Positions 1 to 64,000 of a stretch of 64,000 nt of DNA are shown here, one piece after another. Positions within the stretch are counted from its first letter, which is position 1. Each line of letters begins with the position of its first letter. This DNA comes from Macrostomum hystrix (taxonomy: Eukaryota > Animalia > Platyhelminthes), in NCBI GenBank assembly GCA_950097015.1, contig CATNEN010000002.1, forward strand, positions 3,348,001 through 3,412,000, given 5' to 3'. The notes under the pieces are model-generated. The model did no database searches. It was not told where the DNA came from and saw only the letters and a list, made by a program, of their open reading frames with translations. The translations under genes were made by a program, and so were the position numbers.

Positions 1-270
1 GGGCGCCGGCGTCGGCAAAAGGGGAGTCGACGTACCGCCGAGTTCGTGCCTACCCACGCCGAAATTAAGTGGGGCCTGCAGCAGTGCTCCTCGGCACGGA
101 TGAGGTGGCCTTCCAGCTGTAGTCGCCGACGGCGCAGTAGGTCGCTTGGGTGTGCCAGGCCGGCGCGGCGATAAAGTGCCGCCTTGGTGATGAGCTCATC
201 AAAGCCGATTCTAAAGGCAGCGCAAAGCAGGCAAGCCTGCGCTGCGTTGACTTGACGCTGACATTACATA
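1..270 (-). mobile_element. RTE-like non-LTR retrotransposon fragment (post-RT C-terminal region), runs off the window edge
   Basis: Minus-strand frame reads RQVNAAQACLLCAAFRIGFDELITKAALYRRAGLAHPSDLLRRRRLQLEGHLIRAE. The RRRL-x-GH-x-R motif is typical of the region after RT in RTE-type LINEs. Confidence 0.65.
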
Positions 271-479
271 TGCCAAGCCTAAAAATGTCAATGGGGAAAG
301 AATCGACGAGAAGGCCAATAAGCAGTCTTGATATGAATTCCACAAAGGATTATAAGCAAAGGAGAGTTGCCTTGCCAGAGACGTGCGTATTGAGTTGACA
401 ACTAGCCGTGAGCTTGAGGTAATAGCCACAAGCGAGATCGGCTTTACAACGACGATCGTGTTTTTCTACTTTTTTACCT

Positions 480-1032
480 CCTGGGACTACTAAGCACAAA
501 AGTTATGCTGAACTGCAGAGGCATTAGTCCTGCAAAAGCAATTGGAAACCACAGGAAAAATTTCGTTTCTCAGTTCGATACCCATTTGAGACAAAGGACA
601 CAGAACTCAAGCAAGCTAAGTCACTTCTATTACTCCTTCAAGCAATATTATTCAGCCGAAAAATATTAACAACAAATATACAACCCGGAGTTGAGACGTA
701 CCATAGCCTCGTTTAGACTAGGAAACCATAAGCTAGCTTGCGAAACATTGCGAACTGCGAGACCGAAAATTCCGTATGTAAATAGATTATGTAGTAAGTG
801 CAAAACAGAAGTTGAAAACGAGGTCCACTTCCTTTTTAAGTGCACTTGGAATAAGTATAGCGCAGCACGTTCGAAATTTGAGACGGAAGTTTCTGGGAAA
901 ACCCCAATTTCATATCCTTAACAGCAGAAGAAAAATCTAACTACATAATGGCTCAAGACGATAGGGAAACCGCTGAAGCTTTAGCAAAATACATCATAGA
1001 AATATCTAAAAAAAGGGAACAGCTGCCCTGAG
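480..1032 (+). mobile_element. Degenerate 3' end of a LINE ORF2 with C-terminal CCHC zinc finger
   Basis: Reads SFRLGNHKLACET...RLCSKCKTEVENEVHFLFKC (C-x2-C...H...C), with in-frame stops at ~667 and ~919 and a frameshifted tail ending at TGA 1030-1032. Confidence 0.75.
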
Positions 1033-1749
1033 ACTACGAGATCTTACTAGCATTCAACAATAGATATTTCATATTTTGTTTTATCCCTGGCGTCCCTTGT
1101 GTTTTTACTGCTCTTATTTTTAATACCTTTGCTTTCCCTTCCCAGCTCGATATTTGATTCCTACTAGACTTCGCTTTTTATGTTGCTTTTCGTTGTTCAT
1201 TTAAATGTGTTGTTTAAAAATATATAAAAAAAAATCAGCACCCATAGATGGCGTGCGCGTTTTTATAATAAAAATAAAAACAAAACAGTATTTAGTACAG
1301 CCCTGCAAGGCAATAAATGCCTTTAAGCCGAATGAAAAAATTACCCGCAGGAAAACCATGTTCAATATTTGAGATCGCAGATGTTTGCTAGCAATCGGCA
1401 TGCACAAATGCTTAAGTATTATGGCAAGAATGGTAACGCCATATAATGATTCCGAAAATGCTTATTCTCAGAATCTGCAGTGTGGGAAAAGGCTGTGGAA
1501 CGAATTAGCTTAATAATGCAACTTTGCTTTACGTTCATAGAAAATTAAGAAATTCAGGACCACATCAGTTCTTTTATTTGAGCCAAAAAATGATATATTG
1601 TGTTGTTTTACTTATTAGTATGAATAAAATGTAAACTTTGAGCAATTCTATTCTTGTCCAAAGGATGGAGAATCAGGGAAACCGTTATTTTTGGGGACAG
1701 TTACGATTCTAGCAGCTATGGGGAGCTTGTAGCTGCAAGGATAAATCTG

Positions 1750-2330
1750 TGCATTTACGAAGGTTTTCACTCTGTAAACCAATGCTACCCTTCTGATAAA
1801 TCATAATAACCCTCCATAACTCATGCTACCCCTCGATATATCATGCTATCCTCTCGATAATTTGCAGTCCACTTAAAGAATTTGTGCTACCACATCGATA
1901 GATAATGCTGCTTCCCGATAAATCATGCTACTTCTCGATAATAAATTACGCCACCCCTCAATAAATAATGCCACCCCTCAATAGTTCATGCTATCCCTCG
2001 ATAAAACACGCAACCCGCTCGTTAATTTGCACCAAATTTCGTTAAATCATGCTTTCCGTCAAATATTTATGCTACCCCTCGACAATTTGCACAACACGTT
2101 GATAAATCATGCACCTTTTTCTGACAATTCCTTCTTTTTCTTTCGATAAAAAGATCTTTCGAAAATGTATGCCACCCCTGATAATTTGACTATACTTTCA
2201 TAATCATTCTACCCCCAGGCTAAATCATGCTACCCCTCAATAGATCATGCTACCCCTCAATAGATCATGCTACCCCTCAATAGATCATGCAACTATCTGG
2301 AAAGTTTATGCAACACCATCGATTGTTTAT
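1750..2330. repeat. Degenerate ~20-bp minisatellite (TAGATCATGCTACCCCTCAA-like)
   Basis: Recurrent (a/g)atcatgctacccctc(g/a)at variants; three near-perfect copies at ~2221-2290. Confidence 0.75.
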
Positions 2331-3495
2331 GCTTTTGCCATTTACTTGATATCTCACGCCTGTTATCCATGGCAATCTAGCGCTATGTCTTAGATTTTTT
2401 CAGTTTTTATTATATATTTTTTGCTTCGTGTTTTCTTCGAAAAAAGCTTTTGAAATATTGAAAACATATTCGTAACTGTCCTGCTTAAAAACACGCAAAT
2501 TCTAAAAAAGAGTAAAGATTCAGCTATGAATAAAATAGCTGATGACAAATACAAGTACCTTGTCTTGAAATGATTGTAGCAATGCTCAAAAAGTTTTCCT
2601 TTCGTTTTGAAAATAAAAAACGCTAACAGCAAAGTATGCTCGAACAGTCTTCATATAGTTTTGAATTTAATCGAATAGTGCTTGAAAGAATGCAATTAAA
2701 AACACAAAAATAACTCATGAAAAAAGCTTATTGCTTTGCTGAAAGCATTTTCTTTTATTTGTGAATAAAAGACGCTGGCAGCGAAAATTATTTTCTCAGT
2801 TTTGTATCGAATAAGAGATGCGTCTGCAATCGAAAAAAATATTATTTTAACATTTTCTCAGAGCGAGAAGAATTATTAAGCTGACAAACATTTGCCTCGA
2901 CAGTAGCTAATCAAAAGCGCTTACTATTCTCAGGTAACTGTACCCAAATAGCCCAATAAAGAAAAAATTAGAATGATCTGTTATCTACGTTTTTAACTGT
3001 TTTTAACTATAATAAAATATTATCACCATGTGACGTTGTCTCTCTAATTTAATGTAATTTTAATATGCTATTTCTAATTAAGTGCATTATTTTCGTTAGA
3101 TATAATTGTTAGAGATATTTATTTGGTTTTACATTAATATTTATAATGAATTTGTTTTAGTATACTATATAGTCGTATTCAAAGGTTCTAATTAGGCCTT
3201 TCCAGGAAGACTCTCTCTCCCCCCGTGCCTGGTTCTGGTGCTACGACTGAGTGCTGGCTATTATTTAAGTGTGGCTAATTTCAACTGTAGCCGTAACTGC
3301 TTTCAAGTGAATCTTGATTCATCTAACATATCTCTAAGTCATATAGCCAGCATTCACCGTTAAGCGATCTCGTTATTTGAAGACCCAATTTACTGCCGAA
3401 TAATAATTTACCTTACTGCTATTCAAATAGACCGAACCGCTACGCCTATACATTGGGACCGAAACTTCGTCATAACCAGTTCCAATAAACTTCGG

Positions 3496-4940
3496 AGCAT
3501 TAATGATCGATGGACAGCATAAATTATCGATCGGACAGCATTAATGATCGATGGACTGCATGGATTATCGATGGGACAGCATTAATGATCGATGGGATGT
3601 GATATTTTGACTTAGGTCTCTCTTTACGTTGAGATTCCTAAATGAGGTCGGGTGTCCTACTCTTTGTGAGAGATTCTCTTTTCGCAACTCGAAAATAACG
3701 AAGACAAGACGATTCAAATTCCAAGCTAAACAGCTGATATTTAAGTGTTGATTAGTAAATAAGAGAAAGCTATGATCACTGATCAATTCCCCTGGCAGCG
3801 CTCTTTTCGTCCCCTGCCAGGTACTGTACTTAATTCAATCCAATTCACAATTCGCACTAACAAAATCTCGATAACCGCAATACAAAACACGAACTCTACT
3901 CGATAATACGACACGATAAACAACACAAATAAATCCTAGACAAACAGATAGTCCCTATAACAAACAAGACAAATAACGCGAAACCTAACCAAAATCCCTA
4001 ACATAAAACCGAGGCGACCAGCAAGCACTTCTGCACTATGGCACAACGATAGTTCTATCGTGCCACACCTAATGTCTGTTCGACGGCGTCCCACCGATGA
4101 TTGTCGGCGATATGGAGAGTGCTTCCGTACTTGCCAATCCCTATCTAACACTCCGTCAGCAGTTGGCCAGACGTACCGAGCTCAGCGCAAGCTTCTTACT
4201 GACGTGGGGTTGAGTGTGGGGTTTTCTTTGACTAACTAGTTGGACCGGTTTACCTGTCCCGGTATCTATTTACTAGGATGCGTAACACGAATGAGAACAA
4301 TATCAAGATCAAGAGCAAGAGCAAGGTCAAACGCGAGACCAGAATCACATGAGAACAATATTTCAGCGCAATAGTCAGTTTTATAGTCAAGCGCCCGCCC
4401 CAGCCCTCATCAAAGCCTGGGTGCCGGCCGCGCCGCTTGTTCTTCTGCCAGGTCGACCCTGCCGGTTAACGAACCGGCTGCTGATTGGCCCGGCTCGGGG
4501 TGTCGCACTTAAGTCGGTTCACTTCAATCGGCTAGCCGTCCTCCCATTGGTTGGGCCCACCAGACCAGGGCTAGTCTGATGCCTTGGCTGTAGAGCAGGG
4601 GTGACCGGCCGGTCGCGTGTTAGGCCTGGCTGGGGTGCGCATGTACAAACAACTAACCTATAAGATACATTAAAATAATTCATAATATTGACGTGCGCGA
4701 ATAAGTTACTACAAGTAGAAATATACGCATTATAAAAACATGCCGACACTACAGGGACAGCATAAATTATCGATGGGACAGCATAAATTATCGATGGGAC
4801 AGCATGGATTATCGATGGGACAGCATAAATTATCGATGGGACAGCATGGATTATCGATGGGACAGCATTAATGATCGATGGGACAGCATGGATTATCGAT
4901 GGGACAGCATAAATTATCGACGGGACAGCATTAATTATCG
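3496..4940. repeat. 21-bp minisatellite (CAGCATAAATTATCGATGGGA variants) split in two (3496-3597 and 4754-4940) by an insertion
   Basis: The same unit lies on both sides. Removing 3598-4753 plus one GGGA restores the unit register. Confidence 0.9.
3598..4753. mobile_element. 1,156-bp LTR-like insertion (solo LTR or non-autonomous element) with 4-bp TSD GGGA
   Basis: Starts TGT(GAT), ends (ACT)ACA, flanked by GGGA at 3594-3597 and 4754-4757. No convincing ORF inside. Confidence 0.7.
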
Positions 4941-5189
4941 AGGAGTCAACAAAAGTTATCAAAGGGTCAGCATTATCCTGAAAGATGACATCAAAGTTCG
5001 CCCACCCACCTCAAGACCATACCTTGCCTGCTCTACCGGCCGCGAAAGATATTCTCGCTCCTCGCGCCTACCTCTCTCCTCTCAAAATGTACCAGAATAC
5101 GTTTTTGGTTCGTTAAAAATTGTTCAACATCGCAGCTAAAAACCGACTTAAGCGCGGCCTGTTTATTTGTTTGTTTGTTTGTCCCTGAT

Positions 5190-6765
5190 GGTCTCAATCT
5201 GCTGCAGACAAAAGTCCGAGTGGCATTCAAGTCCACTTGAAAATACTGAATGGTGTGATGATATGGCAGTTTTTTGGTATGTCCTCGTCAGCAAGTCCTC
5301 GTCAGGATTGGATGGTATGCACGTACCAGTTTACTGCAGCTTACTGAAGACTTTGCTCTGTGGTGCTTGCGGCTAAGTATAGGTACTTGGATGGATGTGT
5401 GGTACTGGGTAGTTATCGGGTTCAGTGGCGCTTTTGAGAGCTCGATAGTCACCACAGGGCCCCACTTATCGTTGAGTTGATCGTCTGACTGCTTTGGTAC
5501 CATGTGCAGTGATGATACCCATGAACTTTTGGATTGACGGATGTAACCCGGCATCGGTAAGTTGCTGAAATTCGTCTTTGGCGATCGTCCATTTCTCTGG
5601 GCGTAGTTGACGAGCATTCGCGTTACTGATCGCTGATTAGTAGTGTCGATCCGTTGGATTGTGTCATGGTTAACCTTGTCTGACGGAGAGTGAACGACGT
5701 GCTGAGCGAGGTAACTAGCAGGTGGGTTGTGTGGAGTTGTGCTGCTTGGTCTACCAGTTGTCTGGCTTTGCAGTACATCAGTAATCCGTAGTGTGATCGG
5801 AAGTCATAGCCGAGAATCGGACGAATGAAGGAGACGATGAGGAAAGCCCAACGGAAGAATCGTCGTAGTCTACGGATGCCGACTGAGATTTCACAGAAAA
5901 CACTGGAATCGAGTGAAATATTTTCTGCTACCGCGAATTCTGTCGATATTCTGATGCGCTTATGTTGTTGGAGAGCGGCCTCAAACGGCCACAGCCAACT
6001 TAAATAGCCAGCCAACGAGCCCACCACCCAACAGCAGGGAGGAGGTGGGGCAAGACCGGGTGCGGGTGCGCACAAACGCTGGTTAGTCTGCGAGCAAACC
6101 AGGTCATGAACCACTAAGCAGGAATTTCACGCCGCTATAGCTATGGCACCGCTCACAGGGGTTGGGGCTTCATGGCTAGTGCCGAGTCGTTTTCCGAAGC
6201 TATTCGATTAAGCGAGTTGGAACGCAATTGATTAGGTGTCCGTTCGTTGGGATCTAAACTGGGATCTAAGCTCATGATGACAGTTCTCTTGGCTAGGTCG
6301 CACTAAGCCATCTTGGACGTGAGTCGCTTGACGAACACCGATGGTTTGTCACCATCTAGGACTCCAGCTCTTATATAACATGTGTTGCGGTTCTATCCTT
6401 TTCTTCTTTTGTGTGTCTATGATTTTAATCCTACTGACGCCACACCATAGCTGTTCTAGTGCTTATTTAATATCCCACCATTGCCACTAAAGTCGTCGTG
6501 GGTCTTCTCGTTGCTTCTCAGTAAAGTATTTTATGTCGCCAAGTTTATGTGACTTTTATTATCCTAGTCGTTATCAATCGTCTGAGGATTATTGTACACT
6601 GTAATATCTATTTACAGGTTTTATTCTCCCTGTGGGTTTATACTACACTGTAATATCTAATTACAGGATTTATTCTCCTGTGGGTTTATGTTCAATAAAC
6701 TTCTCTCACGCCGTAGCGAGTTGATTCAGCCAACTTCTATGTTAGCGGTTAAAACTGCGGCAGCA
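5190..6765 (-). mobile_element. Degenerate Ty3/Gypsy LTR retrotransposon: putative 5' LTR and PBS, gag remnant, protease end, RT N-terminal half
   Basis: Minus strand gives RRFFRWAFLIVSFIRPILGYDFRSHYGLL (protease C-terminus), GYIRQSKSSWVSSLHMVPK, frameshifted CGDYRALKSATEPDNYPVPHI, KLVRAYHPI and DEDIPK..ITPFSIFKWT*MPLGL (RT). A possible LTR at 6765->6548 (TG...CA with AATAAA) followed by TGGCGAC at 6541->6535 is less certain. Confidence 0.8.
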
Positions 6766-8294
6766 TTTCTCATTGCTAAGTCCCTGCTCTTAGCAGTTTA
6801 ATTCTCACTCGGCTGTAATTAGGAACCACGCATTCAGTATGCAACTGTAAACTGATAGATCTTCAGACTGACGGGATTTAACATAGCGTGTTGTTCCGCA
6901 TGCTATCGGTTTGTGCTTCTGTATGCTCTGACATGATGTGATGTGATGCCTCACCGAACCAGTTTTAGCTGGGTGAAATGACTGACGAAATGGTGGTTCG
7001 ATTATTGATGCTTCTTGAAAGACAGTTGTCGAGGTTGGAGAAACTTGGTGCAACAGATGCATTATGTTTATAGAACTCGTAGTTGACAGAGAGCATTCAG
7101 GAATACTGTAATTTCTAGAAAATCATTTTCAATCCAATTGGTGGGACATTTAGTGATTTATTTTCCCGAATATTTGCCATTGCCTACACTTTGAAGACTA
7201 GCGATTGAAACCGAAAAACTGTTCGTGCTTAAACAGTCGAGCTTGGTCTTCGTGCTGTTATTTTCCCTTAGATTCTATTTCTAGGTCGCATTTGAGGCAT
7301 TCCTGAGTCTAAGCCGATTTGTAATTCCCAGTTAAAATTAGATTCACCAGTTCTAAAACAAAGCCTCTAATGATCTCCACCTCACCGGCACCTTTATCTC
7401 CGCCTTGACGGCTTTTGGACAAGGTGTTTTGTACCTATGCCAGTTGAGCCGCAGACCTCCGTTCAGCATTGTTTAGTAACCATTGGCTAATGCTGCGTCC
7501 AAGCCATAGTAAGAGCGAACAAACTCAAGCTTTCTTTATAGCCCACTGGCTCGATTTGCCGCTCATTCTCTACATGAGCGGCAAAGCACAGAATTAACAG
7601 AAATTTTTGTGGAATTCATAGAAATAATAGGAAATAAGAAAGAAATAAATAGATCTATAATAAAAGCATATACTTACAGCTAGATTAAAAAGCCACTGCC
7701 CTGAGGCCCATAGTTAGAATGCTTGATTATAGTTTAAGTTTTCGTTTTCGGTAGTAATATTTGACAGTAACTCACAAAAACACAAAAGCTATTCTCCTTT
7801 CGGGAACAAAGTGATTTCAGTCGGTTTTAATTTTCTCATTAAATTTCAATATTTCATTTTTTGTTTTAATGCCTTTGTTTGCAAATTCAAAATACTTTTT
7901 TTACCTGAAATTAATCTTGTGCATGCTACTGTTTTTCTATCGCCGTTTTTATCGAATCGTTCAGCCTTGTTACCAACATCAAATAAACAAAAACATCAGC
8001 ACCCAAGTAAATTTAACCTCCTCTGCCAATGCTAGGATATCGGCTAGAAAGACAGGCGCTTCTACCCTCTGGATAATAAGCCAGGTTTTTTTTAATATGA
8101 GTACAATGGCAATTCTTCGCAAATTATCTGCTAGACTGCATAAACACCCTTATGGCTTTCGGGTCCCGCTCAGAGCTGAATTTGCTAACTTATCCTTGTA
8201 GTTAGTATACGCTATGTTAGTTTACCTATTAGTATACCTACGCTCGTATATGTGGGATATATAGCAGGGATAATGTGGGATAGTATACCAAAAT

Positions 8295-8455
8295 TGTTCC
8301 AGTGTCCAGTGGAGAAGTTGTAGCCTAGTGGTTACAACTTGAAGGTCGGGAGTTCGATTCCCGACTCCACTGGAACAATTTGTGTCCTTTAGCAATACAC
8401 TTAACTCTGCATTGCTTCATTTCACCCAGCTGATAAATGGGTACCAGTTAAATGC
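8295..8455 (+). mobile_element. tRNA-derived CORE-type SINE, partial (family 1)
   Basis: A-box-like gtagcctagtggtt, B-box ggagttcgattccc, then tgtgtcctttagcaatacacttaactctgcattgcttcatttcacccagctgataaatgggtacc, which resembles the CORE domain. Homologous copies at 14650, 35315 and 57706. Confidence 0.75.
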
Positions 8456-8574
8456 TATTTGTCCCACTTGAAAAATATATTTAGGACGTCAGATCCTATA
8501 ATTTAGCTAGTATTAAGTTTTTAAGGGCCAAGCCCGGCAATTTTTTACCCGACTAAGCGGTGTGGGATTTTGTC

Positions 8575-8752
8575 AATCGTATTATTGGTCTTTATTAGTC
8601 GTTATTGGTCGTAATTAGTCGTTATTGGTCGTTATTAGTCGTTATTAGTCGTTATTAGTCGTTATTGGTCGTTATTAGTCGTTATTGGTCGTTATTAGTC
8701 GTTATTAGTCGTTATTAGTCGTTATTAGTCGTTATTAGTCGTTATTAGTCGT
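8575..8752. repeat. 10-bp tandem repeat (GTCGTTATTA/G)n
   Basis: About 17 consecutive units are visible. Confidence 0.95.
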
Positions 8753-11700
8753 CCTATATATTCCAAGTTATTCCAAGTTCATAATTATTATGAACCCATT
8801 GAAATTTCTTGGTTTCAAAGGTTTCGCTATAATTTTTCTGAGGGAATTTTCTAGCAGCAATTGAAATTTCCAACAGGAACCAGGTTTAACAGTTTGTATA
8901 AGAAACTTGTATAAGACGCTGACGGCAAAAGAAGCCGAGATAGACGAAGCCGACTTCTATGCCAAATCAGCAAACTTATAAAGGAAGTTTGTTTGCCTCA
9001 GCGCATACTGTAGCAAACAGCTTTTCACTGGAGTTGCGACTCCATTGCAAAGAGCTGCATGTCAATACTTATCGTTTCGACTCTCAAAAAACAATGAATA
9101 AAGTTTCCTGAACTTGCGTACTACTATGGCGAATTGTGACAGCAAAATCGGGAACCAGCGAGCGTGGGTAACGTGGGTAAAAAATAGCGCACGAATGACA
9201 CTTATTAAGCATATGCAGTACACTCATGAAGTGTAGTAGCAAAGTGTATCCGTAAGGCCTCAAACGTGATTGTACATCATATTATAAAAAATGCATTTGA
9301 ACATCACACAAATGTGCACTAAAGTAATTGGAAATTTCCGCGGAGATTCCATGAAAAAACTGTTTATATTCGTACTATACTAGGTTTACCATCTAGATCC
9401 GCGATCGTTAAAAACGGCTCATCCGATCTTCACCAAAAGTGCAATATTCAATCAGGGATTTTTCCTTTGCTATGCGTTATACACATATTGTGAGCTTGTA
9501 TTAGATATTGATGTGGAGTGTGCTGCGGGAATCGAGTGGGAATGTGAGCCAGCATAATTTTTCCAATTTTTAGTAGCCAAATAATCGCGACCCACATAGC
9601 AGCTGGCCGCAGAACACAATCATTAATCTTAGGGCCAGGCTTGGGGCGGAGGTGAATTAAGTAGCCGCCGATTCCCCTTGCCTCGGATCTGTCTAGTCTC
9701 CTGTAGAAGTGACTGATCGCGGCTATAGCAATACTGTATGGACTAGTTTAGGTCATAATTCCCCTCCCAAACCGCGATCAGATTGTAGGGATCACTCATG
9801 CGTCTAGAGTGAGCATTAATTCTTCATGTCCCCTTTCTTTACTGTAACCCGAGCCGAAGCTCGATTATGACCTTTTCCCCCTTTAGATACATGTAACGAC
9901 ACTATAGGCAGGTCGGCGCCTGCGCTTCCCATATCCCGGCGGGATCACAATCATTGGCCGACTGCCGGCAGACGCTCCTAGTGGGGCATCTGGCGATTCT
10001 CACAGCCGCTTCAGTGGGCAATTGGGGTGGCATAATGCCGACCCGATTCCTCGCTGACAGGCTGGCGAGCATGTGGGTTGCTTTGATGAATGCGGGGTTG
10101 ACGGAGCTGCAGGACTATTTAAGAAAGCGCGCTGCGCTGCCCCCGAAAAGGACCTCCCTCCCTTTGAACCTCCCTTTGGACCTTCTTCCCCTGTCCGGTC
10201 CCGGAACTCGGTCCGTGGACTCTCCCCCTTCTAGTCTAGCACTTAGTCCCTGAGCCTAAGGCTCCAGAGCATAACTACAGGTAAATACCTGTTAGATCCC
10301 GTGAGTATAAGCCACCTCCTTGGGTGAGCTCCAATTGAGCATCAAGCTCCTTGCAGCCTGGCCCCTTGCCAGCTGTGTTTAGCAACTCCTCGTCTCGTTC
10401 CCCCTTTTATTTGCCCATCCCGGCGAGAGCGACGGCCTGCAGCAAAGTCAGCCAGCATCAGATAAGTAACCCGCGCGGCGGACACTAATTGTTATCCCTA
10501 AGGGATTTATTATTTAGCTAGCGGGGCAATCGGGGCAAGGGCGGTATCTTAGCCTAATAAACCATTTATTAATTGACTGCCGTTTCTAATAATTAGGCCA
10601 ATTTTATAACAACTAAACCTTTCCTTATTATGCTATTCTTTTCTCTTTTTTTTTCTATTAGACAGCCCTCAATCATGAGCGGCTAATTCATTAGGGGTGG
10701 GCTCTGGTGATGCCGAGCTGAAAGCTGCGGCAGGAGGACAACTGTGAGCGCGCATGAGAATAATATGGAGCTAGGGATTTGCGAGTAATATGCGGAGCGT
10801 AGCATGTGTTTCTCTGCTAGGGGTGGGGAATTCCTTGGCGGGTTTTTCCTCTCTTCCTGGCGGATCAAGGAGTACGTGTCAACCTCCCCTGCCAATTAAG
10901 TTCCCCTTCTGTTCCCCGCCTCTCGCTGCTGCCGCCACGGGAGCGAGGGCGACGATCATTTAATCTTTCGCTTGCATAATCACTCAGCCAGTGTTCTGCT
11001 TAACCTCTCCTGCCTCTGATCTCCTCATCTCACACAGATTCGGATTTGCTAGTTATTTAATGTGTAGGCTGTAATTTGATGTAAGGAAGGTGTCTGATGT
11101 TCCAGGAGTAGGATTCCGGCTATGGGTTTCTCATTCGGGTTCGGAGTACCACCTTTCTAGACCACTGTAGCGCAGTTTCAGGAATCCCCTGTTGAGGCGT
11201 GTCTCGATTCATTCTGGGGTCTTCGCCCTAGTCTAAAACGGAAGTTACAGAATGCCCTATTTTTCGGCTTGTCTGAGATCTGTGTGACAAACTAGGAGCT
11301 GTGAACTCCGGGGACCCAAGTTCCCAAATGTCTGCGGTGGCAACGTAGGCGCATTGGGTGGTGGCGCTACCCTAGATCATTTTCCGCTTTGCCAATAGCC
11401 TTTCCGCATTTCTAAGACAAGAGCCTGGGCCGAATCGACCACTGCTACCACTTTTAGGAGTCAGTTATGTACATGCTACTGATGACAGTAGGCTATCTAG
11501 CCCTGTCCTATCTGCTTGCGGGTAGTCCGATATCTCTTTAGACTTTAGCCGGTTTCGAGCACTGCTTGGGGTAGGCACGGCAGTCATGCCTGTGGCCTAT
11601 GGGTTGAGTGGGACTGGCCAGCCTGAGGCCGAGAGGACCGCTCCCTGCATCCACTGTCTCTCCCTTCATCTCTCCCTTCGTCCCGCTTCCCGCGACAAAT

Positions 11701-12373
11701 CGCGAGGCTTTGCGGTACGACTTCTGACTCTATCGCCATTCCCACACTCCCTTTCTCTCTTGAGGACAGGTCATCGGATTGCAAAACCCGCACCCACTTC
11801 AATATTTTATTATTTTTTTGCTCTTTCTAATGTTTAATAATGTCTTTTCATTTCCAAGCATTCTGACTTTAATATGAAAACGATCGCATTGTAAGCCACC
11901 TCTAGCATGGGATCGCGAAAACTGCTCGAGGATACTAAACATTTAAGGTGTACACTGATTGCATAATACCCACAAACCGATTCATTTTGGAACTGGCTAA
12001 ATCATTCCCTCTCCTGAAAGACAAAATTGTCGTGCACTGAGAAATTTTCTCATTAACTCTTTTAGAAGCATGCATTTAATTGCTGCAACACATTTTTCGT
12101 GCAACTTTGAACGCAGATATTGCGCTTTAGTTTTTATTTTATTCGGATAATATATTTCATCTATCGAAACAAATATCTAAGGTTTCTAAAATATAAATAG
12201 ATGTCGAAATGAATCTTAGCGCTAAAGAAGAAAAAATTATTTGCGAACTGTGAATTGAAGTGTCTATATTTGTAATAAAAAATTACCTAGTAATGGAGTT
12301 TCGAATCGAATACATTATGTAAAATTATATTTCTTGCCACTTTAGTTTTCGTGTTTACTTTTTTATCAGCCAA

Positions 12374-15300
12374 TCAGAGTCGACTCTTAAGCCGAAGTGC
12401 AGACAAACGTGCTCTCTCCGCGTTCCAGGTGCTCGTAAATTCCGCCTTGCCGAGAGAGTTCTCAGCAGAGCACACGTAGGTGCCATACGCGTTGTCGCGG
12501 CCGATGTTCTCTGCAGGTGAGAAGGTTTCAAGCAATGAAAATTTGTTAGTCAAAATTCAGTGTCTCACTACAGCCAATGCCTTCTGACTAGCTTTCCTTA
12601 GAATATCTGGCTTAGATAAATGAATTCTAGTGTCAATATTGAATTTGTGCTTGCTAGGCGATTCTATTTCTTCGCGGAAATTCCATGGACTGCCCATAGT
12701 ATTTTTAGCACACGGGAAAACCACTTTACGTGATGCCTTCAGCCAATGGGAAAACAGGAATCATTTTCTCTATTCCCATGTCCCAATTTGTAAATGCAAA
12801 TTTGATCATTCGGTGGAAAATAGTCAAATTATATTTTAGAAAATAATTATACAGTTTTTTACTTTTGATAATTTTAACAGTCTCATAAGCTATATTTTGG
12901 CTTCTCTTTAGAGTTTTTTTCACAAATACTTCGGGTGTGTCATAAGTAATGTCACTGAGGGTAAAACAGACCAACTAACAATCGCAGATGAACGAAACTG
13001 TATCAATCAACAACATAGTGTCCCCCAATATCAATCACCCTCTGGCAGTACTCGTACAGCTTCTCAACCTTGTCTTGATTTCTTATGCTACAAATTGAGT
13101 CCTCGCAGTAAGAGCCCGTTCATACGGCAGTGAGCCAATTCAGGCCGAGAGTTAAAATATATTTAAGTTTAACAGAGCGATAAGGAAGGGGGTTGGCGGT
13201 ACGATAACAAGAGTGCGCGACTGAGGGTAGGAGAGGAGGCTAGAACGTGAGCGGCGGACCAATCAGAGAGGAGGAAAGAAAGAAAGGATAGAGAATGAGA
13301 GATCAGCCGCAGAGATAACGAGAGAGAAAGAACTAGATTGAACTGGACGATGTAAACAAGAAAAGTGCAGAGAACGAAAGAGTGAATAGAGGACAGAAGG
13401 CAGAGACGAAAGTCGCGACAACCTCAGCCTGCAGGTGTTTTTCCTCCAGCTGTCGGAACCAGTGCAACGCGGCTTCTTTGACCTCATCATGGTTTGCGAA
13501 ACTTCTCTGGGAAAAGTCTGCCTTCAGCCATTTAAAGAGAAACCTGTCGCACAAGTTGAAGTCTGGGCTGTAGGGACTCTGCCAGAGCAGATTTACTCGC
13601 CGTCCAGCCAGAAAATCCGAAACAGCCTGACAGGTGTGGGGCCGTGCGTTGTCCATCTGTCACAGAACTTCGTTCAGGTGAATCGGGTTTGACCGGAGCG
13701 TGCGCCAGAGTTTCCCAGTGTGTCGGACAAAGTCGATGAAGTACTGGCCATCGACCTTGGTGTTTGGCGGATTTGTACAGATGGAGACTCGTTTGTTTGG
13801 CTTGAATGCCACCAGCAGCATGGTCTTCTTGTCTGAGATGGACCTCCTGGTCACAGTCAGCCTGGAGTCCCCAGCTCCCAGCCAGCAGCGATTGTCTGCC
13901 TTGCTGCTTTTGCCATCCAGGTGGAGCCAGGTCTCATCCTCAACAACCAGGCAGTTCAGGATGTCATCCAAGCCCCGGCTGCTGAACACCTTGCGGATCT
14001 GATTGGCGCAGTTCACACGGGCCTGACGTTGGTCCGCAGTGAGGTCATGGGGCACCCAGACCGAGCAGACGTTTCGGAGATGGAGATCCTCTGTCAAGAT
14101 GCGATGGACTGTCTTGAAATCAATCTCCAAGCAGTCCGCTAGCTCCCTGACAGACTGCCGCGGGTCTTCCTTGACCAGGTCGCTGATGACTTCGATGTTC
14201 TCTATTGTCCTGGTTGAACATGGTCGTCCAGATCTGGCGGCATCTCCCAATTCGAACCCAGGATGAGTAAAGTTCTGAAACCACCTGTAAATTGTCCTGC
14301 GAGTTGGGCAGTTGTCTGGCAGTGTGTTCCGGAGATCCTCCTCTACTTCAAGTGCAGATTTTCCAAGCTTGAAGCGAATGAAAGCGTAGAACTGGATGTG
14401 CGTCTTGTCGTGATTCATGTTGAGTTTTGCTCGTTGCAAAAAGAAGATTTCATCGCGTTGCGCTTGCTAAATCTGATTAACAAATTCTTGCGACAGTTTT
14501 GGCCATAGACATTAAAATTGCTGCTCAGGTGTGGTGGCGACTTCTCAATAAATGTACTTTCAGAATATAATATATTTGGATGATTATTGCTTTGGGTTCC
14601 CGCACAACAACCACAGTGACATTACTTATGACACACCCGTAGTATCTAACCAATAATAATAATTAAAATTATTTTATTAAGGCTATTAAGGCCTTATCCT
14701 CTTAATGCTGCGTCGACCGTTCGGCGCCACACCACCCTCAATTACCCCACGTAATGCTGGTACCATGTAACAAATGTATGAACTGAAACAATTTAGAGAG
14801 CAGTGTATTGCTAAAAAACATAAATTGTTCACTATTAGAGTCGGGAATCGAACTTCCGACCTTTAAGTCGAGAGCTTCACGCTCTAATCACAAAGCTTCA
14901 ACCACACGCGCTGATTGGTTGAACCAATCAATCTAGATAAAACGAGTAACAAGTTCACAAACCTATCTACCAGCTGTGTTACTTCCTTATCGCTCCTTTC
15001 CGATTGAGCAAGCGAGTTCATGTTCTTTCCTTACCTTTTGGTAGTCTGAAATGGAAGGGGTGTTAGAATAGCCTTTAGGATCTGTTTGTGTACTTCAATT
15101 CATTAAACCACAATGCTTCTAAATCTAAACACTCACTTGTAAACTAGCTGCGACCCGTATGTGTTGGAGCTCGAATTGCTGTAGTAGGCCTCCTCAAACT
15201 GCCTGATCCACCTTGGGGTCTCCAGTTGAACATTGTCCGCGTCGCGCCTGGTAATATCCAGATCCGGGTACGGGTAGCCGGTAACGATGCATTTTAATTC

Positions 15301-18300
15301 CAAGTCACCGGTGCCCGTCTTCGAGATGAACATCCTGCCGTTCATCCCCGAATCGTCGCCTTCGCCAGGTCGGGCTAAGGGGTCGAGGTTTAACGTACGT
15401 TAGCCCGACTAACGCACTTAGGGATGTCAACTTAAGACTCCAGAATGGAGACCTATGGTCAATCATCGAACCAAATCAACTGAAATCAGCAGCTGGTCGA
15501 TCCAGTTGACCAGAGTATCCCCAGGGTACCCTGAAATAAAGCGAACCCTAATACTGAGCGAAACCCATTTCCCTGACTCCTGAGCACACAGTACACAGAT
15601 AAAGTACACAGACCCTGATTTCAGGTAAAGTACTATCTTACTGCACCTTTAAGCTGGCCCTAAAGCGTGCCAATTGTACAGCAAAACCCTTAAACCTTCT
15701 CGCTGCGGCTGCGCCCCAAGTTAGTGTGGGCATGCCGCGAGTTCGAGCAGGAATCTTGGTGCTCTGAGAAACTGAGACCGCTCTGCCACTCACCCCCTTC
15801 TAACAAACATTGACCGAGCTACTAAGTTGGAAAATGTTACAGGAACGGAATCTTCGACAACGGCCTTGAAAGCGTATCTCATAATGCAATCTTGAAGCTT
15901 ACTACACTATAACTGAACCTAATCCGAATTAGCTTTCACAGCTTTCAGCAGAATCATGTTGCGCGAAAAGCTCTTACTTTGCACGAAAGCCTTGATGGGC
16001 ACCGACTGAATAAACAGATCTTCATCGCCCGATACGTTGATAAATGACCTGACGCCCACGCACATGAAAATGCCCGAATCGCTCACGGAGCCAGTCTGCA
16101 GCGTCAGGGTCGCCTTGCCGCCCTCCAAACGCTTTTTCATGCCGGAAACCTCGGTGGCAGTGCCGGCTTCCCTCTCATCGTAGAGGCAATTGAAGTTCTT
16201 GCACTTTTGTGAGTGTGTGTGTAATTGGATGCTTGCAAAAATATTCCAAATAGAACGGCTATTAACAGGGCTTTCCAGTTTAACCTACCTTGACCCAGTC
16301 CAGGTAGCGATATGCGTCTGAATTTATATCCACTTCTGCGTCGTAGTTCTGCAGAGTGCAGGTCAGCTCAATCGGTGGTCCATCGCGGCGCAAATCGACG
16401 GTGTCCGGATTTCGAATGATCAACGAAGAGTCCACGATGTCCTTCATTGTGACGACGATGTTGGGCCTCTCGGGAATCGCTGGAGAAAACGATGGTGTGA
16501 GAACATTATCTTAGTGGAAGGCTGGTGGGACTCCTTCTAAGCCGGCCGATCTCTTTCTGTACGGACTCACAGACTGGTTCTCTGACTCACTGCTTTGGTC
16601 TCTTCACTCACAAATATTTAGTAGGCCTGTGCTTAGAGATTCAGGCACTAATCTGGGGGTCGGAAGTTTGCCAAACCTCAGCCAAGAAAAATTAATCTGT
16701 ATTCCCGATTCGCAGCCAACGGAGAGACAATTCAGCACATTTCGCTGACTTCTGAACATGCACAGGTACATGGATACTGTATTCTGGCACAAACTCACAG
16801 GTGATCGTATCTGCCTTGAAGTTTCTTCAGGCAGTGTACACTCTCAATGTACCTTGGGGTTCGCCTCTCAAGGGCATAAATGGCATGACAAGCCCCGAAG
16901 CCTCGGAATCGGGCTCAGGGACATTGGTGAAGGAATGGAACTAAAACAAGTGTCGCCAATGTGTATCTCTAATTCTTACTGAACACAGTGATTTTAAAGT
17001 AGCGCTGCCCGATGCCCTGTGAAGGAATCTCGGAAGCATTCTGAGGCCGGACAAAGCAGACAATCTCCTTGTTGTTGAGCGTGTCAGGGATGTCGCTGAT
17101 TGTCAGAGTGTTGCCCTCCTGCTTGGCGTAGTGAGGAAGTCCGCTCTGGCCGACTAGATAGAACTCGTACTGGTGCGGGAATGGGATCTCAGAGACTCGA
17201 CCGCCCCTTCAGAATGGAAAAAGCAGAACAGCTGATATTGTAGTTGTAAGATGCAGTAATCAAACAAAAATTTCTTTACCACGCTTGGGTTAAATAAAAA
17301 AATTCTATTTTCGATAAGAGACTTGTTTCTGTGAGTTGATCGAATCTGCAGTGTTTGATGGATCCAGGCAATAAATGTTGCCTAGTCTCCACTAACCTCA
17401 CTAACCTCAGTCTCTCAGTTTTTCTCCAAATCATGTCAAGACCACCAACTACTCTACTCCAATTGTTATACGAGTATATGCAAAATAAGCCCTTTTCTAG
17501 ATACAAGTTCTTCCACCGTTTAAGAGTATATGCAAAATACGATACAACTTCATCCGCCGTTCAAAACGCATATTTAAAAGTTAATTCCAATTATGTTATA
17601 ACCAAAATAGCTAAATAGTAAATGATGTTCTCCCAGCCACCCTAACTCCTCCTAGATCATCGTACAACCACGGGCCAATCAGAGCGCGGACTAGCTCTCT
17701 TGCTGTTCGGGCATTCTTACTCATCGTATTTAGCGTCGCATCGGATCAGCGCCACTCCACCGCGGGTCATGTAGAACTTGAGGTAGCGGTCATTGTAGCT
17801 GTACCACTTGTAATACTTCATGCGAATGCGGATTTTCGACTCCACTTTCACAAAGTCGAGCTTTTTTGTGTAGGATGTCACGGCTTTGGTCTCGGGATTC
17901 TGTTGTTTAGCTCGGCACTGCCATTGGTAATCGGCGTACCTATCGTAGCTTGACACCTGACAGTAGACAATGTTCGCCGCTACCTTCATATTGTCGCATT
18001 GCTTTATTACTTCAGGCACGTCCGACGATGTGTATGGGTCATCGTGCACCAGCTCCAGGTCCGTGCCGTACGGATTTCCAGTCATGTGGCAGTATATGAT
18101 CACATTCGGGTCATAGTAGCCGATTCCAGTCGAGCCGAACTGGTCCATCGGAGAGTAGACAGTGTCGGTCACCGCGAGGCTGTCGTTTTGCACTTTGTAC
18201 ATCATGCCGTAAGTGTCTTTCACGATGATCTTCAGCTGCAGTGGATCGTCTGAGGGACATTTTTATGAAGGGTTGAGGTAGACTATCAAAACTAAGTATT

Positions 18301-21300
18301 GCTTATTCAAATGTTAAAAGGCAGGTAAGAGAAAAAGTGAAAAAAGACAGTATATGATATCATACGCACGAAGTAAAAAATCAGTAAATAAACTTACAGT
18401 CCATCGACTTAAAGCGCATGTTGATAGACTTGGTTTTGTGCGCAACGTCGTTTTTCGCATTGCAAGTGAAGGGCAGCTGGTGTGCGTGCTGGTCCATAAT
18501 AAAAGTAATGTTCGCGTAGCTTCGGTTTCCGATCTGACCCTCGTCAGCCAACTGTTAAAATAAATTCGGAATGTGTGAAGCTAGTAAAAAACTACATTGA
18601 ATTTTAGGCTTTCGCAGTGCACCACTGCATGACGGGGACAAATTTGGAACAGTAATACAACCTGGAAGGAGTTTGCCTGTGCAAGCATCCGTGTCTAATT
18701 TTACACAGTATATCTACTACCCGTGAGGGGAGGAGTGGCAGAGCGGTCTATCGCATTTACCTCTCGCACCAAGGTCCCTGAGCTCGATTCCGTGGCGAGG
18801 CCACATTCATTTAGGGTGCAGCCGCAGAGGATGCCCTTGAGGGCCAACCTCCGAGGCAAAGTGAGAGTGTACACTGCCTGACGATGAGAAATTCAGGGCG
18901 ATGTACACAACTGTGTGAGTGTGTGTCTGCGTACAGTATCTGTGTACTTGTGTACTCAGGAGTCAGCGGAATGGGCAGAATTGCCTCCTTGCTTGCTGCA
19001 GGTATAGTGTCACCAAATTGTGTGCCATTGCCTTCAGCCCTCCTGCAATTAATATTATTGTTATTATTATCAATATTATTATTATTATTATTATTATTGT
19101 GGTTGTTTTTATGATTGTGTGCATCCTAAACGCCTTTTTACTGGCGGCGAATCGAACGTCGTCAATCTTGTACAAAATAATTTCAATATTTCAAGATCCA
19201 GAACACTTACAACCACGCCAGGAACTGTAGTAGCATTCTTCCCCCAAACATCCCACCAGATCTTGGCTGGCGGCACAGCGTTTTCATCGTAGCAATAGAA
19301 CCACTGACGCCCGCCATTGATGAAAGTCCCCTCCGCCTTGATGTATTTCGGTACGGGCGGCTTCTCTGAAGGTGGAAATTGAAACGAAGAGTGCCTAGAA
19401 CAAAGACTACATGCAACTTGTTGGTGCAAACTAGTCCAAAGGCTTGACCGTGACCTCTTTAAGGCTTCAAAAATGCCTTGCCCAAGGCCACATATTGTTT
19501 TTCTTTCGGCTGAATTTCGAACTCCAAACCTCATAGTAAGAAGTTCGAAGCTCGAACCATTGAGCTACAGCCACTAGCTCCAAAGTTACCCCTAGCTCCA
19601 GCTCATAAGCTTTCTTTCCAATTTAGGCCTGGTACCTTCGACTGCAGTGATAAAGACGTTGTATTCCATGACCTTGGAGAACTGCGCCTCGCGGCCAGGT
19701 TGAAAAAAGGTGTGGCAACGGCAATAGTACATGCCAGAGCTGTCGTGCTTCGCGCCGGTGATGTTCAAAGTCGGCTGAGTCTCCGAGTACAATGGGATCA
19801 TCTTGGGCCGAGTGCGTCCGAGCAACTGTCGGGCACTTTTCAGCGGCGTGTACACCCAGGAATAGCGATGACATGGCAGCCCGTCGTCATCCAGATTGTT
19901 GCTGCTAGGTAAGCATGATAAGTTGACGCCTTCACCCTCTTTTAGATAGATGTTTCTGGTGCCTGCGAGTTTTGGCAAGACTTCAATGTCCGCTTTCTTA
20001 GAGTTAAAATTCCCCGATACTGGGCCCAGACTGCGAGCAGACGACACCGATCTTGTTGACTCTGGCTGACGCTGGCAGCTGAATGTGCCCCAGTGCTCCA
20101 CGCCCAGCGGGTTCAGTACAAGATCGTCGCCATCGCGAGACACTCCAGGTGGTAGCAAGTCTGCCTCAGTCTCGTCCATCGAGCTGTAGCGCTGCTTGTT
20201 CTGCGCGCCCAGAGGATTCCCCAGCGATACCGCTGACTTTGCGTTGGCCGGCGTGAACTTCCAGTCGATGGGAATGCTGACCTCGTTTGCACTGCGGACG
20301 ATCTTATTGCACTTGAGGCGCACCGCACTGCCCACAGGCTGCTCCACCTTGCTGGTTGGTGACGTCAGTTCCCAGTTAAAGGGCTGCTCTGAATGTGGGA
20401 GACAAAAGAAAAACTAAATCCAATGAAAGCAGGTCTATTGGCGATATAATTAAGACATGTGAAGTGGGTTCTGAGATTTGAAATGGTGGAGTACGAGGAC
20501 ATAATCGCTAAAGAATCACAGGCTAAAATTTTCTGCTCTTTCCAATGACACAACCAGCACAATTTTTAGCGAACAAAGTTTCACCAAGTAGCCATGAAGG
20601 CTATTATTTGTGACTATACTGTATTGACTATATTGTTGATTTTTTTATAACTGAACTAATATTGATTCACCAAAAAAATGGTGAATCTATTTTTTACAGA
20701 GAAATGTTTGTTGTCCTTGTCGCCAGTGTCTTCGACATGAGATTCGTACGAATTTATCTTTAGCTTGAATATTGAGTGCATTCATGCATTCAAATTAAAC
20801 TGTCTAGTTAGCACACTTACGTGGCTTAAGAATGATCGGCATTCTTCGACTAACAGTGACATTGTTGACCATGTCGCTGACGTGGCATGTCCAATAGCCG
20901 GTGTCATTGTCATTCTTCATGTCGTGGACGACTGTGCCCGTAAAATTGGCGCCGTTGGCCTGCTGCTTGATGGCTTCGAAGCGCTCCGAAAGACGCCCAG
21001 TAGGGAACGGGAGCCGTGTCAACGTGGCCCTGAACTGGGCCGGTCGCGACGGCTGCATTGTGGAGTGGACGGTTGTGAGTAATTGTCAAGTTTCTTAAGT
21101 TTATGTCATTTAGAGAAGAGCGACGAACCTCCTTGGCCACAACTGAGCACTTTAGAGTGGTGGTGTCGGGGTCCATGGGATCGCTTCGCAGCACCACCCT
21201 CTTCACCGAGCTGCTTTGCACCGTCAGGTTTGAAAATGCCACTGCGGACCCCGATCGTCTGTTGAAGCCTTCGCATCTGTACCGACCACTGTCTGACGGG

Positions 21301-24300
21301 CTGGCGTCCTTGATCACAAGGCGGGTCGACTTCTCATCGCGCACCTGGTAGATTCGGGACGTATCTGCCAAACGACGTCCATCAGAGTCCTGCCACTCCA
21401 GCAGCCAGGCGGTGCCGTTGTAGCCGGGTTTTTGTCGCCTGACCAGGCAAGTCAGCACCACTGTACGACCGGACGGCACATTCAGGGTCTCTGGCTCCAC
21501 GGTTGGAACCACGTCTGTGAATGCATCGGCCACGGAGTTGACAGTTATGGTACACAATATGCTGATCCCGGGATATTACACACAGTATAAGATCCTTAGA
21601 TATGAACTGCTTTGAATCTGGTTCACTTTATATGGTTCACTTCTAAAACTTTGGATTTACACTGAACTAGTTGATTTTGTGAACCACTTATATTTTTCTT
21701 CTCCGAGAAGTAGCGTAGTCATGCAGAGAAAATTTTTGCAACAAAAATTGACAACTGTTTTTCTGCTATCAGTTTCTAGATCCAGACTAGCTAGATAAAA
21801 CCTGCATGTGATGCTGCAAATTCCCATCATAGCATGGTCTAGCCTTAGTCAGCAGTGGCTCTTATTTGACCAATTTTAATATGAGCCGATCAGCTCGGCT
21901 ATAAACAGCACCCATATAGGCAAAACCAGTGCACTTGATATCGCTATTATATACTTAGCACATTGAACTCGGCCATTCCATTTGAATGGCAATAGTTAGG
22001 TTAAATGTAAATGGAATGGAAACAAAGCTATTCGTTAGCTTACACTCTTCACAATCGGGTCGCTGTCCTCTTGGTCGGCCCACAATCTTGTCTGCATAGC
22101 CTTCCTCGCAGCTGAAATCGTTGAACAAGGAGAGCAAGCAGTACATGTACCATGCATGAATGAATGCTTGTTTCCCATGTAGAACTTTCGCTTTTCGAAT
22201 GTGAAATCTTATCTAACCACGACTCGGCAAGTGCCTATTAGACTCTGCTGAGGTACTGAGTTTTTTACCTGATTTTCCTCCTAGACTCTTAAAAATAACG
22301 AACCATGTAATTTTATTGCTATTTTATCTTCTGTCTGAATTGAACTGGATTTTGGTCTTACGTGTCACAACCCGGAGAGTTCCTGTAGCCTTCTAGGCAG
22401 GGAACACACTTCCACCTGTTCACAGTTGAGTTGTAGTCCACAATCTTGTGGAAATCTCCGGTTGTCTTGCAGTCCTGACGATGAAATTGTTAAGTCTTGA
22501 TGTAAAACATTTGAATTACGGTTTGCTGCCAAACCATTTGGTGATATCAGCTTTAATTTGAGTTTATCTTATTCCACTGTTTAGTTACCTCAGTCCAGCT
22601 TGCAATCAACATGGACTTCGATCGTGACAACTTGTTGCTAAAACAAATTCATGGTACTCCACAATTTCAGCTGCGGAGATAAAAAATTTCAAGAGCCAAC
22701 TTGTTTCTTGTGTCGCAGGTTCACATGTCTTATTGAATGCTAAACAATATCTAGTTGCTATCGGCAGTTTTGCCCAGAGGTCACAGACTTCGTGTTAGAT
22801 ACAGCTCCTAGTGAGAGACAGCAGTCACAGCTGACATGAAATGTTTATCTCAGCGATCGCTTTGTTTTACAATTGAATATTTTTATAGCACACCTGCACA
22901 CCTGTCAGTGTTGCAAAAAGCCTGAAATCGCCTGGCAATCAAAGCTTTCTGTGTGACCTCTTGCAGACAGAAAATTATTTTCGGCTAAAAGTGGCACTGT
23001 TTTAAAGAACCCTTGAAGGGCCGAAACCTAGACCGCAAATTCTGTGCAGCATGGCTGGCCTTTGTTGACACGCATTCGCTGACGATTGATGATTATTGCC
23101 ACACTTTAGTCATCTAATTCTCTAGTCTAAGGTTTAATTTGTAAGCAGAGCGAAGCAGGACTGATAGCTTACAAATCGTCCGATCGTATCTTTTGGTCTA
23201 TTGGCTCGAGTTTTAAGAAGTGACCTTAAGTTGAAAAAATTCTCTGCGCAAATCTGCGCAAATATAAGTAGAAAGTAGAAAGTTTATTGAAAGCTTTCAC
23301 TAAAGTTTTGCAACATACAAAACTCGTGGGAATCATGAAGTCTTTATGCCCTGCGCAAACGATAGTTTATCATGCAGATTCAATCTATAGGTTGTATTGG
23401 CATATTGCCTAACGCTCTTCTAGAGATCCGACGAAGATGTTTGTGTTAATTCTGTTTGCGCAGAAAATCTATTTGCGCAATCTTTCAGGGGCCAGGTTGC
23501 TGCCCGGGCCACCGCCTGCCGCCAGCAGCTGCTGCTAAAACCTGAAAAATGCGCCCCGGCATTTTAGGAGGCCCTGGGAAGTGGGCGGCATTGCTACAAG
23601 CGCTGGTAGTGATGCAGCAGCCCACGATTTCCATGAATGGAGTGGATGAAGGCAAAGATGGAATGATGCCGACTTAATCCCGCGCTGAAGAAAGGCTGCA
23701 GTTGAGGAGGAGCGTGGGTGAAGGGCCATCGTCAGCTGCAAAGGTTGCGGAGCTGAATCAACTGCGCAGGCCTCGCTGACGCACCAGGCAGACAAAATCA
23801 ATCGCTACAGTAAAAAAACGGATTGGGATCTTCAAGATTCCTAAAGAATCCGATTCTGTCGGCATTTTTCGTGTCATTTTCGAATTTGCAAAGTAAGAGA
23901 GAAAATGGGAACCTTTCTGCACTGAACGCGACCTTGGAGGCAGAAATTCAGAGCCATAATTCAGGTGAACGTCTAAAGACACTGTGCTGCATAACGTAAA
24001 CTGCTGTGACCCCTGTTACGGGTTTAGTCTTTTCTATAAAAACATGGAAAAACAGCTTTGACCCTAGATTTTCTTGCTGAACCCTTCCGCCGAAATTCTG
24101 GTCTCTCTTGTCACTTGTCCTGTCCTATGCGAATCATTTGCTAAACCAGCTTTATCAGTTGTAAAACTGCTCTAAAGTGATCCAGGTGCTGGACCCAAGC
24201 CTTGCATTTTCCGAGGTTCAATTGCAAATAGCTGCTTCTCTGACAAAATTTCAGACAAAATTTTCGAACTTGCATTGAACAAGGTACTGAATCCTGTACT

Positions 24301-27300
24301 GCATTTGCAGTTTAGAGCGTACATTTTGTTTTATTGAAAGCGCCATCTAGTGCAAACTGCCACGAAATGTTTTCCTGTCTTTCCACTGAATTTCCCCTTT
24401 CCCCTGTCCCTCGGCTCCGAAGCTTCGTGGAACAGTTGCGCTAGCGTCAACTGTGACCGTGAAAGGGCACCCGTCTGCTGGTTTTTGGCCTTACCTCACA
24501 GAAAGCGCCCTGGTAGGGATCGGGGCAAACAGTGCAGCGCTCTACGGGAGCTGGTTCAGCACCCGAGCTGGCGGTGGCCTCCTGGTACTTGATATCCACT
24601 ATGCGAACGTTCATCTGGCCCTGGAATTGGTAGATCCGGAAGAAAATTCCACGCAGATCAGCGAGGGCGGTCATCACGTCCATTCTAGTGACGGCCGAAC
24701 CGTCGATGGCACGCAGGTTCTGCTCGTCGAGTGTCACGGAGAAGCGAGTCTCTGGGGCGCGGTTGGTGGTTCGGTCCCAATACACCAAGGTCTGGCCTCT
24801 CCAGCCCTGATAGTTGGATGAACAATAATGCATTTGAATGTAAATAACAGATGCCATTGTTGAGCAAAGCACTCTGATTTTCGACATTTGCTAAATATGA
24901 CTGTCATTCTTCATCTCAAGCACGCTCGCTGTTACGATCGTCTTCCATTCTGCTCAGCAGTTTTTTTTCACTTTTCCTAACGGCCCCCTGTCAATTTAGC
25001 ATAGACGCTGTCGCCGTACCTTGATGCCGAAGATTGGGAACGCCGTATCGGCCATCAGCGCTGTGTCCATGCGCACGTTGACTCGCACGGTGAAGCTCAA
25101 TTTTCCACCGTAGGCTGCCAGCTGAAAATGAAAGTCAACACGATTTCTTTTATTTTACATCGCTAACTTGGATTCAGAGTGTCCCAGACTGTTGTCTAGC
25201 CGTACCCGCTTGCCAGACAAGCTCGTCAAGAACACGTAGGACTCGTCATCGTCTCGCAAAGCTGACGAGTCGTCTCCAGTTGGGGCCACGGCTATTTCCG
25301 CTCCGGACTGTACTGTGAGCTTCGCGTGCGAAGTAGCGTCCTCGTACACTCCGTACAGGCCCCAGCCCATCAAACGCACCGCGGATGCTTCCACTGGTAC
25401 TCGCTTCTGAAGTCGTGTGTCAAATGAAACCATGTACAGTTGATAAGCATGTCGAGACAAATTTATTAACCTATTCTAAACTGATGAGAGACTTTTCTGT
25501 ACCTCTTCGAAGTAAAGGCCGGCATTTTCGCAAGCATTCGATCGGTCGGAGCAGAAGCAGGGCACGCATCCATCCGGGTGGTCCCGCCTGAGACTGTGGA
25601 AGCCCGGCTTGCACTTGTCACAGTTTTCACCTTCAACGTTCGCCTGCATTTAAAGATTAAACGATTTCCTCTTTGTTTTCTAGTTGCACTTCTTGCGCTT
25701 TAGTTATGTACTTTTAGTATTGTACTCTTAGTTTTGTTTAGAATGAAAGAAATACTGCAGTCAGCTGCTCACCTTGCAATTGCAGACGTTGTTCTGGCAA
25801 ATGCCACCGATGCCGCAGGTCTTGTTGCAGTCGATGCCAGTGCCGACTGAATTTCAGTTATGATCTTGTTGATAAACTTTTCATAAACTGCTATCTATCA
25901 GTATATCCATATTTTTAACTCTCATGTTGTTTAGTTATCTTAGGTGTACAACCACGAAAAATGAAAATCCGATGCAATTTCGTTATGCTTGTGGAGTATA
26001 ATACAGCTGTATACCTTTTGTACTCGTACTTTAAGCTTATTTGCTATTTACTAGTTTCGTTCAGCCGATCTCTCATGATTATACTCACAAATTAATAACT
26101 ACGAGTGAATTCATGGTTTGAATTCAACGCTCAGAAAAGCGAGAAATATTGGAGAATAACGAACAGCTTTTATTTATCGTTATTTTATTGAAAGATAGAT
26201 TACTGCTTACCACTGCTGATTTTCGCATTCGAATTTCGAATATTGTAAAAAACTGGCTTCAGATATAAACTATTGTATTCTTTATTGCTGTCACACTCAC
26301 ATCGCAAACGATAGCGCGGTAAAAAAGTATAAATAGCAAACGAATCAAGCTGATTTAAGTTTGGTCTAGTAATGATTATCTACAATACATCAATTAAAAC
26401 TATTATTATTTAGCGATAAAATTTCTGAATGATTTCTTAAAAGAAAAAAGTCGATATTTAATTAAAGCAGCAAGCAACTGATACAAAGTTTATTGAATAA
26501 TTTTGTGCGGTTTTCATCATAAAAATGAGAGAAGTAGGAAGAAGATGTTCATTGCTGACAACCTCAGCTCACCTTTTAAAGCACTCACTTTTTAACTTAT
26601 TTGTTGTGAACTTGTAAGCAGAAAGAATTTAAAAGACTGGGACTAAAGGGTAATAAACTACGAGCATATTAACTAAAATAACTACAGCTCATAATAATAC
26701 TTCAATAATAGGCAACTATATATGGTATTCAGAAAATTATATTTCGACATGCTTGCACTTTAAAAGATCGGGCTGCTTTGCGCATAGATTTAGGGCGGCA
26801 GCTATCAGCTTTCGCAATTAGCGCAAAGTTATTGATTGATTTGTTGTCATTAAGTTGCGCGCACAATCGGCTTTAATTGGCCACTATAGTTGTTGAGCGG
26901 GCTTAATCATGGTTGCACTACACTCGGCGGAGAGAACAGAGAGAGGTAGAGGATAAATTGTGAGCAGTTTATCGCAAAATCGATTTATTTATTGGTTTCA
27001 GAATAATAAAAAGCGTGCACAAATCAGCTTTAATTGATCAAATTATTGAGATTTTAGAGAATCGTTACTTGTACAAGCCCTTGTGTGCAGGGCTTTAGAT
27101 TAACAACTATTATCGTTTCTTGTGTATTTTCCATCGAAACGTACTAAAGCCAATACACTGCATATACTAGCAACTAGCTCACACATTGGTTTCTTGTCTT
27201 TCCACATTCATAATTTCGAGTCTATCTGCTTCCTTTTAAATGACTAGCCGCTTATTGACCATATAGCTTGCAGTCATTATCTAAACACATAGTTAATCAT

Positions 27301-30300
27301 CTTTCTGGTTTCACTAACAGAAGAGCAAACTTTCACTCACCCTTGACGTCGAAAATCGGTGACAGCTGTCTCTTGCACTTTGTGGATGCCTCGCAGTTGT
27401 AAAGGCACTCGTCAGCGCGGGTGAAGTTCTCGATCACCAGCGTGCCCTCTACTTCGTAGGTATTGTCGGGATTCCAGCGTCGGACCACGTTCGACTCCTT
27501 CATACGCGTGTCGTCGCGCAGTTTGCCCCAGTTGCAGCGCCAGTTGATGGTCGGTCGCTCGCTTCCTTTCGCGATGCAGCGCAGGGTCGCCCGGGAGCCC
27601 TCCGGCTGCTCCTTCAGCTGCCTGCTAGTCGGCTCGGTGAGGACCAGGCTGCAGCAGTTGGTCTCGTCTTCGCTGGTGGCGCAGTCGTTCTCTGCGTCAC
27701 ACTCGTAGGCTCGTGGGATGCACTTATCATCAGACTTACAGCAGGTTGAATTATGTGGGCAGTTCAGCCAGGGCTTGTTGATACAAGTGTTGGCTGTCGG
27801 TTTGGGGATTGAGTCGTGTAGTTTTCTATGACAGGGGCTTCAAAGAAACAAGACCCTCGAGACCCTTACTGCACCACTCCTTGGACAGGGGCGATTCCTC
27901 ATCATAGCCGTTCTCGCAGTCGTCAGTTCCGTCGCACAGCCAGTGCTTCAAGACACAGTTGCGTGCTGGCCGGGCGCCCTTCCAGTCCTTGCAGGGGACT
28001 TCGTTTGGCTCGCACGGAGCTAGACATTTGATGGTAAGATTTCATACTTGCAGTTGTATTAGCCTAAATAAATTGAAAATTTCTACTCCCAGCTCGCAGT
28101 TATTCAGTACTTCTTCAACTCACAGCACTGTGAAGGCAGCTCGTCCGACCGGTCCGCACAGTCTGCGACTCCGTTGCACATGATGCTTCTGTCACGACAG
28201 CGGTTGTCGCACATGAACTCGTTGGTCTGGCAGAAGTTGATATTAACCTCAGAAGAGCGAACACTATGGGCCTGATTGTTGACATTGTGAACGCAGAAGT
28301 AGAGGCCCGAGTTGGTTTTTGACGGGCTTTCGAGGACAAAGCGAAACATTCCTGGACCTGTCTGTACAGCAGTGTACGGTGTTACACTGGCATTGAAGGC
28401 CAGATTGACGTTCTCGACCCGAAGGCCGATGTCTTTATAGTTGGTGAAGTTGCAGATTATTTCAGTCCTCTGTCCGGCAACCTTGGCGACGTTTGCCGAA
28501 CCAGTTTTCGGCGACACCAGCGAACCGTCGATCCTGATGTCTAGCGTCACTGATAACAGTTCGGATTTTTTTTTGTACTCGTAGTTTGTGGGGCACATCT
28601 AAGATTTGTTATTAGATTCAAAAAGTATGCACAAGAGATCCCTTAAAACTCTTGAAAAAAGCTCACGTGGGTCCTTAACAAGTGGTACAGGATCCGAGTA
28701 TCTCCTTGTGCCAGACGGATCCACACCGGAACACCTGTACCACTGATTCACCCTACTTGGTCTGTGATAGTTGGTGCTCAGGGTAGAGGAAAAATTTTTG
28801 TGCGTAATCACCGGCGGCCCGATGGGATCATTGCGCTCATCGTTAAAGTGAAACTTGATGTCTCGGAGGCGCTTATCATGAGTGCAGTTCACGAATTGGA
28901 ACCCGGGGAACGGTGACGGTCCGACTGTCACGGCTGAAAATTCAAGACAGAAAAAGCTTGCCAGTAAAGTATTTGGAATCTACTGTGAATAACAACAGAA
29001 CGTACTAATCTGAATTGGCTGCTCAAATTGCAGCGTCACATAGTCAAACTCATCGCCCAGACGGCACTCCAGTCGGTAGTTGTGGAAGGGTGGATTGGCG
29101 TGAAATTTAATGATGACCAGCTGGCTGGAGACGGAGTCCTTGATAGACGTCTCGAAGCCGCCGGTGTTTCGATTCACTGGAATGTCGAAAGGTGGGCTGC
29201 CATCCGAAGGCTGAATGCGCCAAACAACGTCATTAAGCTCGCCTCCGATGGGAATTTCGCATTCCAGTTCGCTTACGGCCCCGGGTTTCTTCGACAGGTC
29301 GTAGTTCGACTTGCCGTAATCGTGAATCGTAGGAACTAAAATTTTGTTAATAAACCTTGCGTTTTTATGCCTTGCACACGAAAGTATTACGTTTTATGGA
29401 CTCTGGAGAATTAGGCTCGCACACTTACCAATGACCCGGATGTCCAGAAAGGCATACTTCACTATGCCTCCGACATTGCAACGATAGTAGCCCTTGTTCC
29501 TTACATCGCAGTTCTTAACCGAGAGCACTGACGAGCTCGGGTTTTCTTGAATATCAACGTTGTCCAGTGTACTGATATTGCGGTACGAACCAGCGGAAGC
29601 GGTGTCATCACGGAATGACCATCTGGTACTGTCAGACGGGTCCACCTTGTGGCACTCGAAAGCAACCTTGCTCTTCGGTGTGACGAAAATCGGGACGCTG
29701 GCAACATCCACCGGCACGGGCCGCATTCCGTCTGAAAAGTTGTAACCGTGCATGAAACTGTAGTCAGTACTATGTATGCATGAAACTGTAGTCAGTACTA
29801 TGTATGCATGAAACTGTAGTCAGTACTATGTATGCATGAAGGCATCGAATAAAAATTCAGAGTTAGAAACTATAAGCACATACGCTCGTAGACATTGGTC
29901 ATTCGGCCGTCAATGACTCGCTGAACGGGATCTTTCACAACTTTGAAAAATATGGCGGTATTCGATGGACTGGCTGAATCGGCGCACTTGTAGTACGTAA
30001 ATCCAATGCCGTATTCTCTGCTCAGCTCTGAGTAGGGTAGCAACAGCTGCGGGCCCATCTGCCCGCTGATCTCGTCGAAACTAAGCGTCACATCGTTGTA
30101 CTTGTACCACCTGTATGACCCGCCGCTGCTCAGCGCGATCGTGCAGGTCAGAGAGGCGTCTCTATTCACCGAGACCGATGTCTCGATAATGTTACTCGTC
30201 GGTGGCACTTGAAATAAAAATATTGCGGTTGAAAATGAGTATTGAATGGGTTAGCAGAATTAATTAAATTAGTTGACTCACAGTCGGTGATGACGAACAA

Positions 30301-30627
30301 TGAAGCCCTGTACAAATTCGGGGACACGGGCGGGTCGGTCATGCAGTAGTAGGAGCCGAACCTGCTCTTGTCGTTCTGGCTTAAAATCAGCAGCGGCGTC
30401 ACGCTGACAACAAGGCCGTCCTTCACCCAGGCCTTGAAGCGTCCTGGGGACGACACCGTGCAGTTAATCTGGATCGGGAGCTCATGAGCCTGGTAACGGT
30501 AGATATTCTGCACCTGGAACTCGACAAACATTGGTTGGTTGACGGCCAGACCCTGGGCGTTGGCACTCATTGGAGACAACAGAAGGCCAAGGAATAGGCA
30601 GGCCAGGACAACTGCTGGCTGGCCCAT
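12374..30627 (-). CDS. Perlecan-related secreted multidomain protein, 27 coding exons, ~2,298 aa: signal peptide - ~6 Ig-like - 3 LDLa - Ig - laminin EGF - laminin B (IV) - laminin EGF - ~9 Ig-like
   Basis: GT-AG exons, phase-consistent except for one extra base in exon 6: 30627-30282, 30207-29884, 29731-29429, 29335-29006, 28933-28667, 28598-28124, 28019-27870, 27793-27341, 25846-25773, 25643-25503, 25406-25206, 25121-25020, 24806-24495, 22474-22362, 22111-22044, 21514-21129, 21052-20821, 20388-19636, 19365-19211, 18551-18398, 18249-17721, 17206-16980, 16479-16289, 16203-15978, 15374-15137, 15045-15035, 12510-12374. Hallmarks: hydrophobic leader MGQPAVVLACLFLGLLLSPMSANA; LDLa CNGVADCADRSDE, CDGTDDCENGYDE and CDAENDCATSEDE; perlecan Ig1-like PTINWRCNWG; LE repeat CKANVEGENCDKCKPGFH...GCVPCFC; laminin B LAAYGGKLSFTV...TRMDVMTALADL...VERCTVCPDPYQGAFCE. 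AATAAA lies at about 12135-12145. Confidence 0.88.
13003..14439 (-). pseudogene. Mariner transposase, disrupted by one TGA (13660-13662) and by the LTR insertion
   Basis: EVL*QMDNARPH is in one frame. Deleting 13071-13420 plus one ACCT restores ...HLQAEVEKLYEYCQRVIDIGGHYVVD* ending at 13003. Confidence 0.92.
13071..13420 (-). mobile_element. 350-bp solo LTR with 4-bp TSD (ACCT on +) carrying a spliced-leader-like sequence
   Basis: Ends TGTCTTGA...TCGCGACA (TG...CA, imperfect terminal inverted repeat). ACCT at 13067-13070 and 13421-13424. Minus strand has a pyrimidine-rich U3-like part, TTAAATATA at ~13166-13158, an Inr-like TCACT (A at 13131) and then GCCGTATGAACGGGCTCTTACTGCGAGGACTCAATTTGTAGCATA. 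Confidence 0.88.
14650..14905 (-). mobile_element. CORE-type SINE (family 1), degenerate copy
   Basis: Reverse complement gives aaaggtcggaagttcgattcccgactc...tttagcaatacact...ggtaccagcatta...attattatt. Confidence 0.7.
15035..15045 (-). CDS. 11-nt microexon of the perlecan-related gene
   Basis: Minus strand reads ccccttccatttcAG|ACTACCAAAAG|GTaagg. It converts the phase-2 donor at 15137 into the phase-1 acceptor at 12510, giving ...LVYK-LPK-ENIGRDNAYGTYVCSAEN. Confidence 0.8.
15565..15625 (-). mobile_element. Short fragment of SINE family 2
   Basis: cccatttccctgactcctgagcacacagtacacagata matches the reverse complement of the 18930-18975 body. Confidence 0.5.
16690..16950 (-). mobile_element. 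SINE family 2, degenerate copy
   Basis: Reverse complement atgcccttgagaggcgaacc...gagagtgtacactgcctga...gaagtcagcgaaatg matches 18830-18980. Confidence 0.7.
18724..19100 (+). mobile_element. tRNA-derived SINE (family 2), near full length, (ATT)n tail
   Basis: A box gtggcagagcggt, B-box-like gagctcgattcc, body gcccttgagggccaacctccgaggcaaagtgagagtgtacactgcctgacg, ATT-repeat tail. Copies at 16690 and 58450. Confidence 0.8.
29749..29840. repeat. 28-bp tandem repeat x3 inside intron 2
   Basis: CATGAAACTGTAGTCAGTACTATGTATG at 29751, 29779 and 29807. Confidence 0.95.
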
Positions 30628-31261
30628 GGCTTTGCGCTGCTGGTTGAAAATAATTTCTAGTTAATGCCTAACAGATCCTCAAAGATTGAAGATAGAACTC
30701 CGGCGCCTAGATTTCTGCTGCAAGTGTCCATATATTTCTAGCAACGGGTCTTATAGTGGACCCGTTCACACTGCTGAGGTGGAGAGCGAGGGGCGACAAC
30801 CAATAGAGCGAGTGCTTCGCTGGTCGCTATTGGCTGGAGCTAAGGCATGCGCATCAGGAATATCTGGAAGTTCAACTCTCTTGTTGAGGGAGGCGCACTG
30901 GTCTGCGCCCCGCACAGTTTTGGTCCATTTGTAAAAATGGAATTCAAAACTAAGCATGTGAAGTGTTTTAAAATGTCTGACCTATTACAGCACTAAAACA
31001 AATACATTACTGAACTGCACTGGAATCGACGAAAATATGTGAAACTCTTTCTGGGCTAAGAGCTGATCATGCGAATCTTCGATCAAAGTAGGAATAATGA
31101 ACTTTATCGTAATACGCTCGTGTACAAGAGTACGATATTACAGATTTAAATACCCTCATCGTTTAACTAATTAAGCCAGCATAAGGCATGAATAATTTAT
31201 TGTGTTCACATAAATTGGACCTCAATTCAACAAATTTTATATCCTCATTAAATATAAAATC

Positions 31262-34010
31262 GAGTGTCTACCAAATAGGCATTTTTACGAAGATGATCCG
31301 AAATACGTTGCTAAGAACCTAGACCCAGACAGGAGTAAGTGGAGACAACTCGAACAAGCCGGCGATGTGGAGAAGAATCCTGGGCAGAAGCGTAGAGAGG
31401 AGTAAGAAATGACGAAGTGCGCGGAATGTAAGGAAAAGCTTAGGATGACCCCATGGCGAGCAAGATGCAATGCGTGGCCTACCAAGCCCCGTTAAAGACT
31501 GGTAGTAGGCGCATACAGTGCACTGACTGAAGCAAAGAGAACCACCAGATGCTCTGGGGAGTCCAGGAAACAGCAGAGAAACTGTTGGGACGCGCAAACG
31601 TGGGTGTGCTAGAGTTGCACGGGCAGGTAGCCCGTGCAAGAGCCTGCCGCAGATACCCGGCGTCTCCGTCAAGACCAAGGAAAAGTGCAAACTGTGCAAA
31701 GCGATGTTCCGGACTAGATACAATCCGCTGAAGTCCCCAAGCTGCAAAGGGCTGCTGCATGCGGCTTGCTCGGGGAAAAGTAGGTACGCCAAAGCCTACG
31801 CCACCTGGATGTGCCGAGAATGCATGGACCTGGCCAGCGGAAGAACGGACAACATGATAGAGACACCGAGAAAATAGGAAGAGGGCGAAAAACAGCTCGC
31901 TAAGGATGTGGAAGTTATCGAAATCCGGCCGCGCAGACGGAGCTCGAATGGTGAGCGGAGATCGTCGCCAAGTAGGGAGTAGTAGGGAGGGAGGCTGTCG
32001 AGCAGAGTGGGAAGTCAAATGAGGCTGCCGAAAATTCGATTAAGAAAAGCGGCCAAGGAATGCAGCGACCCCTCCATGTCGCCATGCTGTGTCTGCGGGA
32101 ATAAGGTCGAAAAGGAATGGAGCGTAGTGTGCTCTGAGAGCGGAAACAGGTGCCATGTTAAGTACGCTAAACTTATAGCTACGCAACTCCGGACAGGTAG
32201 CAAGAAGAAATTGGCTACCTGGAAGTGTCCGAGGCACGAGGACGGACCAGTAGTCCGCCAAGTCGCGGAAGACTCCTTGCAGCAACCCGACGAAGAACGA
32301 CCCGATCAGATCAAGGCCGAACAGAAGTGGCATGGCGCGGAGTGCTGAGGCAGACTTGGGAATGCTCACCTCGAGTGCCATTCGTGCGGGTCAAAAGTCC
32401 ACCAAGGATGCGCTGGCAGTAGGGTGCTGTAGAAGCGGTGGAAGGAGCAGTGCGGATGGATTTGCCTACACTGCAAGAGTAGCAAGGGGGAGAGGAGGGA
32501 AGAGAAAGTGGACAGCAAGCATAAGGAGAAGACCAAGACAGGAAGGATCACCATCATACTGTGGAATTGCGATGGCTTAAGCCCCAAGATGAATAACATG
32601 GCTGCACCATGGAAAGCCGACATCATCGCGATCCAGGAGACGAAACTCCGTTCAGAGGATAAAATACCACGTATGCCGGGATACCGGACCATCGGGAAAG
32701 ACAGGGACAGGGCGCAAGCTCGCGGCGGCGGACTGGCCTTTTTCGTCAGAGAAGACCTGCCGTTTAGTATATTCGTATTGGAGACCGGGAGACCCGCGCC
32801 AGACGGCCCCAAACACCCAGGAGTCGAGCAGGACGAGCCAGGGAACAAAGGCGACCTGGAAGCTCTTGGAATCGAGATCCACTGGCCAGAAGAAATTATA
32901 CAGTGCTTCTACAACCTTTATCCGCTATGGGAAAGGGGCAGACAGGACAGGGTCCCAGAGCAGATGAAGGATCGCGGACGATGGCCAGGCTTGGTGCCTG
33001 TGGGACCTGAACGTCCACATCCCATCTTGGGACAGCAACACCGTGGAAAACATTCGACGAGAGGCCTGGGAAGAATGGATGGCCGAGCACGCCATGCGGC
33101 GCTACTCAACGACGGTAGCCACACCAGACGAGGTAGAGCAGGCCAGAGCGACAGCACGCCAGACATCTCATGCTGCAGCTCTGCGGTGTGGAAACAATGG
33201 AGCCCTACCTGGAAATGCCTCAGACAGACGGGATCCGATCACACCCCGATCATCATACAAGCCGGGCACCGCAGCAAGGAGGAGGCCGGGCCGACGAGGT
33301 GGGCATGGAACTGGCGGAAGGCGGACTGGACGGCGGCGATTATGGCGGCTGCAGAGGAGATCGACCTACAATGTGAGACTAAGGACCTGGAGAACGCCAT
33401 CAGAGAGAATATTCTGGATGCAGCCTACAAGTGGGGGGGGGACTGGTCACGGGCAGGCCGCCAGCGGTAGATATGGAGATGCCGGAGATAGCCGAGCAGA
33501 GAGATAAGGTGATGTGGTACAGAAATGACGAACACCAGGTTGAAGAAGCTCAGGAAGCAGTGGAGAGAGCGAAGGAAGAAATCCGGAACATCGAAGTGCG
33601 GAAATGGACAGAGAAACTGGCAGGAAGCACCGCGGTGAACACAATGTGGCAACTGGTGAGAAGTTGCCCCGGAAGTGCCCCAAGGGCCCCGGCTGAGGTG
33701 GTTACGCACAAGGGCCGTAGGTATAGCCCGTAGGTAGCCTAGAGAAAAGGCCACAACGTTTGCCACGGAGTACGCGGCTGTAAGCAACTACCAGATCAAG
33801 AAAAAGGACAGAGCGCTCAGAAGAAAGGTCGAACGGACGCTCAAGAGGACGCAATCAGGTCGTGACGAGGGATCTGACATTACCTGGGTGGAGGTATACA
33901 AGCACTGGACGAAATGCACGGCGGAAAAGCTCCCGGACCAAACAAATTCCACCCGAGGCTGCTCAAGGAGCTGGTCACGCTGGGTGTCAAGCCGGCCTCG
34001 CCCGCCCAAC
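31262..34010 (+). mobile_element. Degenerate APE-type non-LTR retrotransposon (I/Ingi-like): 2A-like peptide, four PHD-like fingers, APE endonuclease; breaks off at the start of RT
   Basis: QLEQAGDVEKNPGQ (31346-31387). Finger remnants KCAECKEKL..CSG..WVC*SC; KCKLCKAMF..CKGLLHAACSG..WMCREC; CCVCGNKV..CSESGNRCHVK..WKCPRH; ECHSCGSKVHQGCAG..WICLHC. APE motifs IILWNCDGL, DIIAIQETKL, RGGGLAFFV, SDHTPIII, WNWRKADW. Last recognisable motif is an RT-start PGP..FHPRLLKEL at ~33930-33975. Multiple stops and frameshifts. Confidence 0.85.
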
Positions 34011-34024
34011 CTACTGCGCCATCG

Positions 34025-34105
34025 CAAGCTATAAACGATTAACTTTCCATAACATTCCATAACTTTCCATAACTCCATAACTTTCCATCCAAAACTTTCC
34101 ATAAT
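34025..34105. repeat. Short ~10-bp tandem (AACTTTCCAT)n
   Basis: aactttccataacattccataactttccataactccataactttccat... Confidence 0.8.
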
Positions 34106-34253
34106 CATCTTATTATTATATATTATTATTATTCATTATTGTGTTACATACCTTTGTTATAATGTACGTTTTCCTGTAAATGTGACTAAGTTAAAATATT
34201 TGATTTATTGGTATAAAAAAGAGAATTGGGTCGCATCACTCAGGTCTGCGTCA

Positions 34254-34768
34254 ACTAAGTACTGAATTCACCGCCACTTGATTTCACCGCTTTTTGAAAC
34301 AAACTTTTAACAACCAAAACTATATAAAATCGATTGCGCAAGTTAATTTAGAGATGCGCCTAAACTTCTAGCACTGCGCGTTCCGTCGGGGCTGCATAAG
34401 AGCGATTTTTTGTTTTATTTTAGGCGGTGAACCGGCGGTGAACTAGATAAATGTAAATTATTTTTTGCGCGTAATTGCGCATGAAAAGCGGTGTTGCATT
34501 TTAAGTTTACACGCCTTTGCGCGATCCTTTTAGCATCTCAGAGTCGTTTTATATGCCTTTGGCTTCATGAAATTGCCTGTTAAAGTATTTTATTTAAAAC
34601 AAAGCTGGCGCGAATTCGAAATCAATACACATGCTCGCGGAAGTCAGATTGAATTGAAACATCGACTTATTGATTTATCTCGTATGTATGCTCTTAAAAG
34701 TAAAAAATACATTACAAAGTTATAATTCTAAAAATTAAGTGTTTAGTAGAAATGAGAATAGTTTCTAT
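34254..34768 (+). repeat. Left TIR (~515 bp)
   Basis: Reverse complement of 48754-49268 with only a handful of mismatches by eye. Contains repeated (TT)CACCGC / GCGGTG(AA) motifs. Confidence 0.95.
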
Positions 34769-35314
34769 ATTGTCTTGAACTAGATTTCTTGTATAGCTAT
34801 CTTATTTAAGTTAATATCAACATATGTACAATTCAATTTAAGTAGGCTATAATTCCCTATTATGGTACAAGAATAGACCTTGGGCCCTAGCATTAGTTAA
34901 TAAATAAAATTCGCATAAAAAGCATCGTTTATTAAGAATACTGCTGGCTAGAAAGGGTGAGCTGGGTATTTGTAGTATTTTGAAAATCAGCGATACATAT
35001 TTGGATTGTATAGTATAGGCCTACTGTATTTCTATGCTATGCTAGGCCTACTGTTAAGAAGGTCAGTAAATTAGAATATATCAAAAAAAGTAAAATATAT
35101 AAATATAAAACAAATATAATATACTTGAAATTAGTCATGTTTAAGTTGGGTCTACTTGTTCTTTTTGTTTTGTTTTTCTTCTTTCAAAAAATACTTTTAT
35201 CATAGCTATCCAGAACATTTTACTTTATTAAAATTGACATATTTGGAAAGATGATAGGCCTATGTGTACATTGTCATCATCTCAATCTCATCTTATATGT
35301 ACAAGCTACAACAG

Positions 35315-35470
35315 ATGTAGGCCTAGCCTTGTGATTAGAATGTAGGACTCATAACTTGAAGTTCAATTCCTGACTCACTGGAACAATTTGTGTCCTTTTG
35401 CTTATGTTTAACTCTATTTGCTATAGTTCACCTAGCTCTTAAATGGGTACCAACATTAGCTAGGGTTAGG
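35315..35470 (+). mobile_element. CORE-type SINE (family 1), degenerate copy inside the left arm of the MULE
   Basis: gaagttcaattcctgactcactggaacaatttgtgtcc...gttcacctagctcttaaatgggtacc. Confidence 0.7.
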
Positions 35471-37224
35471 TGTATTTGGCCTAAAAAATTCCATCACAAT
35501 ATAGTAATTAGTTTTTTGTTGTGAAAGGCCCAAAACATAGTTGTAATATATTTATGTTTCCAAACTGATAATACAACATGCCTGAGTACTTATTGCTCCT
35601 TAAGTAAATATTTGTTTGCATTTGTGTGATACTGCTCAGACAAGCCAAGCTTATGTTTCAGATATAACAATATCAGAATTCGAAGTGGCCAAGGTTGTAT
35701 TCAGTGCCCTGATGGTGCTAACACTGGCAGCAGTATCGCCTATGATGACGTCCTCCAGCAAGATGCCACTGTTCCTACCAAGACCATAAACTGGTTTGGA
35801 TCAGTACCCAGCCACAGCTGGTTGTGTGAACTGAATTAACTATTGACCAAGCTCATTGTATTTATTTTTTTTTCTATACTTTTTCTTACTTTTTCTAATC
35901 TCTATGGTTAATCCCTTGCTGCTTCTTTAGGGACTTATGTTGGGTATGCAGCTTTCATTCCACCATTAGGGCCTTTAGCCTGCCCGAATGGGCCTGTTAG
36001 CTGTTATGGAAAGGTGGCTTGTTTACAACTCATACCAAGTGTAACTTTTTCAACCTTGCGAGTAACCTCATTGTTGTTATTGATTCGTTGGCCACGCTGT
36101 CTAAAGAATTGAGTGTCGTTTTCTTAAGCTATACTTTATGATAAAATATACTTCAATTATAGTGCTTACGTTTTATTCCTTTGTTTTTCGCCTATCTAGC
36201 AGCTTCACGGATAATTATCTTGCTGTTTCTCCCAGACATGTTTCTTTTTTTCTTGATGTGATTAATATTGAATGGATGTAAAGTGCATTTATCAAGTAGT
36301 TGCAAATCTATATCATAATTTCTTTCAGCATCAGGGTTATTAAGAGTTCTTATGTTGACTCACATTCCAGTTTTAGCGCGAAAAGAAAAGAAAGAAGACG
36401 TACAGTTGAAGGGGCTGTCTCTGCAATTCATTTAAAGCAACAAAAGCTCTATTTTACTCATGCAAAACTTCTCCAGGATGCTTATGCCCTACTGATCTAA
36501 ATAAGAGGGGTGTACCTAAGTTCTTGTACTTTTGCATGCTGCTAGAAACTAATTAACATATCCTCGAAATCTTAGTGTGTTCGAACAGCGGCTGTTCAAA
36601 CATTCTATTCATTGTCATTCTATCACTTGGTGTAACAACGCGTTTTATTTATTTAAAAGTTTTAAAATTCCTTTAGTGAATCGATCAAATTCATAATGTG
36701 AGACTCACGTCATGCAGCAAACTGCCAAGAACTGTCAGAACTCTACTACAACCTTATATAGAAATTGGTAGTTAACCCAGCCACTGAAAACATGCATGTT
36801 AAAGCTTTCACGCGTCCAAAAGCTGGCTGGTTATTGTAATCCAGACTTGAATCAACTGCGTTCACTCATTTCACGCATTTCTTACTCTTAACTCAAGGGT
36901 CACCATTAAGTTACAAGACACTAAGATTAAGAATGCGACATGTCCCAAGAAGTAGAAAGCTTGACCATGCTATGAAGCATCGATGGAAACCCCAGATTTC
37001 CAAACCCATTAGACAGTGAAAATATTCAGCAAATAATACTGAAACTTTGCATACTTTAGCGATAAATTAACTAATTATCTCCAGCACTGAAACTGAACTG
37101 ACGGAATCCATCTGCTAGGGTTATCCCAAAAATAAGTTGCAATGAACAATAAAATCCAACAGTTGGAAGACTCTAAGCTTTGAAAGTAGTCAAAAGATTC
37201 CATATTAACTTTAAAAAATTGCCG

Positions 37225-39050
37225 TCAGGTCTGCCAGCCCGAACTCACATCGGACAGCAAAGGCAGCATCGCAGCAATCGATTGCCAGATGCCGCAGAGC
37301 TGAGGAATCACTGTTGTTGATCTGCTCCACAGAGGCAAACGTTGACCACGAGGGTGCTCCTTCATTATAAAAAAATGTAGAAGTCCGTTGCAGGTACCAA
37401 ATCGGGTGAATTGCGTGGTTGTGCCAAGACTGTTGTGACTGCTAGCCAAATGAGCTCCCCGACGATGTCGACTTGAAACCGTCTCCACGGGCCGGTTGGT
37501 AGTTCTGGGGTTGACCAGGTCACCTAGCTGGATCAGTTTAAAACGCCTTCTCAGACAGGATGCAAGTGTTTCAGTTCCTCACGAATGCTCCCACGTCGCA
37601 GTCAATGCGCAGCCACGAGACGATATCGTGGCTTCGCGCCTTGACTTTCGCCACGCCGAGAGGTAGCATTGATGCGCCTCAGTCAACAACAGGTCACGGA
37701 GAGAGACTGGGTCCGTGTCGTTCCTAGGAGTCTCGATGGGCCATCAGTTAAGCACGAACTGAACGACTCGCTGAGTTGACATGGTCATCGATGACCGCGA
37801 TGTCGTCCTGATAGTGCATAAAGCCACCTTCCAGGATCTTACCGATGACCTTCTGGAAGGCCGCCAGAGCTGAGCCGATTCCAAACGGCATTAACTTGAA
37901 TCGGTACAGGCAACATGCTAGATTAGGTGTGGAAACAGGTCAGGTTTTTAACGTCGTCACGCAGCGGCAGTTGCAGGTAGGAGTACGACGGTTGAGGGTG
38001 ATCCGCGAGAAAATAAACTCGTGGTAAACTCGGTAACTAGGTCAGCGAATGTCGGCAGTGACATAAATGGGACAACCGCCATGTTGATGCTGCGTAGGTC
38101 GATGCTGAGACGAAGCTTCCCGTCAGAGTTCCTGGCGCAGGTGAAATCGGATTGTCAGTAAGTAGCATCAACGTCAACCAGCTCGATGATGACATCCTCC
38201 TTCCACACTTCATCTCTGCGGCACTTGTTGCAAGGCGAGTGCCAGCCGGCGCACCCGCTGGGCTACCGACGGCACTCTCGGTTCCACCTTGGGGTGGTGG
38301 CAGAATCCCTTTATCTCTCTAAGACCCTTGCCTAAAGTATGGTACTTGGAAGGAATCTAAACTGACAATTTAAGTGAACGACGGAAGCTGGACGCCATCA
38401 AACTCGACCTGGCGTTGATCTCGCCAGCGACGCTCATGCTAGAGCCGTTGTAGGACAGCAGTTTCTTCTAGGACGGGCGCAGATAAACTCTAGATCCGAA
38501 GGTTCTGAGGCTTATCTGCACGCTGGGGATGGAAACTTAGGTGGCTGTGTCCAACCAATAACGGAATGCTGCGATCGTGGATCCTTATGTTGACTCTCTT
38601 TTAACCGCATTTCTTGCTCGACTCGACAGCGAAGATGCTCTGTTGGCTGAAGCTGTATATTTCGACGCGTTGCCGTGGTGCTGCTCTTGCACACCTTGGC
38701 GAAGTGGTTGAGCCTGTCGCACTTCGTGCACGCCTTCCCACGTCCCGCGCAGTGCAGATCACTGCCAGATATTAGACCGCCATTTCCACCATAGGTGCTG
38801 TCTGGATTGCCAGCGTACGTGAGCTCATTTTACAGGAGAAGTCATTCGCGCACCTTTATGGAGATTATCATGGAGTATTCCGAACTGGCAGTTCTTGGCG
38901 GCATGGCGTAGATTTGCAACGAAGGCTTGCTCGCCTTCACCGCTTCTCTGGACATATGGAAGTCAAAGAAGATGTTGTGCATTACCTTCAAGGAGCACTG
39001 CTTCCGTTAAACCTTCTCATGGTTCACTAATACCCTCGGAGACTAGTGAA
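37225..39050 (-). mobile_element. Degenerate Mag-like Ty3/Gypsy remnant (gag, RT, integrase) nested in the MULE
   Basis: Gag: GEQAFVANLRHAAKNCQFG and knuckle CAGRGKACTKCDRLNHFAKVCKS. RT: FCHHPKV..VAQRVRRL, DGKLRLSIDLRSIN, YRFKLMPFGIGSA..FQKVI, YQDDI. Integrase: LGVAKVKAR..WLRIDCDVGAFVRN*NTC and PWRRFQVDIVGEL. Confidence 0.85.
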
Positions 39051-39881
39051 AAATTCTTGGACATCGATGGCATACTTATTTTCATTGTTTAAAATGTCTT
39101 TTTAAAGGTAACCAAATGTGTGTTGCGCATGGGTTTTAATTCATGCTTTCTGTTCTTTTTGCTGCTTTCGCGCATCAATAGCACTTTATCTAAAATTCGT
39201 GGACTCTACGGAGACATCATTTTAAGCTGAAAATTTAAAATACCGCTTTTAGTTTTGAAGTGCATGGATTTATTGTTACCTAATTCATGACAATACGAGC
39301 GTGCGATGTAATATAGGAGCGTAATATTTATCAAATAAACCCTGGATTAGTCGTAATGTAACAGTATCACACCTAAAACTTGATCTACACAGTTTCAAGT
39401 CGTAGCAAAAATATAGGACTAATCATTGCATGCTCTGCATACCATCGGTCATGGTGAGATCAGCATTTCAAAGAGAGAAACGAACATAAAATGCCGCATC
39501 GGAAAACTAGGAATTAAAAAAATGTGATTTCCTATTTAACGTCAAATGTGAGTACGTATTGCGCTGTACCTTATTTAAGTGAAATGATTCTTACACAAGG
39601 AAACAACCGTAAGCCATTTTTTCAACGACACCATAATCCTCATTAGACATGAAGTAGTTTTTAGCTGCATGCAAAATTGTTAAGATAAAAATGAAAAGAA
39701 GTATCCAAGTCGACAGAAGATTGACCTGGGTGCTTAATCAAGATCAGCAAATAACTTGTTTTGCTACGGACGACGTACTATTAAAAGTATCACTTATGCA
39801 ATCAGAAAGCATAGAAAAGCCCGGCGCCTATAATTACAAGGGGTGTTCCATATGTAACATTTATGCGACCTTTCCTTTCAG

Positions 39882-42444
39882 ACATCTCCTAGTGTCCGTG
39901 ACAAGCACGTGCTGCAGGCACTGCAAATTTTGACGGAATCATCAGCATTCTCTGGCTCCGATTTTGTTACATCTGCTCCTTCAAGTTTGGCTTACAGCGC
40001 CCTCGCAAGCCAGTTAGATGCACTTTTTCCTGGACAGTATGGCGAAAGGGATTTAAAAACGATTCGATGCGACGTTCAACAGAACAGAAGAGAACTTAGG
40101 AGCAAAATCTCACTAGTCTTGTCCTGTGTGGACGAGCCGCCAGAGGAGCCTGCAGAAGCTGCTGATCTACAGCTACCAGAAAGTGATTCATATTTCAACG
40201 TCGCTGAAATCGACGCATTAAATAGTTACTGGACTGACCTTGAGCAGTCTGGCTCAGCTGAAAACGATCGTAGGAAGGCGCAGGATAATATATGCTATAA
40301 TGTAATATCAACTATTCAAACGACATATGTGAAAAGTTGCAGCCTCAGTGTAAAACGAAGCCACTTTGACAAGCACGGTGCTCGTACCGTCATTTACGTT
40401 TTAAAATGTTCTGTGGCATTATCGGAAGAATCCGGCGTTTGCCCAGGACAATGGCAAGTGCGAGTCAAAGCCTCTCGCGTATTGATAAGGTGCATCACAG
40501 AGCCCATAGACCACGATTTTAAGGCTGGAAAAGTGCGCGATAAAAGCTTGAAACGAAAAGTACAGAAACGATCGATTGCTGCGTTACAGGCCTCGGTTGC
40601 TGCATCTGCTCACGATGCTCGTGACATGCCGTCTAAAAAGACCTTAATTAACATTCGGCAGCATGAGAAGTCCAAACAAAAAATGTGCAAAGACAGTTCT
40701 ACTCACGATCTGATGCTTCGTATCGCACACTCAGAAACGCTATCAAAGTATGTGCAGTATACGCAATTTTCAGGAAATTTAACGCTTCTCGTCATCGCCT
40801 TGTCTCACCCTGAGTTGACGGCAGGCGTCTTTTATGCGATGAAGAAAGCAAAAGTTCCCATAAATCTAGCTATTGACTCAACTGGCGCATCAATTGCTAC
40901 AAGTAGCTGGCCAGGCTGTTTGCCTAAAAGAGTGTTCCACTATGCTCTTGTACTACCCTCAAAAGGTCAATCATGCTTGCAGGTTTCTTTGTTAGACGTG
41001 CTGTCGTGCCTTCATGATAAAGTTCAACTTACCAGCATTCTAGCTAAGTGGTGGCGAACTCTACAAGATGTCCCTGGCTACGGCCTTTTAAGAGTGGCAA
41101 AGGTAGTGACCGATTTCAATTGGCCTACTTTGCATGCCTTATTGCAGGTATTTAACGGTTTGAGTATTGAAGAATACCTAAATTGGTGCTACCTTGTTGG
41201 TCTGCAAGACGATAACGGACAATCAGGTGTGCCATCTTGGCTACGTGCTACGTTGAAGCAGGCACGTGAACGAACCGCTATCATGCTTGGTCGTAGCCAT
41301 ATTATGAATGAAGTTCGTAATTGGCCGGAAGTGAGGTCTGCACAGCCATCTGCCCGAGTGCTGTACCTGCAAGGCTTTGCTCTAATCGTCGCAAGCACAA
41401 CAGTCATGGAAGGGCGCGTCAGTCTGCAGAATCTACTGCATATCCTTCTTGAACGAGATGCCATGCAAGCGCTACCATACATTCAATCCGTGCGCAACCA
41501 ACAGGTGGACGACTCAATGGATCCAGTACTCTTAGAGCGTTCGGACGAAAGCAGTGATGAGGAGAAATCAAGGGCCACAATTCGTGCTTCCTCACGTTTT
41601 TACCACGAAGCACGCGAATTATTGCAGAGAGCAACTGTCTCATGCCATCAAGTTTCTATGAATGATGTTGTGATGGTTAATGCGTACATGAATGAAGCCT
41701 TGGCGAAAAGAATTGTGGACTTGTATGCATTCTTTCCTCTATTCAGTAGTATGATGGAAAATGCAGAACGCCATTTTACTCGAAGAGTGTCCCACGTAGT
41801 AGATTTCCGCAACACCGAAGGAAGTGTTGAAGTGTATCACAGAACAGTTCGAAGGGATGTACTTGGAGGCAGATCGCGAACCCTAATCGATGTCTTAACA
41901 TTATTGGAGGAGTTTACTCGAGGGCGTTTACGCTATCGGCTTATTGCTGGAAATACCGAGCTACGCTCTGCTGGAGATGTCGATTTGGATGCGTCATTGG
42001 CATCTGACGCCGAGCAAATGTCTATGCAGCGGGATTTTATTGCTGATGAAAATTCTGACTGTAGAGCTGACCCCATTTCTGTGGCTGCTACCCACCTACA
42101 TACTAATAGTCCTCACAGCACCGCTGACCCCGACGTTGAACAAGGCACTATCTCCGACACTGATCGGGATCCTGCTTGCGGGACGGGTCGCGGCACTCAC
42201 TGCGGCCCTGGTGCTGGAGCTGACTGCAACATTGGTCGTGGCGCTGACTGCGGCACTGGTGGTGGCGCTGACTGCGGCACTGGTGGCTCTGACTGCGGCA
42301 CTGGTGGTGGCGCTGACTGCGGAATTTATCAAGGCACTAGTCGCGATACTGGTCGCGGCGCTGTGAGTGGCGCTGGTCGCGGCGCTGGTCGCAGAGCTGG
42401 TCGCGGAGCTGGGCGCGGCGCTGGGCGCGGCGCTGGTAGCGGCA
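39882..42444 (+). CDS. MULE-like DDE transposase (open ~850 codons, probably preceded by a spliced 5' exon), ending in Gly-rich repeats
   Basis: LAIDSTG (D ~40875), KRVFHYALV, VVTDFNWPTLHALLQVFN (D ~41112), MLGRSH (H ~41298, the MULE C-x2-H position), RNTEGSVEVYHRTVRRDVL (E ~41829). Acceptor ttcctttcAG|ACA at 39881/39882 is in frame. The tail has 24-nt (GADCGTGG) and 12-nt (AGRG) repeats. Confidence 0.75.
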
Positions 42445-45348
42445 CCTGGTGGACCCCGGAGGTCGAGGACGCCGTGAAGAGCCGTCGGGCCGCGCGGGCC
42501 GCCGCCGCTGCCGATCCGAACGAGCGGCCGGCTTGGAACAAGGCCAGCGCAGACGCCAAGAAGATCATCGCCGACGCCAAGCGCGACAGCTGGAGGGCCT
42601 TCGCCGGCGAGGTGGCAGCGGACACAGACCACTCCAAGATCTGGAGAGTCGTTCGCTCCCTTGACGGCAGAAGCAACAACCTGCAGCGGGATGCAGCGCT
42701 CCGTGTGGGCCAGAAGCTCTACGTCCGACCAAAGGACATCGCCGAGGCTTACGCCAAGGAGTACGCCGCCGTGAGCCGCCTTCCGCAAGACCGCAGGACG
42801 CGCATCCTCCGCCGCGAGAACCACCGCAGCCGCGCCGCCGCACAAGCTGACAGCCCGGAGGCAGGAGACTTTAGCAAGCAATTCTCGTCTCGCGAGCTGG
42901 ACAGAGTCCTTCGCTCCCTCCCGGCCAGGAAAGCCCCAGGACCAGACGGCATCTGTGCCGAGCACCTGCAGCACCTCGGCCCCGCCGGTCGCCGGGCGGC
43001 TCTGCACGTGATCAACCAGTCCTGGGCAAAGGGGGAGGTCCCGTCTGCGTGGCGACGCGCCTACGTCGTGCCGATCCTGAAGAAGGGCAAGCCGGCCGAC
43101 GTGATTGGCTCCTACCGGCCGATCGCCCTGACCTCCGCCCTGGCCAAGCTGGCCGAGCACCTGGTCCAAGCGCGGCTCTACTAGTGGGCCGAGTCCCGGC
43201 AGCTGCTGCACCCGGCTCAGGCCGGCTTCCGCAAGCGGCGCTGCACCGAGGACCAGATCGCCAGGCTCACCCAGCTCATCAGTGATGGTCACCAGGCCAG
43301 CCCCGCCCGGCGGACTGTCGTCGTTCTGTTCGACTTCCGCAGGGCGTACGACACCGTCTGGAAGCAGGGCCTGCTGCACAAGCTCCACGCTGCGGGCATC
43401 CCGGCTGCCGGGGTCCGCTGGCTCAGCAGCTTCCTGGCCCACCGAAGGGCCGCCGTCAGGGTCGACGGCGCGACGAGCAGCTGGCGACTCTTCCGCGAGG
43501 GCTTACCACAGGGGAGCGTTCTTGCCCCGCTGCTCTTCGCGCTATTCATTAACGACCTGCCGGACCAGCTGCCGCCCGACTGCACGCCGCTCCTCTACGC
43601 GGACGACCTGGCCATTGCAGTGCAAGGCCTGACTGTGGAGGAGGCCGAGGCGAAAGCGCAGCGGGCCATCGATGCGACGGCCGAGTGGGCAAACAAGTGG
43701 CGGCTCCAGCTGGCGCCGAAGAAGTGCGCCGCATCCCTGTTCTCCACCACCGCAGGTGAGGCCAGCCGGGAGCTGCGGCTGCAGCTGAACGACGCCCCCC
43801 TCGCGACGGACCGCCAGCCCCGGTTTCTCGGCGTCATCCTGGACCGCCTGCTGAGCTTCACCGCGCACGCCGCCAACGTCGCAGGCCGCGCCCGCGCCCT
43901 GTGCGGCGTCCTGGCCGCGCTCTCCGGTAGCAGCTGGGGCGCCAAGCAGACCGACGTGCGCCGGCTCTACACTGCCTACGTGCGGCCGGTGCTGGAGTAC
44001 GCGGCCGGCGCCTGGATGCCGTCGGCCTGCAAGACGGCCATTGAGCAGCTGGACCGAGCCCAGCGCCTGTGCGCGCGCGTCATCACCGGGTGCCCTCGGA
44101 ACACCAGGTCGGAGGTGCTAGAACGAGAGGCCGGCCTGCCTTCGATGGCGGTCCGCGCCGAGATGCACGCCGGCCTTCTCCTCGAGCGCGCCCTCAGGCT
44201 CCCGCCCGACAACCCGCTGCTCGCCTGCGCGGCCGCCGAGGGCCCACGCCGCCGCCTCCAGAGCGCCCGAGGCTGGCGGGAAACGGCGACCAGAGTCAGC
44301 ACCGACGCGGGCCTGAGCGGCTACCCGCGCGAGCCCGTTTGCGTTGTCCCCGCGACGCCTCCCTGGGCCAACCTGGACACCGTCACCTTTGGTCTGCAGC
44401 TGTCCGCCCCCTCCTCCCGGTGCGACCCGCCTGAGGCACGGAGAGCGGCGGCTGAGCTAACGCTGGCAGGCCTGCCGCCCGCCCGCACGGCCATCTGGAC
44501 CGACGGAGCGGCAAAGGATGGCGTCTCGGCCGGCGGCAACGGCGCCCTGGTCGAGCCCGACACGGCACTGTGCGTCCCAGCCGGCCACGTGACGTCCAGC
44601 TTCCACGCTGAGCTGGTGGCCATCGCCGAGGCCCTCCAGTGGGTGTTGGCGGCACCGGACCCGGCCGAGCTGTCGCCGGTCCGCGTGTGCTCGGACTCCC
44701 TGAGTGCGCTGGCGGCGCTCGAGTCCGGCCCCGGCTCGACGGGCGTCACCACTGCCGATGCCATCTGGGCCAGCCTCTCCCACCTCGCAGCCGGAGGCGT
44801 CGCTGTCCACCTGCAGTGGGTCCCGGGCCACGCGCGCGGGCATCCCTGGCAACGAGGCGGTCGATGCCATTGCCAAGCGCGGCTCCGCGCTGCCGCAGGC
44901 TGAGGCCCACATCCCGATGGACCGCACCAGCTGTACCGCGCGGCGGCCGCCGACGCTGCGGGCACGAGCTCGCTGCCCTGGCACGCCGCCTGCACCTCGG
45001 GCCACCTGCCGCCTCCTCCGCCGACTGACCTCTCGCGGCGGCACGAGCGGCTGATCTGCCAGCTGCGCGCCGACCGCTGCCATGCCCTCCGGGGCTTCCA
45101 GGCCGCGATTGGCGCCCCGGTGGCCCCCACCTGCCGACTCTGTGGCGAGGGCGACGAGACGGCGGCCCACGTGCTCCTCGCCTGCCCCGCCCTGACCGCC
45201 CACCGCTGCCGCCTCTGGGGCCCCTGCCCGGAGCCCGCTGCGGTCTTTGAATGCTGTGCTTCCGTGCTGGCCCTGCTTGGGAAGGCGGGCATCATCTGAT
45301 GCCAGGTGCCATGGGCCCTGGCCCGCGCACGCCCGAAGAAGAAGAAGA
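42445..45348 (+). mobile_element. 5'-truncated, GC-rich I-group LINE with RT, RNase H and C-terminal CCHC finger; (GAA)n tail
   Basis: WWTPEV, KAPGPDGI, YRPIALTS, QAGFR, FDFRRAYDTVW, GLPQGSVLAPLLF, YADD (43596-43607), WTDGA, FHAELVAI, SDSLSAL, QWVPGH/GIPGNE, CRLCGEGDETAAHVLLAC. One TAG at 43182-43184, one frameshift at ~44835, stop at 45297-45299, GAAGAAGAAGAAGA at 45335-45348. Confidence 0.92.
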
Positions 45349-45544
45349 CCGCTAAGCACTTCGTCAGCATCTGTCCTGCCTTTATGCGGTACAGAATTAC
45401 TTACCTCGGGCCGAACACATGCATCCAGAAAGCGTGTAAATACGAAAGTTTCAATCTCGTTGATAGGTAGACGTAGATAGGGACCACCCTGGCCATCTCC
45501 ACGCTCATGACGGCGCGTTTAGCGGAATGGGCGGCATAAGACAG

Positions 45545-45790
45545 CCCGTGGAGACAGCTTTAAGGCGACATCGTCGGCAAATGAAGCTCATTTGGCTTGC
45601 AGCAACAACAGTCCTGGCACAACCACACAATTCACCCGATTCTGGGAAGTAGAGCCCTCGTGTTTAACGTTTGCCTCTGTGGAGCAGATCCAGAACTGTG
45701 ATTAATGAGCTCTGTGGCATCTGGCCATCCTGCAGCGGCTGCGATGCTGCCTTTGAAGTGAGTTCGGCGCTGGCAGAAAGACTTTGTGGC
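45545..45790 (+). mobile_element. Second, inverted copy of the Gypsy integrase remnant (inner end of the right arm)
   Basis: cccgtggagacagctttaaggcgacatcgtcggc...gctcatttggc...aacagtcctggcacaaccac...acgtttgcctctgtggagcagatc matches the reverse complement of 37225-37495. Confidence 0.8.
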
Positions 45791-47927
45791 ATTTTTGGAG
45801 CAAATATCATTTGACTATGCTTATAAAGTTTTAAGTCTTTACTGCTGGCTTTTATTTTTCACCGAAAATGACTTGGATGCCGATCGATCGGAGTAACGTT
45901 GAGCTTTCTACTCCTTGGGTCACATCCAAAATCTTAGTGATTTCTAGTAATGTAACTTCATGGTGACCTTTCGAGTTAAGCGCTCGAAATGCGCTATTAC
46001 TTCTGAACGCGGTTGAAACACAGCCACACTCAACACGTTGAGTCTGGAGTACAATGAAAGGCTGTCCAGCCAGTCAATGCTTTAACTGCTTTAACGGTGT
46101 CGGAGTTTACTCTATATTGTTTAACCAGTTGACTCCCAATTTCTATACCATTATAGAGATCCGACAGTTCAGCTGTATGAATTTGATCTTACATCAAATG
46201 ATAGAATTACAAACCCGCTGTTTAACTATACAAAGATCGTGAAGATATGTTAATTAGTTTCTAGCAGCCACGCAAAAGTACGAGTACAATAAATTATTGA
46301 GCCCCCCTCTTGACTCGGTCTGTAGGGCATATGCACCCAGTGGAAGTTCGGCTGAAATAGAGTTTTTTTGCTTTAAACGTGAAGACAGAGAGACCTTTTT
46401 AAATGTATGTTTTCTTTTTTAAGGAGCGCTAAACCTGGAATGGGAGTCGACAAAAGAACTCTTTGATGCTGAACGAAATGCTGATACTCGTATTGATTTG
46501 CTTTTGATTACTTAATAGTCGCATTTTACACAAATTCGGGAAAAACAGCAAGTCAACTCTATTATATCTGCTATATATGCTAAATAATAACGGAATAAAT
46601 CTAAAGCACTAGAAGTGTAGTATATTTTAAATGTCTAAAATGCCTTTTAATTTGACAGGACGACAAACAACACAATAGGTTCGGCAGTGTGGCTATTGAA
46701 GCGAGAAACACAGTTAGGTTAATGTTGAAAAATTGACTTTTGAAATGCATATGGGGGCGCTTTTATATTTGGCATGCATTGTAAACAAGCAACCTTTCCA
46801 TGACAGCCTACAGGCACATTTGGGCACTAAAAAACTAGCGAAAATGACACACCACATGCACTTGCATTCTTATGGTGAAACGAAAGCAGCATACCCCACA
46901 TGAACCCCGAAAAAAACAACAAGGGATTCACATAGGAGTTAGGATTATTTATAAAAAAAAGTAAATTACAATGTGCTTGGTAAATAGTTGTTCTGTTGAC
47001 ACAATCAGCTCTGGTTAAAGTGATCCGCAGAATAGCAAATGTCCAAACCAGTCCACAATGTCTAGGTGGGAATGGTGCTGGCCAATTACACTGTAGGCAA
47101 CACTGGCACAATCATGGCACTGAATCCAACCTAGGTCACTTTGCTATCTGCTATTGGCCATCTGAAACCTTGGATTGGTTTTTGTGAGTACTCACAAATA
47201 ATAAACAATTATTTCAAGAGTATTGGCTCTTATAGTTTGCACAAGGCAACATACAAACATTGTATAATTGTGTTTTTAAGTTTTTTTCACAAAATAAATA
47301 CAAATTTATACATGGAAATAGGCCTACTTAACTCAATTGACAAAATGTCTATAATAGTGTTGTGACAGCACTTTAAAGCCTAATTGAGGATGCCTACAAA
47401 ATTATATCAAATTGTTACTTCCAATGTTAAGTTGTAATAGTAGGCCTAGTAAATCATGTTGATGTTTGTTATATGCAAGTATTACCAAGACTGAATGGAC
47501 CTAAATGATTATAAATAATTTTATAAACTAAGAAGGTATTTTAATCAAATAGCCAACTCTGGTTATTCAATACAATTGGCCCAATACTTACAGATGAAAA
47601 GTTTATAGATAGAAATGATGACAGTATTTTTTTTAAAACAAGAAAGGCAATATAAGTCAAAAAGTGATTAGGCGCTACTTTATAATATGACTAGACCATA
47701 ATTTGTAACATACACTTGTACTTACTAACCTTAAAATTAGGCCTAGAAACCCAAGATATAGGCCCCTACCATTCAATGATGCATAGTAATATTTTTATAA
47801 GTTAATAAAAGATATTTTTCTAGGAATTCGAGAAATTAACAATTAAGAAACAATATTGTTGATATGTTTATTGTTAAGGAATTAATACTAGGCCAAGGTG
47901 CCTAGCCTAGGATTCATTTACTATTTA

Positions 47928-48682
47928 CTATTGGTTTTCAATTTCAATTTTCAACTTCAATTTCGCCCACAGGGAGGGGGCCATTGTGTGTAGCACTGTG
48001 TACCCAATTAGTAACTTCAATTTTGTCCTCAAAACTGGCTGCCCAAGTTAGGGTAAATCAGTTTCACAAAAAGTAAAATCTATTTCCTCTCTTCAGCACA
48101 GTGATTTGTGTTTGTGTCCACTCTGTGAAATACAGACTTAGTCCTTGCCATTGATCTTCGCAGAGGCCTACTGAATCCACCACAATGCAATTATAATAAT
48201 TCTGTTAAGTGTCAAGAGATTTATGGCCCTGTTAATTTATGACCCTATCGCACAAAATCACAATAAAAATTCAGCTAATTGGATACCATGGACACTTTCA
48301 CATCCAGCCACTCTTGAAGCTCGAATCTTATTGGAGCGAGCAACAATACGAGCTCTTTTTGTTATTTGTCTCCCACTTGGTGTCTTGCCTGAGACTTTCA
48401 AAATATATACTAAAAGTGCAGGCCCATCATGGGCTAAATTGACGTTTAAAGGTGGATGAAAAAAATGCAAGACGAAATAGGCCTAGGCCTAGAAGTTTTT
48501 GTGAAATTGATTTACTTTAACTTGGGCAGGCCAGTCTCAATGACAAAATTGAAGTTACTAATTGGGTACACACGATCAACCCCCTCCCTGTGGGCGAAAT
48601 TGAAGTTACTAATGCTAGCCGGAGAGCCACTGGGCGAAAAAGAAGTTACTTAGTTTGAAATAGAAGTTGAAAACCAATGGCA
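47928..48682. mobile_element. ~750-bp MITE-like insertion with ~150-bp imperfect inverted ends, in the right arm
   Basis: ttggttttcaa...ttcaatttcgcccacagggagggg...gtgtacccaattagtaacttcaattttgtc...ctgcccaagtta (47930-48075) is mirrored at 48495-48680. No TSD found. Confidence 0.6.
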
Positions 48683-48753
48683 AGAGTAACTTAGTAGAAG
48701 AAACCTACTTAAAAAATTAAAGTAGATATACAAGCGTTCAAGTTAATTAATAT

Positions 48754-49268
48754 ATGGAAACTGTTTTCATTTCTACTAAACACTTAATTTTTAGAATTAT
48801 AACTTTGTAATGTATTTTTTACTTTTAAGGGCATACATACGAGATAAATCAATAAGTCGATGTTTCAATTCAATCTGACTTTCGCGAGCATGTGTATTGA
48901 TTTCGAATTCGCGCCAGCTTTGTTTTAAATAAAATACTTTAACAGGCAATTTCATGAAGCCAAAGGCATATAAAACGACTCTGAGATGCTAAAAGGATCG
49001 CGCAAAGGCGTGTAAACTTAAAATGCAACACCGCTTTTCATGCGCAATTACGCGCAAAAAATAATTTACATTTATCTAGTTCACCGCCGGTTCACCGCCT
49101 AAAATAAAACAAAAAATCGCTCTTATGCAGCCCCGACGGAACGCGCAGTGCTAGAAATTTAGGCGCATCTCTAAATTAACTTGCGCAATCGATTTTATAT
49201 AGTTTTGGTTGTTAAAAGTTTGTTTCAAAAAGCGGTGAAATCAAGTGGCGGTGAATTCAGTACTTAGT
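48754..49268 (-). repeat. Right TIR (~515 bp)
   Basis: Reverse complement of 34254-34768. Confidence 0.95.
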
Positions 49269-50303
49269 TCTGCGTCAAATATATACATTACATGCTGCCA
49301 CTACTTTTGGATGTTCTAATAGATCTCGAGTAGCTCCTTCGCATGTTATCCTATTTTATTCAAGGTGCCCCCGTGTCTTCCCGTAATAGCAATGCTCCTA
49401 ATATAACCAAATAACCTTTGTTAGTCATCGTCAGATAAACTAGGCCTACATCATTGTTTTATAGTCCATGGTTCAAATTCATATAATAGGCCTAGGCCTA
49501 GGCCTACATTAAAAATCCATAAAATTTTTCACAGTGGATTTTATCCATAAAATCCAAGTGGATTGGCAATTTGCAAGTAGTAGAGTTAAAATCTAAGCTG
49601 CCCAGTCAAGCTAAAATATATTGGATTGATTAGATCTAATATATATAAATCCATTTTTTTATGAAGATTTTTCAGAAATATATCACTAAAATTGTATTAG
49701 AAATTAATAGTTCTATTTTATGATCCTCTATGTATAACTATTTTTCAGCTCATAAAAAAGACAAAGTGACTTATAAAATTATTATTTATATATTGTAGCT
49801 ATAACTTTGTGGCTATAAATTCACCTCTTCTGTTTATTTATGAATCAATAATCATTCTACCCTCCTACATGTAGGCAATTGGTATTGAGTAATACTTGTA
49901 ATTAAATCAGTAAATTATATCAATAGTAACACTAGGGCCTAATAGTGTATGATTGATTTTACAGATTTTATTGATATAGGCCTATCTATAGTATTATTAG
50001 TAGACTAGCAGACTAATTATAAAAACTCATATTTTGTGGTCACTACAATTATATACAAAATGTATATGTTTGGATCTATATTTCTATCAGCACAAAAATG
50101 TACATTAGGGCCTACATGCAACAGTATAAGCACATTATATTTAGTCCATGCTGTTCCCATTAAAATTTCTACACTAGCCAATGTTAGTACCAAATTCACA
50201 TCTTTGAAAAAGATTATTTAAAAAAATAGTATCGAAGAAAAAAATATTTCACTTATAATATGCATCAATTCAATTGTTTGTTTGTGTTTTACCATTATTA
50301 CAG

Positions 50304-50618
50304 TCTTGGTTTGGTGGTTCACAACAGCAGCAGCAGCGGCCGCCAGGTTCGCCAGATGAGCGGCTGCTAGTGAGCCAGCAGATGCTAGAGGTGGAGATGA
50401 TGCAGGACCTCTACAATCGAGTCATGGAGTCGTGCAACTCAAAATGTGTCCAGCCTGGCTACAATGACACAGAGCTGACTAAAGCAGAGGCAGTTTGCAT
50501 TGACAGATGCGTGGCCAAATACATGGAGCTGCATGAGGTGGTTGGCAACAAGCTGCAGCAGATCTCTCAGCAGCAGACTGAAACTGCAGCTAAGGCTGGA
50601 CCTGTGAGACCGAACTGA
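50304..50618 (+). CDS. TIMM10: Mitochondrial intermembrane-space small Tim chaperone Tim10 (initiator codon not in this exon)
   Basis: LEVEMMQDLYNRVMESCNSKCVQPGYNDTELTKAEAVCIDRCVAKY, with the twin CX3C motif. Acceptor ttaccattattacAG|TCT TGG precedes the coding sequence. Confidence 0.92.
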   Translation, partial: SWFGGSQQQQQRPPGSPDERLLVSQQMLEVEMMQDLYNRVMESCNSKCVQPGYNDTELTKAEAVCIDRCVAKYMELHEVVGNKLQQISQQQTETAAKAGPVRPN

Positions 50619-51089
50619 AGCAGCATCCGACACTTCCTGATTGCAAATTTAATTTCTAGCAAAATTAGCAGCATTTTTCCAAGCAACTTAAAACCCAATT
50701 TAGTTGCACAGCCACCATCTAGTTATTTTAGGCACACATTTCATCGCCTTGAAACGCGATTCGATCTGACTATTTTTTGTGTTAAATTTCAACACTTGAA
50801 TATCTTTTGTATAAGGAGTTGATTATTGTCCTAACTTCTGTTGGAAAATTATAAACAATATATATTTAATGATAATTTACTACCTTTGGTTGGTCTTGTG
50901 TTACTTCAAATTACCTTATTTATCCGTCTGAATTGCGCATTGATAGCGCCTACAACGGTGTATCGCCATGCAGGCTCCAAATTTTGCATTACTCTTTAAA
51001 CTGATAATTTAAATTTAGTTTCAGTTAACTTTGTTTTTTACCCCTTAATTTCTTAAAAACACGACTAATTTATGTGTGTACTCGTGGCT

Positions 51090-53657
51090 CATCAGTCTTG
51101 AGTATGGCAGTTTCTAGTGGTGAAAGAGGCACTTCAGTCTTTAGTATGGCAGTTTCTAGTGGTGAAAGTGGCACTTCAGTCTTGAGTATGGCAGTTTCTA
51201 GTGGTGAAAGTGGCACTTCAGTCTTGAGTATGGCAGTTTCTAGTGGTGAAAGTGGCACTTCAGTCTTGAGTATGGCAGTTTCTAGTGGTGAAAGTGGCAC
51301 TTCAGTCTTGAGTATGGCAGTTTCTAGTGGTGAAAGTGGCACTTCAGTCTTGAGTATGGCAGTTTCTAGCAGTGAAAGTGGCACTTCAGTCTTGAGTATG
51401 GCAGTTTCTAGTGGTGAAAGTGGCACTTCAGTCTTTAGTATGGCAGTTTCTAGTGGTGAAAGTGGCACATCAGTCTTGAGTATGGCAGTTTCTAGTGGTG
51501 AAAGTGGCACATCAGTCTTGAGTATGGCAGTTTCTAGTGGTGAAAGTGGCACATCAGTCTTGAGTATGGCAGTTTCTAGTGGTGAAAGTGGCATATCAGT
51601 CTTGAGTATGGCAGTTTCTAGTGGTGAAAGTGGCACATCAGTCTTTAGTATGGCAGTTTCTAGTGGTGAAAGTGGCACATCAGTCTTGAGTATGGCAGTT
51701 TCTAGTGGTGAAAGTGGCATATCAGTCTTGAGTATGGCAGTTTCTAGTGGTGAAAGAGGCACTTCAGTCTTGAGTATGGCAGTTTCTAGTGGTGAAAGTG
51801 GCACTTCAGTCTTGAGTATGGCAGTTTCTAGTGGTGAAAGTGGCACTTCAGTCTTAAGTATGGCAGTTTCTAGTGGTGAAAGTGGCACATCAGTCTTGAG
51901 TATGGCAGTTTCTAGTGGTGAAAGTGGCACTTCAGTCTTGAGTATGCCAGTTTCTAGTGGTGAAAGTGGCACTTCAGTCTTAAGTATGGCAGTTTCTAGT
52001 GGTGAAAGTGGCACTTCAGTCTTGAGTATGGCAGTTTCTAGTGGTGAAAGTGGCACTTCAGTCTTGAGTATGGCAGTTTCTAGTGGTGAAAGTGGCACTT
52101 CAGTCTTGAGTATGGCAGTTTCTAGTGGTGAAAGTGGCACTTCAGTCTTGAGTATGGCAGTTTCTAGTGGTGAAAGTGGCACTTCAGTCTTAAGTATGGC
52201 AGTTTCTAGTGGTGAAAGTGGCACATCAGTCTTGAGTATGGCAGTTTCTAGTGGTGAAAGTGGCACTTCAGTCTTGAGTATGGCAGTTTCTAGTGGTGAA
52301 AGTGGCACTTCAGTCTTAAGTATGGCAGTTTCTAGTGGTGAAAGTGGCACTTCAGTCTTGAGTATGGCAGTTTCTAGTGGTGAAAGTGGCACTTCAGTCT
52401 TGAGTATGGCAGTTTCTAGTGGTGAAAGTGGCACTTCAGTCTTTAGTATGGCAGTTTCTAGTGGTGAAAGTGGCACATCAGTCTTGAGTATGGCAGTTTC
52501 TAGTGGTGAAAGAGGCACTTCAGTCTTGAGTATGGCAGTTTCTAGTGGTGAAAGAGGCACTTCAGTCTTGAGTATGGCAGTTTCTAGTGGTGAAAGAGGC
52601 ACTTCAGTCTTGAGTATGGCAGTTTCTAGTGGTGAAAGTGGCACTTCAGTCTTGAGTATGGCAGTTTCTAGTGGTGAAAGTGGCACTTCAGTCTTTAGTA
52701 TGGCAGTTTCTAGTGGTGAAAGTGGCACATCAGTCTTGAGTATGGCAGTTTCTAGTGGTGAAAGAGGCACTTCAGTCTTGAGTATGGCAGTTTCTAGTGG
52801 TGAAAGAGGCACTTCAGTCTTGAGTATGGCAGTTTCTAGTGGTGAAAGTGGCACATCAGTCTTGAGTATGGCAGTTTCTAGTGGTGAAAGAGGCACATCA
52901 GTCTTGAGTATGGCAGTTTCTAGTGGTGAAAGAGGCACTTCAGTCTTGAGTATGGCAGTTTCTAGTGGTGAAAGTGGCACTTCAGTCTTGAGTATGGCAG
53001 TTTCTAGTGGTGAAAGAGGCACTTCAGTCTTGAGTTTGGCAGTTTCTAGTGGTGAAAGTGGCACTTCAGTCTTGAGTATGGCAGTTTCTAGTGGTGAAAG
53101 AGGCACTTCAGTCTTGAGTATGGCTGTTTCTAGTGGTGAAAGTGGCACTTCAGTCTTGAGTATGGCAGTTTCTAGTGGTGAAAGTGGCACATCAGTCTTG
53201 AGTTTGGCAGTTTCTAGTGGTGAAAGTGGCACATCAGTCTTGAGTTTGGCAGTTTCTAGTGGTGAAAGTGGCACATCAGTCTTGAGTTTGGCAGTTTCTA
53301 GTGGTGAAAGTGGCACTTCAGTCTTGAGTATGGCAGTTTCTAGTGGTGAAAGAGGCACTTCAGTCTTGAGTATGGCAGTTTCTAGCCGTGAAAGTGGCAC
53401 ATCAGTCTTGAGTATGGCAGTTTCTAGTGGTGAAAGTGGCACATCAGTCTTGAGTATGGCAGTTTCTAGTGGTGAAAGTGGCACTTCAGTCTTGAGTATG
53501 GCAGTTTCTAGTGGTGAAAGTGGCACTTCAGTCTTGAGTATGGCAGTTTCTAGCCGTGAAAGTGGCACATCAGTCTTGAGTATGGCAGTTTCTAGTGGTG
53601 AAAGTGGCACATCAGTCTTGAGTATGGCAGTTTCTAGCGGTAAAAGTGGCACTTCAG
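51090..53657. repeat. 42-bp tandem satellite, ~61 copies
   Basis: Unit AGTATGGCAGTTTCTAGTGGTGAAAGTGGCACTTCAGTCTTG with a few recurrent variants. Confidence 0.98.
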
Positions 53658-54322
53658 CATAACTCGAAAAGTAGATTGTGTGAATAACTGAACCACAACA
53701 ATGGCTGCAGGCCGATAATGTGATGTTTAGCTATGCTAAAAAGTATATTTGTACAGAACTATACACCACTTAGCTAGTGAAGGAAACAAGTTTAGAATAT
53801 TTCAATGCAACAGTTGACAAGAGGTAGAACATGATCAGGTGTGAATGAGCTGGGTAACTGTGAAGCACGTTCAAAAATATTGATTTAGTTTCCAGCTAAA
53901 ATACTGTGATATTACTGACAGTAGTATGGATACGTTAATAACTAAACCGCTTTGTCCGTTACGGCGTAGCTTTTTTAACTAAAGAAAATCGACATGTTCC
54001 AATGGGGTGTGTGAAATATTCTTAACAATGCTGTTTGATAACAGATAATAGATGCGTTACACCATTGAAGCTTGCAAATTGAAACAAAAATGAAACAAAA
54101 ACAAACAATTACAATTTGAATTTTTGTCAAAACATGGACAGTCAATTTTCATGGCCTAATTTAGATTACTTAATTTAACCTGAAGCCGATCTAAAAACTT
54201 TTAAGATGAACCCGGATGTGAGGGCTGGCATGACCGTTGCAATATTTGAAATCATACAACTATAAAGTACGCAATGGACTCGAGAACTTCAAAAGTGGAG
54301 TTCAGGCAAGCCTGACTGCCAA

Positions 54323-56669
54323 CTATCCGCACCGGCACTCGCAGCTCTGCAGCACCTGTAGGCTCTGCCTGACCCAGCGGCACTGCGACCGGAGCCAGTG
54401 CTTGGCGCACAGGTAGCGCAGCACGTACAGCCTCTTCCAGGTAGCGGGTTGGCAGCGCATACCGGCTGGAATCGAGCAGCTCCCACCCGGTGGCTGGCGG
54501 CACTCGCCGAGGCGAAGCCAGCGCGGCCAGAAGGCCTTGCCGAGGTCTCGCCAGCCGGGAGACACGCGGCACGCCGTGGCTGCCAGCAGATAGCGTCGAA
54601 GTCGCCGCCGCTGCGGCCGACGCAGGAACGACAGCTGATCGACGCGATCGTCGTCCAGCTGCTGGCGTCGACGGCGGCGATGATGGCGTCGGCTGTTAGT
54701 GCCGCTGCCACTACTGCGATGACGTCTTCGGCGAAGGTGGTCGCGAGTCGATCCGCCGGCCTGCTTGGAATCAGCCGGCGTCACCATGAGCAGCTGCTCC
54801 AGGCTCGGCTTGCGGCGATGTTCCCGACTGTCGCCGACTTCGTCTAGGTCGTCGTCTTCGTTGTCGAAATCATCGTCGCCGGTGTGCTGTAGCCCAGCCG
54901 GCGGCGGCCTCTCAAATCGCATGTAGCGAGGAAGATAATTTGACAAGCCTGAAAGAGGGCGCAAGAATATACATTATTCTAATTCTCCCTGACCAAAGCA
55001 ACACTCGAAAACTTGATGAGGAATCCTCAGCGTCAGATCACTAATGAGTCAACCAAATTTAGAAATGTCGCCTTAAACGTCGTTAGTAAACGAGCTTCAC
55101 GTCTGATAATTAATTGATCTATACTTTCGGAGACATTGTTCTGACGCACAGAACTTTGCAACAGAACCCATTAGTCAGTGCTACGAATTGCTTCGGCTAA
55201 TGCAGGCTGCCTTTTCGAGTGCGAGAATTTGCCTGCAAAATTAGCCTTAATTGCGAAATGCTTTTTAGTCTGGCTCGTGGGGTCGGGGTGGCTTTATTGG
55301 CCGACACTCGCACAGTTTTTCTGACACCTCCGAGAAAGTCTTCTTTCTGCAACAGCAATTAGTGGACTGTGCCGCCGCCGCCGCCGCCAACGCACACAGC
55401 CAGACGGCTGCGCTCGGCGCCCTGAAGTCGCTGGCGCGCTGTCTGCTTTCTTAGAAAACACGAGCGCCAACGCGAGCCAACTCACTTTTTGGCCGGTGGA
55501 CCACCCGCTGTTAAGCCTTTTAAAGTCTCCAATAGAAAGGGCTGGGGACTGTTAAAGACATTTTGGCATTGCGTTGCTTGTTGCATTTAGCATCAGCAAT
55601 CGACTTTGTAATTAAAATTTTCGCATTGGCGACTCGCATTGTGACGGTGGCGTCTGTTGCTACATTGATGCGGTCATAAACGGTTCTGCAAGCTTCACCT
55701 ACCTACCTACATGTTAAATGGGCTCAAAAATAATTATTAAAAAATGATGATTGGTTACACCTGCCCCGATTGGGCCAATTTGCAGCCGACAGCACAGCCG
55801 CAGCAATTATTAAGGAAATCGTGGATTACTTTTGAATTTGTTTCGAGTGTGTTTCATGCCTGTTATCGGTGAGTTGGTTCACAGGTCAAGCCTTGTAGAA
55901 TGCTTTGAACAATTTGATTAGCTGAAACTTAGAATGTGATTTGCACTGAAGTCGCATTCACAAAGTACTTTGAACTCTTGGGTACGAGGAAAAAATATTT
56001 CATTCTGTCTTTCTTGTAGCTACAATTAGCATGTGCGCTGCGAAATTCTTACGCATAGAAAATAACATTCTCAGTGCGAGCGATTGAACATTACGAGTAT
56101 CTAGATTTTATTCCCAATTACAGGATGATACTCCGAATTACCAGATGCATTCTTCAGGTTAAACCTAAATCTCGTATTTGCACCCTAATCCATCGGATTT
56201 GCACCCTAATCCCTCGGATTTGCACCCTAATCCGTCGGATTTGCACCCTAATCCCTCGGATTTGCACCCTAATCCTTCACATTGCACCCTAATCCCTTTG
56301 ACACCTGCAACTCCCGAGCCATTAAGCGGTCGCGGTAGACTCACCCAGTATCTCAATCATCTGGCCCGGACGCAGTAGAACATCTTCAAGCCGGTAATCC
56401 TGCTCTTCGAATGAAAAATCGGACTCGGCACCGCCACCTGACCCACCAGGCTTGGCGTGCAGCTGCGGCATTCGCTGCTTGCTGTCGCCAAGCCTGTCGT
56501 CGTACTTGGCCTGGTTGAACAGAAGGCGCTGCCAGGAGTGACTGGCGTTCGCCGATGTCACGGCGACTGCCACCGTAGAATCGCCGGCTAAATTCGGGCT
56601 GATGTTAATTAGCGTGGCGATTAGAACTAAGGTGACGCCGAATGAGTCTGAGTTCGCTGCCGCAGTCAT
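54323..56669 (-). CDS. nog: Noggin (canonical type), two exons 56669-56345 and 54948-54323, ~316 aa
   Basis: Leader MTAAANSDSFGVTLVLIATLINISPNLAG; phase-1 intron joining ILG|LSNYLPRYMRFERP; basic helix RRPQRRRLRRYL; nine-Cys domain CRVSPGWRDLGKAFWPRWLRLGEC..SCSIPAGMRCQP..LRYLC..QCRWV..LQSCECRCG. Confidence 0.92.
56175..56295. repeat. 21-bp tandem (ATTTGCACCCTAATCCCTCGG) ~5 copies in the noggin intron
   Basis: Directly visible; lies just inside the donor site. Confidence 0.9.
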
Positions 56670-57705
56670 GGCTCTGCTGTTGTGTGCGGTCCAAGTGAGG
56701 GCCCAAAACTCAATCAAAGCCTGGCTTAAAAATAAACCTGGACCTCTTATAAGCACCTGGACTTGAAGATTTATCAGTCTATCCCGCCGTCTCGCCAGCG
56801 AAGTGACCTTCAGGGTCTGCGCTGAGTTTCTCCCAGCGATTCTGCGAGCGGCGCGTGCCCGGCGGGGGGAAGACTGCAGCTTTTCCTCTGGAGGGCCGAG
56901 ATTTTGGTTGGCTGGCGCGGCTGCACGGGTGAGGGAGTTGGGCAGGCCTGCGGACCCTCCACTGACTCGTTTATTGATGACGACCGCTCTGCGCGAGCCA
57001 GCTTGGCGTAGACTTGGTGTCGCCGTGTTGTGCCGTCTGACTGGGGGGGGGGTGACTGAGTCGGCCCTGGTGCTTGGCGTGGCCGAGCCTTTCTCGGTGC
57101 AAGTCTCGCTTTAACAATTAGCGCTTTATTTTAACAGTCTCTACTCCAGGTGCTGTTCTAAGATAGAAATTGCGATCAGTGTGCAAATTAAACTGCCTAC
57201 TTTGCAAATAAGAAACCGAAAACAACAGACGCTGTTACCTTTAACACATTTCACTTGCGTTCCCTTCGACGCCGGAGAGTCGGCAAGAGATCAGGGGGAG
57301 AAATCAAGGCAAGGGGAGCTGCTGGGAGGAATAGGCGGGGGTGTTTTGGCCGGCGACAGACCGGTGGGCGCCACGGAGGCGCGACGTGGCAGAAAATAAA
57401 ACTCCCACAATATATTTCCTTCGCCTTCATGCCCTAGGCTCCGGTGTTGGGCATTGGATGATGAAAAGCTTCGCTGACCCTTCCTTCGCGCCTCTGCGCA
57501 TGCTGGCATGTCATTTGGGAGGCCGGAGGCTGCGGCGGCTCGTGTCGACGTCAAAGACGAAACACGCGGGAGCCGGGAATGATGGGAGAGAGACTGGGTC
57601 GTCATGGCAACGCGAGTTGGGTCACGGTGCAATTAAGCTTTACAATTTAAATTAGTTACTAGCCTTATCTTACTTATATCACATTTACAGTATTGTTGTA
57701 GCCTA

Positions 57706-57996
57706 GCAGAGGTTGTAGCCTAGTGGTTAGGGCGTCGGACTCACAACTTAAAGGTCACGACTTGAGGGACTCACGACTTACCTCTGCATTGCTTCAGTTC
57801 ACCCAGCTGTTAAATGGGTACCAGCATTAGCTGGGATAATTGAAGGTGGGTGTGGCATCCCCCCAGTCCATGGACTGAACAGCTCTACGCAGCCTTCAGA
57901 TGCGCCGCGCAATAGCTGCGGCTGTGCTGTCGGCTGCACATCTGGCCCGATTGGGGCAGGTGTAATCAATTATTATTATTATTATTATTATTATTA
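57706..57996 (+). mobile_element. CORE-type SINE (family 1) with 3' body and (ATT)n tail
   Basis: gttgtagcctagtggttagggcgtcggactcacaacttaaaggtc...ctctgcattgcttcagttcacccagctgttaaatgggtaccagcattagctggg...attattattatt. Confidence 0.8.
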
Positions 57997-58449
57997 CAGT
58001 ATTGTGGAAGTTTGAGCCTTCGACTGCTGATCGCAGGGTCCGGAGTTCGAACCTTAGGTCCGAGGAAAACCAAATGATGTACGAGTACTTGAGCTCGACT
58101 GCTCAGTTCAACCAGCGGTAAAATCTCCCTGTAATAGTAAAATAATATTGATCAAATAATTATTATCAACTTTTATGTACTGATATACTAACAGTAGACA
58201 TGTAGAAACACTTGTAATATTAAAAGCTTGACTCGTAATTCTCAAACAATTTATTTAGCTTTGTCCTTGGGTAATCGGTCTCGTGGACTTTTATTGCACA
58301 ATCAGCTCCAGGCTTCTGAAACGGAAACTCGCTGCATTGAGACATGACTTAGACATTTAATTGCTAGATCGAGAATATCCACTTGAGACCAGCATGAGTT
58401 TATCAAATGGCACTTAATTCAGATAACAAACAGACTACTCAAGTATTAA

Positions 58450-58770
58450 AATAATATATAAATAATAATAAATAAATAAATAAGCAAACAAATATTAATA
58501 GTTGCATGAGTGCTGGCACATTTGATGACACTAGACCCGCAGCCAGCGAGGAGGCAATTCTGCCTATTTCGCTGACTCCTGAGCACACAACTCACAGGTG
58601 TGTACATCTGCTCTGACTGTATTATCGTCAGGCAGTGTACAATTTCACTCTGCCTTGGAGGTTGGCCCTCAAGGGCATAAATTTTAGGTCGAGCCCCCAA
58701 AGCCTTCTCTAGCCCTGTAGGACCTTGATGCGAGAGACAAACGCGTTAGACTGCCACTCTACCAGACTAG
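58450..58770 (-). mobile_element. SINE family 2 copy
   Basis: Reverse complement contains atgcccttgagggccaacctccaaggcagagtgaaattgtacactgcctgacgat...caggagtcagcgaaataggcagaattgcctcc and an AT-rich tail. Confidence 0.8.
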
Positions 58771-59069
58771 TAGATTTACTTTTTTAATTATGAATATAGA
58801 GGCCGCTTCCTGTCAAATGGGTCGGAGACCGGTTGCTGTGGGGCAGGGGGTTTGTCACGCCTCAGTCCCTGTCTGAGGGGTTGGAGCTTCCCTCTTTCTG
58901 AGTTGTGCTTGAGGGACAAAGCTGAGTCAACAATGTTCAAGACTGCTTTCAAGCAACCTGCACAATTTTTACTTTTATGAGCAACCTTCGCGTAGCTACT
59001 ATTGATTCAAGGATAATAAAAATAGTGTTCGTAACTCATTGTGAGATTCATCTTCTCTCTCTTCTTCCC

Positions 59070-59310
59070 ACCCTCTCCATCTCACCCTCTCCATCCCACC
59101 CTCTCTTTCCCACCCTCACTTACCCAACCTATCCTTCCCATCCTCTCCTTCCCATCCTTTCCTTCCCATCCTCTCCTTCCCATCCTCTCCTTCCCATCCT
59201 CTCCTTCCCACACTCACCTGTCCTGTCCTCTCCTTCCCACCCTCTCCTTCCCACCCTCTCCTTCCCATCTTCTCTTTCCCACCCTCTCCTTCCCATCCTA
59301 TCCTTGCCAT
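59070..59310. repeat. Polypyrimidine ~14-bp repeat (CCCATCCTCTCCTT)n
   Basis: Directly visible. Confidence 0.9.
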
Positions 59311-59846
59311 CCTCTTCATCTCTCACTCACCCAAATGAGGTCAGTTGCAAGCTTAAATAGGGTCGGTACCAAGTATGAATGTTTATTTTAAGCAATCAGT
59401 CCTCAGACTGCACAGTACATTTGCGAAGGCAAATGGATGAAAAAGTTTGTTTTGGACCAGAATTGGCTGTCATTTATCAGGCTCAGGTTTGGGGAACAGA
59501 TATTGGGATAATTGCAAAGTCAATCCGTAAAGCCATTCTGACAGGTCAGGCAAAGTTTTCCTGATTAATCCTCTATGACAGAGGTAGTTAATTGACGTAG
59601 GTGAAAAATTCGTGATGCCTTATAAAAGGCTTACACTGCGAATTACTAAAAAGCTATTCACGTGACCTTGCTACAGAAGAAGTATGATTGGTTGGAAAAC
59701 GATCAGCCAATGAGCGAATGAGTAGGGAGTATTAACTGCTCTTAGATTAAAGTCTCAGTCAAGTCTGGCATAAATGCAGAAAATGCCGTTTTTTCGCACT
59801 AAATATTCATCGAACTGACAAAGAAAGAACTGCAGATGCTGAAAGA

Positions 59847-61665
59847 ATGCTTCAACAGCTGCTGCTGCTGCTGCTGATCAGCTGCAATCATGCCAGCCAG
59901 GCACTGATCTGGGGCAGCAGCTGCAGCACAGCCTACACTCTGGAGCCGCATGGCCAATGCTTCTTCCCGTCACAGGGAGCCCACGGCAAAATTGTTCAGT
60001 GCAAGAAGAATGACGGTGGGGGCGGCGGCGGTGCAGGTGGCGTCAGCGTCGGTTCCGACGCCTGGTGGTGCCCTACGACGTCAAACTACTGCGCGGATGC
60101 GGCCTACAAATGGTGCCCAGCAACTGCTAGCACCTTCGCTGGCAGTGATCCCGGACGCGACTGTCACTTCCCCTTCTGGTACAAGGGCGTTGAGTATCGC
60201 CACTGCCTGCGACTGGACACTGCGGGCGGTGAGCTGGACCTCTGGGTAGAATGTGTCAATTTGTAGAATGTGCAGTCTATGGGTAGAATGTGTCTATGGG
60301 TAGAATGTGTCTATGGGTAGAATGCGTCAATGGGTAGAATGTGTCTATGGGTAGAATGCGTCTATGGGTAGAATGCGTCAATGGGTAGAATGTGTCAATG
60401 TGTAGAATGTGTCTATGGGTAGAATGTGTCTATGGGTAGAATGTGTCTATGGGTAGAATGTGTCAATGTGTAGAATGTGTCTATGGGTAGAATGTGTCTA
60501 TGGGTAGAATGTGTCTATGGGTAGAATGTGTCAATGTGTAGAATGTGTCTATGGGTAGAATGACCAAAGTGATACATATTTGAACTGACCACAGATGATT
60601 TACATATGCAGTTTGGGTTAATTTTCAAATATATATCTATTCATAAGTCAAAGTTTAATCAAAAGTTTAATTTTGGGTTCGTAACAAAACCTGCATTCAA
60701 ATCATCCTGCAACCCCGTGATATCCCCCAGAGAATTATCTGTGGTGCTCAACCACACCGGGCAACTACTCGGGTCGTTGGACCCGATGCCGCGAGCTGCC
60801 GGACCTCATGCCCTGCCATTTCGCTACGATGACTGATCCGCAGCCGTCATTGTCAACCTCGTCGTCAACCAACTTCAACTCCGCCGCCGCTACCAGCGCG
60901 GACATTCAGCAACAGTGCGTTCGCCTCGCCGACGCGTGGACCTGTCGCACCAGCGTCGGACGGCTGCGACGGTGCCCTGACACGCCCAGCACCGAGGGCG
61001 GCAATGATCCGGGAAGACCGTGTCACTTCCCATTCAGCCTGGGCGGCAGCTATCACAGGCAGTGCGTCAATCTGCAGCCAGCCAGAGCTGACGTCTGGGC
61101 TGCCAACGAAAGCCGGATGGTCGGCTTCAAATGGTGTGCCACCACTGACAGCTTCGATCGGGACCGGCTTTGGACGCGATGCCGCCAGCCGATTCCGCCC
61201 GGACTCAGTGGTCTGCGACTGCTGCTGGTAGCTGCTGGCGGGCTGCTCTCGACTTCCTGTGTGGCGGCGTGCGTCCTGTACTGCTCCTGCGAGCCATCGG
61301 CTCCGCTGCAGCGCTGCTTGCGACGGCGTCGGCGTCGTCAGATTAGTCGAAATGGAGACCAGGCGCTGACGGGCCGCCTGGCTGTCGGCGAACTCGACGT
61401 TAATGCTGGCAGCGGCCGTGGTGGCAAGATTCGCCGTCGACGAGCGCCTTCGCCAACAGCGCCGCACGCGGACGAGTTGGATGCCGAGGATGCTCAGGGC
61501 CGCCTGCCGACGTACGAGGAGGTCCTGGCTCTGTCAGCAATGGAGCAGGTTTTGCCGCATCCACCGCCGCCACCGCCGCTGCTGTCGCAGCTGTTCAGTA
61601 TTGAATCCGGCGGTAGCGTAGTCAAGACAGTCAGCTTCGACGACTCGGGTGGAGTGCCCGTGTGA
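59847..61665 (+). CDS. Type I membrane protein with fibronectin type II (FN2) domains, two exons 59847-60228 and 60731-61665, ~438 aa
   Basis: Leader MLQQLLLLLLISCNHASQA; FN2 DCHFPFWYKGVEYRHC..G|ENYLWCSTT..WTRC across a phase-1 intron; FN2 PCHFPFSLGGSYHRQC..KWCATTDSFDRDRLWTRC; two degenerate FN2-like units; hydrophobic LLLVAAGGLLSTSCVAACVLYC; RRRRRR stop-transfer; cytoplasmic LPTYEEV and poly-Pro. Confidence 0.82.
60243..60562. repeat. 17-bp minisatellite (GGGTAGAATGTGTCTAT)n in the FN2-gene intron
   Basis: About 18 units; the same unit recurs at 62430-62998. Confidence 0.95.
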
Positions 61666-61802
61666 CATTTTCATTAGGCTGTCAGCGATACTCTTTGGTA
61701 TTAGTTCTCTAGGAATTGCCTGCTTTTGCATTCTTTCCTGGCATTATGCTAGCATTTTTCACCACTCATTTCAGTAAAAAATACATTTACGAGCTACATT
61801 CG

Positions 61803-62032
61803 TCACTCTTCTCACACCCATGTTGGTCACTCTTCTCACACCCATGTTGGTCACTCTTCTCACACCCATGTTGGTCACTCTTCTCACACCCATGTTGGTC
61901 ACTCTTCTCACACCCATGTTGGTCACTCTTCTCACACCCATGTTGGTCACTCTTCTCACACCCATGTTGGTCACTCTTCTCACACCCATGTTGGTCACTC
62001 TTCTCACACCCATGTTGGTCACTCTTCTCTCA
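61803..62032. repeat. 24-bp tandem (CACTCTTCTCACACCCATGTTGGT) ~9.5 copies
   Basis: Perfect units are visible. Confidence 0.97.
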
Positions 62033-62429
62033 ACTAGTTTTTCACTCTTCAGTTCAATAAAATTTCAAATAATGAAATGAGAAATCATTATGGTGATTTT
62101 TCAAGTCTTTCCTAGTTGGCTGTGATTGATTCTGTAGAAAAACTAACAGTGCTGAAACAGCAAATTATAAAAGGACAGGAGTAAAAAACTGCGTGTTAAT
62201 ATTTACATGTACTGGCGCAGCGCTGTCGTATTTTCTGCTGTCTAATTATAAGAAACTTATCTAAGTCGTTTTGATATGGCATATAATATCTCATCTTATA
62301 TCTCATCTTATCTTATACTCGTACCTATCATATAATGGTTGCCGAGTAAAAACTGCAGTTAACGAGATTAGATGACGACAGTTGAAATACAGCTAAAAAT
62401 TGACGTTATAGAATGTTATGGAATGGAAT

Positions 62430-62998
62430 GGAATGAATAGAGTAGAATGTGTCTAGGAGTAGAATGTGTTAATGGGTAGAATGTGTCTATGGGTAGAATG
62501 TGACTATGGGTAGAATTTGTCTCTGGGTAGAATGTGTCTATGGGTAGAATGTGTCTATGGGTAGAATGTGTCAATGTGTAGAATGTGTCTATGGGTAGAA
62601 TGTGTCTATGGGTAGAATGCGTCAATGGGTAGAATGCGTCAATGGGTAGAATGTGTCTATGGGTAGAATGTGTCTATGGGTAGAATGTGTCTATGGGTAG
62701 AATGTGCCTATGGGTAGAATGTGTCAATGGGTAGAATGCGTCAATGGGTAGAATGCGTCAATGGGTAGAATGTGTCTATGGGTAGAATGTGTCTATGGGT
62801 AGAATGTGTCTATGTGTAGAATGTGTCTATGGGTAGAATGCGTCTATGGGTAGAATGTGTCTATGGGTAGAATGTGTCTATGGGTAGAATGTGTCTATGG
62901 GTAGAATGTGTCTATGTGTAGAATGTGTCTATGGGTAGAATGCGTCTATGGGTAGAATGTGTCTATGGGTAGAATGAGTCTATGGGTAGAATGTGGTA
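62430..62998. repeat. 17-bp minisatellite (GGGTAGAATGTGTCTAT)n, ~33 units
   Basis: Directly visible. Confidence 0.95.
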
Positions 62999-63416
62999 GA
63001 ATATATCCCAATCTTAGACACTTGTATTCATAGAATTTACTAATTCGTTAACATACAATCGTAAACGGATCCTAATGATTGACTGTGCAAAAGCATATAA
63101 TGTGCTAATATTAAAACTATATAATATCATGTTAGTAATTATATAATGGTACATAACTACTCCTAGAAATTTATAAATTCTCACACATGTGCCAGTTTCA
63201 TAGACTGTCTCGTGTGAAGAACTCGCAGCTTAAACAGAAGCTGCACTCGCGGTTGATGACCTCGGGTTCGATTTTATAGCCGGCATGAAATTGCTTTGCG
63301 TCTTTTACCCGGCCAAGAAAGAGCTCGGAGTCAATCTGCAGTTCTGCTCATAGACCCATGAGAACACTTGTACACTTGGAGTAGGACAAGGTCACACTGA
63401 TCTCATGCTCAATATC

Positions 63417-63533
63417 GACTGACTGACTGACTGACTGACTGACTGACTGACTGACTGACTGACTGACTGACTGACTGACTGACTGACTGACTGACTGACT
63501 GACTGACTGACTGACTGACTGACTGACTGACTG
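63417..63533. repeat. (GACT)n microsatellite, ~29 units
   Basis: Directly visible. Confidence 0.98.
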
Positions 63534-63779
63534 TCATAGAAAACCCAATAGACAAAAAAAAAAACTTTAAGCTTTTGTTCGCAATAACAATAGCGAGTCA
63601 CTGAAACATTCTGTCGGCCTCTTTGTCGGTTTCTATTTTTCTGTTGAATTTCCTTTGTTTTTAGTCGCATCCTATCTATTGTCTTTTGGGTCGTACTCGT
63701 AGTTTTTTTTTCAAAAAATTATACGAAGTCCGATGCTACTGAACACAGAAAAAATGAACAGAGGGTAAAGACACGATAG

Positions 63780-64000
63780 AGAAAGGGAGAGAAGAGAGGA
63801 GGGAGAGGATAGAAAAGGGAGAGGATAGAGGAGGGAGAGGATAGAGACGGGAAAGGATAGAGAAGGGAGAGAATAGCGAAGGGAGAGGAGAGTGAGAAGG
63901 GAGAGGATAGAGGAGGGAGAGGATAGAGAAGGGAGAGGATAGAGGAGGGAGAGGATAGAGAAGGGAAATGATAGAGAAGGGAGAGGATAGAGAAGGGAGA
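63780..64000. repeat. Purine-rich ~18-bp repeat (GAGAGGATAGAGAAGGGA)n
   Basis: Directly visible; runs off the window edge. Confidence 0.9.

Follow-up and report, generated by a model that had tools for sequence, protein, structure and literature searches.

Several kinds of association between retroelements and spliced leader (SL) sequences have been described. The closest precedent comes from a 2025 study of parasitic flatworms (PMC12582326), in which 597 discarded SL loci were found in LTR and LINE elements, and the origin that we favor below was proposed in one sentence. The original prediction for the locus described here named no precedent for an SL embedded in an LTR, and that statement has to be softened in view of these loci. 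They resemble our locus in being partial leaders that lack other SL RNA features and that reside inside retrotransposons. However, the study provides no anatomy, no placement relative to R-U5 or the primer-binding site (PBS), no family analysis and no refreshed copies, and it does not cover free-living Macrostomum. Another 2025 report (PMC12801592) surveyed 137 LTR families of Macrostomum lignano and leaves the SL unmentioned.

Other systems share individual properties with our locus. SLACS, CZAR, CRE and NeSL-1 (cited in PMC3636483 and PMC4640811) are also retroelements physically tied to SL sequence, but these elements insert into SL RNA genes, whereas the element described here carries a copy of the SL exon and is inserted elsewhere, in a mariner remnant. 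The ta-TRIM elements of taeniid cestodes (PMC4558846) are likewise short, non-coding LTR-PBS-PPT elements with many solo LTRs, and they also touch trans-splice acceptors. However, their LTRs contain no SL and instead supply donors that compete with it, and our element differs further in having 350-bp LTRs and a repeat-filled interior of 1.4-1.6 kb. In dinoflagellate retrogenes (PMC6050394, PMC5585692), a DNA-encoded leader marks RNA that was trans-spliced and reverse transcribed, and leaders can be stacked or refreshed over repeated rounds. Those sequences are retrocopies of host genes and not transposons, whereas here the leader is built into the terminal repeat as a structural component and spreads along with the element. 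Our locus is thus not a retrocopy with a relict SL, because its leader is joined to an LTR tail and PBS and not to a host gene.

The window that we analyzed is a stretch of 64,000 nucleotides of Macrostomum hystrix DNA. Positions 13071-13420 on the minus strand form a 350-bp solo LTR with TG...CA termini (TGTCGCG...AAGACA). AGGT is present on either flank, upstream at 13421-13424 and downstream at 13067-13070 (minus strand). This target-site duplication (TSD) is 4 bp when only exact flanking bases are counted, or AGGTT when the first T of the LTR is included; other copies have 5-bp TSDs. The insertion is hosted by the remnant of a mariner/Tc1-type transposase gene on the minus strand. Its N-terminal part occupies 13660-14439 (Pfam HTH_48 (Mos1) and HTH_32), and its DDE_3 part occupies 13421-13656, up to the insertion point (Pfam DDE_3, E 5e-8). 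The final codons of the transposase frame, as read from the sequence, resume past the LTR at 13003-13070 (minus strand), and the frame rejoins (...LQAEVEKLYEY...) once the LTR and one AGGT are removed. We consider it likely that this solo LTR represents a young, non-autonomous family of BEL/Pao type, in which the R-U5 region captured an SL through an RNA intermediate.

All features within the LTR are on the minus strand. A TATA-like sequence, TTAAATATA, is located in U3 at 13158-13166, where it presumably functions in transcription initiation; it is kept in 26 distinct LTRs and in related families. Downstream is an initiator-like TCACTG (13128-13133), whose A at 13131 is the predicted transcription start. 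This nucleotide is 30 nt past the first T of the TATA core, TATATTTT, which is the canonical TATA-to-initiator spacing, and related families exhibit TCAGTG or TCAGG in the equivalent place. Immediately 3' are the final 58 nt of the LTR, which consist of a 45-nt copy of the entire host SL exon, without donor or intron (13084-13128; hereafter, the block), and a 13-nt U5 tail with the terminal CA (13071-13083). The block contains a 21-nt core (13092-13112) that matches the host SL at 20 of 21 positions and is the part best preserved across LTR families. It also contains a GTAG variant (13088-13091), found in 10/26 distinct LTRs, that creates a 3' splice-site-like TTTGTAG/CATAAG. The TTAAATATA element, TCACTG, the SL-like block and the 13-nt tail are all located where the original prediction had placed them.

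The block was first recognized by comparison with an M. lignano SL 35-mer, which agrees with the published SL (PMC8629364). Positions 13118-13084 match this 35-mer at 30/35, compared with 23/35 for the best match in 20 shuffled windows. The M. hystrix SL, which was built from RNA reads, is the M. lignano sequence with the 5' extension CGTAAAGA, and the extension in M. cliftonense is GCCGTAAAGA (PMC10468722 supplement); the prefix given in the original prediction, CCGTAAAGA, is therefore also right. Over the 45-nt M. hystrix exon, the true SL of the species matches the block at 37/45 positions. Homology extends from the first base of the SL through the last, such that its 5' limit, GCCGT, coincides with the start of the leader as built from RNA reads, and its 3' limit is the last exon base; no donor, intron or Sm site is included. 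The 21-nt core pattern has 290 matches in the genome versus 0 for a reversed control, and approximately 190 further core matches (one or two mismatches) lie outside the loci that were read in sequence. Based on the shuffled windows and these counts, chance similarity was rejected as the source of the block. The exact SL 44-mer occurs at 20 genomic sites, of which 17 are in rDNA arrays; all three exact full-length leaders outside rDNA are in LTRs.

The real M. hystrix SL RNA gene is located in the rDNA repeat unit, where GTAAG follows the exon; the gene also has a three-stem fold (z -4.3) and an Sm-like AUAUUUUUAG. None of these features accompanies the block. It is followed by AGAAATCAAGACA and not by a GT donor, the Sm site and three-stem fold are absent, and the LTR stops 13 nt past the block. 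Its final exon codon is ATA, versus ATG in the SL. In these respects, the original prediction, which stated that the sequence is not an SL RNA gene, is borne out, and we rejected both gene and pseudogene identity. The upstream and intron sequences of the SL RNA gene showed no similarity to the LTR when compared with it. Copies of the window family are dispersed and have varied TSDs, with no targeting of SL gene arrays. A proposed hairpin, CCGT-N4-ACGG, is present in the block, but its stem is only 4 bp, and ACGG in the real SL RNA pairs with the intron. The fold of the predicted 61-nt leader is no better than those of shuffled sequences (z -0.76).

Out of 184 first-look candidates, at least 40 genomic copies of the family were scored at 95-100% identity. 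Six of these (L061-L066) are full-length elements of 2.05-2.27 kb, with LTRs of 350-351 bp, 5-bp TSDs, a tRNA-Lys-like PBS (TGGCGCCCGAACG) abutting the 5' LTR and, preceding the 3' LTR, a PPT (TTTTTTGGGGGAG). Four elements have identical LTR pairs; the pair of another differs by one base and that of L066 by seven. Identical LTR pairs indicate that the family has been mobile recently, and the solo LTR thus derives from a real, recently active family, in support of the original proposal that it is a solo LTR of a retrotransposon family. The interiors consist of tandem repeats, with only repeat-derived open frames and no domain-bearing ORF. The family is a non-autonomous LTR element, which has LTRs, PBS and PPT but no coding capacity, and it is presumably mobilized in trans. 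In every full-length copy, both LTRs contain the block, abutting the 13-nt tail and, in the 5' LTR, the PBS, and the expectation that it would occur in both LTRs 3' of the TATA/initiator pair holds throughout.

A coding element, L071, contains Peptidase_A17, RVT_1 and DUF1759 domains, and its last 308 residues yielded no integrase domain. Over the final ~120 bp of the LTR, block and PBS included, L071 is 95% identical to the window family. The window family encodes nothing, and its putative tie to BEL/Pao elements is made only through these cis sequences shared with L071. At least 10 further LTR families carry the block in the same position. The TATA-like motif of several related families is farther from the block (~70 nt upstream instead of 30 nt); therefore, a start at the block is not general. 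Public RNA contigs (from four 2020 runs of unrecorded library type) span the LTR and interior as well as several flank-LTR junctions, but no starts, ends or SL joints are seen in them. Because flank-to-U3 junctions are among them, these contigs are informative on neither the start site nor expression.

Approximately four of the ~30 family copies that were read (26 distinct full-length LTRs and the truncated L086) exhibit a block that is partly or wholly replaced by genuine SL sequence. L046, a solo LTR with a TSD, has a complete genuine SL followed by CATAAG, and this arrangement is exactly the product that would be expected of trans-splicing at a TAG acceptor like that of the window copy. In L030 (solo, with a TSD) and in the 5' LTR of L066, the 5' part of the block is host-type and the 3' part is family-type. 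L086 also has genuine SL. In all four mosaics, the host-type tract begins at the first base of the SL, and intron sequence is found in none. The four look like independent events because their U3 backgrounds differ. The two LTRs of L066 agree throughout the 293 nt of U3, and their seven differences are all in the last 58 nt. As textbook reverse transcription predicts identical LTRs, the pattern in L066 requires an extra event. The sequence that follows the leader in L086 was considered as captured host mRNA, but it lacks an open frame and is found nowhere else in the genome, and so gives no support either way. When a GTAG-type parent of L046 was sought, the nearest neighbors of its U3 were at distances of 2-4 bases, too small to decide.

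Eight diagnostic differences between the family block and the SL, which lie in the ATGA loop, GGGCT, GAGGAC and GTWGCATA, are inherited in copies with identical LTR pairs; therefore, the block is normally copied from the element's RNA and is not spliced on at each cycle. The existence of refreshed and mosaic copies, in turn, places the block in the part of the LTR that derives from the RNA 5' end (R-U5), where it exchanges with host SL RNA. The best-supported origin, which the original prediction had offered as its alternative, would be capture by reverse transcription of trans-spliced element RNA, because homology spans the SL from its first to its last base and because copies with genuine SL exist. 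We propose that the RNA of an ancestral element received a leader by trans-splicing, a few bases 5' of its PBS, and that reverse transcriptase copied the leader into strong-stop DNA, which would have written it into both LTRs. The last 58 nt of the LTR would then be the copy of the RNA 5' end made in reverse transcription, and later copies would have inherited the block together with the rest of the LTR. The TATA/initiator pair of the LTR itself probably drives transcription of the block, in which case the RNA would start 3 nt 5' of the SL-like sequence. The block has remained homologous to the leader on thousands of host RNAs, and for this reason genuine SL could occasionally overwrite it by template switching during strong-stop synthesis. 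Alternatively, overwriting might result from renewed trans-splicing at a TAG acceptor present in many copies, the window copy among them. The block may also have a role in strand transfer. No AATAAA is visible in the LTR, so the R/U5 boundary cannot be placed, and the block could lie mostly in U5. The first capture would require strand transfer in the absence of R homology, a rare event that counts against this explanation.

Competing explanations concern both the origin of the block and its persistence. An origin at the DNA level, by insertion beside an SL RNA gene or by ectopic gene conversion, appears highly improbable. SL genes, with at least 17 copies in rDNA arrays, are possible conversion donors, but no copy of the family contains intron, Sm-site or SL-promoter sequence (for example, a tract into GTAAGACACC is absent), and the limits of homology are those of the mature exon in many unrelated contexts. 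Moreover, the genuine leader of L046 stops exactly at the last base of the exon, and SL genes occur only in rDNA units, in which no LTR of the window family is found. The leader might instead serve as a core promoter element, downstream or intragenic, that sets the start of transcription at its own 5' end and that the LTR exploits. The leader in the Ascaris SL RNA gene was reportedly found by Hannon et al. in 1990 to be a core promoter element of this kind. An initiator-like TCA(C/G)NG directly 5' of the block in most families, at any distance from a TATA-like motif, would fit this explanation, as would a T-rich motif ~25 nt upstream of the rDNA SL gene that resembles the equivalent site in LTR family L074. 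However, that resemblance amounts to 12/14 bases in T-rich sequence and may be chance, and LTR elements regenerate U3 and need no internal promoter. We regard a promoter role as quite unlikely.

Two other explanations address why the block persists. The block may be a passive relic of a single leader capture, kept only because R-U5 is obligatory and without function beyond that of a terminal repeat, or it may be selected as mimicry, if RNAs beginning in the manner of a trans-spliced mRNA are better translated, exported or stabilized, or evade surveillance. Mimicry concerns maintenance and is compatible with RNA capture. Among family copies, the block has a mean minor-allele frequency of 0.030, versus ~0.010 for U3. 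Thus, the test set by the original prediction, greater constraint in the block than in U3, fails within the family, which favors a relic over mimicry. A relic is also consistent with the free drift between families at both ends of the block (the hairpin at the 5' end and the ATG at the 3' end) and with the lack of significant structure in the predicted leader. Across 11 LTR families that share only ~34% identity in the sequence immediately preceding the block, in contrast, the core is 99% identical to the host SL, compared with only 67-70% for the 15 nt before and 8 nt after it, which speaks for mimicry and against a relic, but the families were picked by exact core match, and this contrast is therefore inflated. 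Core invariance as proof of selection is weakened for the same reason. At this divergence, an intact 21-mer is expected in ~2 in 10,000 lineages, so the choice of loci by the core cannot by itself explain its conservation. A search anchored on the tail and PBS, which gave only five matches (and 1 control match), identified a family that has the exact leader end and another whose core has diverged, a result that counts against mimicry. Most families have lost the exon-final ATG (ATA, AAG or ACA), as expected under mimicry if an upstream AUG harms gag translation. However, a Pol II transcript from the LTR would bear an m7G cap, unlike real leaders, which carry a trimethylguanosine cap. The re-conversion of ~4/~30 copies to host sequence, finally, weighs against a relic, because it means that similarity to the SL has replication consequences. 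On balance, we consider a relic a credible but doubtful explanation, and selected mimicry rather unlikely. Transgenesis is available in M. lignano, so reporter tests are feasible.

A more speculative proposal, which we put forward tentatively and consider somewhat unlikely, is that the SL-derived terminal repeat couples these elements to host trans-splicing. Under such coupling, an element RNA that received a genuine leader would stay replication-competent by pairing with the SL-like repeat at its 3' end. Replacement of the 5' end could occur at the TAG acceptor of the window copy, or in a copy transcribed by read-through from a host promoter. If this proposal is true, copies would be mobilizable without a promoter of their own, and reverse transcriptase could hop between element RNA and SL-bearing host mRNAs, which would make these families a source of retrocopies.

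Capture through RNA would show concretely how a tag from host RNA processing turns into a heritable, structural component of a transposon. Refreshed and mosaic copies would be a natural record of which templates were chosen in reverse transcription. For Macrostomum, annotation of trans-spliced genes based on the SL, as well as searches for SL RNA genes, will encounter hundreds of LTR-borne leaders. If the leader does give an advantage to the element's RNA, a retrotransposon would be mimicking its host in a new way. A leader that serves only as a terminal repeat still links retrotransposition to trans-splicing.

The solo LTR in the window spans 350 bp on the minus strand (13420-13071) and, as read from the sequence, starts with TGTCGCG and ends with AAGACA. 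It is bounded on either side by AGGT. The insertion splits a mariner/Tc1-type transposase remnant on the same strand, with HTH_48/HTH_32 at 14439-13660 and DDE_3 at 13656-13421; the final transposase codons restart after the LTR, at 13070. All landmarks in the original prediction, each on the minus strand, were found where it had placed them: a TATA-like TTAAATATA (13166-13158), an initiator-like TCACTG (13133-13128, with its A at 13131, 30 nt past the first T of TATATTTT), the block resembling the spliced leader (SL; 13128-13084), and a 13-nt tail to the LTR end (13083-13071). With the AGGT duplication, the insertion (13067-13424, minus strand) reads ...GAG/GTTGTCG...ACAAG/GTTGAG. These bounds are intron-like (GT..AG), and removal of the insertion would restore the transposase frame. 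A local duplicate 31.7 kb before the window copy (L002, G000:C2:3329348-3329719) contains the same mariner remnant, solo LTR, and flanks at 99.7-100% identity; this duplication postdates the LTR insertion.

The SL-like block itself is confirmed. Positions 13118-13084 match the 35-mer leader at 30/35 positions, as had been proposed, exceeding the best score of 23/35 among shuffled windows (n = 20). The longer stretch 13128-13084 matches the 45-nt exon at 37/45 positions. When the 21-nt core of the block was searched with at most two mismatches, 290 genomic matches were found, and 0 for a reversed control. A second, weak leader-like stretch lies at 3365-3399 on the plus strand; its score of 24/35 is barely above the best shuffle, and it may be a decayed block within an old repeat.

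The 35-nt M. lignano leader given in the original prediction is verified in PMC8629364. The M. hystrix leader assembled from RNA reads is the M. lignano sequence with an additional 5' CGTAAAGA, 43 nt in total, and the 45-nt M. cliftonense leader begins with GCCGTAAAGA (PMC10468722 supplement). Downstream of the SL exon in the genome come GTAAGACACC, then a second hairpin, then AUAUUUUUAG in single-stranded form, and finally a third hairpin; this 110-nt gene stretch folds as a canonical three-stem SL RNA (z -4.3, with 0/200 shuffles as good). The SL RNA genes reside within an 11.6-kb rDNA unit, where they follow the 28S and a U1 snRNA gene, and are present in at least 17 copies in rDNA arrays on contigs C15, C17, and C42. 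For example, in L067 (G000:C15:9000-18999), the SL gene is near 666-775 and U1 at 1068-1230, both on the minus strand. The exact full-length 44-mer occurs 20 times genome-wide, in 17 rDNA genes and three times within LTRs. About 25 nt upstream of the L067 SL gene is GGCTTTTTGGTTGG, and at the same distance from the LTR block of another locus, L074, is GGCCTTTTGGTTCG; this resemblance may be a shared promoter-proximal motif or may have arisen by chance, the sequence being T-rich.

From 184 first-look candidates, 40 genomic places were scored as matching the 350-bp LTR at 95-100% identity. Direct-orientation LTR pairs, 1.7-1.9 kb apart, occur at six of these, forming elements of 2.05-2.27 kb with 5-bp target duplications. 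In such full-length elements, the primer-binding site (PBS) TGGCGCCCGAACG, of tRNA-Lys type, lies immediately 3' of the 5' LTR, a polypurine tract, TTTTTTGGGGGAG, precedes the 3' LTR, and the interior consists of tandem repeats, with no domain-bearing ORF. This PBS differs from that of HIV-1 by one base. Four LTR pairs are identical, one has a one-base difference, and one (L066) differs at seven positions in the last 58 nt. Given its TG..CA ends, the AGGT on both sides, and full-length relatives with a PBS and polypurine tract, the window copy is indeed a solo LTR, derived from a young non-autonomous family, and the structural reading of this LTR is supported. The orientation of the PBS and polypurine tract places the block on the sense strand, at the extreme 3' end of the LTR. 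The BEL/Pao signature (DUF1759, RVT_1, and Peptidase_A17) is encoded by L071, a 5.9-kb element on C39; this element has the last ~120 bp in common with the family LTR at 95%, block and PBS included, and is the likely source of proteins for the family. Two PBS variants circulate within the family, and in three elements (L062, L064, and L066) the PBS is doubled just past the 5' LTR (LTR end ACA, PBS variant, ACA, second PBS).

That the block was captured from a trans-spliced RNA is well supported by sequence comparison. In every context, similarity to the SL gene is confined to the mature leader, from its 5' end at GCCGT to the final exon base; none of the LTR contexts compared contains the SL gene's upstream region, donor, intron, or Sm site. 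Such exon-exact limits point to a spliced RNA product rather than a piece of the gene. Moreover, a tail-anchored search found one element in which the leader ATG abuts AAGTCATTACA and the PBS. This junction is the one expected if an ancestral element RNA had been trans-spliced ~11 nt upstream of the PBS and then reverse-transcribed. Capture by reverse transcription of a trans-spliced genome, offered originally as an alternative, is thus the reading that both observations favor.

Where both LTRs are identical, eight family differences from the genuine leader are inherited unchanged, which indicates that in most replication cycles the element's own RNA serves as template for the block; that RNA would then start at or upstream of the block. 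Host-type sequence was found in four copies, among 26 distinct full-length LTRs and one truncated copy. One solo LTR (L046, target-site duplication AGGGC) carries the entire genuine leader, and another (L030, duplication ACATG) joins a host-type 5' part (AAAGACGGTCT) to a family-type 3' part (GAGGAC, GTAG). The 5' LTR of L066 is a mosaic of the same form, and in L086 truncation follows a genuine leader. In 4/4 copies the host-type tract starts at the leader's first base, and where partial it covers the 5' side. This polarity is predicted by template switching, in which strong-stop synthesis primed at the PBS on element RNA would move onto an SL-bearing host RNA inside the homologous stretch. 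The four copies look like separate events, because their U3 backgrounds differ. L046 has a 4-nt surplus, with CATAAG after the genuine leader's terminal ATG. In 10/26 LTRs, including the window copy, the sequence is TTTGTAG/CATAAG, which could plausibly act as a 3' splice site; trans-splicing at this site would produce exactly the sequence of L046. At least one element RNA seems to have had its block swapped for the real leader, yet completed retrotransposition.

The LTRs of L066 (G000:C15:173103-176269) agree throughout 293 nt of U3, including private variants, and their differences all lie inside the terminal segment, so block and tail form a unit with its own history. An extra event is needed, because standard reverse transcription does not predict such unequal LTRs. 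Three lines of evidence support the view that the block lies in the LTR segment that would be copied from the RNA 5' end. The LTR contains no AATAAA to mark the R/U5 boundary, and the block could lie mostly in U5. Only four public runs (2020) hold the element, kept as contigs with library type unrecorded; these cover the LTR, interior, and several flank-to-LTR junctions, and are uninformative on starts, ends, and strand.

Among the core-pattern loci, at least 10 further LTR types have the block at the same place, in a common order: TATA-like motif, initiator-like TCA(G/C)NG, block, 11-13-nt tail ending in ACA, and PBS. In a second BEL/Pao element (L069), a 48-nt tail and a PBS come after an exact leader. 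In several related families the TATA-like motif is farther away, ~70 nt upstream of the block, and initiation at the block is therefore not shown to be general. Leader copies also occur in other settings. In one repeat family (L045, L060, L083, and L072:5630-5745), a complete antisense mature tRNA with CCA immediately precedes a leader copy that is either full or 5'-truncated, an order that fits neither strong-stop product. Additional dispersed copies, some 5'-truncated, are joined to other sequences (L075, L056, L079, and L051/L077); two of these loci are in another repeat, in which the leader extends to ATTGCA and is followed by GAGAKTACAAATA. These loci may be retrocopies, or they may represent different element families that have the leader at the 5' end.

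Within the family, the block is not under selection: mean minor-allele frequency is 0.030 in the block versus ~0.010 in U3, a difference to which the refreshed copies contribute, and the greater constraint on the block than on U3 that had been envisaged is therefore not seen. Compared over 11 families, the 21-nt core shares 99% identity with the host leader, versus 67% for the first 15 nt, 70% for the last 8 nt, and ~30% for the 30 nt upstream, a contrast inflated by picking the loci through exact core matches. When the tail and PBS were used as the anchor instead, one family turned up whose core has diverged. Because an intact 21-mer at 33% divergence is expected in ~2/10,000 lineages, ascertainment alone is unlikely to explain the core identity, and the comparison suggests core-specific constraint across families. 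Most families have lost the exon-final ATG, a loss that would eliminate an upstream start codon. Within the clade of the window copy, the stem of the proposed CCGT-N4-ACGG hairpin persists with altered loops; no compensatory changes occur in the stem, and other families do not preserve it. The LTR's predicted leader shows no unusual degree of folding.

The original prediction knew of no precedent, but a 2025 study of parasitic flatworms already contains the idea as a one-sentence remark without anatomy, concerning 597 discarded candidate SL loci, mainly LTR/LINE-associated and with partial leaders only (PMC12582326). The leader goes unmentioned in a 2025 survey of 137 M. lignano LTR families (PMC12801592). 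Dinoflagellate retrogenes also carry relict leaders, but these are host genes (PMC6050394, PMC5585692). SLACS, CZAR, CRE, and NeSL use SL genes as targets and have no leader copy of their own (cited in PMC3636483, PMC4640811), and tapeworm ta-TRIMs interact with trans-splice sites and are leader-free (PMC4558846). What is new is that a complete exon apparently forms the R-U5 terminus of BEL/Pao LTRs, that the block has spread over many LTR families, and that it is present in a very young non-autonomous family. These observations are of solid interest to researchers of transposons and trans-splicing. Also new are the refreshed and mosaic copies, a record of continuing exchange with the host's leader.

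Follow-up and report, generated by a model that had tools for sequence, protein, structure and literature searches.

The window analysed here, a stretch of 64,000 nucleotides from Macrostomum hystrix, holds a mobile element of 15,015 bp (34254-49268). Exact 9-bp copies of TCTGCGTCA, read directly from the letters at 34245-34253 and 49269-49277, abut its termini, which begin ACTAAGTACTG, in agreement with the 9-bp target-site duplication (TSD) claimed by an earlier note on this DNA. A left arm of 3239 bp and a right arm of 3725 bp enclose an interior with a transposase gene. Runs of N were absent from the element, tandem arrays were absent from its arms (TRF), and an Rfam scan of 33000-50500 gave zero matches.

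Anatomy of the arms

Near-identical terminal inverted repeats (TIRs) occupied the outermost 500 bp on the left (34254-34753, forward strand; 99-100% identity per 100-bp window) and on the right (48769-49268, reverse strand; repeat search and sliding-window identity). The two agreed at 497 of 500 positions in the sliding-window comparison, with three mismatches, and past the first 500 bp identity fell abruptly to background, bearing out the long near-identical TIRs described earlier. BLAST and the repeat search delimited a TIR of 555 bp at 96.6-97%. The motif TTCACCGC occurred at tip positions 14-21 and 30-37 on the forward strand and at 171-178 and 182-189 on the reverse strand; both TIRs together contain it eight times, where chance would give 1.5 copies over the whole window.

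Each TIR is followed inward by a sub-terminal zone for which the opposite arm has no detectable counterpart (left, 34754-35605, by sliding window and shuffle test; right, 47215-48768). Global identity between the left zone and the corresponding right sequence was ~50%, that is, essentially unalignable, and a trace of similarity relative to shuffles (z 6) was lost once the zone was split. The left zone carries a 150-bp dispersed repeat (35324-35464), and the right zone a nested MITE (~47921-48678), which has inverted repeats of its own (I7, I11 and I14) and matches the genome at 335 or more places with 76-86% identity. The MITE had been proposed as the reason why the arms measure ~3.2 and ~3.7 kb; both lengths stood, and the MITE explained most of the difference, not all of it.

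Inverted homology resumed further inward, between a non-coding left inner arm (35606-37492; BLAST identity 64-74%) and its right counterpart (45544-47214; repeat search, BLAST and window identity). Four blocks, all colinear and inverted, made up ~1.9 kb per arm: 35606-35718 against 47214-47106 (73%, E 1e-10), 35812-36591 against 47014-46215 (64%, E 4e-34), 36874-36961 against 45993-45902 (74%) and 37143-37492 against 45861-45544 (70%, E 8e-44). Sliding-window identity in the inner arms reached 67-82%, and in the shuffle test the inverted orientation gave z=96, the direct-orientation control lying at shuffle level. Colinear inverted blocks (64-82%) therefore do exist beyond the TIR, as the earlier note had it, but homology does not run straight on from it: the inverted diagonal is interrupted rather than continuous, since identity drops to background for ~0.85 kb. 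A coding origin of the inner arms was rejected, tblastx patches being scattered over all frames with a longest open frame of at most 69 amino acids.

The transposase gene and the interior

Between the left inner arm and the gene lies retroelement debris (37493-38312, reverse strand), recognised by translation, unconfirmed by family scan, and including a short reverse transcriptase-like frame seen by eye only (37748-37891). The native upstream region of the gene (38313-39881, forward strand) is shared at 84-95% with a relic copy on contig C7 and ends in a polypyrimidine tract and an AG acceptor (39880-39881). A start codon or first coding exon was not identified in the reading of the element, and the one candidate splice donor for a first exon was in the wrong phase. 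The exon that follows (39882-42176, forward strand) encodes a transposase core of DDE/RNase H fold, as indicated by homology, an AlphaFold model and fold matches, and a homologue in Macrostomum lignano begins at the same point as this exon after the AG acceptor.

The putative catalytic residues are D323 (40875-40877), D402 (41112-41114) and E637 (41817-41819). H464 (41298-41300) was invariant and D402 nearly invariant in the alignment of homologues, and the D/D/E and H residues were kept in an intact paralogue at 24% identity. The protein was 67% identical to an M. lignano hypothetical protein and had 62 remote homologues. A model built on the 63-sequence alignment reached a pLDDT of 86.6; one built on a two-sequence alignment (pLDDT 37.6) was too poor to judge the N-terminal domain. 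Fold neighbours of the core were ISCth4 (Z 11.4 over 241 residues, 8% identity), the P element (Z 10.9) and Hermes (Z 10.0), so that IS256, P and hAT structural scores were tied within 1.5 Z. Language-model neighbours of the core were MULEs (Mutator-like elements), and those of residues 95-235 fell in GCM, FLYWCH, FAR1 and DBD_Tnp_Mut clusters.

Sequence searches were almost silent on this protein. Pfam at E 10 gave zero matches to MULE, FLYWCH or any other transposase family, PDB yielded nothing either to the sequence itself or to a profile, and the word-index search of proteins recovered a single M. lignano entry, both from the one sequence and from the 41-sequence profile. Named matches were limited to M. 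lignano hypothetical proteins and an uncharacterised protein of the fish Melanotaenia boesemani, and cluster look-ups gave uninformative names. Sub-threshold Pfam MULE matches (E 0.002-0.0035) were obtained for 2 of 41 remote homologues. Canonical MULE-domain loci numbered at least 29 elsewhere in the genome, with none at the element in the window.

The transposase tail runs into a minisatellite of 24- and 12-bp units (42177-42443, forward strand; TRF), native to the element, as it was present in the C7 relic, and the paralogue on C1 has a repeat at the same place. Next to it lies a GC-rich (0.65-0.68) fragment of a non-LTR retrotransposon (LINE; 42451-45400, forward strand, the 3' limit being approximate) composed of a linker, a reverse transcriptase remnant (weak RVT_1) and an RNase H (Pfam RNase_H, E 2e-7); it stays in frame with the transposase to 43184. 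The window copy and its sister on contig C32 ceased to align at the 42450 junction, and the sister retains a C-terminal domain, 47% identical to the tail of a paralogue (E 1e-63), that is absent from the window copy. A deletion removed the native C-terminal domain here and fused the rest of the transposase to the nested LINE; this copy is probably defective.

Copies, concerted ends and decayed arms

The sister copy (C32:1750164-1767363) was 99.1-99.3% identical to the window element over 8.2, 3.3 and 0.47 kb. This identity spans the arms, the gene and the nested LINE; the sister has lost 48027-48800 in a deletion marked by 8-bp microhomology. It is flanked by its own 8-bp TSD, different from TCTGCGTCA; because two copies ~99% identical sit at different duplications, the whole unit moved recently, as had been proposed. 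The empty site of the window copy was sought through its flanks and not found, both flanks being unique in the assembly. A third copy is the decayed relic on C7 (6690067-6693651). The two near-identical copies form subfamily A. Subfamily B consists of four transposase-less relatives of 16-30 kb, whose arms of ~3-5 kb (3.3-4.6 kb) are filled with tandem arrays of 59-, 45- and 48-bp units and whose interiors hold only dead Gypsy-like and LINE debris. They are classic non-autonomous partners of Foldback type. Within each of the copies on C38 and C33 the two arms matched without gaps over 3.3-3.9 kb, at 99.7-99.9% identity; the arrays differed between copies. Four copies have kept both ends intact between matching flanks, and their TSDs are 9, 9, 9 and 8 bp long.

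A and B share sequence only in the outermost ~395 bp (~90% identity), and the inner arms of A showed no homology to B arms at word size 7. Within these 395 bp, 35 differences between A and B were fixed and common to all left and right arms, against only two variable sites among the four A arms. The TIRs thus evolve in concert, since the A/B substitutions occur in both arms of each subfamily. Left and right ends differed by 0.4-0.6%, not above the divergence between copies, and informative sites within A TIRs amounted to five singletons, too few to reveal individual conversion events. Of the proposal that only the outer TIR is kept homogeneous, by conversion or by selection, the homogenisation held (35 fixed differences as against two left/right polymorphisms) and selection alone fell away, as it cannot account for 497 identical positions in 500.

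The reading that best accounts for these observations, with a probability of about 0.7, is a Foldback-type cut-and-paste DNA transposon of low copy number in which the terminal ~500 bp have been homogenised and the inner arms have decayed. The ~0.85-kb zone adjoining the TIR, less similar than the inner arms beyond it, is not predicted by simple conversion outside and drift inside; extra insertions or a replacement are needed. In a competing account, which we consider unlikely, an old element with decayed arms would have taken over new ends of ~0.5-1.3 kb through recombination or faulty repair, with a related subfamily as the donor; the identity step would then be a scar left by recombination rather than the boundary of an ongoing conversion tract. 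Such a swap fits the sudden loss of identity at ~500 bp, from 99% down to background, the 0.85 kb of dissimilar sequence after it, the restriction of A/B similarity to the outer 395 bp and the missing TSD of the B copy on C39, and in Galileo exchange between ends and centres is documented together with chimeric copies without matching TSDs (PMC3573991). However, the genome search yielded no donor family for tip positions 396-500 or for the sub-terminal zones, and inner termini or an inner TSD were absent at 35606 and 47214, on which ground a nested inner element was also rejected. The 35 differences fixed in both arms of both subfamilies would moreover still demand homogenisation at some time.

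Homology to the inner arms was found in the genome only in the window element and its sister, apart from one fragment of a dispersed family. This fragment is what remains of a mariner-like element's 3' end (37117-37430, reverse strand, with a counterpart at ~45585-45861), and its translation shows a mariner-type C-terminal motif; the match is to the final ~326 bp of a 1.34-kb family whose copies are ~95% identical to each other and 72-75% identical to the arm. Both arms hold the same truncated relic and share sequence past its limit, which argues that an old inverted duplication built the inner arms, as the earlier note had suggested. Such a fragment could also have reached each arm separately, if copies of one set of dispersed repeats had inserted on both flanks of the gene in opposed orientations, and the two arm fragments, at 70%, are no closer to each other than to the dispersed copies. 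Yet the blocks are colinear and lie at mirrored distances, the 1-kb middle block (35606-36656) occurs elsewhere in the genome only in the sister copy, and the mariner fragments share their truncation, ~60 bp past the family limit and the neighbouring block; independent insertion is very improbable and largely refuted. Long palindromes may be assembled wrongly, but an artefact of this sort, like a segmental inverted duplication, can be practically dismissed given a second copy on another contig with different flanks and its own TSD, three relatives with exact 9-bp TSDs and the lack of N runs.

For the homogenised Foldback-type element, a working scheme can be proposed. The transposase most likely binds the repeated motifs in the terminal 400-500 bp, and would excise the whole unit and insert it elsewhere with a staggered cut of 9 bp. 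In each arm, the inner 1.9 kb is then passenger DNA, derived from an old inverted duplication that already bore the mariner fragment and since decayed freely to ~70% identity. The terminal ~500 bp may be kept identical by gene conversion or by one end serving repeatedly as template for the other, with the homogenised tract probably stopping at the heterologous zone next to the TIR. A more speculative variant, which we regard as rather improbable, takes the 500-bp step to show how far a transposition-coupled copying process extends, each end being rewritten at excision or repair from the other end or from the inverted end of a sister copy. If so, the terminal half-kilobase would be regenerated at every cycle in this transposase clade and inward sequence would be free to decay; the same copying, unimpeded by heterology, would explain the multi-kilobase B arms that are near-identical in two copies.

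The locus offers a clean natural example of the evolution of Foldback-type transposon ends, with a terminal module evolving in concert (35 substitutions in both ends) and sequence half a kilobase inward, including the arm-duplicated mariner relic, drifted to ~70%. It links an element of autonomous type to giant partners that lack a transposase. It also draws attention to a clade of DDE transposases unrecognised by current domain libraries, so that flatworm elements of this type will be missed or mis-split by standard annotation pipelines.

Comparison with known systems

Mutator-like elements generate TSDs of 8-10 bp, typically 9 bp, and are marked by Pfam PF10551 or a MuDR-type DDE domain, with a C/DxxH-type histidine after the second D and an N-terminal zinc-finger DNA-binding domain of WRKY/GCM1 fold; IS256 is their accepted prokaryotic relative. 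The P superfamily has 7-8 bp TSDs and a P-type transposase with a THAP domain, and hAT elements have 8-bp TSDs and a C-terminal hAT dimerisation domain. Pfam at E 10 gave zero matches here to THAP, Tnp_P_element or hAT families. Membership of hAT is disfavoured by an 8-bp TSD in only one of four copies and the absent family match, and membership of the P superfamily by 9-bp TSDs in three of four copies and the absence of THAP. The earlier assignment to MULE/Foldback agrees with the TSD sizes; the transposase gave no Pfam MULE match, because of which Mutator membership, suggested by TSD size, fold neighbours and language-model features, is likely but unproven. As part of the favoured reading and at the same confidence, the model-based comparisons point to a divergent DDE enzyme of the IS256/MULE-P-hAT structural group.

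The best structural match to the catalytic core was IS256 (ISCth4, PDB 6xg8; Z 11.4), a bacterial insertion sequence without long arms and with 8% sequence identity to the transposase here. Galileo, a Drosophila member of the P superfamily, resembles the present element in its long foldback-like TIRs, which lengthen by inverted duplication of internal sequence, and in its chimeric copies and end exchange between subfamilies (PMC3573991). The modelled likeness to P element transposase (Z 10.9, near the top) stays at fold level, and Galileo differs by its 7-bp TSDs, against 9 bp in three of four copies here, and by its THAP-type P transposase.

Phantom, a subclass of Mutator (Marquez & Pritham 2010, as summarised in PMC6446971 and PMC3169594), occurs in animal hosts including flatworms and combines 8-10 bp TSDs with TIRs of 18-613 bp, or with foldback-like or sub-terminal repeats, some members having a minisatellite after the ORF. 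Its transposases are defined by FLYWCH and Pfam MULE domains, neither of which was detected here. Rehavkus, an outgroup of MULEs reported from arthropods and annelids only (Dupeyron et al. 2019, PMC6446971), is similar, as judged from its published description, in its 9-bp TSD, TIRs of up to 400 bp, single transposase ORF and excessive divergence for canonical MULE models, and in having a minisatellite downstream of the transposase core, ahead of the 3' end or TIR (42177-42443 in the window). The Rehavkus PHD finger was absent here by Pfam, in a copy whose native tail is missing, and present in remote homologues P0030 and P0032.

Close parallels are the Foldback elements of the Mutator superfamily (Drosophila FB/FB-NOF; Tm1 of Meloidogyne, PMC3169594; Tetris of D. 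virilis, PMC4079207), which share TSDs of 8-10 bp, mostly 9 bp. Foldback arms are long and composite, with an outer domain, tandem arrays and an inner domain (PMC3169594, PMC4079207), and many copies are transposase-less, of low copy number and variable size, which is exactly the build of subfamily B. Unlike these, the window element has arms without tandem arrays that are near-identical for 500 bp only, and the family, at 15-30 kb, is far larger than Tm1 or Tetris. The element belongs to the known Foldback/Mutator-like kind and represents no new kind of mobile element; its two-tier ends are instructive as a variant, though an ordinary one.

Arm structure and the origin of its two tiers

The element spanned 34254-49268 (15,015 bp), its termini starting with ACTAAGTACTG and with TCTGCGTCA on either flank; BLAST, alignment and direct reading reproduced the target-site duplication (TSD), arm lengths (3239 and 3725 bp) and similarity blocks reported in an earlier note. 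Repeat finding and BLAST gave TIRs of 555 bp (96.6-97%). Global alignment of the arms in 100-bp windows, with the nested MITE taken out, displayed 99-100% identity over 34254-34753 (3 mismatches in 500), about 50% over 34754-35640, 67-77% over 35643-36656, about 48% over 36657-36855 and 72-82% over 36856-37440. In local alignments against shuffles, the middle block reached z=96 inverted and z=-0.5 direct, and the zone adjoining the TIR showed only a trace (z 6) that was gone once the zone was split. Inverted homology beyond the TIR was therefore present in the inner blocks, but its diagonal was interrupted for ~0.85 kb directly after the TIR.

GC content was 0.65-0.68 in nested retroelement DNA (42001-46000) and 0.34 in the transposon arms (34001-36000, 46001-50000), and GC skew was strong in the 50-54 kb region. 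A loose pattern search returned repeated 16-mers like the TIR tip at 51130-52684 and 29760-29816 (ACTAAAGACTGAAGTG four times, ACATAGTACTGACTAC three times, 28-bp spacing), probably part of unrelated tandem repeats.

With a probability of roughly 0.7, the element would transpose by cut-and-paste through a terminal module with TTCACCGC motifs, the terminal ~500 bp evolving in concert and, further in, the older DNA of the duplicated arms decaying. The motif occurred four times per element end, the ends holding 8 of its 11 occurrences in the window (1.5 expected). A one-off end swap would fit the abrupt identity step and the unalignable zone well, and chimeras of this kind are documented for Galileo (PMC3573991); we consider it possible but rather unlikely.

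The proposed decay of duplicated DNA bears on the inner arms (35606-37492 and 45544-47214). A genome search with 34808-37520 matched the 1-kb middle block only to the window element and its sister copy on contig C32. The innermost block (37117-37430) matched the final ~326 bp of a mariner-like family with a length of 1.34 kb; copies of this family shared about 95% identity among themselves and 72-75% with the inner arm, and both inner arms translated into a mariner-type C-terminal motif. Both arms held the same truncated mariner fragment, ~60 bp past the family's homology limit (88-91%) and the block neighbouring the fragment, so that these were duplicated together and not inserted separately. 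This bears out the old inverted duplication suggested earlier, and independent repeat insertions as the source of the inner blocks are effectively excluded. Neither inner termini nor a TSD were found at 35606 and 47214. Inner arms gave only short tblastx patches scattered over all frames, with longest open frames of 69 and 94 aa, and are thus non-coding; they are old passenger DNA.

The 1.34-kb mariner-like family is itself young (L045-L059, e.g., C39:18841735-18843077; copies about 95% identical). The family of the MITE nested at 47921-48678 has at least 335 genomic matches, and a ~51-bp piece of the MITE (query 645-714) was amplified into tandem arrays at several loci (e.g., C39:2160000-2162600, C8:2143100-2143600, C2:5675180-5675550), a MITE-to-satellite transition.

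Mobility, relatives and homogenised ends

Searching the genome (220 Mb, 42 contigs) with the TIR returned 18 places. The sister copy (C32:1750164-1767363, opposite orientation), which forms subfamily A with the window element, was 99.13% identical to it over 8,199 bp, 99.28% over 3,310 bp and 99.57% over 470 bp. Its flanks were unlike those of the window element and its own TSD was 8 bp (TAATATGA), hence, as had been proposed, the element moved as a whole unit, and its nested insertions moved with it; no empty insertion site was found in the genome. Its inner arms had diverged in the same pattern, which makes the two-tier build older than the last transposition; an artefact is effectively excluded.

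Two further loci carried pieces of the element. A rearranged TIR fragment at C29:3174252-3174461 (210 bp, 98-100% identity), with tip positions 1-30 followed by positions 203-29 inverted, possibly arose through aberrant repair. A decayed third copy of the transposase region (C7:6690067-6694204; DNA 84-87% identical) is interrupted by stops and lacks 41071-41987; it shows that the minisatellite and the upstream region, from 38313 on, belong natively to the element.

Four larger relatives (subfamily B), on C30 (21,463 bp), C38 (20,274 bp), C39 (29,513 bp) and C33 (15,823 bp, truncated at one end), resembled the window element only in the outermost ~395 bp of their ends (90-92%). Exact 9-bp TSDs flanked two of them (ATTGAGGAT, CAATTATCG), and no matching TSD was found at the ends of the C39 copy. 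Their arms (3.3-4.6 kb) held tandem arrays of 59, 45 and 48 bp, and their centres, 99.7-99.9% identical from copy to copy, held no frames other than Gypsy-like ones (protease, RT, RNase H, integrase) and LINE ones (RT, RNase H). Nothing in them resembled the window element's transposase; they are classic non-autonomous Foldback elements, and their helper gene would be the one carried by the window element and its C32 sister. The C39 copy (C39:8820434-8849946, 29.5 kb), with intact ends and arms differing more than those of other copies, looks like a recombinant of two insertions, as in chimeric Galileo copies.

Alignment of the first 395 bp of four A and seven B arms gave 346 columns without variation, 35 fixed A/B differences and only 2 sites variable among the four A arms; in both subfamilies, each of the 35 was present in left and right arms alike. 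Within-copy left/right differences in A (3 and 2 in 469 bp) did not exceed those between copies. Had the two ends evolved separately after the A/B split, left and right would now differ about as much as A and B do; the ends have therefore been homogenised, presumably by conversion or by copying of one end from the other. The homogeneous outer TIR of the earlier note is thereby upheld; selection, its alternative cause, cannot as purifying selection alone account for this, since the end module took 10% change between subfamilies. The gap-free arms of the C38 (99.74% over 3.9 kb) and C33 (99.88% over 3.3 kb) copies, whose array lengths differed between copies despite near-identical arms within each, point in the same direction.

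The transposase gene and its affinities

A polypyrimidine tract and AG (39880-39881) preceded the transposase frame exactly at the start of a Macrostomum lignano hypothetical protein (67% identical over 91% of length, which suggests a Macrostomum-type flatworm as host), so that a first exon or trans-spliced start is absent from the gene model. Alignment with the C32 copy stopped at 42450 and resumed at 44724. Between these points C32 had 5.3 kb in which the frame ran on for another 363 aa, a stretch 47% identical (E 1e-63) to the tail of a C1 paralogue; a weak endonuclease-domain match lay further on. The window copy had 2.3 kb of LINE sequence there (linker, RT and RNase H). In the simplest reading, a common ancestor with the full gene and a nested LINE underwent a different, overlapping internal deletion in each copy. 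The in-frame transposase-LINE fusion of the window copy is a deletion scar, and the native C-terminal domain, kept in C32, is gone from this copy. The two copies hold different, non-overlapping pieces of the LINE (42444-43184 and 43620-44903; L019:8910-9998).

The frame (39909-43184) matched no Pfam family at E 10, PHD, FLYWCH and MULE domains included, and no PDB sequence. Exhaustive HMMER searching gave 62 relatives at E<=0.001, only one below 1e-30; some remote homologues carried PHD fingers, UCH or Ulp1 protease domains, and two had sub-threshold MULE matches. A confident model of residues 263-700 (pLDDT 86.6, pTM 0.87) was built from a 63-sequence alignment. VIA-align placed it next to the transposases ISCth4 of the IS256 family (Z 11.4, 241 residues aligned), P element (Z 10.9) and Hermes (Z 10.0), and matched its RNase H core alone to retroviral integrases and Mos1; Foldseek returned RAG1, P element, ISCth4 and Transib. 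The M. lignano protein and an intact paralogue of 889 aa (only 24% identical) both retained D323, D402, E637 and H464. Language-model neighbours, taken as leads only, were MULE clusters when the whole protein was compared and, for residues 95-235, clusters of GCM, FLYWCH, FAR1 and DBD_Tnp_Mut.

Intact ORFs of 889-947 aa from a distant branch of the same clade (24-27% identity, no Pfam match) occurred in several copies (L042:463-3132 (-), C11:3136149-3137720, C1:23303394, C1:15661044). Residues 32-262 of a Melanotaenia boesemani protein (P0061, 788 aa) matched the family's helical insertion region (E 7e-4, computed against 1.8 billion proteins), and the protein also has a PWWP3A/B C-terminal domain (PF20886, E 1e-19), a hint that this transposase clade may have given rise to part of the PWWP3A/B-like proteins of vertebrates.

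The Mutator-like class given in the earlier note agrees with the TSD size, but no MULE domain was found, and the IS256-family fold match scored close to those of P element and Hermes; the transposase is best described as a likely but unproven divergent member of the MULE/IS256-like group. Phantom, compared by description only, has 8-10 bp TSDs and foldback-like ends (PMC6446971; PMC3169594), and the window transposase differs from it in lacking a FLYWCH or MULE domain. Rehavkus, likewise compared by description only, combines a 9-bp TSD and TIRs of at most 400 bp with a PHD finger, and a minisatellite precedes its 3' TIR (PMC6446971). The window transposase is unlike it in having no PHD finger, but the element shares the TSD size and a minisatellite (42177-42443), and its transposase is possibly Rehavkus-like.
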